Shown here: positions 1 to 64,000 of the stretch, piece after piece
How positions within the stretch are numbered: position 1 is the stretch's first letter
Layout of the letters: each line of letters starts with the position of its first letter
Assembly: GCA_030390025.1 (NCBI GenBank)
Contig: CM059432.1
Span: 45,944,001-46,008,000, forward strand
Direction of reading: 5' to 3'
DNA from: Squalus acanthias
Lineage: Eukaryota
DNA: 64,000 nt
The notes under the pieces: model-generated
Database searches by the model: none
What the model saw: the letters and a program-made list of their open reading frames with translations, nothing else
Told to the model about the DNA's origin: nothing
Translations under genes and position numbers: made by a program

Positions 1-1031
1 ACGCCTTATCATCCGGTCGGGAATGGGCAAGTCGAGCGTTTTAACGCTATCATCTGGAATGCGGTACGTCTGGCTTTGAGATCTCGGGGCCTACCCAACC
101 AGCAATGGGAAGCAGTACTTCCAGACGCATTACACTCCACACGGTCCCTCCTTTCGACCGCCACAAATACGACGCCTCATGAACGGTTCTTCCGATTTCA
201 GCGTCGCTCATCCTATGGGCTATCTCTCCCGTCGTGGCTGACTGCACCGGGACCAGTGCTACTCCGAAGATATGTCCGGGCGTCTAAGAATGACCCCCTG
301 GTAGATGAGGTTGAGCTCACTGACGTCAACCCTACCTACGCCTATATTCGGTATCCTGACGGTCGGGAATCTACCGTGTCATTGCGGGATCTGGCTCCCT
401 GCCCGCCGAAACATAGAGGGACACCAGGGGATGACATTGTACCAGGCACATCTCTGGGCTCGCCAGGTGCCTCTCATCACGATCTGGATCTGACGCCGAC
501 TGGTACCTCACTCCAGCGTGCCGACCTGGGGCAGACTGACTATGAGCCCGTCGGGGCTCGCACGCACAGCCACGATCCACCCCGTACCATACGCTCGGAA
601 ACGGATCTGCCACAGCCCTGCCCGACACCCGTTCGGGCACCAGTACACAGTCAGGATCGTCCTGACCCCTCACAGAGCGGGCTCTTTCACTCGGACTCTG
701 GTCCACGGCCCGCGGCGGGTAAACGGGCTAGGGGCCCTCTACCGCTACGAGAACCCAAACGGGTGCGGCTCTCCCTCGTCCGGCGGCTACGAAATGGAGG
801 GAGCATCCCGGCCTCCTAATCTTTTGGGGGGGGAGAATGTGGTAACACAATACAGCTTCCTGTGACTCGAACTTTATTGCATCACTTCCTGTGATTAGTC
901 CAGGATAAATACTGGACTGAGCAGTTGGATCCTGGAGAGGCATAGAGTAAGACCTCTTTTGTATGTAGCACCTTTTTAGTTGATTAAAGCTTACTTTAAG
1001 TTCACCACGCGTAAGGCTCATTCTTACGACA
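1..1031 (+). mobile_element. 3' end of Ty3/Gypsy LTR retrotransposon (integrase C-terminus, PPT, 194-bp 3' LTR 838-1031)
   Basis: The frame running in from the window edge reads AYHPVGNGQVERFN...WEAVLPDALHSTRSLLSTATNTTPHERFF (integrase core end; listed ORF 76-819). G-rich PPT GGGGGGGGGAGAA, then an LTR bounded by TGTGGT...ACGACA. A near-identical inverted copy lies at 63411-64000. Confidence 0.85.
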
Positions 1032-1560
1032 ATTATTCCTTATCTCCACCCAAACTGTTTCATTATCCTGATCCTTTGACCCAAAATAATTTCTCTGTAA
1101 TACAGTGATTCCTTCCTTTATTAACATAGCTACCCCACCTCCTCTTCCTTCCTGTCTGTCCTTCCTGATTGTTAAATACCCTGGCATATTTAATTCCCAG
1201 TCGTTGTCACCCTGCAGCCATGTTTCTGTAATGGCCACAAGATCATACCCATACGTAGTTATTTGTACCGTCAATTCGTCTATTTTGTTACGAATGCTGC
1301 GTGCATTCAGATAAAGAACTTTTAAATATGTTTTGTGACAATTTATTCCTGCTTTTACCCCCTTTACTACTTTACCTTTATCTTTATATATTCTGTCCCT
1401 TCCTGACACGCTCTGGTTTTTAATTACCCCACTGCTACTTTGCTCTATTGCCTTCTCCGCTGACATTTTTATTTTTTGCTCTCTTGAAACCTCCCCCCCA
1501 CTAATTAGTTTAAAGCCTTCTCTACAGCCCTAGTTATTCGATTCGCCAGGACTCTGACTG
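1032..1560 (-). mobile_element. CR1 LINE fragment (APE endonuclease N-terminus)
   Basis: ORF 1002-1466: LYLNARSIRNK...DLVAITETWL...RKDRQEGRGGGVAMLIK, typical of a CR1 ORF2 endonuclease. It is cut off at the Gypsy LTR. Confidence 0.85.
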
Positions 1561-1689
1561 AATGAATAATGACTGAACAATCACTGAAACTCAGTAAGAC
1601 ACTTCTCAATGTGCACTCAGATCAGTCCAATAAGGGGCACTTTTTGAAAAAGAGATTTCACTGTATGACAACACATTACCAGAAACTTC

Positions 1690-2170
1690 ACATGGACATT
1701 GACTAAACCTTTCACGTGCCCACCCTTGTGTGTTGTTAGTTGGTATGCTTGCAGTGGAATGCGGGTGAGTGTGAAGGGTGGCTAGTGAGATGGGGAAGTG
1801 ATAAAGTAGATAGAGAGGGTTGGGTGGAGGTGTAAGGTAAGTTGGTGTCCTGGGGAGGTCTCTTCCACCCTTGGAAGGGAAGAGAACCTCCCTGCGTACT
1901 GTGACTCCCTTCATAAGCATATGGAGGGAGGCATTGGAGGGCACGGGTGCAAGAGTTCACCTTGGTGCAGTGAGTATCAGTGTTTTCAGCACCTCAATGC
2001 TGTCAAACACTGAAAAATCAACTGTCAAAATAAAATTGTGCATGGTCCCTGTAAGGAAACCGGCAGATGACGCATCATCAAATGACGTCATCAGACCCGC
2101 TTCCTGTTAGTTGGCCGGTAAGCCTGCAGGGTGGGCTTAACAAGGCCAATCAAGGGAAAATCACGTCTGC
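1690..2170 (-). mobile_element. Degenerate Harbinger-derived (Myb/SANT remnant) repeat fragment
   Basis: Reverse complement of sequence at ~13110-13800 (SLHMLMKGVTVRREVLFPS). Confidence 0.6.
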
Positions 2171-2249
2171 AGAGCGGAGGCAGCTGGGGTCGGGACTGGA
2201 ACCCAGAAACCAGCTGACCTTCCCCCCATCCTGACACCGCTTAGAAAAT

Positions 2250-3981
2250 CGCAGCCTTTGTGTCTGTCTTCACGGAAGAAGACGCAAAAAACTTCCCGGA
2301 AATAGTGGAGAACCAAGGGTCTAGCGAGCATGAGGAACTGAAAGAAATTAGTATTCGTAAAAAAATAGTACTGGAGAAATTAATGGGACTGAAAGCCGAT
2401 AAATCCCCTGGACCTGATGACCTACATCCTAGGGTTTTAAAAGAGGTGGCTATAAAGATAGTGGATGCATTGGTTGTCATTTTCCAAAATTCCATAGATT
2501 CTAGAATGGTTCCTGCGCATTGGAAGGTAGAAAATGTAACCCCACTATTTAAGAAAGGAGGGAGTGAGAAAACGGGGAACTACAGACCAGTGAGCCTGAC
2601 ATCAGTAGCAGAGAAAATGCTGGAATCTATTATTAAGGACATGGTAACAGGGCACTTAGAAAATAATAATAGGATTGGGCAGAGTCAACACGAATTTATG
2701 AAAGGGATATTGTGTTCGACTAATCTGTTAGAGTTTTTTGAGGTTGTAACTAACAGAATAGATAAGGGGGAACCAGTGAAAGTGGTGTATTTGGATTTTC
2801 AGAAGGCATTCGATAAGGTGCCACACAAGAGGTTATTAAACAAAATTAGGGCTCATGGGATTGGGGGTAATATACCAGCATGGATTGAAGATTGGTTAAC
2901 GGACAGAAAACAGAGAGTAGGAATAAACGGGTCATTTTCAGGTTGGCAGGCTGTACCTAGTGTGGTACTGCAAGGATCAGTGCTTGGGCCTCAGCTATTC
3001 ACAATCTATTTCAATGATTTGGATGAGTGGACCAAATGTAGTATATCCAAGTTTGCTGATGATACAAAGCTGGGTGGGAATGTAAGTTGTGAGGAGGATG
3101 CAAAGAGGCTTCAAGGCAATATAGACAAACTAAGTGAGTGGGCAAGAACATGGCAAATGGAATATAATGTGAAGAAATGTGAAGTTAACCACTTTCGTAA
3201 GAAAAATAGAAAAGCAGAGTATTTTTTAAATGGTGAGAGATTGGGAAATGTTGGTGTTCAGAGGGACCTGGGTGTCCTTGTACATGAATCACTGAAAGTT
3301 AACATGCAGCTACAGCAAGCAATTAACAAAGCAAATGGTATGTTGGCCTTTATTACAAGAGGATTTGAGTATAAGAGTAAAGATATCTTACTGCAATTAT
3401 ATAGGGCCCTGGTGAGACCACACCTGGAGTATTGTGTACAGTTTTGGTCTCCTTACCTAAGGAAGGATATACTTGCCATAGAGGGAGTGCAATGAAGGTT
3501 CAACAGACTGATTCCTGGGATGGGGTGATTGTCCTATGAGGAGAGATTGAGTAGACTAGGCCTATATTCTCTGGAGTTTAGAAGAATGTGAGGTGATCTC
3601 TTTGTAACATACAAAATTCTTACAGGGCTTGACAGGGTAGATGCAGAGAAGATGTTTCCCTTGGCTGGGGAGTCTAGAACCAGGGGTCAGAGTCTCAGAA
3701 TAAGGGGTTGGCCATTTAGGACTGAGATGAGAAGAAATTTCTTCACTCAGAGGGTGGTGAATCTTTGGAATTCTCTACCCCAGAGGGTTGTGGAGGCTCA
3801 GTCGTTGAGTATATTGAAGACAGAAATCAATATATTTTTGGATATTAAAGGAATCAAGGGATATGGGGATAGTGCAGGAAAGTGGAGTTAAGGTAGAAGA
3901 TCAGCCATGATCTTATTGAGTGGCAGAGCAGGCTCGAGGGGCCAAATGGCCTACTCCTGCTCCTATTTCTTATGTTCTTAT
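2250..3981 (+). mobile_element. 5'-truncated CR1 LINE (RT domain, decayed)
   Basis: ORF 2260-3495 has KSPGPD, YLDFQKAFDKVPH, QGSVLGP and SKFADDTK. Stops follow downstream, and the 3' tail is CCTATTTCTTATGTTCTTATG. Confidence 0.95.
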
Positions 3982-4545
3982 GGACCATAGCCAAATTTAT
4001 TTTGACATTGTCGCTGTCAGTGTTCTCCAGCATTGAGGTGCTGCAAACACCGACAAACACTGCACAGAGGTGCCGGGCTGCACCCAGGCTCCCCCATGAC
4101 TCCCTCCATATGCTTATGGAGGGAGTCACAGCATGCAGGGAGGTTCTCTTCCCTTCCAATGGGCAGAAAAGACCTCCCTAGGAGATCAACACAGCCTGGT
4201 TGCACATTGCAGAGGGGGGCACAAGCAGGGTCCCCTCAATCTGTCCATGGTGAGGCCATCCCTGGCCTCCCGGGCAGCAATGTGGTCAGGTGCTGATGCC
4301 TTGTGTCTTGTGCAGCATCAGTTGATTGTGGATAAGGCTGGTGTTGTTGGTGCTGTTGGTGTGCCTGGTGCTGCTGGTATTGGGGCTGATCGTGGTGGGA
4401 TTCTGAGGACCAAGGTGAGAGAGTATAAAGGGCACCCATGCTGATGGAATAGATGGCAAATGAAGTAGAGATGACAGAAGCGATTTGTCAATGGTGAGAG
4501 AGGTAATGAGGTCAGACTGGATGGAGACGTGTGTAAAGACTTGCA
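3982..4545 (+). mobile_element. Harbinger-derived non-autonomous repeat fragment
   Basis: Similar to 13230-13460 and 17890-18170. Confidence 0.6.
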
Positions 4546-4548
4546 GGA

Positions 4549-7500
4549 ACGGTAGCATAGTGGTAATGTCACTGAGCTAGTATAAAGGCCTGGACTAATG
4601 ATTACAGGAGACGTGAGTTCAAATCCCACCACGGCAGCTAGGGAATTTAAAGTCAGTTAATTAAATAAATCTGGAATAAAAAGCTAGTATCAGTAATGGT
4701 AACCATGAAACTATCGGATTGTCGTAAAAACCCCATCTGGTTCACTAAGGTCCTTTAGGGAAGGAAATCTCCCATCCTTACCCGGTCTGGCCTATATGTG
4801 ACTCCAGACCCACAGCAATGTAGTTGACCCTTAACTGCCCTCTGAAATGGCCAAGCAAGCCACTCAGTTGTAAAAAATTTGCTACGAAACACAATAATAA
4901 GAATGAAACCAACGGACCACCCGGCATTGACCTCGGCACCGGCTACGGACACAGCAATGGCACACCCAGCCCAGTCAACCCTGCAAAGTCCTCCTCACCA
5001 ACATCTGGGAACTTGTGCCAAAATTGGGAGAGCTGTCGCACAGACTAGTCAATCGTCAGCAATAGTCATATTAACAGAATAATATCTTTCAGCCACCGTC
5101 CCAAATTCCTCCATCACCATCCCTGGGTATGTCCAGTCCCACCGGCAGGAGCGACCCACTAGAGGTGGTGGCACAGTGGTATATAGTTGGGAAAGAGTGG
5201 CCCTGGGAGCCCTCAACATTGACTCTGGACCCCATGAAGTCTCATGGCTTCAGGTGAAGCATGGGCAAGGAAACCTCCTGCTGATTGCCACCTACCGCCC
5301 TCCCTCAGCTGATGAATCAGTACTCCTCCACTTTCAACACCACTTGGAAGAAGCACTGAGAGTAGCAAGGGCACAGAATGTACTCTGGGTGGTGGACTTC
5401 AATGTCCATCACTAACAGTGGCTCAGTAGCACCACTACTGACCGAGCTGGCCGGGTCCTGAAGGACATAGCCGCCAGTCTGGGCCTGCGACAGGTGGTGA
5501 GAGAACCAACACAAGGGAAAAACCTACTTGACCTCGTCCTCACCAATCTGCCTGTCGCAAATGCATCTGTCCATGACAGTATTTGTAGCAGTGACCACCG
5601 CACAGTCCTTGTGGAGACAAAGTCCCGTCTTCACACTAAGGACACCCTCCATCGTGTTGTTTGGCACTACCACCGTGCTAAATGGAATAGATTCAGAGCA
5701 GATCTACCAGCTCAAAACTGGGCATCCATGAGGTGCTGTGGGCCATCAGCAGCAGCAGAATTGTATTCCACCACAATCTGTAACCTCCTGGCCTGGCATA
5801 TCCCTCACTCTACCATTACCATCAAGGCAGGGGACCAACCCTGATTCAATAAGGAGTGTAGAAGAGCATGCCAGGAGCAGCACCAGGCATACCTAAAAAT
5901 GAGGTGCCAACCCGGGGAAGCTGCAACACAGGACTACATGCATGCTATAGACAGGGCTAAGCGATCCCACAATCAATGGATCAGATCAAAGCTCTGCAGT
6001 CCTGCCACATCCAGTCGTGAATGGTGGTAGACCATGAAACAACTAACGGGAGGAGGAGGCTCCATGAATATCCACATCCTCAATGATGGTGGAGCCCAGC
6101 ACGTGAGTGCAAAAGACAAGGCTGAAGCGTTTGCATCCATCTTCAGCCAGAAGTGCCGAGTGGATGATCCATATCGGCCTACTCCTGAGGTTCCCACCAT
6201 CACAGAAGCCAGTCTTCAACCAATTCGATTCACTCCACGTGATATCAAGAAACAGCTGCGCGCACTGGATACAGGAAAGGCTATGGGCCCTGACAACATC
6301 CCAGCTGTCGTGCTGAAGACTTGTGCTCCAGAACTAGCTGTGCCTCTAGCCAAGCTGTTCCAGTACAGCTACAACACTGGCATCTATCTGACAATGTGGA
6401 ATACTGCCCAGGTATGTCCTGTCCACATAAAGCAGGACAAATCCAATCCAGCCAATTACCGCCCCATCAGTCTACTCTCAATCATCAGCAAAGTGATGGA
6501 AGGTGTCATCAACAGTGCTATCAAGCGGCACTTACTCACCAATAACCTGCTCACTGATGCCCAGTTTGGGTTCCGCCAAGACCACTTGGCTACCGAGCTC
6601 ATTGCAGCCTTGGTCCAAACATGGACAAAGGAGCTAAATTCTAGAGGTGAAGTGAGAGTGACTGCCCTTGACATCAAGGCAGCATTTGACCGAGTGTAGC
6701 ATCAAGGAGCCCTAGTAAAACTGAAGTCAATGGGAATGAGGGGGAAAACTCTCCACTGGCTGGAGTCATACCTAGCACAAAGGTAGATGGTTGTGGTTGT
6801 TGAAGGTCAATCATCACAGCCCCAGGACATCGCTGCAAGAGTTCCTCAGGGCAGTGTCCTAGGCCCAACCATCTTCAGCTGCTTCATCAATGACCTTCCC
6901 TCCAACATAAGTTCAGAAATGGGAATGTTTGCTGATGACTGCACAGTGTTCAGCGCCATTCACAACTCCTCAGATAATGAAGCAGTCCATGCCCACATGC
7001 AACAAGACCTGGAAGATGTTCAGGCTTGGGCTGATAAGTGGCAGGTAACATTCGCGCCACACAAGTGCCAGGCAATGAGTATCTCCAGCAAGCGAGAGTC
7101 TAACAACCTCCCCTTGACATTCAATGGCATTACCATCGCCAAATTCCCCACCATCAGCATCCTGGGGGTTACCATTGACCAGAAACTTAACTGGACCAGC
7201 CACATAAATACTGTGGCAACAAGAGTAGGTCAGAGGCTAGGTATTCTGTGGCGAGTGTCTCACCTCCTGACTCCCCAAAACCGTTCTACCATCTACAAGG
7301 CACAAGTAAGGAGTGTGATGGAATACTCTCCACTTGCCTGGATGTATGCAGCTCCAACAACACTCAAGAAGCTCGACACTATCCAGGACAAAGCAGCCCG
7401 CTTGATTGGCACCCCATCCACCACCTTAAACATTCACTCCCTCCACCACCGGCGTACCGTGGCTGCAGTGTGTACCATCTACAAGATGCAATGCAGCTAC

Positions 7501-7833
7501 TCGTCAAGGCTTCTTCCGCAGCACCTCCCAAACCCGCAAACTCTTCCACACAGCAGCAGGCACATGGGAACACCACCACTTCCAAGTTCCCCTCCAAGTC
7601 ACACACCATCGTGACTTTGAAGTATATCACCGATCCTTCATCGTTGCTGGGTCAAAATCCCTACCTGGGTCAAAACTCCCTACCTAACATCACTGTGGGA
7701 GTACCTTCACCACACGGACTGCAGCGGTTCAAGAAGGTGGCTCACCACCACCTTCTCAAGGGCAACTAGGGATGGGCAATAAATGCTGGCATTGCCAGCA
7801 ACGCCCACATCCCATAAACAAATAATAAAAAAA
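4549..7833 (+). mobile_element. Near full-length decayed LINE (CR1/L2-group, single EN+RT ORF) with tRNA-like 5' head
   Basis: The 5' end has A/B-box-like TAGCATAGTGG and GAGTTCAAATCCC. EN motifs (VILTE, TYRPPS, DFNVHH, LDLVLTN, SDH) and RT motifs (KAMGPDNIP, LDIKAAFDRV, PQGSVLGP, MFADD) follow, with several in-frame stops. A-rich 3' end. Confidence 0.85.
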
Positions 7834-10140
7834 TAGCATGGTAAATCTGTTGGTGAAATGCAGTGAGGAAGAGCTTGTGGCTGAGGGAAGATATCTCTGT
7901 AAGGTGGGAGCTTTTACTTTACATTTGAAGCTGTCAACTCAACAGCTGATTCAATGGCCACTGAACTCCCACCTCAGCTTAACAGACGTGATCCCCGAGC
8001 AGCGAGGACCCCGTGGGCGAGCACGTAAATTCCAAAGGTGAGCTCAAATGTGTTCCTAATCATTGCTAAACAAGGTCAGTATAACCTGAATTGCATCCCC
8101 CTCCGCTGTGTGTTGGGTTTGCTCAGCGCTGACAGACCCGACATCAGGGAAAGGCACGTGGCGGCAGGTTCACAGCAGGGTCCCGACCCACTGGGGGAAA
8201 AAAAAACACTTTCCCACCCGACCCGACACCGATCACGCCCACTGACCCCTCGGAAAATCCAGTCTGACTATGGCATGGCTTCTAATATTGGGAAAAGGTT
8301 TGCAATTCAAAATTATCGTCAATCTGGTAAAATTCCTTAGCCAACTAGTTATGGGAGTTATGGGAGTTTAACTTCACACATGAAAATGTATCATAGACAT
8401 CGGTCACCTTTCCTCTGAGGGCAGCTGAAATATGTCTACCAACTAATTACCAAGTTCTACACTAATCAAATTGCAAGCACTTCTCACAAGTTGAACTACC
8501 TTTCCTAGATATGATAGACTTAGTTTATCTACCGAACAGAACTATTCAGAAGTATATTATTCCTACATAATCTCCTTTACACTACTACCTGAAAACATAT
8601 ATAGGTTAGACTTCCTATGCTCTCTGAAAAAGATAAGCAAAGTTAAAAATGCATTTCATTCTGCCAGCATTCATCAGGTCACACAGCCACAAAGATATTG
8701 GTCTAGTAAATTGGATTTCTAGGTCAGTATTTTGAAGTGTATAGAACCTAATATTAATATTAATTGCCTCTAAAACTAACATTAACATATATAATTTACC
8801 CATAAAATTACCAGACCCAAGATCCAAAAATTTCAAGGTGTAGAATTCATTTATGCAAATCAGATTTTCCCCCAACAGATTTCCAAACTAAGCCTTTCAG
8901 CTGACAGTATATCCTCTCTGATGACTTCTTCCTTTAAAAGGCTGTTGTTGTACAACTTGACTGGCTTTGTCCCTTCTACGTTTGACATTTTCCTCAGATC
9001 CAAATTTACTGTAAGTTAACCCCAAGATCATCTTCCTCTCAGGACTGTAACTTGCCATCACAGAGTCTGATGCTCTGTCATTTACTCTGCTAGGCCTCAA
9101 TCTGTATGCTCTCCAAAACTGGAAAATGCTCACATCACATCAACTTGGGAATTCCATCAGCAATATGTTTTTTTTTTATAAAGCAAGTCTGTGGAATGTC
9201 TGGATCACATTTATCATTTGAATTTTATGATTATAATTAGAGAACACAGATGGTCGAAAGTAACAACTACATTAACTCAGAGAATAATTTTGTACATGAA
9301 ATATAGAAAGACACATTTTGGATCTTGATCTCTTGTTCCAGGACAGTGAAAGCTTTCAGTTCGCAATATGCCGATATGTGAATTTTCTGCACGTAGAACA
9401 GTACTACAGCCCACTAACTGCTCCCTCAGTGAAACTTAAAGCCATACTCCAAACAACGGTGATGAACAGTTCAGTGAGTAATCAATCAGCGTACAATCTA
9501 TAGAGACGATTTGTCAGGTGTTGACCTTTAGGCCCTTTAACAGAGGACTTTTTTGTGCAAGAAAAACAATTTACTAAACTCTGAAGGCACCAAAGATTCC
9601 TCTGACTAGCACTATGATACGCACTACTTATAAAGTTCAGTGAACTAATCAATGTAATTGTCACAGTTGAGCACATTAACAAGCAATCATTGAAATTCTT
9701 GAACTCTATAAGATAGGAACTTGATTGGAAATGTCAAACATTGGTCTCGAAAATCTGTGTTGCAGTTTGTGCCTGCTTCATCAGCAGGTCCTGCACAATC
9801 AGCAGGTCCTGCACAGCAAGGGGATGGGGGTGCAAAAGAAGAGGAAGAGGATGAAGGAAGGAAGTCCTTACTTGTTGAGAGATAATGATGGTAATAATGA
9901 TGACAATGATGATGATGATGACAAGGAGGATGATGATGACAGTCCTTACACCTCTGGTACTCCTGCCCCCTCTCTATCTATTACACCACCTTCAGCATCC
10001 ACCTTATTTGCCTCACGTACCAACTCAGAGCCTTTCAGTCAGGGGGATTAAGATAGTGGGCATGAGAATATTGCACTGGGGGGCTTACTGAGAATGAGAG
10101 AGCCAAAAGAACAAGGAGTGGATAAGGAGTGGATAAGGAG

Positions 10141-10268
10141 CATTGTGGGAGTACCTTCATCACAAGGTCTGCAGTGGTTCCACTGCCTTCTCAAGGTCAA
10201 CTAGGGATGGGCAATAAATGCTGGCCTTGCCAGCGATGCTCACATCCCATGAACAAATAAAAAACAAA
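10141..10268 (+). repeat. 3' tail fragment of the same LINE family as 4549-7833
   Basis: Matches 7690-7833 (GGGATGGGCAATAAATGCTGGC...CACATCCCAT). Confidence 0.8.
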
Positions 10269-10684
10269 CTTGGCTATTGCCTAGCAGAGGCTGTGGTGAT
10301 ATCTTCTCACAACTGAGCAGGTCACAGACCTGGATTTCATTGGTCCAACAGTGAAAAGAAGGATGCTCAAAGAACAACACAACTATGTACAGGCACTGAG
10401 GTCACTCTCCCAGAATGTGCAGCATATGACAGGAGTCTTGGTCCACTGCCCTCACATGCAGCAATATTAGGGAAGCTTATTCCTCATTGCAGAGATCATG
10501 AGAGAGGTTTTGCAAGGTCTGGTAAAGGTGACATGTTATTTTTGGTATTGGAGCCAGAAAGGCAGATGTTTATGTTTGGAATAATTGGAATTGGCAGGAA
10601 GGCTGGGGAATTTTGTGATCATATACCAAAAAGATACCACCTTAATCTGAGGAAAAAGTAATACTAATTATCTCCCAATGAAGT

Positions 10685-11150
10685 GTCAGCCATGGTTCAG
10701 TTGGTAGCACCCTTGCCTGTGAGTTAGAAGGTTGTGGGTTCAAGTCCCACTCCAGAGACTTGAGCATAAAAATCTAGGCTGACACGACAGTACAGTACTG
10801 AGGGAGTGCTGCACTGTCGGAGGTGCTGTCTTTTGGATGAGGCGTTAAACCGAGACCCCATCTGCTGTTACAGTAAAAGATCCTATGGCACTATTTTCAA
10901 AGAAGAGAAGGGAAGTTATCCCCGGCATCCTAGCCAATATTTATTCCTCAATCAACATCACTAAAACAGATTATCTGGCCATTACAAATTGCTGTTTGTG
11001 GGAGCTTGCTATGCGCAAATTGGCTGTCACGTTTCCTACATTACAACAGTGACTACACGTCAAAAAGTACTTCATTGGCTGTAAAGTGCTTTCGGACCTC
11101 CGGTGGTCGTGAAAGGCGCTATATAAATGCAAGTCCTTCTTTTCTTTCTT
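10685..11150 (+). mobile_element. tRNA-derived SINE (DeuSINE/SacSINE1-like, L2-type tail)
   Basis: A box TGGTTCAGTTGG, B box GGTTCAAGTCCC, a central body, and the tail GCGCTATATAAATGCAAGTC followed by (TTTC)n. The family name is from memory of similar SINEs. Confidence 0.75.
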
Positions 11151-11894
11151 AATGAATATTCCTGGCAGCTGATGTGGAAGAATAGTCTGAGTACTGAGCC
11201 TCCTGATGTTGAGCTCCAGGCTCCTCAGCATCTAGGCAAGCCTTCTTCTGCCATTCCACATCCAGTCCTTTCTCAATCATGAAGTTTGAAAGGCACAGCA
11301 AGTAACCACAATGTGTAGGACCTGCTTGGTAGCATACAGCAGCACCATATTGATCTGACATGGTAGCAAACCCTTGCCTTTAGAACTCATATTCCTCTTG
11401 GTGACCAGTCTGGTAGATATGTGGGCCTGTGTAGCGATGTTCTGCTCGTGGACCAGGCTGTCAAACTAGGGTCAAAAACCAAGACAGCTAGGGTTAGCTA
11501 GGGGGTGGAATTCCTTGTGATGTTCAGCAGATAACACCGTAGTTATGCCGTTAAAGCACTGGAAAAAATCGGGAAATTTGTGTTTTAGTGCATTACGCCA
11601 CTTATGCACTGTTATTGTACTAAGTGCAAATTTCCTTGATGTTTTTATCAGCGCAAATATAATGTCCATCAAAGCTCCTGAGGGCTCATTTCCATAGCTT
11701 CACTAATCAAATACATGGTGGTTTCTTCGGATACTTTAGACCCCAAAAAGCACTGCAGACAAGTGTCAGTGAAGAGTTGGTGAGCTCTAGTGGCCACGGC
11801 ATAATATGTGGCTGGTCCAGTTGTGTCTCAATTTGGTCTTTCAAAACTTTGTCTGTGATTGGTATGAGCTTTTTAATATTTGAACAAATTTGGG

Positions 11895-12593
11895 TTAATA
11901 GGTACATAGATCATTAAAACGGCATGAACAGGTACGGAAAATAATCAAAAAGACTAATGGAATGCTGGCCTTTATATCTAGAGGACTAGAATACAAGGGG
12001 GTAGAAGTTATTCTACAGCTATACAGAGCCCTGGTTAGACCACACCTGGAGTACTGCGAGCAGTTCTGGGCACCACACCTTAGGAAGGATATATTGGCCT
12101 TGGAGTGAGAGCAGCGTAGATTTACCAAAATTATATCTAGACTCCAGGGGTTAAATACGAGGAGCGATCACACAAAGTAGAGTTGTATTCCCTGGAATTT
12201 AGAAGGTTAAAGGGTGATTTGATTGATATTTTCAAGATATTAAGGGGAACAGATAGGGTAGATAGAGGGAAAAACTATTTCCGCTGTTTGGGGAGTCTAG
12301 GACTAGGGGACATAGTCTAAAAATTAGAGCCAGGCCTTTCAGGAGTGAAATTAGGAAACACTTCTACACACAAAGGGTGGTAGAAGTTTTGAACTCTCTT
12401 CCGCAAACGGCAATTGATGCTAGATCAATTGTTAATTTTAAATGTGAGATTGATAGACTTTTGATAACCAAAGGTATTAAGAGATGTGCTGCAAAGGCAG
12501 GTATATGGAGTTAGGTCGCAGATCAGCCATGATCTCACTGAATGGCGGAACAGGCTCAAGGGCAAAATGGCCTACTCCTGTTCTATGTTCCTA
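11895..12593 (+). mobile_element. CR1 LINE 3' fragment
   Basis: Encodes LQLYRALVRPHLEYC.QFWAPHLRKDI, followed by a CR1-type 3' UTR ending CTATGTTCCT. Confidence 0.9.
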
Positions 12594-14202
12594 ATAAAAT
12601 CACATGGCTTCAAATCACTGAATAGTGACATCTAAAAAGATAATAGTGTTTATGCAAGGAGTAAAATCTGCTATTTTCCTAGTTGTCATCTTGATAATAT
12701 AATGGAATATTATGTATGGAGTTCTATGCTCTGCTCTGCCCTTTTGTAGTACCATTAAAAACATTTGTGGTGACATTCATAATTGCAATGTTGCGTATTT
12801 AAAATGTGTTACCAAAACTCAGTTGTATACATAAAGGTTGATTTTAGGCCAAGAAAAACTATGCTTGCTAGTCATTTTGCCAAGACTACATATGTGCTAT
12901 GTTCCATTGCATGGAAAATATAGGTCATGCATTATAGGACAAGAACTTCAGAATGTATTAAAATCAAGCTAAAGTAATTTATGAATCAATTCAGACTGAT
13001 TCCCACACATAGGCCGTGATTTCGCCTGCCATGGCGAGTCCAGTGCGGCCGGTTCAGACAGCGGCCTCAAATTCCGCACCCGTCTTCATCCCGCCTCCTC
13101 CAAGTGATTTTCCCCTGATTGGGCTTGTTAAGGCCGCCATGCGAGGTTCCTGGCCAATTAAAAGGAAGTGGGTCTGATGACGCGTCATCTGATGACATGT
13201 CATCAGCCGGTTTCCTTAAAGGGGCCATGTCCACATTGATTTTGACAGTTGTGCTGTCAGTATTCTGAAGCCTTGAGGTGCTGCAAACACTGACAATCAC
13301 TGCACAAAGGTGCACGGCTGCACCCAGGCCCTCCCATGACTCCCTCCATATGCTTATGGAGGGAGTCACAGCGTGCAGGGAGGTTCTCTTCCTTTCCCAT
13401 GGGCAGAAGACACCTCCCCAGGAGACCAACGCAGCCTGGTTGCACATTGCACAGGAGGTCACAAGCAGGGATGTCTTCAGGAGAACCAGGCTGCAGTGGT
13501 GCAAACCTTTCAATTATCTCAGTAGATCACGAAACGTTACTGCAAAGCCACACTCAACCTCATCCTGCTGTCCCACTCATCACATCCCTATCACTCTGCC
13601 TTCCCTACCATACTCCTGCACATCTTTACTCACACCAACTTACCTTGCACCTCCACCCATCCCTCTCTATCTACATTATCACTTCCCCATCTCACTAGCT
13701 ACCCCTCACACTCTCCCTCATCCTACTGCAAGCATACCAACTAAGAGCACACAAGGGTAGGCACTTGGGTGGTTTAGCCAATGTTCATGTGAAGTTTATG
13801 TTAATGTGCTGTCAAACATTGAAATCTTTATTTTGAAGACTTTGGGGGGAAAATTAGGTCGCGCCCCGTTTGGGGCGCAAATATCGTCTGGACGCAAATA
13901 TTAGCACCTGGCGCTAATTATCGCCACTGACTGGAAACTTCACTTTTACCGCCCCGGGAGGTGAGTGGAGCGCTAAATCAGGCGCTGCACACCTGTCTTA
14001 AGGCGCAAAGGCCGAGCAGTGAGGCGCTAACTCAGCGCGCGAGCGCAGCGCAGGTGCTGCCAGTTAGCGAGGGAACACAGACACACTGGCGCCGGCCAGT
14101 TCTTAAAGCGGGGGGGGCCAACTTGCTCCCCAGCCACACCCTGCTCATTGCAGCCTTGAATCTCAGCCTGGAGAGACCTGTGAATCCATTTTGCTGCCAA
14201 GG

Positions 14203-15968
14203 ATGGAGAGGGTGAGAGAACGAGCTCAGCGCTTCACCGAGCGGGCCTTGGATGCTCTGGTTGGCGCGGTGGAGCGCAGAAGATGTATACTCTTCCCTGA
14301 GAGTGGCAGGAGGCCTTTGCCACGCGAGTACAGAGAAGTATGGAGGGAGGTGGCTCAGAGCGTCTCCTCCAGGAGCATGGTGCCCAGGACCCATGTTCAA
14401 TGCCGCAAAAAGTTCAACGACCTCACTCGGGTCGTCAGGGTGAGTGGCTTTTTCTCAATACCTCTCCATCCCTCCATCTCAACCTCACTCTATGGCCAGA
14501 GGGTCTTAAAACCCCAATGCACAACACTCATCCAACACCTATGGCCCTTTCATGAAACACACACACACATTCCACACTTTGCATACAGTAAGGGCTATTC
14601 ACCTATGGGAGGCACATCAGGCAAGACCATGGCTGTATATTTACTCAGATGCTGTCCTTTTTCTTGCAGGCCAAGCTGGCGCATAATCGGAGACAGCAGC
14701 AACGGACGGGTGGAGGGCGGCCTCAGCTGCAACCCCTCAGCGATCTTGAGGAGCGCGTCCACAGGATTGTGGCAAGCCGGGTGATCGGTCCCGTCGCCAC
14801 TGGAGACGCCGACCCCGTTCTGGACAGCAATGGTAAGGTCATCACCTTTTTGTCCTCTGTCCTTCCACTTGTCCCTCACAACACCAGCCTTTGACACTTT
14901 CAATCCAACTTGCTAACTCGCTGCACTTATTCCTCCCTTACTGCCACCCTGTCCTCACGCTAAAGCCACTCTTGTACCTCCCTGCTTTCAGATGGTGATT
15001 CACCAGCTGAGGAGACGGGCCCTGAAGCTGCCACTGGGAGTGAAGCTGCAGCCGAGGAGGAAGAGGAAGCCGGAGCATCAGTGCCACCCTCTCCCGAGGA
15101 AGCCCATGCCCACACTGGGAACACGTCTTCCCTGGAGGGGAGCAGGGGGGAAGGGTCTGATGAGGGTGAAGCTCCAGGACCCAGCGGGCTGCAGCAACGC
15201 CATGGGGGTAGGGAAGAACGGGGGCCTTCTCCCCAGAGGGAGAGTAGGCCAGAGACTCCTACTGCAATGGATGCAGAGGAGGAGCGGCTGATCGCAGAAA
15301 TGAACACCCAGGCGGTGGGCATGCACACTGAGCTCATGGGTGCAGTGGGAAGGGTGCCCGAATGCATTGAGTCACTGGCAAGGAGTGTGGAGCACTTCGC
15401 TGTAGCACAGGCGGATGCCACACTAACGCTTAGTGCTGCAATTCAGTCACTGGCTGCCGTGATCCCATCTCCGACTGCTCTCATGCAGACTCAGATTGAG
15501 GCCACGCGAGCACAGACTGCTGCCAACCTCGATGGTTCATTCACATGTCCCCGGGGCTCTCACCGCGCCGCAGCAGGCCAGCAATCTGTTCTCCAGCAGA
15601 TTGCTCCGGATGCTGAAGTGCTGCCCCGTGGGAGTGCCAGTGTGTCGGGCGAGCAGGGAGTTGCTGTCCTCTCTCACGATGACAGCATTCCTGCTGCCAA
15701 CACTGTCACTTCTCCACTGCACTTGCCACCGCCTGTAGGACAGACTGCTGCCGCCCATGCAGAGTTGGTGCAGTCTGCAGCCGGGTCCTCCAGGCCCAGA
15801 ACTGGTCGAGGCCATCCTTCAGGGGCATCTGCAGTGTCAGGGTCTGATGATCAGCAGCCTTCCACCAGCCTTGCTGCAGCCACTGAGGTCCCATTATGGA
15901 GGAGCAGTAGGGTTAGAAGGGGGGAAGTGCGCAAGGGAAGGAGATCACCCTCGAAGGGCAAAAAGTAG
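14203..15968 (+). CDS. Harbinger Myb/SANT-like DNA-binding protein, 3 exons (14203-14439, 14670-14832, 14992-15968), ~458 aa
   Basis: RFTERALDALVGAVE...WREVAQSVS...RTHVQCRKKFNDL. GT-AG introns in phases 0 and 1 give one continuous open frame. Confidence 0.8.
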
Positions 15969-16279
15969 GAGGTGTGACAAAATGCTGGTCATTTTTTTAT
16001 TAAAGGCCGAGGTTCATGGTCCAACTTTTGTTTAGTGTTTTGGACATTATCTCCAGGTTGTGAGAACCAGTTATGTTATTGACTGTTTTTTTGTGTTTAT
16101 TTCTATGAGTTTGTCATGAGGAATTGACACACACAGAGTTTGTAAAATAAATAAGTTTCTGTATTCAAAATATACATGGTTGGTGTTTGGAATTATTGGT
16201 GCCTTGGCCGGCTTAGGGGTTGCGTGCTGGGTTCATTGATGTTGTTAGCAATGGCAGAAGCCATTTCCACAGCAGGGGC

Positions 16280-17215
16280 CTAGAAGCGGCTTGCTATCAG
16301 CCGTTGACGGACGGCCCTTGCAGTTTCACCATTGTGGGCCGCCCTCCCGCCTTGGTGCTGCTGATGATCATCCTCCTCGTCCTCTTCCTCCTCTTCCTCC
16401 TTCTCCTCTGGTGGTGCTCCAAGGCCTGGTGGCATTGGCTGGGTCCTGACGATTGCCATGTTATGCAACATGCAGTACACAACTACGAAGTTGGATACTC
16501 GTTCAGGCGAGTACTGCAGGGCTCCTCCAGAATGGTCGAGACAGCGGAACCGTTGCTTCAGCACGCCGATTGTGCGCTCAATGATGTTCCTGGTAGCTTG
16601 ATGGCTCTCATTGTACCGCAGCTCAGCAGGGGTGTTGGGCGTACGGAGCGGTGTCAGCAGCCAGGTGCTCAATGGATACCCCTTGTCCCCGAGAAGCCAA
16701 CCAACTGGCTGATGCGGTGCCTCGAAAAGTTCTGCCACAGTAGTCTGGCGCAGGATGAAAGCATCGTGGCAGCTGCCAGGATAGTGGGCATTGACAGCGA
16801 GTATCAGCTGTCTGTGGTCACAGACCAACTGAACATTCAAGGAATGGAACCCCTTTCTGTTCCGGAAATCCTCGGCATTCTCATGTGGAGCACGCAAAGC
16901 CACATGCGTGCAGTCAATGGCGCCCTGCACCATGGGGAAGCCCGCTACCCTCGCAAAGCCCAGAGCGCGGTCACGCTGCTTGTCTGGGGTCATGGGGAAA
17001 GAGATGAACTCTCATCTCCTTTTAAAGAGGGCATTTGTGACCTGCCGGATGCAGCTATGCACCGCGAACTGGGAGATATTGGCGAGGTTCCCAGCAGCAG
17101 CTTGAAATGAGCCAGTAGCATCTGGAGCAGGACGACGCCCCCAATCAGTGCAGCCCCCATAGTCTCTTTGCAAGCAAAGTAATGAAGGACAGCAACCAAA
17201 GTACTAGCGAAGTTA
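16280..17215 (-). pseudogene. Harbinger (HARBI1-like) DDE transposase; catalytic half open, N-terminus disrupted
   Basis: [59 protein letters not shown]. There is an in-frame TGA just upstream of 16993 and the 5' part is degraded. Confidence 0.9.
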
Positions 17216-20200
17216 GGATCAGTAGGCAAAACTACCTCACAAAGCGTTGACTCAATGCAGAAGTCTCTCTTTCTCTCTCTCCGAATCTCTCTCTCTCTCT
17301 CAGAACGAGTGGTGCAAAAATGTCAACCACAGAAAAAGACAGGAAGAGGCCCCCTTTAAATAGCGCCCCCCCCAGCCCCACAGCGATTGATAGCGTTCCA
17401 GTCTTCCGGTCGTTGGATGCGCCAGGCGGTAAGGCAGGGGGCGCCACTCAATTTCCGCTCCGGGGCGCCACAAGGGCGTTGCACCATGGAATGACGTCAC
17501 AATCTGTGCGCGCAGGTGGTCGCAGCGGTAAAGTTTAGCGCCGCCGCACAATGTCTAGTTAAGTTCCCGAGCGGCGCAAACATCGCTGCGCCCGGGCGTT
17601 AGTGGCTTTGCGCCCCATTAGCGCCCTCTTAAGGCGCTAACGGGAGGCGCAACCAACTGAATTTTTACCCCTTTGTGTTCTTGGACAGATTTGTGTGCAC
17701 CTTTGGAAGTGGCTTAGTGAGTTGCAGTGAATGGTGAGACATAACGTCCCCCCCCCCGCCCCCCCATCCCCAATGGTGATGAGTGTGAAAGGAATGGCTT
17801 GGACATTGTAGGGATGCTTTATGGTGCTGGTGTGGGGTGGTGCCATCTTGGTGCATCATGTGGCAGCCAGGGTGTACAGTGTTAAATGAAGCAAATCTGG
17901 ACATTGTGAAGCCATCGCTGGCATCCCGGGCAGCAATGTGCATGGGTGATTATGCCCTGTGTCCAGTGCAGCATCAGTTGATTGCGGAGATTGTTGGTGT
18001 GGATGTAGGTGCTGCTGGTGTGCCTGGTACTGCTGGTTTTGGGGTTGATCATGTTGGGATTCTGAGGACCAAGGTGAGATTTTTTCAAGGGCACCGATGC
18101 TGATGGAGTAGATGGCAGGTGAGGTTGAGATGACAGGAGTAATCTGTCAGTGTTCAGAGAGGTTGTTCCAAGGAGGTGACAGTGGATAGAGAGATTACTC
18201 CAAACACTTCAAAAGTGCATAAAGCTCAAAAGTGGGTTCCAAATCATTAATGCTCCAGCTTCTGACGTTGGAAAATGACCAGCTGTAAAAAGGTAGCTTT
18301 TAGACCACTTTTGCAGCTGTCACCTATCCAAAGAAATGGAGATAAAAACAGAAAATGCTGGAGACACTCAGCAGGTCAGGCAAATGGAGAGTTGTTCAGA
18401 ACCAGTGTTGCAACAGCAGTATGGTAGATGTGAAAGGGGTTGTGAGAAATGGAGAGTTGTTCAGAACCCGACATACTCACCTGGCGTGATCCCCGAGTGA
18501 CGGGAACCTCATGGAAAACTTGGGAAAATGCTTTGTGCCTGGTAAAATGGTGATTAAACTGCTTTGAACATCCTCTGAACGAGCACAATTGCCTGACCCG
18601 CCGCTTAGTGCCAGGTCTACAAAGCGCAGGCAGAGCCGGCACTAGGGAAACTCACAAGGAGGCGGGTTTAGAGCGAGATACCGCCCCACTGTCAATCTTT
18701 TTGATTTTGACCGCGGACCCGCCTCTGAACCCACCCTCTGAGCGCCGGCAAAATTCAGCCCATAATTCCAGAAGTAATTGTGATCGAAGTTAACCTGAGA
18801 ATTTTGGAGGATACAAGTCCAAAGGTTACAGAAATTAGAAGAGGAATGAGGATACTGTAATAGCCTGAAGATATATTGCAAGGTGTGGCATTTAAAGATT
18901 TGAACCCTGCAACACATATTGTCCTTGGGAAGATGAGCACAGAGGATCATCACATTTTGTGTATGTCAGAAAATTTATTTATTACTGTTAGCTTTTAGTA
19001 ACTATGGTAACATGCCTCTGAAAGAAGCCAGACTGTTGAAGTCTGGAGTCAGAAAGAATCTGGCAACTTGAGAGGTAAGAGCTGTAAGCCTATTCTGAGG
19101 GCTTTCAGTTACCGAGAGAGAACTGTAATGTATCCAGTTGTTCTGTTTTAAGCCTGAAGAAATAAATGTGCTGATCTGATTTTAAGCTACTGTTTTATTT
19201 CACAAATCAAATAACTATTTTAAACATGTATTAAAGTGCTGGTAGTGCATAAACGTAATCAAAATTATAAACAGATGGCAAATATTAATGGGAAAATACA
19301 GCACAAATGGATTACAGGAGTCACAAGTCATAATTACCTGCAACAATTTTACTCTGTACCCCTTTCACATCTACCATACTGCTGTTGCAACACTGCAACT
19401 ATAGAATGTGAATATCTTAGTTTCCCAGAGGCCATCGCAGCATTATAAAATTACCGAATTAAAAGTTATTTTATTTGCCTAAGTATTCCCAGATAAGGGA
19501 GGGAAAATGTCATCCAAGGTTTCCACCCTGGCATCCTAGTGGATTGTAAACATATATGGACCCTCAGTGAGGAGAAGGTCAGATTTGGCTGTGGTGCCTT
19601 CCCAACACTTACTACCTAGGTGCTGGCTGATGCTGGTGTTGATCATGGAACTGTACCCCAAGACAGGAAAAAGACATTAAACAATTTAATATCACAAGCA
19701 AATTGGTTTTAAGCAAAATGATATCCTTTTCCAATGTTGCAAATTTATACATTTGTTATCTACTGTGATTGTATTAAGAAAGATTACTATTTGTAATTTG
19801 CAACAGTAGTTTGACACTGAGTTAGAATGATTTTGAACAGGTATTGTCTTGATAATTCAAGAAAGGATGAAATCTCAAACTACTCTGGTATATAAAATGA
19901 GATGAACGCTTTACAATATATCTGGTTTACCTAACATTATGCAGAAGATACAAGAAAGTCAACGGGATCTGTATCACATGATGAACTGATCTGATAACTC
20001 ACAAGCAAGCATGATAGTGAAATTAAGTCTGCATTCTGCTTTTACCTGGTAACATTTTTCTCCTTTTCTAATTGCTTTTCACATTTCACACTGGAGCCAC
20101 TTTCTTGCATATATCCACCTCCCCATCCTGCTCACAGCTTGATGCTTCTCCCTATCAGGATGCACAATATATAAAGCTGCAACAAGAGCCACACACTAAC

Positions 20201-21156
20201 TCACTCCTAAGCTGATCTATAATGTGAAGGCAGATGACCAATCGGCTGGAAGAGGGACAGCCTCATTCCAGGCCCTCATCCAGATGGAGGAAGAAGCCAT
20301 TCAGATAATTGGAGCGGCAGCTTGCGGAGCATCGACAATGGTGAGGTTGGAGGCCATGCTCAGCAGGGTGTCTGCCTATATTAATCTTACCTTTTCTCTT
20401 TCCTCAAGCAATCACAGGCAGCATGGCAATCTGGTGTTGTATAGCACTGCTAATCATCTGTTAATGACTAATCTTTCCATGCCATGCTGCTCCTTCTCCC
20501 TTTAGCTAGGTCTATTCCCTACAGCCATTTCCTATTGGCTGCTGGCATTCATGGGGAACATTATAAATTGGTCGGCCTTGGCAAAGGGAGCATCAGTAAC
20601 CTGCATGAAGCAGGCATGGACTGCAGATTGACTAATACAAGTGATTTCACCTTCTACAGCCTGTAAAGTGCCCAAAGCAAAAACATATTGAGGGCCATAG
20701 TTACATTTACTGCCACAGACAATGCATGGCCAACTAAGAGAGTGGGTTTCAGTCTTGTTGTAAAAGGCTGCACATATCTGTGGCAGCATCTCTGGAGAAG
20801 GGAGGCCTACTATCGCACCTCTCCTCAGAAATATGGAGGTAGGTGACTCTGCTCCATAGACCTATAGTTAGTGCAAGGATGTCTACGAGCAACCCTTCTC
20901 CGTTGTGTTCTCCTTACAGCCCTAATTGCAACAGCCTGAGATTCCCTGGCCTGATGCTGTTCTCAGCTTCCTCCTCTCCCTCATGCTCTATCAGCCAGAG
21001 TTGATGGCCAGGATGACTCCCATGTTGAGCACAGGGCGGTATGTGCAGCACCGCAAATTTCACAGTGTTACCTCCCCATTTCCACCTGGAAATTTAAAAT
21101 TAGTCCCTGTGTGTTTTGATTTTAGGGCTACAAAATGATCTTAAGTATTACAGTCT

Positions 21157-22512
21157 GGCCGTGAAATTGGAGCCTTTAGCGCCGGCCATGAAGGCTGGTT
21201 TGGAAGAAAAAATGGCAACTGCCTCGCTTCCGACTACCATTTTGGGCAGGTCGGCAGCACTGCCGTTGCCTGCACTTGCTGCAGATATTTCGATGAGGCA
21301 GATCGTGACATCAATGAGTGCGCAATGCTGATTTGACGCACGATCTGCCATTTTGGACGTCGCAGCTCCATTTAATGCCCTCTCCTAATCACGACCAGCT
21401 GACCATGCATTCAGCAGCAGGAAGGACCCCCCAGCAGTGCTACTTAAAGGGATCATCAAGAAATTGCAGCTGACTTGCTTTTTCATTTCTACTGGCTCTG
21501 TGTAATTTGTGGAACTGTTTGGAGGCATCTAGAGTTGTTCAAAGTTGCTGAGGTGACAGGGAGTGTTGCTGCAAGTGGAGAACGCCTTGCCTCTCATTTA
21601 AAGGGTATGAGCATACCATCATCATCAGCAATGCTTTCAACTTTCCTGCTCGCCACAGACTCTGTGAGTGCCCCTCCAATTATGTCCAGGGCTGCTTCCT
21701 CCTGCTCTGACAGGTTCTGAAGTCTGGCTTCCCCTCCACCTGTCTGCTGCTACTCCCAGCGGTTGTGAGCCACTTTTGCCTGCAAGAGAAAGGGAAGTGT
21801 GTTAGAGTGTGGTGCAATGTGTTTGGGTGATGTGCCTGCCATGGTTAAACAGCCAAAAGTGTGTGCAAGGTGTGAGATGTGGGTGTGAGTCTTGCAGCAG
21901 TGGTAAGTGTGTGAGGGTGAAGTGAAGCTCTGATTGTGAGGTATGAGTGGTGATTGCTCGAGATTGTTGGTCGGTGAGTGATGGGATGTAGTGCATTGAG
22001 CAGTGTGTGAGGCTTGTGGTACAGATGGTGGGATATGACATTTGATGATGCATTCACTCACCTGGGCCACTCGTGTGAGGTCATTAAACTTTTTGTGGCA
22101 CTAGATCCAGGTCCTGGGGACAACACTTGTCGCAGTGACGGCTTGAGCAAGCTGCTCCCACAGCTTTCTGGTGTTCAGCCTTGAAGTCCTCCTGCCCCCC
22201 TGCAGGCAGAGGACCTCACGGTGACTTTGTACCTCTTAAACCAAGGCCTCCAGTGCCACATCCAAAAATCTCCCTGCCCTTTCCCTTGGTTGATGGACCA
22301 TGGCCTAGGCCAAATTTATTGGCCAGTAGACTGCGCCCGATATTGGTCCCCCTGTTCAGCTCTAAGCCAATCAGCAGCACAATTAGCGCTGAGATCAGCG
22401 CTGCATTCATTATAATGAGCAGGCAGCACGAATTCTGGGTGCTGCCTGCACAATTTTGAACGTGCTGCGCGACGCCCCCACCCGTTTTTGGGCCTTGTCC
22501 AATTTCTAGGCC
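21157..22512 (-). mobile_element. Harbinger-derived non-autonomous element with Myb/SANT remnant
   Basis: TIRs GGCCGTGAAATTGG / CCAATTTCTAGGCC and TSD TCT. The minus strand reads WEQLAQAVTATSVVPRTWI*CHKKFNDLTRV at ~22060-22165. Confidence 0.75.
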
Positions 22513-25499
22513 TCTATGTTTTACTATAGCTCCATCATCGAATGTACTTTTGAAATGAGTTGAGTTGTTTTACCTACGCATCAATCATCTAAATCAATGC
22601 ATTCTCTAAATATTAACTTTCGGGAGTCAGCATGGAACAGGTAACTTCAAATGCATCCAACTTTCATAATTTGTCATTTAATGTAACACATTCATTCATT
22701 TGGAATGAAGTATTAAAGATATATTTTAGTTTGTGTGTCCCACAATTAATGAGCTGGATTAGACACAATGCTTGCTGGAAGTGGTGTTAAATGTGGAACT
22801 TCTTAGCTGTCAGAAGATGGTTTAATTAGCATAATACTGCCAGGCGCTGTTGTGCTCCCTTTAGAGGGCAAATCTGATGACTTTTTTGTGTTTCTGTCAG
22901 AGATAGGTATAGGGTTAATTGGCAAAATCCTCCTATCACTAAGAAAATGATCATTCCTATGGGGTGGTTAATAGGCCATCAAATAAGTCCACCAAGGCAG
23001 GGCGTGGGTGTTGAAATTTTCTCTAACTCAGCAGTATAGTTTTTTGCATTATATTGCAGGGCACACATTTATAATTGAGACCATTGCAAAGCAATAAAAA
23101 TATGGGATGTGAAGAATGCAGCTGAACTTTTTCCTCCTGCTTTGACGTCACACAGGCCTACACACTTTAGAAATATTAAAGTTATTTTTGTAGAAGCAAT
23201 ATCCTGAAATTTCAGTTTGCAGAACAGTCTGAGATCAGCGTTCTGGAGGCAGTGGAAATGATGTCAGAAGGGCGGGAACATTTAATTGACATGTGATTGC
23301 TGTGGGTTAAATAAGATATACATGAAGTCAGTCAGATAAGAGTGTAGGGGCAGGGTCAATGGATAATTGTTCAAACTAATATTTAAGCAATAAATGGATG
23401 TGTGGGAGTACAACAGCTTGGAATGAAAGATTGGTAGCATGATTGAAGGATAAGATCTAAGGTTATGTTTTTCAATTAAACTGCTGCCAGCTATAACCTA
23501 CTTTTTGACTGGAAGTCTATCGTTGTGATTCAATTGTACTGTTTTTCATGTTCAATTTTTAATTTATATTTTCCTTGTTGTTTTCAGGTGGGATCAGTGG
23601 TAGTTCAGTGAAGTAAATCAATAATGTAAAATAGTCATTTATATCAATACTACCCGTAGATGTGGTTTTATTTTTAATATTATAAGCTCTGAGAAAAAAT
23701 ACACAATTTACTAATAACATTAATAAAATAATCGCATCCTGTTTCCATCTTTCTCCTTCCAGGGTGCACTGTACAACAACCAGGGAGGGGAGGAGCTTAA
23801 TGCTTAGCGAGTATTCATCAATCTTAAACTTGAGGATAACTTTGTGACCAATCAGAAATCACAAATGGAGTCAACTTTTAACTAAAATTTGCTTAACTGT
23901 TTTGTTGTACCTTTTTTGTGCATCATGAAGCTGAGCAGCAAACCATCGAGCTTCAGCTCCCTCAGTCTCTACGTAGCTGGGGAATGATATGAAATCGAGC
24001 CTCCAATGAGGATGCAGTCACCATGCATGCGCACATTTTTAACATCCATTTTCTAATCCAAAGAACAAGAATTAGCAAAGGCTATGTTCTGAAAGAAATT
24101 TTCCAGGATCGGGCTTTAAATAGTCTTATCAGGCATTTTATTAAAAGGAATTTGATGAGACCCTTTTTCTTCTGCTCTTCACTATTTAATTCCTTTCTGT
24201 GCACCATGGTCTGTTCCAGCAGCTGAGAGAGTGGATGGATTGACTGCATGCTCTTCCAGAATCCCTGATACTGCCGTGGCTCAGCTCACAGCAGACACAC
24301 TTTCCTGAGGCTAAACAGATTGTCAGTTTTTCACCAGAAGCTGGGGTGCTTCACCTGGCAGCTCATATGAAGATTAAAACTATGGTCATGTGTATTGACG
24401 GATGAGTTTGCATGCAAGACCTCCTCTGGGTCTCGATCTATTGACCACATTGATAGCATGTTCATTATCATACAACTGAAAGGAGTTTCTCAATAAAAAT
24501 CCCTAAAACACCCAGCAATAGTGGTGTTTTACAATCTAGCCATATTGGCGATAGACATCTTTGCTTCTCATTGTAATCAGCAATGCAAAACACAACATTT
24601 CCACTGTCGAGCACATTGTAATTATATAATAAACTTGCCCTTATCCTTGAATATCCTATTTAACTAAAACACTAATTATTCCATTTGATATAAAATATTC
24701 CCTGAATAAAATCACAGCTTAACTCTTTTCTTCACCTTTTTAAATGTTTCACCAGAAATAACAATCCAGGTTCCCAATGAGCAAGATTACTGATCTCACT
24801 GAACTACACGACTAAAATTTAACATGTGTAAAATTGAAACACATGTAAAACAGCAATTACCTGTTAGCAGCAGTGTAGGGCATTCATTTAAATAGAGAAT
24901 AATGGATACTTGGCAGTGATTACAAAGCAGTAATCTCACCCAAGGGTTCAGATGATGTCATAAACCACAAGAGAATACATGCAGACTAACAAATGTCACT
25001 GCTAATTGGAAAATGGGTGAGTGCAACATTTTTTGACAGTGTCACTTTCTTTAGGTTGTGTGCTATTGTCTACTGTGAAGTACAAATAAATGCGTCAAAA
25101 AAGGCTAGAATGAGTCATTTGGTCCTTCTTTTCTGAGAAAAAAAGTCTAAAGTAAAAAAAAATTGTATTATCTTTCCATTTGATCCATGTTTTGAGTTAT
25201 TACAAACTGCATCAGATTTCCTGTGGGCTTGAGGAAAGTTATCTATTTGTCCAACAAAAAGCTGTATGCTTCAGTAATTTTAAGGGTTGTTAACATTAAT
25301 CAGATGCTCACTTGATACTTTTAAAATGCAAATGGATAGATTTTCAATTTACCGACTGGTGATGTGGATTGGCCGCCGGTTATAGAAGCTGCGCGAATCA
25401 TTTCTATTGATTTCTCTTTCACAATGTGGATTCACACATATTTTCTATTTGTTCTTGCGACGTGGGCGTCGCTGGCAAAGCAGCATTTATTGCCCATCC

Positions 25500-26185
25500 T
25501 GTAAGACTTTTGAATCCACCCTTGTCCTTTAATCCGTCCAAAAGTTTCCAAAGTTGAGACCCGTCGAACAGACAACACAAAACACAAGGATTCGAGAATA
25601 ACTTTCTTTTTACTTAAAATCAGCAAGAGGCTACAAGTAAGCTTGCACAAAACTGTTGCATATAATACTCCCGATTAGATCTAAGCATACACAGGTTTTT
25701 TCCCTTACATTAAGATCAAGCGATTACAAGCCAACACTACATACGTACTAACACCAGCGAGTGGTCAGTTCGGCGATGGCTAGATGTACGACTTTAACTG
25801 GCAACTGACCAAGTTGCCTCCGACTGCAGCAGCCCCGAGTGTCTTGAAACAGCATCTATTATACCCTAAAAACCTGGGCAGGCTCATCAATGCGTATGTG
25901 TCCCAAACTGTGTGACAAATGGTCTGCAGTTGTTTTCTTCTTCTAATCAGTGGGCCCCAAGGCCCTTCGCACCAGTTGCCTGAAGATGTTCCTGTCTTTG
26001 TAATGCCAACCATTTGTTCCTGCTCAGGGTCTGTCGCTTCCTTATCTGAGTAACAGCTTTTGTACAATGTTCCCACAGGAACCAACCTCTCAACCTCCCA
26101 TAAGCATGCTGGGATATTAAATTTGGTCAACTTTAAGTTTGGTCAAGTAAAAGCAAATTCTTACAGCAAATGGCTTATTCTTACA
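25500..26185 (-). repeat. 3' LTR of outer ERV (686 bp)
   Basis: Direct repeat of 49254-49939, preceded on the minus strand by purine-rich GAGGGTGGAC. Confidence 0.92.
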
Positions 26186-26840
26186 GTCCACCCTCAAGTG
26201 GCTGTGCACCCGAATCTTCGGGCCACAGGCATTTACAGTTTGTAGGCATTGTCTTCTTCCCTTGGCGTCTTCTCAACAATTTGATCCACTCTCGTTGCTT
26301 GCGTCGCCTGTTAACATGGCAGGTTAGTGTCAATAGATATAACACAATCACCAATTAAATCATGACCAAAACATGGGAAATAATCCTTATCCAAGGATGA
26401 ATCTCGATATTCGTAGCAATATCCCACCAGGACAAATCGTCCCCTTCTTTAGATATTTTTACACGCAGTTCACGTTTTTTCTGGGATAGGGTACAATAGT
26501 GCTTTTGGGACTGACTAACGCGCCTCATTAACTCTAGCAAGTGTTCTGGCAGAGGTGGAATGTCATAGCCGAACTGAGTTACATACTGGTGTAATTGATC
26601 CCTTACCTCATCTTTTACATCAATATCTACTTGCCTATGTGAATAAATACTTAACAAAACCCGTGCCCCAAGTCTTACAGGTTGGACTGGGGTTATACAA
26701 AAGGTTCCTGCCGCAATAGGACAAGTCAGGTTGTTACCGTACTGATACTCCCGTTGCATTATAGTGACACAATATTCACCCTTCTCTCGGTACGCAGATC
26801 GTACAGGGAAATGCTGTCCCGCCATCACTTTCATATTGCA

Positions 26841-27729
26841 AAAATGAGAAGTCGCACAACACCAGGTTATAGTCCAACAGATTTATTTAATTTTACAAGC
26901 TTTCGGAGCAGTTCGCTCCTTCGTCAGGTAAGTTAGCAGTGAGAGAATCTCCCAGAATTCACAATTTAAACACAGGCAAAATATATTCAAATCTTTCCCT
27001 ACATCAAAGAGCACAGCCAAGACAATGAGATGTGTCCCAGGGGGTCCAACGTGTCAAACCACCTGCTGGCTGCATATCCTGTCAATCTGTGTAGGTTCTT
27101 GTGTTAGTCTTTTTAAAAAAAAACACCTGGGAAGACCGGCCATGATGTCAAGTCACGTTCTGTATCGTGACATGAACCCGATATCGCGATTGAGGCCATC
27201 CTCATGAGTGCGTAACTTGGCTATCAGTTTCTGCTCTATGATTTTGCACTGTCGTGTATCTCGAAGGCGAGATACACGACAGCGCAAAATCATAGAGCAG
27301 AAACTGATAGCCAAGTTCCGCACTCATGAGGATGGCCTCAATCGCGATATCGGGTTCATGTCACGATACAGAACGTGACTTGACATCATGGCCGGTCTTC
27401 CCAGGTGTTTTTTTTTAAAAAGACTAACACAAGAACCTACACAGATTGACAGGATATGCAGCCAGCAGGTGGTTTGACACGTTGGACCCCCTGGGACACA
27501 TCTCATTGTCTTGGCTGTGCTCTTTGATGTAGGGAAAGATTTGAATATATTTTGTCTGTGTTTAAATTGTGAATTCTGGGAGATTCTCTCACTGCTAACT
27601 TACCTGACGAAGGAGCGAACTGCTCCGAAAGCTTGTAAAATTAAATAAATCTGTTGGACTATAACCTGGTGTTGTGCGACTTCTCATTTTTGTCCACCCC
27701 AGTCCAACGCCGGCATCTCCACATCATGA
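26841..27729 (+). mobile_element. Penelope-like element, truncated, as a near-perfect inverted repeat
   Basis: 12-bp TSD TTTCATATTGCA. Arms 26839-27263 and 27268-27692. Encodes the GIY-YIG C-terminus RKIIEQKLIAKFRTHEDGLNRDIGFMSRY and carries a hammerhead motif. Confidence 0.85.
27600..27638 (+). ncRNA. Minimal type I hammerhead ribozyme (PLE pLTR); mirror copy on minus strand at ~26893-26931
   Basis: TTAC-CTGACGA-A-GGAGC(GAACT)GCTCC-GAA-AGCT-T-GTAA: conserved core, stem II, palindromic stem III and stem I (TTAC/GTAA). Confidence 0.75.
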
Positions 27730-28510
27730 TTTCATATTGCAGTTCAATTCTATCCCATCCCAATCAAACCCACAGGCAGGGGCTGCATGTTCTACCACGT
27801 CGTAAGGGCAGATGAATGTGTCTCGAGCTTGCACACACTTGGTAAGATTTGGGGCCACCCATGTTGTCCCATCCACTCGGGTCACGTACTTTGGGGGTTC
27901 ATCAAGACATCTCCCTGGTGTACGCCTATGTTCTGCACACGAAACAGAGGGTTTGGGGTCGCCTTTTTGGGCAAAACGGGATAGTATAATACCATCCCTA
28001 ACAGGGTGATGTTGTTCTGTTCCTGCAAATGGGGTTCATGTTTCACCGGGTAGACCTGTACCAACCCCCTGACTTTACACATATTCATGGTAAATTGGTA
28101 AGTGGACATTGCCCTCAGGTGTCGATCAGTCACCCACGAGGGGAGCTTCCCCTCAACAATGCGCTGCAGGTTTTCAGGGGCTTGTTCCACTAACCAAGAT
28201 CCATACATTACACAAACATCATTCCGTGCGGCCTCGTTAGAAGCATTCCGGTCCTCCTTTAGAATTTGGTTTATCTTTTTAGCATGGGATTCTAAATATT
28301 TAACCACATCCTGCAGATGAATGGTCATAATTTGGCTCTCTTCCAATTCCTCCTGTTCTAGACCATTCATGTCATTCAAAATTTTCCGTAAGCGATTTCT
28401 GACCGCTTTTACAGACTGATCTAAGCTAACCAAATCAAGGCTATTAACCATGGCGGTTCCAGTGTTAAAAACAGTGGCTGCATCATTTATCAGACCTCGT
28501 CGCCTTCTGC

Positions 28511-29670
28511 AGGTTATTAAACAAAATTAGGACTCATGGGATTGGGGGTAATATACTAGCATGGATTGAGGATTGGTTAACGGACAAAAAACAGAGAGTA
28601 GGAATAAACGGGTCATTTTCGGGTTGGCAGGCTGTAACTAGTGGGATACCACAAGGATCAGTGCTTGGGCCTCAGCTATTCACAATCTATATCAATGATT
28701 TGGATGAGGGGACCAAATGTAATATATCCAAGTTTGCTGATGATACAAAGCTGGGTAGGAATGTAAGTTGTGAGGAGGATGCAAGGAGGCTTCAAGGGGA
28801 TATAGACAGGCTAAGTGAGTGGGCAAGAACATGGCAAATGGAATATAATGTGGAGAAATATGAAGTTATCCACTTTGGTAGGAAAAATAGAAAAGCAGAG
28901 TATTTTTTAAATGGTGAGAGATTGGGAAATATTGGTGTTCAGATGGATCTGGGTGTCATTGTACACAAATCACTGAAAGTTAACATGCAGATACAGCAAG
29001 TAATTAGGAAAGCAAATGGCATGTTGGCCTTTATTACAAGAGGATTTGAGTATAAGAGTAAAGACATCTTACTGCAATTATATAGGGCCCTGGTGAGACC
29101 ACACCTGGAGTATTGTGTACAGTTTTGGTCTCCTTACCTAAGGAAGGATATACTTGCCATAGAGGGAGTGCAACAAAGGTTCACCAGACTGGTTCCTGAG
29201 ATGGGGGGATTGTCCTACGAGGACAGATTGAGTAGACTAGGCCTATAGTCTCTAGAGTTTACAAGAATGAGAGGTGATCTCATTGAAACATACCAAATTC
29301 TTACAGGGCTTGACAGGGTAGATGCAGGGAGGATATTTCCCTTGGATGGGTGGTCTAGAACCAGGGGTCACAGTCTCAGAATAAGGGGTCGATCATTTAG
29401 GACTGAGATGAGGAGAAATTTCTTCACACAGAGGGTGGTGAACCTTTGGAATTCTCTACCCCAGAGGGCTGTGGAGGCTCAGTTGTTGAGTATATTCAAG
29501 ACAGGAATCGATAGATTTTTGAATATTAAGGGAATCAAGGGATATGGGGATAGTGCAGGAAAGTGGAGATGAGGTAGAAGATCAGCCATGATCTTATTGA
29601 ATGGCGGAGCAGGCTCGAAGGGCCAAATGGCCTACTCCTGCTCCTATTTCTTATGCTCTTATGTTCTTAT
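28511..29670 (+). mobile_element. 5'-truncated CR1 LINE inserted in outer env
   Basis: Same family as 2250-3981 (PQGSVLGP, SKFADDTK) with a (TCTTATG)-type tail. Confidence 0.95.
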
Positions 29671-30804
29671 GATATGGTCCCCTTTAATCCCATAACCGAC
29701 ATCATTTTCGTCAATGAGCTCGGTACTATTTTCCCCAAAGGTATTGTTAAATCCAGTACCCTTGTTAGGCCCCATGTGATATAACAGCTCTAAATCCGAT
29801 TCCGCCAGGTTTGTACTGGCCCTTTCCCAAAATCCCTCTGTTAATTCCCGCACCATTCTCCCATACAACCACACTGTCTCTGACTTGCACCAATTCGGCA
29901 GTCTCACCTTGGTCAGATTCAATATTACTGGCACCACCTCGTGATGCACATCATGGTACAATATCATCCGAGTTGGGATTACCACTAATCCATTTGTCGG
30001 TCCCGGAATCTGTTTAGGGCAGACAACCCGGGTTTCTTGTTATTCCTGCGGTTATGTTTTATTCGTAGGGGAAGGGATTTTCGGGCGAACTTTCACTTTT
30101 AATTCTATGGCCTCTATGGTTCAGTTTACGCATTCCAATACATGATAAGTAGCACACATTTCTTGACATAGCCCTCCCTCCTTTTCATCCAGCATCCATC
30201 GATAAGGGGGGGTAATTTTCTGCACCATACACGAACGCAGGAGAAAGGCTGCAAACCGGGAATTCGAACCTAAAATTGACCCAACTCTTTAGTGGGCCTG
30301 GTCAAGGGTTTACGCATCCATATATACCCTCATGCTCTTGCCACCATCGTGGCCAACATAGCATAGTTTCCCCAATGCTTTCTGATTGAGTCGGACTGCC
30401 GGGGTTCCCCCGAGGGTCCCCTATCTGGTGGTACCTCGTTATGGTACCGGCCTCTGTTCGGAGGAACCATACAAGTGGTTGACTCGCGGTTCCACTCTAG
30501 CACCTTATACATACCCCTTACCCCTTTTCCCTCTTGAATCTTGTGAGTGGTCACCCATATCCTTCCCAAACAACTGGTTTCACATGTACCCATAATGGCC
30601 TGGAGAGTGACCTCCCGAGCGGTGCCGAGGGGTGATGTTGCTGGGACAATAGTAATCTGTTGTAACTCGAACTGTTGGACGCCTCCCCGTGCATTGCTGT
30701 TGCCTCTCAGAGGTGGAGCACTATACCGCACAGCACCCAAAATAATCTCCCTATCTTCCCTTGCCTGGTCCTTGCCTGTAGGGGAAGGGGACAAAAATGA
30801 AGTA

Positions 30805-31490
30805 TTACTCCCGGTCCTGCATCCCTTCACCCCACCATTGGCCGTTCCCGCTTCTACCACTGATATCTACGGGGCGTCCTTTTCTTTTACTATGTCGTGG
30901 TTTAGGAGGGGTCTGTTGGGTTTGTTCGTGGACAGGAGTCGGTTTTGGACCTGGGGCCGGGGGCGTTTCTACGGCTCGCGCATCCTGTCCACTTTCATTC
31001 ATGCCATACTGTACCTGGGGAGGCACCACTTCAGGCGGAGGTGCCTCATTGGGTGGGGGTACCCCATCAGGCACCCCTTCTTCATCATCCCACTGAAAAG
31101 GGCGAATCAGTCGCACCATTCTCATGATTGTGGTTTGTTGTCTTCTTGACCTGCTGGTGGGCTGAAAAAGCTTCACCTGGCTAATATGAAACCACTTGAT
31201 TTTCTTAGGTAACCGAACAGCGTACATGTACACCATGGGACTGGCTTTGTCAACAATACTATACGATCCCTTGTACAGGGTTTCAAAGACTCCCACCCTC
31301 ACATAGTTCCGTACCATCACCTGGCTTCCCACCTCCCACTCCTGGGGTTTACTCGGAGCCAAGTGTAGTCAGTTGCGTTGGTGTGCCTTCCCAATGTTGT
31401 GGGCAGCCCTCAAGTTCAGTTCCTTTAAAGTTCCCAAAGGTAATTCAGGAATTTATCCCTGTTTGAATTCTTGAAATTCACCCATAACCA
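30805..31490 (-). pseudogene. Integrase C-terminal remnant of outer ERV
   Basis: EWEVGSQVMVRNYVRVGVFETLYKGSYSIVDKASPMVY...KWFHISQVKLF, homologous to the inner pol GPY/F-type C-terminus. Confidence 0.85.
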
Positions 31491-31587
31491 CTTAGGAAAA
31501 ATGATTTTAGAAAGAATTCCCATTTCCCATTTATTACCATTTCATCTCATTCATGAGCCCTGGAGAAACTTTACCATGCAATACAAT

Positions 31588-32315
31588 GGCCCAGAAATTT
31601 GACTCGGAGGCTTGCCACGGGGGTAAGGATCGCGCGCGATATCACCTACCGCGCCTGCCATTCTTGTTTGCCCCCGCAGGAACTTCGGGTCCTGGGCCTC
31701 TCCCTAGTGCCGGTGCGCAGTGTGTGCGTGTCCCAGGGGCGCAGTTAGTGCAATGCGACCCCTGGGATCACGTGGGCCATGGAGAGCCAATGGCAGTAGA
31801 CCATCTTTCATTCATAGATTTGACAGGAGACCTGTCAAATCTGTGAATTCAAATCGGCCCCAAAAGAACAGCTAAACCTCAAATAAATTTTAAAAAAAAC
31901 CATCACATTAATAAAATAACTATAGTTAAATAAATTAACCACTTTAAACAAAAACTTAAATTTTTGAAAAAATTTAAAAAAAATTTTAAAGTTATAAAAA
32001 TAAACTTACCTTTCTTTAAAGTCTCTAAAAAGATAAACCTGTTGAAAAAAATTTAAAATTATACTTAATTAACTACTTACCTTGTTCAAAAGGGGTCTTA
32101 CGCCTCCTTTTTACTTGTGTCGAATCTTCCATACTTACCCTCGCATTGAAACCAGAAAAAAAACCTAAGTGTGCTGCGTGCGCGCAGCCTCTAGTGCGCA
32201 CGCGGTTCACCTAGGAACCGCCCCCTTCAGTGCATGCAGGAAACCGGCACTTCGGGAACGAATACAGGTGAGTACATACTGAGTACTCACCCGAGAACGG
32301 ACGAATTTTTGGGCC
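31588..32315. mobile_element. Harbinger-like MITE
   Basis: TIRs GGCCCAGAAATT / AATTTTTGGGCC, 3-bp TSD AAT, AT-rich core. Confidence 0.7.
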
Positions 32316-32784
32316 AATATGATTATTACCATTTAACCTCTTATTGGACCTTCTATTCCTCAAAATATACCAGAGCAATTCCTGATTCCCTTCTATCACT
32401 GTGGGGAAACATGCACTCAAATTGAAAACCTTAAAAATTTAACAATGCCCAAAATGTTTACAAAAACACACAGCTGCTTGTGAAAAGAGTTAACTTTTTT
32501 ATTGCATTTCAAAAGAAGACAAACACAAATATCATCAATCATTGTCAGCTTGTGTCACACAGCTTCTCGTAGCTTTCAAGTAAATTTAAAAACTCGTCAA
32601 AAAAAATCTATTACTTTTGCAAAGTCTTTGTGCCTTTAAAATTTGCAAAGATCCTGATCTATTCAATTCAGCAAGTAAAAACATCAGACATCATTAGTAT
32701 CACCACTACAAACATTTTTGTGAAACAACGCCACACGCAATAGCATTCCCTTTCTTTCCCCCTGGTCACACATACTTGAAATTG

Positions 32785-33159
32785 TCTTTCCAGTTTTAAA
32801 AAAAAACACATAAAAAAAACAACCAAAAAACCCCCAAAAAACCAAAAAAAAAGTTAAAAGCTCAACTGCAGACGGCAACATTTGACACGTTGGACCCCCT
32901 GTGACCCACCTCATTGTCTTAGCTGTACTCTGATGTGTCTTTGATGTAATGCCTTCCTAACAGATTGTATCTCTGCAGACAAATTGCTCTCTGTGTATAT
33001 ATACTGCCGATTTGTATTCCCTCACTGTACTTGTACCTGAAGAAGGAGCAGCGCTCCGAAAGCTCGTAATTTTAAATAAAACTGTTGGACTATAACCTGG
33101 TGTTGTGCGACTTCTCATTTTTGGCCACCCCAGTCCAACACCGGCATCTCCGCATCATG
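32785..33159 (+). mobile_element. Penelope-like pLTR fragment with hammerhead motif
   Basis: 10-bp TSD CTTGAAATTG. Homologous to ~27395-27729. Hammerhead TAC-CTGAAGA-A-GGAGC(AGC)GCTCC-GAA-AGCT-C-GTA at ~33033-33068. Confidence 0.8.
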
Positions 33160-33609
33160 CTTGAAATTGGTCAGGAATTTTAAAAATACCAATTGTTGAT
33201 GTGATTGCCTCATGTCCAGAACTAAAGGCTTTTACACAATTTACACCAACCAGAATTTCACCATGGCCATAATAAAAGTCTGGTTTTAATAGGTTAATTA
33301 ACCTCAATAACTCCAATTTAATTCAGCCCAGTATCTTAAACTAACTAGTATCACTTGAAAAAGAGGGAGAAGTCACAGCCACACTAACAAAGAAACATTC
33401 ACACATGCTGTGTAAATGTTTAAATTCTTTATCTTCTGGGAACCATGGCAACTGTAACTTCAAGGCTGAAGCTAATCTTTTGAAAAACAAACTGTCTTTT
33501 GTGCATTTCAAAGCTGCATAGATCACAGTCAAAATAAATTCACACCTGCGTCTTTAACTTAAAATGTAATTCAATTTTGGGTGCACAAGCTTAAATTGAA
33601 ATAAACATA

Positions 33610-35226
33610 TGTAAGGGTTTTGACCCGTGTGGCTCTGTGCTCAGCCTGGGGGCTAGTGCGAGGTTAGGCCTTGTTGCCTGTTCTGGTCTCCAGCCAGTCT
33701 GGGAGCACTAGACACCTGTGAGTGGTTCGACCCACTCGCCCTTACGGTTCTGACACTGGACTTAGATGCGAGAGCAATAATGGAGAGAAAACTCAGGTAG
33801 ACCCGGTTGAATGGTACGAAATGGAAAATCTTTATTGCATATTATTCAAGATTACGAAATACATGTCATAAGCACAGATTAATGACAGTACAATCTTACA
33901 CGCAGTTATATAACTAATTTCAGGGAAACGAGGAATGAACGACACATGGTAAATGGGGGCACACATTACAGTTATCCTTAAAACTTAAACCCTCCCCTAT
34001 CAATACCTGCTCTAAACTAGATTTGTAGGATCGAGACTCATGCTCACCACTCGTGATAACTCGGAGAGTTCCGAAAACTCTGATCGGATGTTTTTCACCA
34101 CAGCACCTGATCACCCACGTGTTGATCAGGGGTCTCTGTACCCCACTTGTTTACTCGTTTCTGCTCCGGCTAGCAGGCTGGACCGTCTGCTGTCATGAAG
34201 ATCTGTGTTGTCCTCGGAGTTCCGACTCTACTCAAAAAAGAGTCTTCCTGTGCCCTCGCAGGGATGCGATAAAATTCGAAGAATAGTCTTCCTGGGCAAG
34301 GAAAAAGTGTCTCTTCGACCTACAGGCGCGGTCGGGGCTTACTGACCGTGGCGATACGTATGGTCGTCTTCTTCTCTTCTCATCTCATCTCATCTCATCT
34401 CGGGCCTTCGGTTCCAACACCGTTTACCGACTTCTCGGGATGGTGTGCCCGTTCCAAGGCTTCACAGCCCAGTTCCACACAGATCTTCGCGGCAAGCCAC
34501 GAGGCAGATCCTGGCGGATCGTAAAGTTCAACAGTCTTTAAAGCTGCAAGAGGCAGAGACACGAGGCAAGCGGCAAGAGGCAGGAGAATAAGAGAAAGAT
34601 GGACGGTTGTAGCTTACAGTTATAGTGCAAAAACTCTTCTTTTCCCGCCCAACCTTAATGTCTTTTCTTTTGTTCGGGTTTTGGCGCTCAAATTTCTTGT
34701 ATAGGGTGATCTCCGTTTTAATGGGTTTCGGGGATACTCGTAACTGTCTGAGTACCTGTTAATACTTTTCCCAATGTGTAACCGGTCGGTATTCTCCCTG
34801 GAGGGGTTTTGGGGCTTCCAAATGTTTTCTGTAACTACCCGCTAACGGCTCTCTCATCGTAGAGTCGTGGGGATTTTGCATATTAATGTCTTTGGATGGG
34901 TTCTTGATCACTTGGTACAATAGCCCTTATTCGCACCTGGGAGACCGATTTCAGTATTTATGTGTATACTGCAAACCCATGATGTCTCGTGTATTATCTC
35001 AAATGTGCTGAGTCTTCATCGATCTCGTACAAATGTTTATTGGAACGCCATCTTGTCTGCTTATCGAAAAGTCTAGAATGTTCTGCCACGAGGCGTGGTG
35101 GCCATTTTACAGGCTGCTTGTGTCCACTTTGAAAACCTGACAGCATTCTGCTGAAATAAAGCTGTTTGAACGAAACTATGTGTTTTCTCCTTATTTATAA
35201 AATCGCGATATATTGCGAATTCTACA
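33610..35226 (-). repeat. 3' LTR of inner ERV (1617 bp)
   Basis: Near-identical to 44673-46247 plus 47146-47192. Minus-strand AATAAA near 33835. PPT-like CAACAGGAGGGAC at 35227-35239. Confidence 0.95.
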
Positions 35227-35675
35227 GTCCCTCCTGTTGATGCGAATAACTCCGCTTATCGTATCAAAAATATTGTGGTGAGCAATATTATCTCGATTTC
35301 TCCAGATCCAGAAAATTAATCCCCATAACTTAAACTATCTAGGGTCTTTGCGTCGTCCTTATTTCCCAGGAAAATTACATTCTTATAACACCGCAGGCAT
35401 TATTTGCCTTTAAACTTACACCACTTGTTTTCCTTCCAGGCGTAACCAGGCCGATGCCTCTCGTATCACCTGTATATTCACATTTTTTATTTAGGGAAAG
35501 GAAAAACAAAACAAAACCAAACAATCATATTTAACAACAACACCATCACCAAAATAATCAAAACCAACTCTTAAACATGTCGAGTTCCAAACGTAATTAC
35601 AGTTTCTGAAAAATCACGATCAATTACAACACTTCCGAGGCGCACGTGGCAAACGGGAGTGACGCCATTTTCCGA

Positions 35676-38026
35676 TTACACGGTGCTTTCATCGTGCACG
35701 CGCACGTAACGTTCTCGCCACTCTCCCGTGTTTTCGTTCTTGGTGAGGCGTTTGCCTCTCTTACAATGTACGACCAATAAGTATACCACAATAAACACTT
35801 GGCATACAACTAAAATGTGGGAGGCTATTCTAATCCAGGAAGGCACTTCAATGTTGGTGAACAGATTCCACCACGGTGGAATTACTATGTCCAGAATGTC
35901 TGTCCCTATTTCGACAGTTTTCTGCTCTAGTGTGTAAAAATGTTTTTGTGACACCGCGACGGCTTTTAAAAGCTTGGTGAGGTGTTCAGGGAGAGGGGGA
36001 ATGAGGTATCCGAAATGCGCGACGAATCGCTGCAGGTCGGTGAAGTTCTCTTTTACGGTGAGATGAACCGTGGATGGTTCAGGGATTGGGCAATTCGCTG
36101 TTGTGCTACTTGAACTTCCGCCCTGGGTTTGAAACAGAAACTGCTGTCACTCACCGGACACCGGCTACGGTTTCCATGCTGGTAGTGTTGCGCTGCAGTG
36201 GTAACACAATATGTTCCACCCCCGATGTATGCTACCTGCGGAGGCACATGATCTTGTGCCATGGCCTCCATGGTGCAATTCATGGACTTGGCGCCAGCCG
36301 TTCTGAACCCGCACTGTGGTGTTAAAAAGGCATTCAAGTGCTGGGGACACAGTATTATGTGTGCTCCCCTGCCACGACAACCAGAGAGATCTGTACCTGT
36401 CATCGTTTGCTCCCAGCGGATGACGTAGGGTGGAACCGCTGCATAGCGAATGTGGGCTCCCCCCTGAATGACACCAATGTTCTCTACCCGATACACCGGG
36501 GCGGGCATTGCTGTGTCGCCCAAAACCGGCATACGTAGTACTATACCCATGATAGTATGGTTTGATCGTCCACAGTCCACGGGGACTGGGTATGCTTCTG
36601 AAGCTAGCCTGAGCTGGCACGGGCTTAATGCGTTCTGAAAAGGGTGGAGCGCCCGCAGGTGTTTGTTACTTATCCAGGACGGGACCAAACCTTGTTTTAA
36701 ATCCTCCAAATTACTGCGGCCCTCGCCCAGTAACCACGCCCCGTAAAGCACGCACACCTCGTTCTGCGCAGCTTGATCGGATGCATTCCGATCTTCCCTA
36801 ATCAGGGCATTTACCGTTCTCGCGTGTTTCTCTAGTTCAGCTATTATTTCTTTTAAATGGAGAGTCATGGCTTGGTCCTCGTGTAAACCCGACCCAACCA
36901 CCTTATTTTCATCTGTGAGAATGTCTTTTAATTGCGTTTTTAAGCCATTAATCTGGGTCTGCAGCTCCACGCTGTCTAGAGCGTTGACCACAGATGTACC
37001 TGTGTTGAAAGCAGTGAACGCGTCGTTCACAACACCCCTTCTTTGCCTCCCCACCTGATCAAAGACTTCATGTGGTGCGGTGTACAAACTTGTTTTATCA
37101 ATTTCCGCGAAATTGAACTCATAGAATTGTCTGAACATCTTGGTCAACAGGACCTGATACAACTGTTCCGTCTTTTTGGGGCACCACTCTGGTAACCGCA
37201 CCTCGGTGAGATTTAAAATCACCGAGGCCACCGCGTAATGTACCCCCTGAAATAGTATCTGGTCTGTGGGGACCAGTACCAAACCATTCCCGGGTCCCTT
37301 ACTGGTTTTAGGGCACCCTTCTTCCTTAGCTAGAACCACCGGAATCGTGAGCGGGGCTTTGCGTGGGCGCGTAATGAGTTCAGTGGCATTTACTGGGATC
37401 GGGGAGAATGGGGCCCCGCACCCCCTGGTGCTCCCATCCCACCTCATCCCCTGTCCGTTATCCTGCCATTGATTAATGAAAAATATGGAGATGCCTTTTG
37501 GGCAAACGTACTTTGACCCCCACATACATACATAGATTCCCTCATCCGGTTCCCACCATTTGTCCCAACAGACTCTCACTTGTCCGTTTGTCCCCGTAAT
37601 TGTCCGATGGGTATTATTACCCAGTCGTTCCCACTCGACCGAAGAGTTCCTCGTGTTTTTGCTCAGCTTTCGCAGCCACCACCATCGGCTCAATGGGACA
37701 TTCCCACTACAAGTCAAACAAATCCGTTTGCTGACGGTGACGCTGATCCTGGGTGCGATGATCCTTACTTTGGGGCACAGTAAAGAAGTCTCTTGGTAGG
37801 CAAACCCCGATGTGCTGGAATACTCCGTTGAGTTCGTTCCCAGCCATCCTGGCCACCTTCCCTTGTGGAAATAGGTGGTGGTCTCCTCAGCCTCCCGTCT
37901 TCCGGTCCCATCCACCGCGATGGGGGCCGTGTCCCCGGAGCATCCAAACACCACGACATCCTTGGTGCGTCCTCGATAGGCCAATCCGCATCCGATTGCC
38001 GCGAGCAATACTAGAATTCGTTCCAT
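35676..38026 (-). CDS. env: Env glycoprotein (signal peptide, putative Ig-like domain, furin site, F-like class I fusion ectodomain, TM), with a 1-nt frameshift at ~36089
   Basis: Signal peptide MERILVLLAAIGCGLA, then RQRR|GVVNDAFTAFNTGTSVVNALD, a heptad region and a Cys-rich domain. The TM segment (WIRIASHILVVCQVFIVVYLLVV) is in the adjacent frame. Confidence 0.85.
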
Positions 38027-38365
38027 CCTTCCTTGGTTCCTGTGATCAGATAGAATGAGGTAGCCAGCCTCGCAAGAGTCTCTGGCTTTTGTGAAGGGTG
38101 AGCGGGTCCCCTGCCCTCGCCTCACGTAAACTTCAATGTTCGCTGGATAAACTTTAACTAAACCTATCTCTAAAACTCCCATCATTTACTTCCTTTTATT
38201 ATTAAACAAAATTTTAACTACCAACTTAAACCGATTTAAAACTATAACCTCATAACCTTATCTAAAACTATAAACTTATACTTAACCTTAACCTTGAACT
38301 ATAAACTTAGAAACTTATCCTAAACTTATTACTGTACAGCGCCGCCCGTTCCCAGGGCGGCCCCT

Positions 38366-41300
38366 TTAAATTCTGAAAAGGCTGCCGCGAGCTCTTCCCG
38401 ACGGTGGGAGGGCATTGACCCCTCCCTTTGATCTGCCGCAGCCTGTTGCTGCTGCGCTGGGACTGGGCTCTTCCTGGGCTGCCTTAACCTTGAGTCTACG
38501 CCTTGGGACAGTCTGGGGACTTGACCATATCTTCCTGGGCTGGGGTATCCGACCTGACCTACGGAGAGTTACCGGGGGCAGGAATCCCAGGACCGACGGA
38601 CCGGGTTCCGAGACTTCCACTGTGGCGACCTGTGGTCCCTCCACAGTCGCTGGCTCCGCCTCTCCTGGCTCCGCCTCCCTGAACTCGGGACCTGCAGCTT
38701 GTGGCACCGCCCTACTCGGCCCAGCAGGCGGCCCTTCACTCGCAGTCCCTACCTCCCCCGAGGGCAGGACGTTCAAGACGGGCGGCTCGGGCTCTGAGGC
38801 TTCCACCGTCACGCCCTGTGGTCCCACAGCGGCTGGCTCCGCCTCCCCTGGCTCCTCCCCCCTGCGTTCGGGACCTGCAGCTTCGGTTTCCACCCTGTGT
38901 GGATCTCTATCTGCAGCCCCTGTCCCCCCTATACCTGAATCGGGGGCGACCCTTTCGTCCTCCGATTCCAGCTCTTCCTCGTCACTACCTTCACTATCCT
39001 CATCTTCGTCGAGCTCCTCGAACCCTCCCTCATCTGACTCCCAACCCCACAAAAATGTCTCACAATTTTCCAGGGTGTCCCCTTCCCTGATGCAAGCTGC
39101 TTTGCCTGCCTGTGTGCCCTGTGGTCCTACCTGGGGCTGCGAGTCCCCACTCGCAGGTTTTGCCCCTGTGGTTGGCCCTTGTGCACCTGGCTTGTACAGT
39201 TTGCACTGGTTTACGTGGAACCACTTAGTGCGCCGAGGTACTTTTACGGCGTATACCATGGGACTCGCTTTATCTACAATGTTGTAGGGTCCCATATACA
39301 GTGGTTCCAGACTCCCTACTCTGGCATAGTTTCTGACCATGACCTGGTCTCCTACTTCCCACTCCCGCGTTTTGCGGGGTTCCTGCAACAGGCGATTGCC
39401 CTGATGCTGCCTTCCCATGTTCCCAGCCGCCTGCTCATAAACCTGCTTCAGGCGCTCCAAGAGGGTCTGGGCGAACTTGTCCCTGCTTATCTCTTGGAGC
39501 TGACCCTCAGTGAGCACCGGCGCTAGCACATGGGTGGGGGTTCGCATGATCCTCCCAGTCATCACTTCGTGCGGGGAATACCCCGTACTTTTCGACTGAC
39601 TGGCCCGGACCCCCATGAGGACTAAAGGCAGAACCTCCGCCCATTTTTGGGGCGAGTTCATAGTCTCTTTCCTCAATTTCTCCTTCAGGGTCCGGTTCAT
39701 GCGTTCAACAATCCCGGATGACTGGGGATTGTGTGCTACGTGCCATTTCCCTTCAATGCCCAAAAGCATGAGGGTGTTCTGCATCACCTGGCCGGTAAAA
39801 TGACTCCCTTGGTCTGACTCCACAAAACGGGGGAGTCCCCACCGCGAGAACACTTCCCGGACCAAGATTTTTGCAGTACCCAGTGCCGTAGCTGTTCGAC
39901 AGGGGAAGGCTTCCACCCATTTGGAAAACACATCCACCAAGACGAGGCAGTATTTATAGCCTCCCTGGGTGGTGGGCAGGGGCCCTATATAGTCGATCTG
40001 TATCGACTGCCATGGTCCCTCTACCCTTCTGACGTGCCCCATGGGCACTTTCCTTTTCTGGGGGTCTGGGTTGTTTGCAGCGCACACGAGACAGCTTGCA
40101 CAGAACTCGCGGACCTGTTCCCTGAGCCCCGGCCACCATCCCGCTTGCTCTACCCGTTGCCAGGTAACCTCGGGCCCGGGGTGCCCTGCCCCTGGTCCCT
40201 CGTGAGCCAACTGGAGGAATTCCCTCCTGTGCTGCTGCGGCACAACCCACTGCTCTTCGCGGAACAGCATGCCTTCCTTAACTGAGAGGGTTGCCGTACT
40301 GTACGGACCCTCTACCTGCTTCCCCTCAGCAAGGGTTTTGAGGACTGCTTTTAGGGCGGGATCCTGGTTCTGGACGGTCTTAAGGTCTAGGGGCAATGCT
40401 ACCCTGGTGTTCCCGGGATTCCCGTCCCTGCCTTGGATCGCTGCCATGGGTCTGGGCCCATAGGGGTCCCAGAAAATGCCGTTGCGGGCACCTTCCCTGG
40501 CTAGCGCATCCGCCTGCTGGTTGCCCTCCCCACGGGGCTCTGTGGAGGAGTGAGCCTTCACCTTATGGATGAAAATCTCCCCTTCCTCCCCTACTGCTGC
40601 TAGGATCTTTTCCAGCAAGGGCTTCACCGTTAAAGGTCGCCCGTCCGCGGAGGTGTATCCACGGCGGGACCAAATGGCCAAGTATTTCGTACACGAATTG
40701 CATGTGAACATACTGTCCGAGCAAATCGTGTATGGGGTTGGGAAAATTTCTGGGTGGGTAACGACGTACACCACTGCAGACAGCTCAGCCTGCTGCGCGC
40801 TCATGGTGCTGGGGAGCTTAATCGCCAGGGCAAGGTTTGCCGCAGGGTCATAAACTCCACACCCTGTGAGTCGTTCGCCAGCAGATACTGTGCTGGAACC
40901 ATCAACATAAATCTCGCGCCCAGTGGGATGTATCCCGGCCCGCAAACCTATGTTGACTTCCCACACCCCTTCCACCGAACACCGGTGGGCTGTACCGGGG
41001 TATACCAAATTGGCCGCAAGCCTGGGCTCGCAAAGACCTTTAACTCGAAGATCCATCTGGGAAAGAAGAAGGGTCCAGCGCGCAATACGCACGCTGCTTA
41101 CGGTCCCATCTTTAATCCTCCCATCTAGAAGCATCTTAGTTGGTGTGTGATGGGTGAGGAGAGTGATGGGAGAGAGCCCTGTGAAGATCGCTGATCTTTT
41201 CACAGCCCAATGCGTGGCTAAAAGGTGCCTTTCGCAATTGGAGAAACTTCTCTCCACATCCGTTAACACCCTGGACGAATAGACAACCGGCCTCAGCTTG

Positions 41301-42862
41301 CCGTGACGCTCTTGGAGCAGCACAGCGCTTAAGCTGTCCCCGCTGGCAGCTACCTCCAGGAAAAACTCCTTCACCCCATCTATGGCCCCTAAAGCTGGCG
41401 CGGTCTGCAGATCCCTTTTTAACTTCTCGAAGGCTGCTTGGCAGCCCTCGTCCCAAGACCACTCCACTCCCTTATGGAGGAGTCGGAGCAGCGGCGCCGC
41501 TGTGGCCGCATAGTCTTCGATAAAATCCCTGCAGTAACCGGTCAGTCCCAAAAAGGACCTCACACCCCTTATGGTGTTGGGAATCGGTAACTCTTGCACC
41601 GACTCCCTCCTAGCTTTATCTATGGCTCTTTCCCCAGCGCGAATGGTCAGCCCCAGGAATTTTACTTCCTCCTGACCAATACGTGCTTTCTTAGGGTTCA
41701 CTTTAAAACCCTTTCTCGCTAGCCGCTCCAATAACTCGGCCAGCAGTGGTCCATGCTCCTCCCTTGAGTCCGTAAATAGGAGCAAATCATCCACGTACTG
41801 CACTATCTGATTGGGCTGACTAAACTCCTTTAAACTTCCTGCCATACACTGTTGGAAAATACTGGGGCTGTTGTGGAAACCCTGTGGCAGACAGTTCCAT
41901 GTGTACTGTTGTTCTTTGAAAGTAAAGGCAAACTTGTACTGGTCCTCTCGCCGCAGTGGGATGGACCAAAAACCGTTCGAGATATCCAGCACCGTGAACG
42001 TGGTCGCGGACGCTGGGATACTCCCTATTAGGTCAGCAACTGCTGCTACCGTGGGCGCGCAGGCGGGAATGTTACTGTTAAGGACTCTGTAGTCCACCGT
42101 GGCCCTCCACGAATTATCCGGCTTCCTAACCGGCCATAATGGGGAGTTCACGTGTGTGGCTATCGGCCTCAACACGCCCTGCTGCACCAAGGAGGACATT
42201 GCTGTCTCCATGTCGGGTTCTGCTTCTTTGGGGAAGTTATACTGTTTTTGGGGTCGGGTCATGGGGTCCCCATCTACGCTGACCTCAAACCCGGCAACCC
42301 TCCCACAATCGTGCTTGTGGGTTGCAAACGCGTGCATATTATCTGACACGTACGTTTGCATGTCCGTTGGGACATCCGCGACCATAAGCCCGAGGTCGTA
42401 GCCTCCGGATGGCTTCATGGTACACAGGACCCCTGTTTCTTCCTCCCCCGGAATTACCACTACCTCGCCGTCTCCACCCTTAGCCCCCCAGAGACAGTGA
42501 TTCCTGAGGTCCACGAGGATCCCGTGCCCTGATAGGAGATCGGACCCGAGGATACCTCTCCCACCCCCCTCATGCCATTTCATCAGTATGCACTTCCACT
42601 TGATGTGGAGTGCTCCTAAACGAATGGATAGCGGAAGGGAGAACGCGCCAGCCTGTTCTTTTCCCGTGAACCCCGCTAATGTGAATGGGACCTTGGTAGA
42701 TAGCGGTGAGTCAAAAGGGCTATCTGTATGAATCACAGTGCAAGAAGCTCCCGTGTCCAACAAATAACTACCCCTTTGTTTCTCTACCTCCATTTCCACC
42801 AGGGGTCGCTTCCACGCATCATAGCTGAGCGGACACAGGTAGACGGGCTGCGCGAGCTCTAG
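38366..42862 (-). CDS. pol: Pol polyprotein: protease, RT, tether (degenerate RNase H), RNase H, integrase, acidic/Pro-rich tail
   Basis: LLDTGAS; LPQGFHNSP/QYVDDLL; AASGDSLSAVLLQ tether; IYVDGSS...AQQAELSAV...CSDS...KVKAH...GNQQADALA; HHCC, IDYIGPLP, SDQGSHF, VERMNRTLK. Open and in frame with gag. Confidence 0.95.
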   Translation of the reverse strand, partial: LELAQPVYLCPLSYDAWKRPLVEMEVEKQRGSYLLDTGASCTVIHTDSPFDSPLSTKVPFTLAGFTGKEQAGAFSLPLSIRLGALHIKWKCILMKWHEGGGRGILGSDLLSGHGILVDLRNHCLWGAKGGDGEVVVIPGEEETGVLCTMKPSGGYDLGLMVADVPTDMQTYVSDNMHAFATHKHDCGRVAGFEVSVDGDPMTRPQKQYNFPKEAEPDMETAMSSLVQQGVLRPIATHVNSPLWPVRKPDNSWRATVDYRVLNSNIPACAPTVAAVADLIGSIPASATTFTVLDISNGFWSIPLRREDQYKFAFTFKEQQYTWNCLPQGFHNSPSIFQQCMAGSLKEFSQPNQIVQYVDDLLLFTDSREEHGPLLAELLERLARKGFKVNPKKARIGQEEVKFLGLTIRAGERAIDKARRESVQELPIPNTIRGVRSFLGLTGYCRDFIEDYAATAAPLLRLLHKGVEWSWDEGCQAAFEKLKRDLQTAPALGAIDGVKEFFLEVAASGDSLSAVLLQERHGKLRPVVYSSRVLTDVERSFSNCERHLLATHWAVKRSAIFTGLSPITLLTHHTPTKMLLDGRIKDGTVSSVRIARWTLLLSQMDLRVKGLCEPRLAANLVYPGTAHRCSVEGVWEVNIGLRAGIHPTGREIYVDGSSTVSAGERLTGCGVYDPAANLALAIKLPSTMSAQQAELSAVVYVVTHPEIFPTPYTICSDSMFTCNSCTKYLAIWSRRGYTSADGRPLTVKPLLEKILAAVGEEGEIFIHKVKAHSSTEPRGEGNQQADALAREGARNGIFWDPYGPRPMAAIQGRDGNPGNTRVALPLDLKTVQNQDPALKAVLKTLAEGKQVEGPYSTATLSVKEGMLFREEQWVVPQQHRREFLQLAHEGPGAGHPGPEVTWQRVEQAGWWPGLREQVREFCASCLVCAANNPDPQKRKVPMGHVRRVEGPWQSIQIDYIGPLPTTQGGYKYCLVLVDVFSKWVEAFPCRTATALGTAKILVREVFSRWGLPRFVESDQGSHFTGQVMQNTLMLLGIEGKWHVAHNPQSSGIVERMNRTLKEKLRKETMNSPQKWAEVLPLVLMGVRASQSKSTGYSPHEVMTGRIMRTPTHVLAPVLTEGQLQEISRDKFAQTLLERLKQVYEQAAGNMGRQHQGNRLLQEPRKTREWEVGDQVMVRNYARVGSLEPLYMGPYNIVDKASPMVYAVKVPRRTKWFHVNQCKLYKPGAQGPTTGAKPASGDSQPQVGPQGTQAGKAACIREGDTLENCETFLWGWESDEGGFEELDEDEDSEGSDEEELESEDERVAPDSGIGGTGAADRDPHRVETEAAGPERRGEEPGEAEPAAVGPQGVTVEASEPEPPVLNVLPSGEVGTASEGPPAGPSRAVPQAAGPEFREAEPGEAEPATVEGPQVATVEVSEPGPSVLGFLPPVTLRRSGRIPQPRKIWSSPQTVPRRRLKVKAAQEEPSPSAAATGCGRSKGGVNALPPSGRARGSLFRI

Positions 42863-44668
42863 TCATTGGGTACTATTAGACGGGCCTGTGGCACCTGCGG
42901 GGCCAGTAGCAACCGCCACCTTTCCATGCGCACTCATGAGGTTACGCATGGCTCCCAACACTGTTTCGATCGCGTCGGGAGGGATGGGTGCACTAGCTTC
43001 CCTATCAGAGACAGGCATCTGGGCTCGGGCTGCGGGATTTTTATCCCTGGAATCCTTCCAAGGGTTCCTGCAGTTCTTGCGCCAGTGCCCTGTCTTCCCA
43101 CACCCGTAACAAGCATTACTGGCCTGCGGGGCGCGGTTACCCTCCTGATGCCACTCCTTTTGAGCCGGGGCTGCGGGTCGTGCCTCATGCACCTTTCCCT
43201 TAAGGGGACGTGCTCCCATACTTCTGGTATTACGGTACCCCACCGTGAGTCGATTTAGGACCGACTCCTCTGTAGTGGCGGGGTCAGTGGGATCAAACCA
43301 CGCTTTTGCCTGCTCCCTGACGGCTGGCAAACTGTTGGTTACTATACACCTGAGCCAATGAGTTAAACCGGTGTCTGCCACATCGGCGCGCTCTGGCGCA
43401 CCTGGGCAGCTACGCTGGTATACTGGCCACAGCCTGTCGGCGAAAACCTTCGGGGGTTCTCCCTCCATCTGCACTGTCTGTCCCAGTCTAACAAACGGAC
43501 CTTCATCGTCCGCTCCCAATACTTCTAGGACCTCATTTCTTAGTGCCCCATAGGCCTTAGTTCCCCTCTTGCTCTCGTCTGAGAGACACTGAAGGATCGA
43601 ACTACCTAATGAGAATAACAGCATCTTTGCTGTTTCCCCATCGTCGCAGCCGTTAATGGCTGCGGTTTGCTCTATTTCCCTAAAATGTACGGAAGGGTCG
43701 TCTGACTCGGCCAGCTTCGGTACGTGACTGATCATAATCCTCAGCTGGTGTGAGCTGTGAGGCAACACAAGCTGGTTGAGGAGATCTCCTTGTTCCCCAC
43801 CGTCTCTGTTCGGGCCCCTTTTGATACTCGTGACCGGACACAACGGTCCCGGTTCCACTTCTACCTCGGTGGGCTCTTTCGTTACTTCTACCACTTTCTT
43901 CCTTACCCAGGTTTCCGAATAGCTGGGTGGCGCGGAGGGCGTAGTGGCTAATACTTCCTCTGCTTTGTTTGGTGGGAATTTCTGAAACTCCTCATCCACT
44001 AGCGGCTGGTGTGCTGACGGACTGATAAGGCACACCATACCGTGTGCTTTGTTCACGGCCCTTTTAAGGTGTTCTATCTCCTTTTGGCAGACGCTATGAT
44101 CGGCCCCCTGAAATTTATCCTCAAGGGCCATCTTATATGCCGCCCTAACCCCCGTTAAGCTCTCTTCCTGGGCTTTTATTTGGGCAGCTTGACGGGCACA
44201 TCGTTCCTTTAGTCTGCCCTCACTTAACTTTGCCTCAGTGACCTGGCACTCGAGGTAATCTATTTTTGCTTTATGGTGGCTGGTGACTACCTGGCGTTCT
44301 TGGTGCAACGCATTTAAATTCGTAATGAGCAACTGCCCCCCAGTGACCTTCTCGTCCATTTCCACCTCTAAATGCCTGATCCGAGCTGTTTGTGCTGTAA
44401 TGACCTGGTCCGAAATTTGGACTTGTCTTTTATAGCACATCAGCCAGACCGCTTTCTCCACTGTCTTTTTGTGTTCCTTGCTATCTGTCCACCTCTCGGC
44501 TGCCTCTAGTGGACACTTATCCACCAGCAGGTCACTTATCCATTTCTTAGTTAAATTTACTTTTCCGAACACATAGTCTGCTATTCTCTCTTCCATGACA
44601 TTTCGTCCAATCATACCAAAGTCTAACACATTACCCTCTCGCTGCCAGTGTCCTGCCGCAGTCGCCAT
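42863..44668 (-). CDS. gag: Gag polyprotein (coiled-coil N-terminus, PSAPPSY late motif, capsid-like region, single CCHC knuckle)
   Basis: Open 601-aa ORF directly after the 5' LTR with CYGCGKTGHWRKNC. The true start may be a downstream Met. Confidence 0.9.
   Translation of the reverse strand: MATAAGHWQREGNVLDFGMIGRNVMEERIADYVFGKVNLTKKWISDLLVDKCPLEAAERWTDSKEHKKTVEKAVWLMCYKRQVQISDQVITAQTARIRHLEVEMDEKVTGGQLLITNLNALHQERQVVTSHHKAKIDYLECQVTEAKLSEGRLKERCARQAAQIKAQEESLTGVRAAYKMALEDKFQGADHSVCQKEIEHLKRAVNKAHGMVCLISPSAHQPLVDEEFQKFPPNKAEEVLATTPSAPPSYSETWVRKKVVEVTKEPTEVEVEPGPLCPVTSIKRGPNRDGGEQGDLLNQLVLPHSSHQLRIMISHVPKLAESDDPSVHFREIEQTAAINGCDDGETAKMLLFSLGSSILQCLSDESKRGTKAYGALRNEVLEVLGADDEGPFVRLGQTVQMEGEPPKVFADRLWPVYQRSCPGAPERADVADTGLTHWLRCIVTNSLPAVREQAKAWFDPTDPATTEESVLNRLTVGYRNTRSMGARPLKGKVHEARPAAPAQKEWHQEGNRAPQASNACYGCGKTGHWRKNCRNPWKDSRDKNPAARAQMPVSDREASAPIPPDAIETVLGAMRNLMSAHGKVAVATGPAGATGPSNSTQ
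44650..44667 (-). promoter_or_regulatory. Primer binding site of inner ERV (tRNA-Ser-like, uncertain)
   Basis: TGGCGACTGCGGCAGGAC, 5 nt after the LTR CA. Partial match to the tRNA-Ser 3' complement TGGCGTAGTCGGCAGGAT. Confidence 0.55.
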
Positions 44669-44672
44669 TTTC

Positions 44673-47192
44673 TGTAAGGGTTTTGACCCGTGTGGCTCTG
44701 TGCTCAGCCTGGGGGCTAGTGCGAGGTTAGGCCTTGTTGCCTGTTCTGGTCTCCAGCCAGTCTGGGAGCACTAGACACCTGTGAGTGGTTCGACCCACTC
44801 ACCCTTACGGTTCTGACACTGGACTTAGATGCGAGAGCAATAATGGAGAGAAAACTCAGGTAGACCCGGTTGAATGGTACGAAATGGAAAATCTTTATTG
44901 CATATTATTCAAGATTACGAAATACATGTCATAAGCACAGATTAATGACAGTACAATCTTACACACAGTTATGTAACTAATTTCAGGGAAACGAGGAACG
45001 AACGACACATCGTAAATGGGGGCACACATTACAGTTATCCTTAAAACTTAAACCCTCCCCTATCAATACCTGCTCTAAACTAGATTTGTAGGATCGAGAC
45101 TCATGCTCACCACTCGTGATAACTCGGAGAGTTCCGAAAACTCTGATCGGATGTTTTTCACCGCAGCACCTGATCACCCATGTGTTGATCAGGGGTCTCT
45201 GTACCCCACTTGTTTACTCGTTTCTGCTCCGGCTAGCAGGCTGGACCGTCTGCTGTCATGAAGATCTGTGTTGTCCTCGGAGTTCCGACTCTACTCAAAA
45301 AAGAGTCTTCCTGTGCCCTCGCAGGGATGCGATAAAATTCGAAGAATAGTCTTCCTGGGCAAGGAAAAAGTGTCTCTTCGACCTACAGGCGCGGTCGGGG
45401 CTTACTGACCGTGGCGATACGTATGGTCATCTTCTTCTCTTCTCATCTCATCTCATCTCATCTCATCTCGGGCCTTCGGTTCCAACACCGTTTACCGACT
45501 TCTCGGGATGGTGTGCCCGTTCCAAGGCTTCACAGCCCAGTTCCACACAGATCTTCGCGGCAAGCCACGAGGCAGATCCTGGCGGATCGTAAAGTTCAAC
45601 AGTCTTTAAAGCTGCAAGAGGCAGAGACACGAGGCAAGCGGCAAGAGGCAGGAGAATAAGAGAAAGATGGACGGTTGTAGCTTACAGTTATAGTGCAAAA
45701 ACTCTTCTTTTCCCGCCCAACCTTAATGTCTTTTCTTTTGTTAGGGTTTTGGCGCTCAAATTTCTTGTATAGGGTGATCTCCGTTTTAATGGGTTTCGGG
45801 GATACTCGTAACTGTCTGAGTACCTGTTAATACTTTTCCCAATGTGTAACCAGTCGGTATTCTCCCTGGAGGGGTTTTGGGGCTTCCAAATGTTTTCTGT
45901 AACTACCCGCTAACGGCTCTCTCATCGTAGAGTCGTGGGGATTTTGCATATTAATGTCTTTGGATGGGTTCTTGATCACTTGGTACAATAGCCCTTATTC
46001 GCACCTGGGAGACCGATTTCAGTATTTATGTGTATACTGCAAACCCATGATGTCTCGTGTATTATCTCAAATGTGCTGAGTCTTCATCGATCTCGTACAA
46101 ATGTTTATTGGAACGCCATCTTGTCTGCTTATCGAAAAGTCTAGAATGTTCTGCCACGAGGCGTGGCGGCCATTTTACAGGCTGCTTGTGTCCACTTTGA
46201 AAACCTGACAGCATTCTGCTGAAATAAAGCTGTTTGAACGAAACTATGGGGTAAAAATTCAGTTGGTTGCGCCTCCCGTTAGCGCCTTAAGAGGGCGCTA
46301 ATGGGGTGCAAAGCCGCTAACGCCCGGGCGCAGCGATGTTTGCGCCGCTCGGGAACTTAACTTGACATTGTGCGGCGGCGCTAAAACTTACCGCTGCGAC
46401 CACCTGCGCGCGCAGATTGTGACGTCATTCCATGGTGCAACGCCCTTGGGGCGCCCCGGAGTGGAAATTGAGTGGCGCCCCCTGCCTTACCGCCTGGCGC
46501 TTCCAATGACCAGAAGACTGGAACGCTATCAATCGCTGTGGGGCTGGGGGGGGGCGCTATTTAAAGGGGGCCTCTTCCTGTCTTTTATTGTTGGTGGCAT
46601 TTTTGAACTACGCATTCTGAGAGAGAGAGGGAGAGACTTCTGGAGAGATTCAACGTTGTGTGAAGGAGTTTTTGGGTACTGAGCAGCACTTTGCAGGTTC
46701 ATTTTGATTTGCCATTCCTTGTATCGATTTAGCAGAGACTGTGGGAGCTGCACTCTGAGCTCTTTGCCTGGTACTCTCCATTGTTCTTTCCAGCACATTT
46801 GATGTGCAAGTCTCTCCAGGCCGAGATTCAAGGCAGCAATGAACAGGATGTGGATGGAAAGCAAGATTAACCATCCCCTTTAAGAACTGGCCCGTGCCAT
46901 TGTGTGTGTGTTCCATTGCTGACTGACATTACATGAGCTTCGCCAGCGCTCCGAGTTAGCGCCTCACTGCTCGGCCTTTGCGCCTTAAGAGAGGTGTGCA
47001 GCGCCTGCTTTAGCGCTCCACTCACCTCCCGGGGTGGTAAAAGTGAAGTTTCCAGTCAGTGCCGATAATTAGCGCCAGGCGCTAATATTTGCGTCCAGAC
47101 GATATTTGCGCCCCAAATGGGGCGCGACCTAATTTCTACCCCTATGTGTTTTCTCCTTATTTATAAAATCGCGATATATTGCGAATTCTACA
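44673..47192 (-). repeat. 5' LTR of inner ERV, interrupted by a Harbinger MITE
   Basis: Direct repeat of 33610-35226 once 46248-47142 and one TAT are removed. Confidence 0.95.
46248..47142. mobile_element. Harbinger MITE (895 bp)
   Basis: TIRs GGGGTAAAAATT / AATTTCTACCCC and TSD TAT. Ends are shared with 13844-17671. Near-identical reverse complement of 57436-58328. Confidence 0.92.
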
Positions 47193-47669
47193 CATACTTA
47201 AACAACCACATTCACACAACTTAGAAATATTGATCCCTGTAATGGGTTATGAACTCGAAGTGCTAAATCAGTTCAAAAACCAAAAACATGGCTCAAGTAT
47301 CTCTCAAATAATACATGTGTATACATACATAAAACAATTAACAAACTTAAAACAGCACATGCTTGCCCAACGTTCAAGACAAGAGTACAAAGGGTTAAAC
47401 AGCTTTTAGCTCTCTGCACAGAAAAGTGGGTGGAGCTAAAACAAGCACAACAGACACTTTCTTTCAAAGACAGACTTTCAGGCAAAAGGAATACTGTAAC
47501 TCCTTAAAATTCATAGTCCGGAAAACTTCCACACTTTCACACAAACTGAAATTCCAGCATCCTTTAAGGTTCCTTTCACTCAACAAATCTTGTGTTTTAT
47601 TTGTCTCGGCACAAAAGCTGATAACTTCCGTGTCGGTAAAACTTTAAGTTTCTCTTCTTTTTCCTTCTT

Positions 47670-49214
47670 TTAAATTGTCGTCTCAGCAGCTTTTTCTGAC
47701 CCCCTCCCCTTTCTGGTCCCTTCCTGTTGCCATTTTCGAGAGGTCCCACCTCTCATTTCACATACCTTGCCTCTCGGCTTATTCATTACTCCAGTATTCT
47801 TTTTATCTGCCTGATGTGCCTGGAAGTGCAGGGTCATTTTCCTCACTGCCCTAGCTTCGGTATTTCTGTCACCCGCATCCTCTGGCTCATAATCAGACAT
47901 CGCAGCTTGTAGATAGGGCAGACTGTGAGAAATCAAAGTGCGCAACCCGTGGTTATGCGGGGCTCCCACTAGTTGTCCTCTATCTCCCAGCACCCCTCCC
48001 ATGGCTGCTAGATATGTGGGCCACAGCCTGTCTGCAAATGCCACCGGAGTCTCATTTGGACCCTGCTCCACATCTGCTATAGCTTTAAAAGGATCCCCTT
48101 TTCCCTGTTCCATTACCTGGGCAATTTTCACCTTCAACCCCTCATAATCGCCTCCCGCTCTTTTGCTTTCTGGAGGGAATCCGGCAAAAACTCCGGGGCT
48201 CAGGGTGAATAGCAGTAAGTTCTTCCTCTCCTCCTCAGCAAGGCCGTTTAAGGCGGCCATTTGTTCCACCTCTAAATAGTGCCCTTGGGGGTCCCCTCCC
48301 TGCTCCAACTTTTTCATATCACTGGAAATTTTCCTTAATTCCTCAGTATTATACGGGACCACAAATTACCGATCTAGCAGCCCTAAGGCTTCTGCCTCCG
48401 CACCCTCGCCCGGCGCCTGCTTTTGCCACATCGGGGCCATAGGTGGGGGCCAAATTCCCTCCGGTGGGCCATAGCCTGGTCCCTGCTCTAACTCCGCGTC
48501 ACCTTCCTCACCTTCACTATCCCTTTCTCCATCGTCCAGCCCTTCTCCTCCTGACGAAGGAGTCATAGCGCACACAATACCCCTCTGAACCCGTAACCTA
48601 TCCACCAACTCCTTAATCTTCCTTTTGCACTCGGTGTGATCCCCTCGAGCACCCCTATCTTCAGAAACCTGTTTCTGAACAACCCTATATACAGCTTTCA
48701 GGTCCTTATTAGCTTTCCGTGCCTGTTCTGCCCGATGTCTATGATTGAATAGTCCTTTTGACAAGGCATCACACTGATCCTGATTATTAATGCCCTGGCA
48801 CTCGAGATATTGCTCTTTATTACACCACCTTTCCTTTTCCTTCTCAAATTTTTCATCGAGCTTTCTCTTCCTTTCCCTCACTTCCTCTACCTCCTTCTTT
48901 CTATTCTCCGTTTCTTCCTCTAATTCCTTCAGAAGTTGGTTTACCACTGCTTCTCTGTCACTGGCTTTTTCTGCCATATCCTCTATTTCCTTTCGTAACT
49001 TAATCTTTTCACACTCATCGTTCTGAACCTGCCTTTGATAGGCTAACAACCAGACGGCTTTTATTATCTGCTGCCGACATGTGGACCCTTGTGTCCATTA
49101 TTCGGCCTCATAAACCAGATCATCACCATCAATAATGATCCGTATCCACCTCATCCAGAGAGGTAACTTCCCTGCCACATACTTAATGACTAACTCATCC
49201 ATTGTCTTTGCCAT
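47670..49214 (-). pseudogene. gag of outer ERV (premature stops, truncated before the zinc knuckle)
   Basis: Homologous to the inner gag (ETPVAFADRLWP vs EPPKVFADRLWP; DHTECKRKI vs DHSVCQKEI). In-frame TAA at 48366. Confidence 0.85.
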
Positions 49215-49230
49215 TGTCTGCTCTGAACAG

Positions 49231-49248
49231 GTCCCTGTTCAGGTGCCA
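49231..49248 (-). promoter_or_regulatory. Primer binding site of outer ERV, tRNA-Lys(UUU)-type
   Basis: TGGCACCTGAACAGGGAC vs canonical Lys3 PBS TGGCGCCCGAACAGGGAC; the two differences are CpG-type transitions. It lies 5 nt from the LTR. Confidence 0.85.
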
Positions 49249-49253
49249 AAATC

Positions 49254-49939
49254 TGTAAGACATTTGAATTCACCCTTGTCCTTTAACCCGTCCAACAGTT
49301 TCCAAAGTTCAGACCCATCGACCAGACAACACAAAACACAAGGATTCGAGAATAACTTTCTTTTTACTTAAAATCAGCAAGAGGTTACAAGTACGCTCAC
49401 AAAAAACTGTTGCATATAATACTCCCAATTATATCTCAGCATACACAGGTTTTATTCCCTTACTTTAAGCTCAAATGATTATAAGCCAACATTACGTACG
49501 TACTAACACCAGCGAGTGGTCAGTTCGGCGATGGCTAGATGTACGACTTTAACTGGCAACTGACCAAGTTGCCTCTGACTGCAGCAGCCCCGAGTGTCTT
49601 AAAACAGCATCTATTATACCCTAAAAACCTGGGCAGGCTCCTCAATGCGTATGTGTCCCAAACTGTGTGATAAATGGTCTGCAGCTGTTTTCCTCTTATC
49701 AGTGGGCCCAAAGGCCCTTCACACCATTTGCCTGAAGATGTTCCTGTCTTTGTAACGCCCTATAACGTTTGTTCCTGCTCAGGGTCTGTCACTTCCTTAT
49801 CTGAGTAACAGCTTTCGTACAAAGTTCCCACAGGAACCAACCTCTCAACCTCCCGAAGCATGCTGGGATATTAAATTTGGTCAACTTTAAGTTTGTTCAA
49901 GTTATAGCAAATTCTTACAGCAAATGGCTTATTCTTACA
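49254..49939 (-). repeat. 5' LTR of outer ERV (686 bp)
   Basis: Direct repeat of 25500-26185, visibly more diverged than the inner LTR pair. Confidence 0.92.
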
Positions 49940-50485
49940 ATCCCATGTTTCTCAGAGAAGGTGGTGGTGGCAAGTTGAAAATCTACCTCATAGACTTTTC
50001 CCAATGTACTCATTTCCAAAGTAAGTCACTTGTCATGATTATTTATAATCTTATATTTTCAATAAGGAACTGGTCCTGGAAATCACTCGCACATTCACAA
50101 TTCCCAGTATGCCTATTTGTGAAATGGAAGGTATTAGATGAGTAGGCATTTATGAAATTTGATTAAAATCAAGAAAAGACTTAATGGCCTGTAATTTGCG
50201 GCCAGCGGCGAAGCAAAGGCGCTTGCCTTGCTGCTGGCCTCGAAGAAAGCTGTCCACAGAGACCTCATGAAATTGATTGTAGCACTGAGTAATGGGAATT
50301 CCCAGCAAAGAGCTGCAGTGACATCAACAAGCTGTCTAAGCAGATAATCACATTGAAGAATTCTCACAGACAGCAAACCAGGAAATGAAAAGCAGTTTTT
50401 ATCCTCACTTTTTAAAAATGTTACAGAGAGCGAAATATAGATTGGGACTTTCACATGGGGATAAGGTAGAAGCTGGAATAGAGTT

Positions 50486-53400
50486 GGGCTGGATTTTGTC
50501 AGTGTGGGCGGGCTGGGGCGTGTCAGGTGCAAATCGTGTCAGGACCCCGACTCCGAAGTGAAGTGCTGAAAAAGTGGGATTTTCCCCTAATTGGGCAATT
50601 GATTTCCTGCGTGTGGGAACACCTGGCCCAATGAGTCTTTTCATACAGAAAGTCGCCTCTGATGATGTCATCAATGCTGCTGGATTTAAGACCTGCAAGC
50701 AGCCTTGCTTCCTCTGGAGACTGCAAAGGCTCTGCAAATTGTATGAAGGTGTTGATTTCCCGACAATGTCCACGATCAAGCAAAGGTGTGCACCTCGGTT
50801 TGATGAGTCCACCCTCCAAGCTCTGGTGCACGGATCCAGATGTAATAAGGAGGTGCTGTTCCCTTCCTCAGGGAGAAAAAAGCCACCCCAGCAGACAAAA
50901 GCTGTGTGGCTGCAAGTGGCCCAGGAGGTCAACTCCATTTCGCTGAGCCGCAGAACCTGGCTGCAATGCAGGAAGAGGTTTCATGATCTTCTCCGCACAG
51001 GAAAAGTGAGTATGACTTTCCCATCACCCTCAATCTGATCCCCATCGCCTCTCCTCACCAGCACTCTGCTTTGCCAACCTCTTCCTCCACATGCCACTTG
51101 ACACTTACATGCCTGTACCCTTACCCATTCCCTCTCTCTCGAAGGTCACATTCACTTAACTATTCGACCATGCAGCCCTCACACTCCCTATCACTGTGAG
51201 GCCATGACTAAAACAACTTTCAACACACAGGGATGGTCCTTTGTATCCTTCTAAGCATCTATGCTATGGATTATCTACACTCACTCCTTCATTCTCACTC
51301 AAACTCCACTTGTGTCCCTCATTGCAGGAAATGAGAGCCCACAATAAGAGGGAAAGAGCTATGACAAGAGGAGGGCCACCCTCAGTAGCCCAGCTCATCG
51401 CCTGGGAGGAGGCGGCCCTGGAAATCGCCGGGATCGAGGAGGATTCCCAAGTGGGGAACGGACAGATGGGCGCATCGCAGCAAGCTGGTGACAGAATAGT
51501 TTGGCATCTCTCTCATTGACATTGCATGAGTCACTGATAATGAATCTGATGCTCTAACAGATTGACTTATGATCATCTGCACTATTCAATGTTCATGTAG
51601 CCTTGACCTCACATCTCTAACTCTTTCCTTTACTCCCCCACAGGACCATCGAAAGCCCCCGTCCCCACTGTCCAGGAGGAAGAGCCTGAGCTTCCAGAAT
51701 CCTCAAAGGAAGCTGCAACCTCTGAGGGCGCAGCCTCAGCAGAATTCAGCGCACCCAGCACCAGCGCTGACACTCACACCTCGGTGGGACCTTCGCGAGA
51801 TAGAGTAGTGTTGACACCTGGTGTATCACAGCGCACAAGTGAGCATCAGCAGCTGTTGGAGACAGGGACAGCAGTGGAGAGTCCTCGTTGGCGGGCGCAG
51901 GACTCTGCCAGCTCGGCTCAGCTTCATGTCGACCCTGTGCTTCCGGGTCCATCCAGAAGGAGAGCGGTGCTGGAACTCCAGGAACAGGTGCAGGAGTCTC
52001 TGGCAGGTTTTGTCTCCAGGGTCGCTGCAAGTGTCAAGCGAATGGAGGAGTCCATCGTGAACATGAGCAGAGCCTTTGTGGAGGCATTGGTGCATGAACG
52101 CATCACCACGGAAAGGATGGCAACCTCCGTGGAAAGGATGGCTACCGTAGAGGAGAGGATGGCTACGGTAGAGGAGAGGATGGCTACGGCCATGGAGGAG
52201 CTAAGTCGCCAGAGTATAGAAAACATGGTCATTGTTCAGAATAGACTGGCATCTCTTGAGGAGCGATGGTCAGCTACTGAGCATAGAAACCAGACCTTCA
52301 TGGAAGTCCTCTGGAGTAGGACTTCCAGTGCAGAAATGGGTCCTCATGGCCCCCCTGAAGTGCAGCAAGGTGCTGTCAATCCACTTGCTAGCTCTGAAGT
52401 GGGGCTGACCCATGAGAGGGATGTTGGTGGCAGACAACAAGGAAGTGGGGGCTCCTCTCCAAGCGCTCAAACGACCATGCCACTGCAAAGCCCTCAGTCA
52501 GAGCACCACCAGAGTCCTCACCCAACTGAGATGGGTGTCTCATCCCCTGCACAGCTGCAGGAGCAGCAGACTGTTGCCGAGCCCTCATAGGTTCGCAACC
52601 CCAGAGGACGGCCGCCAAAGGTGTTGAGACAGGAGCAGCAAGAAAGTGAGCAAGGGGCCTCCACATCTGCTGAAGTCACAGGGGAAGCACCACGTAGGAG
52701 CACGCATAAGAGGCAGATAATGCACACGTAGTCACAAGGGTAGTCACTTGGGTGTTATGTTGTGTTTATTTTTGAAATGCCACCAGTTGCTTGTTGTGAT
52801 AAAAAATTCTGATGGCAAACTGTTGAAGCTGTGGCCTGTGTCATTTCGCAAATGGGACTTCCACATTGAGGGCTTAGAGCGACTTGCAATTGTCAGTATG
52901 GTGGTCAGAGTGATAGGAATCCGTAGGTTCTTGTCCATTGTCGATGCTCTGGTAAGAAGGTGCGAGGCAAAAGTGTTTGATTGTACAGGCTAAGCAAATG
53001 TGACCAACATGAGTGCATCCCTTGCATCCCGGGCAGCAATATGGTCGTGCTCTGCCAACCTCTGGCCTGTGCATCTTCAGGTGGGTGAGCAGCAGCTTGG
53101 CACTCCTGTTGATGCTCCTGCTGTTGGTGCTGCTGTTGCTCATGGTTCTGCTGCTGCCGCGGCTAGTCTTCATCCAGGAGGAAAGGAATTAAATGGTCGC
53201 CATTCTTCTGGTATATGCCTCAGTTGAGGAAGCGCTTAGTTAAGGTGGGGAGAGGGGTTTCCCAGGTTTTCACACTGGAGATGGGTGTCAGGCTCTAAAC
53301 TTCCACAACACTGAGTATGCCTGCTAAAAGCTCCCCCAGACCTGAAACAACAAAGTTCTGCCACGTGCAAATGATCATTGGTGAAAACTCCTTTGTAATG

Positions 53401-53735
53401 GTGGAGCTGCAGCTATTCGTAAGCAATCCACTTGTGAGGCCGCCAGCATTATCTGCTGTGTTCCACAGGAGGCATGAGGGATGGGAGGGAATGACTAAAA
53501 ATTGGAAAGGCCTCTCAAAATGTGATTATAGAGGCTATTAAGTGGTTGTTAAGGGCCTTAAGGGCCTATCCCGCCTCTTGGAGGCAGGATGGAAAGGGGG
53601 TCAGAAAACACGCTTTTGGGAAAATTGCTCGGAGGCGGAATGGAGGCGGGATCGGGCCCTGCCCGCCATTTTTGGCGATTTTAACAACTCACACACCTCC
53701 AATCCCACCTCCTCGGGCCTGGCAAAATCAAGCCC
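50486..53735. mobile_element. Harbinger-family element with spliced Myb/SANT gene and decayed transposase remnant
   Basis: TIRs GGGCTGGATTTT / AAAATCAAGCCC. Myb gene on the plus strand; transposase-like 3' remnant on the minus strand at ~52990-53200. Confidence 0.75.
50766..52590 (+). CDS. Harbinger Myb/SANT-like protein, 3 exons (50766-51005, 51328-51487, 51644-52590); stop may be premature
   Basis: PRFDESTLQALV...WLQVAQEVN...RTWLQCRKRFHDL, with the same intron phases as 14203-15968. Contains an (ERMATVE)x4 heptad repeat. Confidence 0.7.
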
Positions 53736-56700
53736 ATAGAGTTTTTCAGCACAGAAAGAGGCCCTTCGGCCCATCATGTCCGCGCCAGCCATCAAGCCCG
53801 ATCTATCCTAATCCCATTTTCCAGCACTTGGTCCGTAGCCTTGTATGCTATGGCGTTTCAAGTGCTCATCTAAATGCTTCTTGAATGTTGTGAGGGTTCC
53901 TGCCTCTTCCACCCTTTCAGGCAGTGAGTTCCAGATTCCAACCATTTTTTGGGTGAAAAAGTTTTTCCTCAAATCCCCTCTAAACCTCCTGCCCCTTACC
54001 TTGAAACTATGCCCCCTGGTTATTGACCCCTCTACTAAGGGGAAAAGTTCCTTTCTATCTACCCTATCTATGTCCCTCATAATTTTGTACACCTCAATCA
54101 GGTCCTCCCTCAGCCTTCTCTGCTCTAAGGAAAACAACCCCAGCCTGTCCAGTCTCTCTTCATAGCTGAAGCGCTCCAGCCCAGGTAACATCCTGGTGAA
54201 TCTCCTCTGCACTCTCTCCAATGCAATCACATCCTTCCTATAGTGTGGCGACCAGAACTGCACACAGTGTTCCAGCTGTGGCCTAACTAGCGTTTTGTAC
54301 AGCTCCATCATAACCTCCCTGCTCTTATATTCTATGCCTCGGATAATGAAGACAAGTATCCCATATGCCTTTTTAACCACCTTATCTACCTGTCCTGCTG
54401 CCTTCAGGGATCTATGCACATGCACACCAAGGTCGCTCTGATCCTCTGTCCTTCCTAGGGTCCTACCATTCATTGTGTATTCCCTTGCCTTGTTAGTCCT
54501 CCCAAAATGCATCACCTCACACTTTTCAGGGTTAAATTCCATTTGCCACTGTTCTGCCCATCTAATCAACCCGTCTATATTGTCCTGTAGCCTGAGGCTT
54601 CCCTCCTCACTATTTACCACTCCACCAATTTTCGTGTCATCTGCGAACTTACTGATCATACCTCCTACATTCATATCTAAATCATTAATGTACACTACAA
54701 ACAGCAAAGGACCCAGCACCGATCCCTGCGGTACACCACTGGACACAGGCTTCCAGCCACAAAAACAACCTTCGACCATCACCCTCTGCCTCCTGCCACT
54801 AAGCCAATTTTGGATCCAATGTGCCAAATTGCCCTGGATCCCATGGGCTCTTACCTTCTTGACCAGTCTCCCATGTGGGACTTTGTCAAAAGCCTTACTG
54901 AAGTCCATGTAGACTGCATCAACTGCACTAACCTCATCCACACACCTAGTCACCCCCTCGAAAAATTCAATCAAATTGGTTAGACATGATCTCCCCCTAA
55001 CAAAGCCATGCTGACTATCCTTGATCAATCCTTGCCTCGCCAAGTGGAGACTAATTCTGTCCCTCAGAATTTTTTCCAATAATTTCCCTACCACTGATGT
55101 TAGGCTCACTGGCCTGTAATTCCCTGGTTTATCCCTACTACCCTTCTTGAATAATGGTACTACGCTAGCTGTTCTCCAGTCCTCTGGCACCTCCCCTGTG
55201 GCCAGAGAGGTTCTGAAAATTTGTGTCAGAGCCCCTGCAATCTCCTCCCTTGCCTCACACACAGCCTGGGATACATCTCGTCTGGACCTGGGGATTTATC
55301 CACTTTTAAGCCCGTTAAAACCGCTAGTACCTCCTCCCTCTCAATACTAATTTGTTCAAGTATATCACAATCCCCCTGCCTGATTTCTATGCCTACATCG
55401 TCCTTCTCCATAGTGAACACAGATGCAAAATATTCATTTAAAACCTCAACTACATCTTCCGGCTCTACACACAGATTGCCACTTTGGTCCCTAATGGGCC
55501 CTACTCGTTCCCTGGTTATCCTCTTGCCCTTAATATACTTATAAAACACCTTGGGATTTTCTTTTACTTTGCCCGCCAGTGTTTTTTCATGCCCCCTCTT
55601 CGCTCTCCTAATTTCTTTTTTAAGTACCCCCCTGCACTTTCTATACTCCTCTAGGGCTTCCAATGTTTTTAGTCCTTTGTATCTGCCAAAAGCCTCCCTT
55701 TTTTTCCTAATCCATTCTTGTATATCCCTTGACATCCATAGTTCCCTGGGCTTGTTGGTCCCACCCTTGACCTTTACGGGAAGATGTTGGCGTTGTACTC
55801 TCTCTATTTCCTTTCTGAAAGACTCCCACTGCTCTGATGTGGATTTTCCTACAAGTAGCTGATCCCAGTCCACTTTTGCCAGATCCTGCCATATCATATT
55901 AAAATACGCCTTCCCCCAATTTAGAACCTTTGGGGGAAAAATTCAGTTGGTTGCGCCTCCCGTTAGCGCCTTAAGAGGGCGCTAATGGGGCGCAAAGCAT
56001 CTAGCGCCCAGGCGGCGCTAAACACTACCGCCACGATCTCCTGTGCCGGCAGATCGTGACGTCAGTCGAGTGCGCAACGCCCCGGTATCGCCCCGGAGCA
56101 GATATTGAGTGGCGCCCCCTGCCTTACCGCCTGACGCTAGCAACGACAGGTTGAGGGGAGCGTTTTGCAGTCATGAAGGGAAAGGGGGAGCGCTATTTAA
56201 AGGTGACCGCTTCCTGCCTTTTATTGTTGGTGCCATTTTTGAACTATGCATTCTGAGCGAGAGAGAGAGAGACTTCTGGAGAGATTCAACATTGTGTGAA
56301 GGAGTTTTGGGTACTGAGCAGCACTTTGCAGGTTCATTTTGATTTGCCATTCCTTGTATCGATTTAGAAGAGACTGTGGGGCCTGCACTCTGAGCTCTTT
56401 ACCTGGTACTCGCCATTGATCTTTCCAGCAGATTTGATGTGCAGGTCTCTCCAGGCCGAGATTCAAGGCTGCAATGAGCAGGAAGTGGATGGAAAGCAAG
56501 ATTAACCATCCCTTTAAGAACTGGCCCGTGTCATTGTGTGTGTGTTCCATTGTTGACTGAAATTACATGAGCTTCGCCAGCGCTCTGAGGTAGCGCCTCG
56601 CTCCTCGGCCTTTGCGCCTTAAGACAGGTGTGAAGCGCCTGATTTAGTGCTCCAATCACCTCCAGGGGCGATAAAAGTCAAGTTTGCAGTCGGTGGCGAT

Positions 56701-57435
56701 AATTAGCGCCAGGCGCTAATCTTTGCGCCCGGCCGATAATTGCGCCCCAAATGGGGCGATACTGAATTTCTCCCCCTTTATTTCCAGTCCATCTTTGTCC
56801 TTTTGCATGACTACCTTAAATCTCACCAAATTATGGTCACTGTCACCAAAATGCTCTCCTACTGACACTTCTACCACTTGCCCGGCTACATTCCCTAGAA
56901 TTAGGTCCAGTACCGCGTCCTCTCTTGTTGTCTTTCTACATGCTGGCTCAAAAAGCTTTCCTGGATGCCCTTTAAGAATTCCGTACCCTCTAAGCCTTTC
57001 ACACTCTGACTATCCCAGTTAATATTGGGGAAGTTGAAATCCCCTACTATTATTACCCTATTATTTCTACACTTCTCTGAGATTTGCCTACATATCTGTT
57101 CCTCTATCTCCCCCTGACTGTTTGGGGGCCTATAGTACTCTCTCAGCAAAGTGCTTGCCCCCTTTTTGTTTTTCAGTTCTACCCATATGGCCTCATTAGA
57201 GGACCCTGCTAAGATATCATCCCTCCTTACTGCAGTAATTGACTCCTTGATTAATATTGCGACACCCCCTCCTCTTTTACACCCCCCTGTGTCTCGCCTG
57301 AAGATTCTATACCCCGGAATATTGAGCTGCCAGTCCTTCCCCTCCCTCAATCATGTCTCTGTGATAGCAACAATATCATACTCCCATGTGTTCATCAACA
57401 CCTTCAATTCATCTGCCTTACTCGCAAGACTCCTT
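53736..57435 (-). mobile_element. CR1 LINE ORF2 (EN+RT, frameshifted), interrupted by MITEs
   Basis: EN at 56901-57400 (GGGVAILIK, GDFNFPNINW) and RT at 53808-55897 (YMDFSKAFDKVPH, PQGSVLGP, SKFADDTK). Frameshift near 55260. Confidence 0.95.
55932..56776. mobile_element. Harbinger MITE, diverged subfamily
   Basis: TIRs GGGGGAAAATT / AATTTCTCCCCC and TSD TTT. The core is similar to 46248-47142. Confidence 0.88.
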
Positions 57436-58328
57436 GGGGTAGAAATTAGGTCGCGCCCCATTTGGGGCGCAAATATCGTCCGGATGCAAATATTAGCGCC
57501 TGGCGCTAATTATCGGCACTGACAGGAAACTTCACTTTTACCGCCCCGGGAGGTGAGTGGAGCGCTAAAGCAGGCGCTGCACACCTCTCTTAAGGCGCAA
57601 AGGCCGAGCAGTGAGGCGCTAACTCGGAGCGCTGGCGAAGCTCATGTAATGTCAGTCAGCAATGGAACACACACACAATGGCACGGGCCAGTTCTTAAAG
57701 GGGATGGTTAATCTTGCTTTCCATCCACATCCTGTTCATTGCTGCCTTGAATCTCGGCCTGGAGAGACTTGCACATCAAATGTGCTGGAAAGAACAATGG
57801 AGCGTACCAGGCAAAGAGCTCAGAGTGCAGCTCCCACAGTCTCTGCTAAATCGATACAAGGAATGGCAAATCAAAATGAACCTGCAAAGTGCTGCTCAGT
57901 ACCCAAAACTCCTTCACACAACGTTGAATCTCTCCAGAAGTCTCTCCCTCTCTCTCTCAGAATGCGTAGTTCAAAAATGCCACCAACAATAAAAGACAGG
58001 AAGAGGCCCCCTTTAAATAGCGCCCCCCCCAGCCCCACAGCGATTGATAGCGTTCCAGTCTTCTGGTCGTTGGAAGTGCCAGGCGGTAAGGCAGGGGGCG
58101 CCACTCAATTTCCGCTACGGGGCGCCACAAGGGCGTTGCACCATGGAATGACGTCACAATCTGTGCGCGCAGGTGGTCGCAGCGGTAAGTTTTAGCGCCG
58201 CCGCACAATCTCAAGTTAAGTTCTCGAGCGGCGCAAACATCGCTGCGCCCGGGTGTTAGCGGCTTTGCGCCCCATTAGCGCCCTCTTAAGGCGCTAACGG
58301 GAGGCGCAACCAAGTGAATTTTTACCCC
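57436..58328. mobile_element. Harbinger MITE (893 bp)
   Basis: TIRs GGGGTAGAAATT / AATTTTTACCCC and TSD CTT. Confidence 0.92.
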
Positions 58329-59939
58329 CTTGTATTAATATCATGAACAAACTTTAAAACATTTTTAAAAATCGGAAAACTGCCTCTGGGGCCACGAGTG
58401 GTGTCCGCAGCTCGCCTGCAGCCCCATTAGTCTGAACCTGATGTCGTCCTCTTCAGGCGCGTTTGCTGCACTGTATCGCGCCCCGATATGGGCTTAATTC
58501 AATTTCTAAGCCCTTGTGCTAAGCACCATCTTGAGCTGAGAGGGTGATCAGTAATCCACACCTAAACTTTTTTTTAAACAGCTGCTAGGTGACTCAGGGC
58601 GATTCATATTCTACCTTTCTCTCCTCTATCTGAGAAGCATCTGGCTTCAGCTCAGTAACTATTCTGAGAGCATCACTGAATTGCAAATTCACCACATTGG
58701 GAGCTCTGTGGGTGAAAACTTTCAAATTACGAATGCATGGCACAACGTGTTGGAGCGTTAATGCACTGTGCCGCCATACTGTCTGGATAAGGTATGAATG
58801 GTAATTTTTCTAAATTAATTACTGTTTATGTTGTGACTCCACCCTTAAACAGCAACTGGTTACTCACAGTGGCAAAGCTTCGAGACAGATAATCAGCAAA
58901 ATATTTCCCATTTGGAATTATATCCAGTTCAAAATTTGGCTCAGTACTCAACCTTTGGCTTTGGTTCCACATGAAGTGTGTACACACCCAGCATCCTTAT
59001 TTTCTAAAGGATATGGTTCTCTGATAAAAATAAGACACATCGGGATAGATTAAGGTGCTGCTTAATTCTGATTAAGCATTTTTAAGTTATGCTTTTTAGT
59101 GTAAACAGATAAATGGCCAGCACGCTAATATAAATCTATTACTGTAGTTACGATAGATGGTGAAAAATAAAGAATATTGATTTTTCTTTCAGAGTGAAAA
59201 GGTGTGTGCTAAATCCATGTGAAACACAGCTTGAGGATATTTACCGACACTGACAATTAATGGCATTAGCAGCATTGTTCACTTAGGAAGGACCATTGTA
59301 TGCAGCGTCACGTCTATTGAAAATTCCCCAGGTTACAACCACTGATTGCACTGCACAGGAACAGCAGAATCTAGCAAACAAAAGAGCAAAACCTCTGAGA
59401 GCTTTCCCAAGATTTCAGCCAAGTGCACCAGTTTGTCAAATTCAGTTTACTTCAATGCAATTTCAGGGTGTACCCAAGGCATTTTAGCAAAATTTATTCC
59501 TGCTGTTCCAGCATCAAAGGTGAAGTTTGGGAAATCTGAGTAAATTTTGACACCAGAATTACTCAGCAAATGTCAATAAACCTAACAAATTATGCCAGCA
59601 AATCTACAATTGAAAATAAAAGTTTTACTGTGTGCAAACCTTAATCTTCTAATTCCAATCATTCCACAGCTGCCTCACAATGGTCACATGGAGTTGCCTT
59701 TGGGTTTAAAGGACAAAGGGGAGCAGCAAGGAAGACACAAAAAAGCAGAGCAGCTGCCAGAAAAGGGAGGAGAAGGAGAACATTGCACATGAGACTATAC
59801 CTGTTAAAGTCAGATAGCCAGGTGGTGAAGGATAGAACACTAGAGCCTAGTCTTTAATTATTTACACCTTTTATATGTTGATTTCAGTGATTGACGGCTG
59901 GTGCCATCACCAATAAAAAATGGAAGCACGTGCCCCCTA

Positions 59940-60450
59940 TTAAAGGGTCACAACCAATAAACCGCAAATTAAACAGAATTTAAATGAAATTTGACTCAGA
60001 ATTTTGACTCCGGGGGTGATGAAGCACTCCAGTCCCTCCGGTACCCACCTGTCACGGAAGGCCTCTAGCGTTCCGGCTCCAGCTCCAGGGACACCCGGGC
60101 GCGAACATAGCCGCAGAAGAGAGGCAGGTAGTTGGGCCAAACGACCCCCTCAGCCACCCGCTGCCTGGACCAGTTAATGGCCACCTTGGCCAGGCCCAGG
60201 AGCAGTCCTATGAGGAGCTCCTCTGATCTGCCCGCTCCCTTCCACACCGGGTGCCCAAAGATCAGGAGCGTGGGACTGAAGTGCAGCCAAAAATTCAGGA
60301 ACAATCCCTTCAAAAATTGGAAGAGAAACTGCAACCTCTCACACTCTGTGTATACATGGAACACGGACTCCTCCAGGCCGCAGACATTGCAGGCAGCCTG
60401 GGAGTCCGTGAACCTACTTAACAATTTGTTGCACAGAACTGCTCCATGTT
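59940..60450 (-). mobile_element. Tx1/L1-type LINE 3' fragment
   Basis: CNVCGLEESVFHVYTEC zinc knuckle followed by LLIGLLLGLAKVAINWSR, typical of an L1/Tx1 ORF2 C-terminus. Confidence 0.75.
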
Positions 60451-61284
60451 TGAAGGAAAGGCCATATTAGTCAGGCCTAAAACTTGGGGTGAGTGTAGCC
60501 CTTTATTAACAACAATGGTAACTCCATCTTCACTGGTGACGGGGCAAGCAAGGACATCCGCGGGCATGGCAGCTACAGCCACTCCTGCTGCTCCGTCTAG
60601 CTGTTAAATACAAGTCTTTAGGATCTTCCTGGTATGGGGAGGAGATGTCTTCACCCAGGACAGCTGGAACTGGCCAGGCACAGTCTTCCACCAAATCTTG
60701 TTAATGGGAATAGAAAGAAGATCTTCACCCAGGCAGCTCCAGCGGTCCCGGGCCAGGCAATGGGGGGTGGTGTTTATAAGTGTGTGCGGTCTAGTTGATT
60801 TTGATACAGCGCACACACACACACACACCCCTCACAATCTTTCAGCCTTTATCTTCTTTCCTCCCCTCACCTACAGGTAATAGTCTTGAAAAGAAAGTGC
60901 ACCCACACCCACCTTATGTTGATCTTTGGTTGGTAGAAGTCTCTCTCCTTCCAAGTAGATGTTATTTTCTTCCAGTTGTTGTAGAAGTTGTAGTTGTGGT
61001 TCTTCCTCACTCTCTCAAAACGGCGAGCCCACAAGCAAGCAAGCAAATTGCTCCCCTTCTCCCTGCTTTCTAGTAGAGCCAGTAGGACAACTAAAGCTAT
61101 TTAGAAGCCTTTATTCACAGACACACAGTACATACTGTGCACCCCAAGATCAGCTTGCACCCCTTCCCCAGTCTACTCCCATATATATATGTGCACAAGA
61201 GAGTCCCTTCACCTGAATACAATTAACACCCAATTGCTATACGCCACAAAAATACAATTAACAATACCCACAGTGGCAGGCGTC

Positions 61285-61475
61285 CCCAGGGTGCAAGGTT
61301 CCATAGACTGCAGACATATTGACTTACGCCTATTACCAGCCTGGCATCTTTATCAATCATAAAGGATTCCGCTCCCTCAACATCCAACTGGTTGGCGACC
61401 ACATGCAGCGCATTATGCAGGTCAGTGGCCGCTATCCTGGCAGCAGTCATGACTCTTTAATCCTGCGCCAGTCCT
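61285..61475 (+). pseudogene. Harbinger transposase fragment
   Basis: FINHKGFRSLNIQLVGDH...YPGSSHDSLILRQ. Confidence 0.75.
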
Positions 61476-62589
61476 TTGGGTCACTGGCATCCCAGCAGAT
61501 TCCAGTTCAGAATGGACACCACTGTCCTGACAGCCAAAGGAGTCTTGAGAACTGCGATGAGAATTATCTTCATTTTGGTTGAATATTTCAAAGATGATTT
61601 GAACCCTAAACTAAAATAACACAGTAAAATTCATATGAGGTGAATTTCCACAGATGTTCTCCCACTTGCTCATCATAATTTTGGCGAAAGAGTCACAGAA
61701 ACCCCTGGAAAAATGGCACAGCACCATTTACAGATTCCTGTGATTTTTGTGGTTCTTCTATCAAAGTTACAAGAGAAACCCCATAGAAATTCACCCCTAT
61801 ATTTTTAACTCATTGCAAGAATATCAAAAGTTGTCAAATTCCACTTTAGAATTTCTCATCATTGATTTACAGAAAACAATTGTTTTGATTCTATATAGCA
61901 AAAAGGTTATGTTTTCACTATCTCCCAAAAAAACGTCTATAGAAGTAGATTTGAATTGAAATGAACACGTATACCAGTGCAATACATTTTTTATCCCATA
62001 GTAATTTTTTTCTCTTATGGAACTTGTGAGCAAAGCTTAGAATCCATGTGATAAAACTAATATTGTCATAGAGCCGGCATGGTCTACAGCTGGCGAAGTT
62101 GGAGAGGACTGCTAAAAAATAGGGCATCTTGGGGCCAGGGGAGGAGGGAGCAGTGGCGATCAAGATGGTGGTTAAATGTGAGGAGCTCTCCTGCTCCTCC
62201 GAATCCACATTCAGGTAAATTATTTACTTTCTGTGTTGTAGATGTTCCATAGGGCTGGTTTCCCTGAGTGCAGCTCAGGGCAAACCAATGTTGGAGCAGG
62301 GACCTCAAGCAGGCGTTAGGTCTCTTATGTGCATATGGAAAGAGCCTAATGCTTGCTTCAGGCATGGGTAAAGCACGCCTCTTGTTTTCCTAACCAAATA
62401 TGGCGGGTTGCGCACTTCTGGTGGGAAGTGTGTGCGCAATTCCTGCCTGCCATTTTGGAGCCTTAGTAGCCCATGGAGCACCTGAAAAACAAGCCCTACA
62501 TGGTCCAATTTCTAGGTCATTAAAATTGTTTCATTATTATTATTCAAAATTGCCACGTTCCAACGATGCAGTTCACTGAATTTCAACAA

Positions 62590-62995
62590 TAACGACAACT
62601 TGCATTTATATAACACTTTTAACACAGTAAAAACATCCCAAGGTGCTTCTCAGGAGTGTTATTAGACAGCCTTTGACACTGAGCCACATAAAGAGATATT
62701 TGGACAGATGACCAAAAGTTTGGTATAAGAAGTAGGTTTTAAGGAGCGACTTAAAGAAGGAGTGAGAGGTAGAGAGGCAGAGAGGTTAGGGAGGAAATTC
62801 CATAGCTTAAGTCCGAGGCAGCCGAAGGCAAAGCCGCCAATGATGGAGCAATGTAAATCAGTGATGTGCCAGAGGCCAGAATTGGAGGAGGGTTGTAAAG
62901 CTGAAGGAGGTTTCAGAGATAGGGAGGGGCGAGGCCATGGAAGGACGAGAATTTTAAAATTGAGGCGTTGTTGGTATAGCCAATGTAGGTCAGTG
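62590..62995 (-). mobile_element. L2-type LINE 3' fragment
   Basis: DLHWL...RLNFKILVL...GGFAF...KLWNFLP. The tail TATATAAATGCAAGTTG is shared with the SINE at 10685. Confidence 0.7.
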
Positions 62996-63410
62996 ACCAT
63001 TGTTGGATAAGATGAACAACCCATAATATAAGCACTCCAGTCACTGCATGTTTTGAGCTTGACGGATAGCAAAAAAATAACTTAATTTTATAGCTTTTTA
63101 ATATTTTTTTTAGAAATGTAATCCATTAACAATAAGGCTATGTATCAAAGGCAAATATGATGTGCCAATTTTTTAATTAGATTGAAATTTTGGATATTTT
63201 CAGCGTGATTAAGAGGATAACCCCAAAAACTAAAATGTAGCAAAAATCTATAGCATGTACCATATTTAATTGATTCAGGTACAGAATCTCTTAGTTGATT
63301 GTAGTCCTGAGCTCTATTACTCTACATGACAAAGTAATTAAGTAATCGACTTGCTTAACATAATTGTGGAAGACATGAATATAACATTCATGCAATTGTA
63401 ACTGTGTGGG

Positions 63411-64000
63411 TGTCGTAAGAATGAGCCTTACGCGTGGTGAACTTAAAGTAAGCTTTAATCAACTAAAAAGGTGCTACATACAAAAGAGGTCTTACTCTAT
63501 GCCTCTCCAGGATCCAACTGATCAGCCCAGTATTTATCCTGGACTAATCACAGGAAGTGATGTAATAAAGTTCGAGTCACAGGAAGCTGTATTGTGTTAC
63601 CACATTCTCCCCCCCCAAAAGATTAGGAGGCCGGGATGAAGTTCGAGTCACAGGAAGCTGTATTGTGTTACCACATTCTCCCTCCATTTCGTAGCCGCTG
63701 GACGAGGGAGAGCCGCACCCGTTTGGGTTCTCGTAGCGGTAGAGGGCCCCTAGCCCGTTTACCCGCCGCGGGCCGTGGACCAGAGTCCGAGTGATCCAGC
63801 CCGCTCTGTGAGGGGTCAGGACGATCCTGACTGTGTACTGGTGCCCGAACGGGTGTCGGGCAGGGCTGTGGCAGATCTGTTTCCGAGCGTATGGTACGGG
63901 GTGGATCGTGGCTGCGCGTGCGAGCCCCGACGGGCTCATAGTCAGTCTGCCCCAGGTCGGCACACTGGAGTGAGGTACCAGCCGGCGTCAGATCCAGATC
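63411..64000 (-). mobile_element. Second copy of the Gypsy element (3' LTR 63411-63604, PPT, pol 3' end), inverted, running off the window
   Basis: Reverse complement of 480-1031 with few substitutions and a 39-nt insertion. Confidence 0.9.

Follow-up and report, generated by a model that had tools for sequence, protein, structure and literature searches.

We describe an endogenous retrovirus (ERV) of the cartilaginous fish Squalus acanthias whose envelope protein (Env) carries, ahead of a likely F-like (class Ib) fusion core, a domain that almost certainly adopts an immunoglobulin (Ig)-superfamily fold. Because relatives in the same genome have either this or unrelated heads at that spot, the head is likely to be an exchangeable receptor-gripping part, and we consider it moderately probable that the Ig domain forms the central part of a head built into the fusion protein for receptor binding. 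The element lies in a stretch of 64,000 nucleotides, here called the window (assembly GCA_030390025.1, contig CM059432.1, positions 45,944,001 to 46,008,000 of the forward strand), and its features are listed in Table 1.

The element is nested inside an older, outer ERV. Its LTRs share 99.0% identity over 1576 bases, and a 4-base target duplication flanks it. The family is young and abundant: all 150 members scored, out of 6,004 candidates, match Env over its first 209 residues at 96-100%. The gag and pol genes share one frame with a single TGA between them (42863-42865), so that expression by read-through is likely, and in pol a tether-type RNase H-like domain is followed by a second RNase H and the integrase (Pfam). 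The env open frame runs for 657 codons from 38026; this copy is broken near its 3' end, as the transmembrane tail sits in another frame. No tRNA genes were found in the 64-kb window. The LTRs of the inner element are unusually long (about 1.6 kb), and the 895-base repeat within the 5' LTR (46248-47142) has further copies in the window at 55924-56777 and 57436-58328, with 83-98% identity. The tail of pol (38366-39190) extends about 270 codons beyond the integrase and is acidic, rich in Pro, Glu and Gly and internally repeated; the outer element has a similar but shorter tail (30805-31368). Two insertions interrupt the outer env: one is LINE-like and bears an RT, and the other contains an internal duplication (window 28511-29663 and 26880-27720).

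Table 1. Features of the inner and outer elements and of related loci (window positions, unless a locus name precedes them)
Feature	Position	Strand	Remarks
Inner LTR element	33609-47192	minus	carries the env under study
3' LTR, inner element	33609..35226	minus	
5' LTR, inner element	44673..47192	minus	split by 895-base insertion at 46248-47142
gag, inner element	42863..44770	minus	one CCHC knuckle
pol, inner element	38366..42862	minus	protease, RT, tether, RNase H, integrase, long low-complexity tail (Pfam)
Env start and hydrophobic N terminus	37967..38026	minus	ATG at 38026; signal peptide judged by eye
N-terminal sub-domain ahead of Ig, residues 21-77	37796..37966	minus	conserved in alignment A1; low model confidence
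Predicted Ig-superfamily V/I-set-like domain, residues 84-186	37469..37777	minus	AlphaFold, fold searches, profile search
B-strand Cys106	37709..37711	minus	unchanged in 28/28 copies covering the domain
C-strand Trp run, residues 115-117	37676-37678 (Trp117)	minus	
F-strand motif D-x-G-x-Y-x-C, residues 161-167	37526..37546	minus	
Additional pair of cysteines: Cys103 in strand B, Cys153 in strand E	37568..37720	minus	family signature
Trp/Cys segment and Pro/Thr-rich linker, residues 191-235	37322..37456	minus	links head to core
Likely F-like (class Ib) fusion core, residues 236 to ~650	36077..37321	minus	profile A5 match to gp130
Predicted R-Q-R-R cleavage site, residues 327-330	37037-37048	minus	
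Env C-terminal part with transmembrane stretch	35676..36146	minus	different frame from rest of env
Outer (older) ERV LTR-like pair	25499-26189 and 49253-49943		92.7% identity
Outer ERV gag remnant	47697-49205		
Outer ERV env pieces	26286-30532		
Homologous, broken Ig segment, outer ERV env	30308..30532	minus	
N-terminal env cassettes	L080:2120-2908, L119:640-1060, L076:1112-1555		~790, 420 and 440 bases; Cys-rich
Sub-module behind Ig, outer family, two forms	L022:1990-2222 vs L033:1260-1502 and L036:1957-2129		

An initial annotation, made from the letters of the window, had placed an Ig domain at 37510..37765, between the signal peptide and the fusion core, on the basis of a B-strand Cys, a C-strand Trp and a D-x-G-x-Y-x-C motif at Ig-like spacing. 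These residues are present in the env frame and the domain does lie between the hydrophobic N terminus and the core; the place was right, but the folded domain is slightly wider (residues ~84-186, 37469-37777). Cys106 and Cys167 are 61 residues apart, within the range of 55-75 taken for Ig domains, and would form the canonical disulfide. The Cys-Trp-Cys and D-x-G-x-Y-x-C signature is kept across alignment A3, and only 10 of 20,000 shuffles of Env produce such a pattern. Cys103 and Cys153, nearly invariant across the three virus families of this alignment, may form a second, outward-facing disulfide between strands B and E.

Structure prediction and fold searches argue strongly for an Ig fold. 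The AlphaFold input for residues 78-190 was built from alignment A3 (23 rows of natural stop-free segments from three families); the best of five models has a pLDDT of 71.7 and a pTM of 0.67, while the set ranges down to 50.8, with two models below 55. In the best model, nine strands in Ig order, with a short helix ahead of strand F, form a predicted two-sheet beta-sandwich (strands A', B, C, C', D, E, F and G). When this model was compared with 48,161 chains by VIA-align, TREM-1 scored highest, with Z 10.6 and 2.0 A for 91 aligned residues, and 238 chains reached Z >= 8. The ranks below it, no more than about 1 Z lower and 8-18% identical, are held by TREM2, NKp44, antibody V domains, NCAM2, contactin and titin. 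Chains of the V-set (TREM, antibodies) tie within 1 Z with those of the I-set (NCAM, titin), and identity to all solved fold matches is 8-20%. Foldseek returned at least 500 PDB matches at E <= 0.001, those listed being antibody and other Ig-superfamily chains. The prediction of a beta-sandwich with Ig-superfamily matches agrees with what the annotation had proposed.

Searches with sequence profiles gave a more mixed picture. Profile A4, made of 23 viral domain-only segments with no host sequence, retrieved 260 PDB sequences at E <= 1, and the best 60 of the 260 are all Ig-superfamily by name; its lowest E-values are sums over repeated domains, the best single-domain matches being an I-set domain (E 5.9e-4) and CD8 alpha (1.2e-3). 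Eight of the nine PDB matches of profile A2 are Ig chains (E 0.07-0.6), whereas profile A3 gave one PDB match, not an Ig chain, probably because full-length rows diluted this profile of 371 positions. All seven PDB matches of the Ig domain alone at E <= 10 are Ig chains, none significant (E 0.6-1.4), and the whole Env gave two unrelated matches at that threshold. Ig families in Pfam stayed below the cut-off of 30 bits: Ig_3 reaches 13 bits (E 0.15) in this Env, single-sequence E-values for this family are 0.15-0.94, and two relatives score better but still below the cut-off (E 0.0085; E 0.0027, 18.6 bits). The expectation of Ig-family profile hits was therefore borne out by the virus-only profile but not by Pfam. 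The Pfam scores, a pLDDT of 38 for an earlier model of 209 residues built from 9 alignment rows (residues 21-77 and 191-229 being of low confidence) and Atlas scores of 0.89 or lower would be in keeping with a chance pattern in a Trp/Cys-rich segment whose fold is not Ig. However, the later AlphaFold model, Foldseek, VIA-align, profile A4 and the shuffle rate all speak against chance, which we regard as very improbable. As far as modelling can tell, residues 84-186 almost certainly fold as a V/I-set-like Ig-superfamily domain.

This domain is an old viral module and not a recent capture, because the outer ERV and further families carry a homologous domain. The initial annotation had held that the outer env is similar only downstream of the Ig region; this proved wrong, as tblastn finds a diverged and broken copy at 30308-30532 (E 5.8e-4), for which a profile of inner-type domains only gives E 3.9e-8. 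An uninterrupted copy of the outer family aligns to the inner domain at 30% over 74 residues (pairwise E 8e-10). With the database size set to 1000, the inner-type profile gave E-values of 5e-12 to 3e-8 for uninterrupted segments of the outer family and of about 1e-6 for a third family (11 of 11 segments). Homologues occur at 20-31% identity in two other families of the same genome, and skate, sawshark and whale shark have proteins that match at 49-71%. Weaker versions are present in more distant families of the genome and in P0016, a related Env from bamboo shark (UniRef A0A401SHR0) that is automatically named 'Ig-like domain-containing protein', a label that does not recognise a viral Env. 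In seven P0016-type segments the score with the I/II profile was reached by 0-2 of 200 shuffles (2 of 200 for P0016 itself), and segments of L044, L059, L093, P0031 and P0038 scored no better than chance with this profile. The frog Env (P0031) has an Ig-like segment at the equivalent place, which we treat as a lead only.

The word 'captured' in the annotation is therefore plausible for the deep past but does not hold for recent times, since several virus families share the domain and no donor could be traced. A search for host look-alikes returned five proteins among 7,991 scored candidates, two viral and three multi-Ig, none of them a close donor (the named non-viral match is an insect lachesin-like protein); this is weak evidence that a host donor is absent. 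That this element alone recently acquired a host Ig exon might be suggested by a fold and a C-W-C core typical of animal proteins. It is nonetheless highly unlikely in the face of the homologues in the outer and third families and in skate, sawshark and whale shark proteins, the frog lead and the failure to find a close donor.

The remainder of the Env is likely to be an F-like (class Ib) fusion protein, judged by its profile matches and motifs. Profile A5, built from 26 cores, has its best PDB matches in 8rm1 (E 3.3e-4) and 8rm0 (E 2.8e-3), both named envelope glycoprotein gp130, over one Cys-rich stretch of about 180 positions; we take these entries to be foamy-virus Env. Paramyxovirus and pneumovirus F proteins are absent from the A5 matches at E <= 1, and Pfam PF00523 has no match in this Env (Fusion_gly E 0.66 in one relative). 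The R-Q-R-R at residues 327-330 is followed by a hydrophobic stretch, which fits class Ib.

The virus itself resembles the lokiretroviruses (lokiorterviruses). Wang and Han describe for these, in the available part of PMC7947760, a gag-pol-env plan between LTRs, with protease, RT, tether, RNase H and integrase in pol, and an Env with a signal peptide, an R-x-x-R site, a coiled coil and a transmembrane stretch; the same genome plan, with a tether and second RNase H in pol, and Env parts of the same kinds are found here. The Loki Env core also opens with a P-G-P/G-x-V motif similar to that of the core here, and Loki Env has been linked to F at E 2e-7 (PMC7947760, same part). Unlike the Loki Envs, however, the Env here has about 215 extra N-terminal residues including the Ig domain: of the 23 Loki Env starts given in the accessible material of that study, 22 run from signal peptide to core and the other lacks its N terminus. 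Nor does the word immunoglobulin appear in the portions of its text and supplement available. Shark foamy-like ERVs, known from pol alone, offer an alternative label for the family (PMC5512871, available part). The pol scores are about equal for Ty3 (251 bits), gammaretroviral (242) and foamy (213) enzymes, which would fit a basal position without giving a placement.

Other Env families of the same genome combine the same core with different Cys-rich N-terminal parts followed by a Pro/Thr-rich hinge. In L080, L119 and L076, the DNA is 92-95% identical on both sides of the env front end but encloses three non-homologous cassettes (Table 1). Three cassettes in a near-identical backbone are a direct sign of head exchange, and a comparison of related Env N termini had been suggested at the outset; near-identical flanks with unrelated heads are what it yielded. 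The pol plan is the same in all 12 loci that keep an RT or tether match, RNase H and integrase (of 20 upstream loci), the others being partly deleted. Among L102, L108, L109, L110, L111 and L078 there are five or more other types of non-Ig module at the N terminus, each with a Pro/Thr-rich hinge; non-Ig heads gave no convincing Pfam match. The Ig domain itself was not seen to be swapped in the inner family (28 of 29 copies carry it) or in the outer family. The head is dispensable for the fusion fold, as it is missing from those 22 Loki Envs and from P0039, P0043 and P0044; headless Envs include those of coelacanth and eel and of one further record. The proposal that the N terminus is a swappable module was first argued from the outer env, an argument that was mistaken, but cassette exchange in sister families and the headless Envs support the claim itself.

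In a tree of 39 fusion cores (1 of 28 loci was dropped for a match under 110 residues), the 22 Ig-labelled rows need five changes. A single clade of Ig-headed cores was rejected (21 vs 18 rows, p-AU 0.0009, with the group fixed partly after the tree was seen and no mixture model applied). In an integrase tree of 16 rows, from which 5 of 20 loci were dropped, a branch with 100/99 support splits eight Ig-headed rows and one other from seven non-Ig rows. The simplest reading is one old gain of the Ig head followed by replacement and recombination, although the trees lack a sound root and do not separate gain from loss. P0038 and P0039 have sister cores (98/83 support), the former beginning with a segment that resembles a V-set domain (Pfam V-set E 0.045, no PDB match) and the latter without a head; P0038 may, by its sequence, represent a second, independent Ig gain.

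How might such a head work? The Env would be made as one precursor and cut at R-Q-R-R, with the head remaining on the N-terminal subunit, hung from the core by the Pro/Thr-rich linker. By attaching to a protein or glycan on the cell surface, the head would draw the trimer to the cell and help to release the fusion peptide. It would stand in for the separate attachment protein of paramyxoviruses, as built-in heads do in coronavirus spike and foamy-virus Env, and exchange by recombination of the cassette that follows pol and precedes the fusion core would alter receptor use. We favour a receptor-binding head because its site matches the position of class Ib modules, a hinge lies behind it, relatives can do without it and the slot has been swapped. 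Headless Loki Envs must bind cells in some other way, and a head is therefore not required for entry in the group.

Selection on the domain was assessed in 29 copies picked by their core, 28 of which cover and carry it. Shared variants in the domain are 10 synonymous and 3 non-synonymous, against 9 and 26 for private variants (Fisher p 0.002); the Ig domain is thus under purifying selection in the inner family, and there is no sign in it of the fast change often seen at receptor-binding surfaces. It is possible, if unlikely, that the Ig domain is a scaffold or spacer that folds, stabilises and shields the prefusion trimer, with residues 21-77 and 191-215 doing the binding. Strong purifying selection, the conservation of these flanking sub-domains (alignment A1) and two glycan sequons within the domain (residues 127 and 137) would suit such a role. 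So would the outer family, in which the Ig domain stays (86-88% shared) while L022 and L033/L036 show no homology to each other in the 150-230 bases that follow it; as this variation sits behind the Ig, the binding surface could be in the flanking sub-domains. On the other hand, in P0016-type, P0031 and P0038 Envs the core follows almost directly after the Ig-like segment, and in other families small Cys-rich domains replace whole heads, which fits a binding role for the slot overall.

Our annotation had also raised the idea of an immune decoy. Such a decoy or modulator would mimic a host Ig-superfamily receptor or ligand, in the manner of the Ig proteins of poxviruses, herpesviruses and adenoviruses. 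The structural neighbours include TREM, NKp44, BTLA and CD8, and 16 viral proteins were among the Foldseek matches at E <= 0.001, those named coming from these same three virus groups. Yet adhesion and muscle Ig domains score within 1 Z of the immune receptors, all at 8-18% identity, and the candidates scored included no host look-alike. The domain forms part of a fusion protein and is not the product of a separate accessory gene, and unrelated folds fill the same slot in sister families. A decoy is accordingly doubtful, and the position of the domain and the pattern of exchange lead us to favour receptor binding.

Several known systems offer parallels. F-type proteins either work with a separate attachment protein or have a binding module of their own, and the available part of PMC11468914 treats the gain of such modules as an open question. 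According to the same part, foamy-virus Env is built on the F scaffold too, to which binding modules can be joined N-terminally (coronavirus spike) or between the subunits (foamy Env). Like foamy Env, the Env here would combine an F-like scaffold with a built-in binding module and no separate attachment protein, but the foamy receptor-binding domain (RBD) is a 330-residue novel fold before the furin site, whereas the module here is N-terminal and Ig-superfamily-like (PMC11468914, as above). Domain II of F and foamy Env is also an Ig fold, but belongs to the core and differs from the N-terminal domain here (same part of PMC11468914). Coronavirus spike likewise has a class Ib scaffold extended by binding modules at its N-terminal end (ibid., available part); the virus and the module folds are unrelated, so that spike serves as an analogy alone. 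The Env probably functions as a class Ib fusion protein to which a binding module has been joined. RBDs of gamma-type Envs are said to resemble a V-type Ig fold (PMC7683403, available part), which provides a precedent for Ig-like binding heads on retroviral Envs, and the hinge behind the head resembles the proline-rich region of gamma-type Env (PMC9967133, likewise in part). Gamma-type Env is, however, of a different fusion class and its RBDs are absent from the fold matches listed; the domain here, in contrast to those RBDs, keeps the Ig-superfamily Cys-Trp-Cys core and D-x-G-x-Y-x-C.

We tentatively suggest, as a serious possibility, that cartilaginous fishes host a large, undescribed loki-like radiation with an F-type Env and a plug-in head, Ig or unrelated Cys-rich, exchanged as a cassette at fixed borders. 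Such an Env would parallel, among retroviruses, the design of coronavirus spike, and the radiation would offer a natural series on how an F protein without a head acquires a receptor-binding part and then alters it: one genome holds the Ig head and unrelated heads on near-identical backbones, and relatives elsewhere are headless. It would also extend loki-like viruses to cartilaginous fishes, in six genomes of which the available part of PMC7947760 reports no Loki element. No description of the Ig-head/F-like Env layout was found in the open-access literature searched, including the accessible parts of PMC9040795, PMC12440569, PMC10435555, PMC11089739, PMC13709493, PMC5512871, PMC4422223 and an errantivirus preprint. 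Because the Ig domain is small and soluble, the question of its receptor could be approached without virus. The nearest database proteins to this Env are skate and sawshark gene models. Three database models (P0009, P0006 and P0033) fuse Env pieces to zinc-finger, Niban-like or cadherin sequences and are probably artefacts of gene prediction over ERV copies. A further retroelement, with RT and a weak Pao peptidase match (Pfam), lies at 53808-55942 of the window.

What the first reader, a model, noticed from the sequence alone, without database searches (positions are those of the whole stretch)
42799..42870. Gag-Pol joined by a single in-frame UGA in the CUAG readthrough context
Seen: gag ends ...CAA TGA CTA GAG CTC... 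and the frame stays open (LELAQPVYLCPLSYDAWKRPLVEMEV) into the protease, with no frameshift needed. Established: UGA-CUAG is a strong leaky-stop context in vertebrate readthrough genes and alphaviruses, whereas gammaretroviruses use UAG plus a pseudoknot. Inference: Pol is made by UGA readthrough.
Basis: partly seen in the sequence, partly recalled or inferred. Interest (0 to 1): 0.75.

Follow-up and report, generated by a model that had tools for sequence, protein, structure and literature searches.

The report
Leaky stop in a fish retrovirus
A young retrovirus embedded in what is probably a shark or ray genome separates its structural and enzyme genes by one conserved stop codon, followed by a long predicted RNA hairpin, so it most likely makes its enzymes by letting ribosomes occasionally read through that stop, using a signal so far described for alphaviruses and vertebrate genes rather than retroviruses.

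Summary
Observation confirmed on the minus strand: gag ends CAA TGA (42865-42863), CTAG follows, and the same frame stays open for 1498 codons (PR-RT-tether-RH-IN). The element is a recent provirus (LTRs 99% identical, 4-bp target duplication) with a retroviral, SnRV-like RT. Named Gag and Env relatives are from a skate and a sawshark. The stop is not a copy-specific mutation: five Gag relatives at 33-56% identity end at the same aligned residue, and no variant at the stop is among the 40 of 156 listed from four sequencing runs. New here: after an 8-nt spacer, +9 to +219 folds into one long rod (z -5.1, 0 of 200 shuffles), which a 100-nt fold misses; 10 of 10 listed copy variants leave it intact. 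This is an alphavirus-type (type II) readthrough anatomy. In-frame gag-pol stops, including UGA, are already known in fish and frog retroviruses; UGA-CUAG plus an extended rod was not found in my searches. Published lokiretrovirus consensus sequences show TGA-CTA at the same junction in 7 of 24. Readthrough itself is inferred, not measured.

The parts
44673..47192 (-). 5' LTR, split by a later insertion at about 46249-47141
   Evidence: 98.99% identical to the 3' LTR over 1576 columns plus 51 nt at 100% beyond the insertion
44650..44667 (-). primer-binding-site-like sequence starting TGGCG, 5 nt after the 5' LTR; overlaps the first gag ATG
   Evidence: resembles the site after the LTR of CmiERV scaffold 2 (by eye); tRNA not identified here
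42863..44668 (-). gag (601 aa from the first ATG; coiled-coil N-part, capsid-like middle, one CCHC knuckle)
   Evidence: homologues P0068, P0069, P0087
42863..42865 (-). in-frame UGA between gag and pol
42855..42862 (-). 8-nt spacer beginning CUAG (+1 to +8)
42644..42854 (-). predicted extended rod-like stem-loop, +9 to +219; basal arms about 42854-42820 and 42681-42644
   Evidence: MFE -96.4 kcal/mol for 225 nt, z -5.12, 0 of 200 dinucleotide shuffles; 0 of 300 synonymous randomisations; 10 of 10 listed copy variants neutral. Prediction only
38366..42862 (-). pro-pol ORF, 1498 codons: protease, RT (YVDD), tether, RNase H, integrase, long C-terminal tail
35676..38185 (-). env-like gene with an RQRR site; broken, in two frames (36053-38185 and 35676-36146)
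   Evidence: F-type class I fusion protein is a lead only
33610..35226 (-). 3' LTR, 1617 nt, preceded by a short purine tract
33606..33609 (+). target-site duplication CATA; second copy at 47193-47196

Best explanation
This is a recently integrated endogenous retrovirus of a deep, SnRV-like lineage, probably in a cartilaginous fish. Most ribosomes stop at the UGA and release Gag; a small share decode it with a near-cognate tRNA and continue into protease-RT-RNase H-integrase, giving Gag-Pol at a low fixed ratio. The signal most likely has two parts: the leaky UGA-CUAG context, and a rod-shaped RNA structure whose base starts 8 nt after the stop, as in alphaviruses. Shown here: the single frame, the intact pol, the conserved place of the stop, the predicted rod and its tolerance of copy variants. 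Inferred: that readthrough occurs (about 0.8), and that the rod stimulates it (about 0.55 if readthrough occurs).
For: One frame, one stop, 1498 open codons. Gag relatives end at the same aligned residue: three skate loci at 55-56% (6 residues left on both sides), P0069 at 45% (3 vs 4), P0087 at 33% (12 vs 13). None of 37 hits has a best stretch crossing the junction, and the five protease-side hits start at their own N-termini. In four runs, letters private to this copy show as 95-100% 'other letter' (42737, 42794, 42855), but nothing is listed at 42859-42865. L003, whose junction TAG GGC matches the SnRV hexamer in PMC13517186, has an in-frame stop at nearly the same distance from the protease aspartate. 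CmiERV scaffold 2 has CAA TGA C in frame with its protease (by eye). UGACUAG gives at least about 1.3% readthrough and alphavirus stems start 8-12 nt after the stop (passages of PMC13517186 and PMC3159437). Rod: z -5.12, lowest z of 136 windows along gag-pol, same basal pairs at 15-37 C and +13 to +29 pairs kept in a wider context. No slippery heptamer; both other frames close within 44 nt.
Against: No readthrough measured; no RNA reads laid. Relatives are protein records, so their stop codon and context are unseen. Only 40 of 156 variant rows were shown. The rod is not unique: a window at +3285 scores as well (z -4.75 vs -4.56), and the basal 35-nt arm alone ranks 74 of 1221 arms and is matched by 10 of 500 synonymous randomisations. 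No compensatory (two-sided) change was seen. A splice-acceptor-like AG lies at +39. In Tca2 an in-frame UGA with a predicted 3' structure did not direct readthrough in a reporter (abstract of PMC2194720).
Confidence: 0.8

Rival explanations
1. Pol is made separately from Gag, as in foamy viruses: from a spliced or internally started RNA, with the UGA as an ordinary terminator.
For: A pyrimidine-rich CAG (15 of 20) at +39; an in-frame ATG at codon 24; four protease-side relatives (P0006, P0099, P0106, P0110) are called from an M a few residues before the 'PL' motif, although such calls may be GTG or TTG; Tca2 has a cryptic promoter at its junction.
Against: Codon 24 is only 12 residues before the catalytic aspartate, so a start there would lose the N-terminal dimerisation strand of a retropepsin (established knowledge, not tested). 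Residues upstream of +39 align with L003. Keeping the gag frame and CUAG would be a coincidence. No joint of splice type among the four listed, but these were contigs of runs guessed to be DNA or of unknown kind, so this is no test.
Confidence: 0.12
2. The UGA is a nonsense mutation (for example CpG decay of an arginine codon) in a family that normally has one Gag-Pol ORF.
For: CGA to TGA is a common vertebrate mutation (own knowledge). One lokiretrovirus consensus (Pfl) has Arg-Leu at the matching place and 11 of 24 are labelled as one ORF.
Against: Five of six full-length Gag relatives tested end at the same residue (the sixth, 25% identical, does not align at its end). No listed variant at the stop. 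The copy is young: LTRs 99%, CpG observed/expected 0.71.
Confidence: 0.03
3. The UGA is read as selenocysteine, or bypassed by a frameshift or hop.
For: UGA with a 3' structure is the general shape of Sec signals (own knowledge).
Against: No Rfam match other than two sub-threshold snoRNA hits in 13,801 nt; pol is in the gag frame, so one shift cannot reach it; no slippery site and the +1 and -1 frames stop at +4 and +44.
Confidence: 0.05

Closest known systems
Snakehead retrovirus (SnRV) and SnRV-like ERVs, including CmiERV lineage I of elephant shark (PMC4422223)
   Same: gag and pro-pol in one frame with one stop just before the protease; RT motifs; L003 is 43.5% identical over 262 RT residues and 32% over 816 Pol residues
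   Different: L003 has TAG GGC (type III-like), CmiERV TGA CAT; this element has TGA CTAG and a 211-nt rod. Its env shows no similarity to L003 (partial env only)
Alphavirus nsP3-nsP4 readthrough (Beier-Grimm type II, UGA-CUA; SINV, ONNV, CHIKV)
   Same: UGA-CUAG, 8-nt spacer, long-range stem closing 100-200 nt (PMC3159437, PMC13517186)
   Different: Unrelated virus family; here the whole 211 nt is predicted as one rod and is supported by folding and few variants, not by mutagenesis
Gammaretrovirus (MoMLV) gag-pol readthrough
   Same: same role and place, same 8-nt spacer before a structure
   Different: UAG-G plus a compact pseudoknot; here the best simple pseudoknot was matched by 3 of 60 shuffles and conflicts with the rod
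Fish and frog retroviruses with UGA at gag-pol: SSSV (UGAAGA), ZFERV (UGACGA), RMEV (UGAAGU), XtERV-S (TGA)
   Same: in-frame UGA, readthrough proposed
   Different: none listed with CUAG; XtERV-S context not seen; cis-elements not described in the passages read
Lokiretroviruses (PMC7947760)
   Same: dual RNase H, RxxR-cleaved F-like env (lead only here), coiled-coil Gag N-part; TGA-CTA at the gag-pol junction in 7 of 24 consensus sequences (by eye)
   Different: RT here has the retroviral LPQGF/QYVDD motifs, found in that supplement only in non-loki rows; Gag has a zinc knuckle
Vertebrate UGA-CUAG readthrough genes (PMC4132726, search listing only)
   Same: same heptamer, so the host ribosome is expected to leak at it
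   Different: cellular genes with short extensions, not a polyprotein switch

Membership tests
Retroviridae-type ERV | LTR-gag-pol-env-LTR with target duplication | tested here: met
Retroviridae-type ERV | PR-RT-tether-RNase H-IN order (dual RNase H) | tested here: met
   Pfam RT_RNaseH_2 at 470-558 and RNase_H at 650-792
Retroviridae-type ERV | RT groups with retroviruses, not Ty3/gypsy | tested here: met
   24-row set with 100/99 support apart from 25 rows that include all gypsy-labelled ones; 48 of 62 candidates kept (190 or more aligned residues); midpoint root
SnRV-like lineage | RT forms a supported clade with SnRV | tested here: inconclusive
   not resolved in the tree; nearest rows are Xenopus, coelacanth and unnamed proteins at 45-56%; no foamy or loki rows
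Lokiretrovirus | RT in the loki clade, sister to retroviruses | tested here: not met
   motif comparison by eye only: DISNGFW found only in SnRV rows, QYVDDLL only in gamma/epsilon rows among 14 of 15 places shown; loki rows were not in the tree
Lokiretrovirus | Env similar to Mononegavirales F (PF00523) | tested here: inconclusive
   no Pfam hit; ESM Atlas 0.92 to Baculo_F/Gypsy clusters, 0.90 to a cluster with PF00523 on 47% of members; models at pLDDT 32-34
Type II readthrough signal | UGA followed by CUA or CGG | tested here: met
Type II readthrough signal | extended 3' stem-loop starting 8-12 nt after the stop | tested here: met
   as a prediction: base at +9, z -5.12; 10 of 10 variants neutral; no two-sided covariation seen
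Type II readthrough signal | measured readthrough that depends on context and structure | not testable with these tools
   needs a reporter or proteomics
Type III (MoMLV) signal | UAG-G plus H-type pseudoknot | tested here: not met
   stop is UGA-C; pseudoknot scan 3 of 60 shuffles as good
Foamy virus | Pol from a spliced RNA with its own AUG, in another frame | tested here: inconclusive
   same frame, first ATG at codon 24; acceptor-like AG at +39; no RNA reads

The most novel reading that the evidence does not exclude
UGA-CUA readthrough with a 3' structure is an old and widespread, unreported way of making Gag-Pol in deep vertebrate retrovirus lineages: present in this cartilaginous-fish family and, by the published consensus sequences, in part of the lokiretroviruses, the sister group of all retroviruses. 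It would then be a candidate for the early state from which UAG-pseudoknot readthrough and -1 frameshifting diverged, and this family pairs it with an F-type envelope.
Probability: 0.3. Interest if true: 0.75.

Novelty: new variant of a known kind. Interest (0 to 1): 0.55.

Why it matters
The 2026 review PMC13517186 lists type II (UGA-CUA/CGG) readthrough for alphaviruses, a coltivirus and a triatovirus, and says the cis-elements of fish retroviral readthrough are unknown. This locus gives a defined, testable signal (stop, 8-nt spacer, 211-nt rod) in a retrovirus, in a young multi-copy family with natural variants. It also shows that automated ERV screens which demand no internal stop, or call gag and pol as separate genes, will misread such families. 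If the lokiretrovirus pattern holds, it bears on how the Gag:Pol switch evolved.

Tried and rejected
No whole genome is held. Folds of 80-150 nt after the stop: z +0.8 to -0.65, nothing. Simple pseudoknot scan: 3 of 60 shuffles as good. Lokiretrovirus membership: my first lead, dropped on RT motifs. Env structure prediction twice, pLDDT 33.7 and 31.9, not used for fold search; PDB and Pfam searches of Env blank. DNA of close relatives: viral contigs gave nothing with the single protein or the junction pattern and only L003 with the alignment; metagenome contigs gave two distant loci, L001 and L002, not used. Depth peaks over the rod arms in run X5 are not used, as contig depth cannot rank parts. 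No second junction in the window: the older flanking ERV lacks the protease-RT region. P0070, a 334-aa shortened skate Gag, was left out of the end-point count. Rfam: 2 sub-threshold hits. Earlier findings: none. Literature searches with no report of this signal: 'lokiretrovirus'+'readthrough' 0 papers; readthrough/gag/pol/UGA/CUAG/retrovirus 6 papers, none by title on such an element. Subscription papers and bioRxiv supplements were not searchable, and the loki supplement was cut when stored, so an earlier mention cannot be excluded.
Full report
Observation. The finding lies on the minus strand. The sequence is ...ACC CAA TGA CTA GAG CTC GCG..., with TGA at 42865-42863. The gag ORF and the pol ORF abut in one frame; among 2135 codons the only stops are this TGA and the last TAA. 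By base composition CTAG follows a given stop about 4 times in 1000.

The element. It is a provirus of about 13.6 kb including a later insertion: LTRs at 44673-47192 and 33610-35226, 98.99% identical over 1576 columns, with a CATA target duplication. Pol has protease, RT, tether, RNase H and integrase. In an RT tree (48 of 62 candidate rows kept, those with 190 or more aligned residues) the window sits in a 24-row retroviral set with 100/99 support, apart from the Ty3/gypsy rows; its place inside that set is unresolved, and no foamy or lokiretrovirus row was available. By eye its RT motifs match the SnRV row of the PMC7947760 supplement and not the loki type. The one viral contig found, L003, has a TAG GGC junction that equals the SnRV hexamer given in PMC13517186; its length of 10,688 nt fits my recall of SnRV. 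Named Gag and Env homologues come from Rhinoraja longicauda and Pristiophorus japonicus, so the host is probably a cartilaginous fish (inference). The env-like gene is broken in this copy; an F-type fold is a lead only, with blank Pfam and PDB searches and unusable models.

Is the stop a private mutation? No. Three skate Gag proteins (55-56%), P0069 (45%) and P0087 (33%) end within one residue of the window's Gag end; a sixth (25%) does not align at its end, and one shortened skate record was left out. With X at the stop, a search of 1.84 billion representatives gave 37 hits, none with a best stretch across the junction. These are protein records, so the codon itself is unseen. In contigs of four runs (organisms A to D), letters private to this copy appear as 95-100% other letters at 42737, 42794 and 42855, while nothing is listed at 42859-42865; only 40 of 156 rows were shown, the best supported first. 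CmiERV scaffold 2 (PMC4422223, supplement read by eye) has CAA TGA CAT in frame with its protease. In L003 the stop lies 32 codons before the catalytic aspartate, against 36 here.

The RNA downstream. At 225 nt the region folds into one rod from +9 to +219, -96.4 kcal/mol, z -5.12, 0 of 200 dinucleotide shuffles, and 0 of 200 and 0 of 300 synonymous randomisations. It has the lowest z of 136 windows along gag-pol with 16 randomisations each, but with 300 a window at +3285 is as strong (-4.75 against -4.56), so strong folding is not unique to the junction. The basal 35-nt arm alone is unremarkable: rank 74 of 1221, 10 of 500 randomisations as good. The basal pairs hold at 15-37 C and need at least 215 nt; the opposite strand folds less well, -73.4. 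Ten of the 40 listed variants fall in +1 to +225: five at unpaired sites, five keep the pair, none breaks one; 74 of 225 possible transitions would break a pair, which gives about 0.02 for none in ten if they were independent (my arithmetic). All are one-sided changes. A pseudoknot scan was not significant (3 of 60).

Mechanism. Pol is in the gag frame, so a single frameshift cannot reach it; there is no slippery heptamer and the other frames close at +4 and +44. The first pol ATG is codon 24, 12 residues before the aspartate, which would cut off the protease's N-terminal strand (established knowledge). The simplest account is programmed readthrough at UGA-CUAG, helped by a structure 8 nt downstream: passages of PMC3159437 describe alphavirus stems after 8-12-nt spacers with 101-154-nt loops, and PMC13517186 gives at least about 1.3% readthrough for UGACUAG and a host-dependent boost by structure. 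I put readthrough at 0.8 and a role for the rod at about 0.55 given readthrough. The main rival is a separate pol RNA: an acceptor-like AG lies at +39, four protease-side relatives are called from an M near codon 6, and the Tca2 abstract reports that a UGA junction with a predicted structure did not direct readthrough in yeast and held a cryptic promoter. No RNA reads were laid.

Comparison with what is known. In-frame gag-pol stops are textbook for gamma- and epsilonretroviruses. UGA there is recorded for SSSV, ZFERV and RMEV with other contexts (section 4.1.2 of PMC13517186) and for XtERV-S (passages of PMC8278194). Type II signals are listed in that review for alphaviruses, a coltivirus and a triatovirus. 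So this works like an alphavirus signal in a retroviral setting. In the PMC7947760 supplement (passages, by eye; file cut when stored), 7 of 24 lokiretrovirus consensus sequences have TGA-CTA at the gag-pol junction (Ofa, Cne, Pyo, Sau with G next; Dcl, Lro, Bsp with A; Bsp has a further frame break downstream), one has TGN-CTA, 11 are given as one ORF (Pfl with Arg-Leu at the site; the others not inspected) and 5 could not be assessed. The main text has no hit for readthrough, stop codon or frameshift (parts 1-2 of 4 read), nor has PMC9040795. Consensus TGA could there reflect CpG decay, so this is a lead.

Novelty and verdict. Searches found no report of UGA-CUAG with an extended rod at a retroviral gag-pol junction; the library lacks most subscription papers. 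Other papers were seen as follows: PMC4422223 part 1 of 2 and supplement part 1; PMC10435555, PMC5210030, PMC12193657 and bioRxiv 2023.10.26.564294 as passages that added nothing on the junction; PMC4132726 as a search listing. Earlier scan notes held nothing.

Noticed in passing
window 35676-38185 (-): The env-like gene looks like an F-type class I fusion protein (RQRR site; ESM Atlas leads to Baculo_F, Gypsy and PF00523 clusters) on a retrovirus with SnRV-like RT, whereas CmiERV lineage I carries a gamma-type env by eye. Homologues only in a skate and a sawshark among 4 hits. This copy is broken by a frame change near 36053-36146.
   Followed up: partly
window 44650-44668 (-): The first gag ATG overlaps the start of the primer-binding site; P0068, P0072 and P0087 begin at the same residue.
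   Followed up: partly
window 46249-47141: An about 893-bp element with short terminal inverted repeats and a duplicated CTATG sits inside the 5' LTR; related copies at 57436-58328, 56011-56777, 17276-17671 and 13845-14177.
   Followed up: partly
window 25499-49943 (-): The provirus is nested in an older related ERV: LTRs 49253-49943 and 25499-26189 (92.8%), gag-like 47697-49205 (27%), integrase end 31150-31482, env pieces 26637-30514; no protease-RT found.
   Followed up: partly
window 42831-42866: Loose ends in all four runs at 42831 and in two at 42866 suggest a diverged sister family that matches mainly from the stop to about +32; not shown on one contig and its stop letters were not visible.
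   Followed up: no
window about 42900-43015 (-): Stable hairpins 60-150 nt upstream of the stop (z -3.9 and -3.2 in 90-nt windows).
   Followed up: no
window about 39353-39577 (-): A second strongly folding 225-nt window in the integrase region (z -4.75), function not examined.
   Followed up: no
window 38366-39200 (-): Pol ends in a roughly 270-residue acidic, Pro/Ala-rich tail with an internal duplication (38572-38700 vs 38758-38883, 78%).
   Followed up: no
supplement of PMC7947760: TGA-CTA at the gag-pol junction in Bsp, Ofa, Dcl, Lro, Cne, Pyo, Sau; TGN-CTA in Tfu; Arg-Leu in Pfl; the paper's main text has no hit for readthrough or stop codon.
   Followed up: partly
window 2245-3495, 6031-7614, 28469-29248, 53808-55295: RT-bearing fragments of other retroelements, probably LINEs (Pfam RVT_1 only); also a 425-nt near-perfect inverted repeat at 26839-27692.
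   Followed up: no
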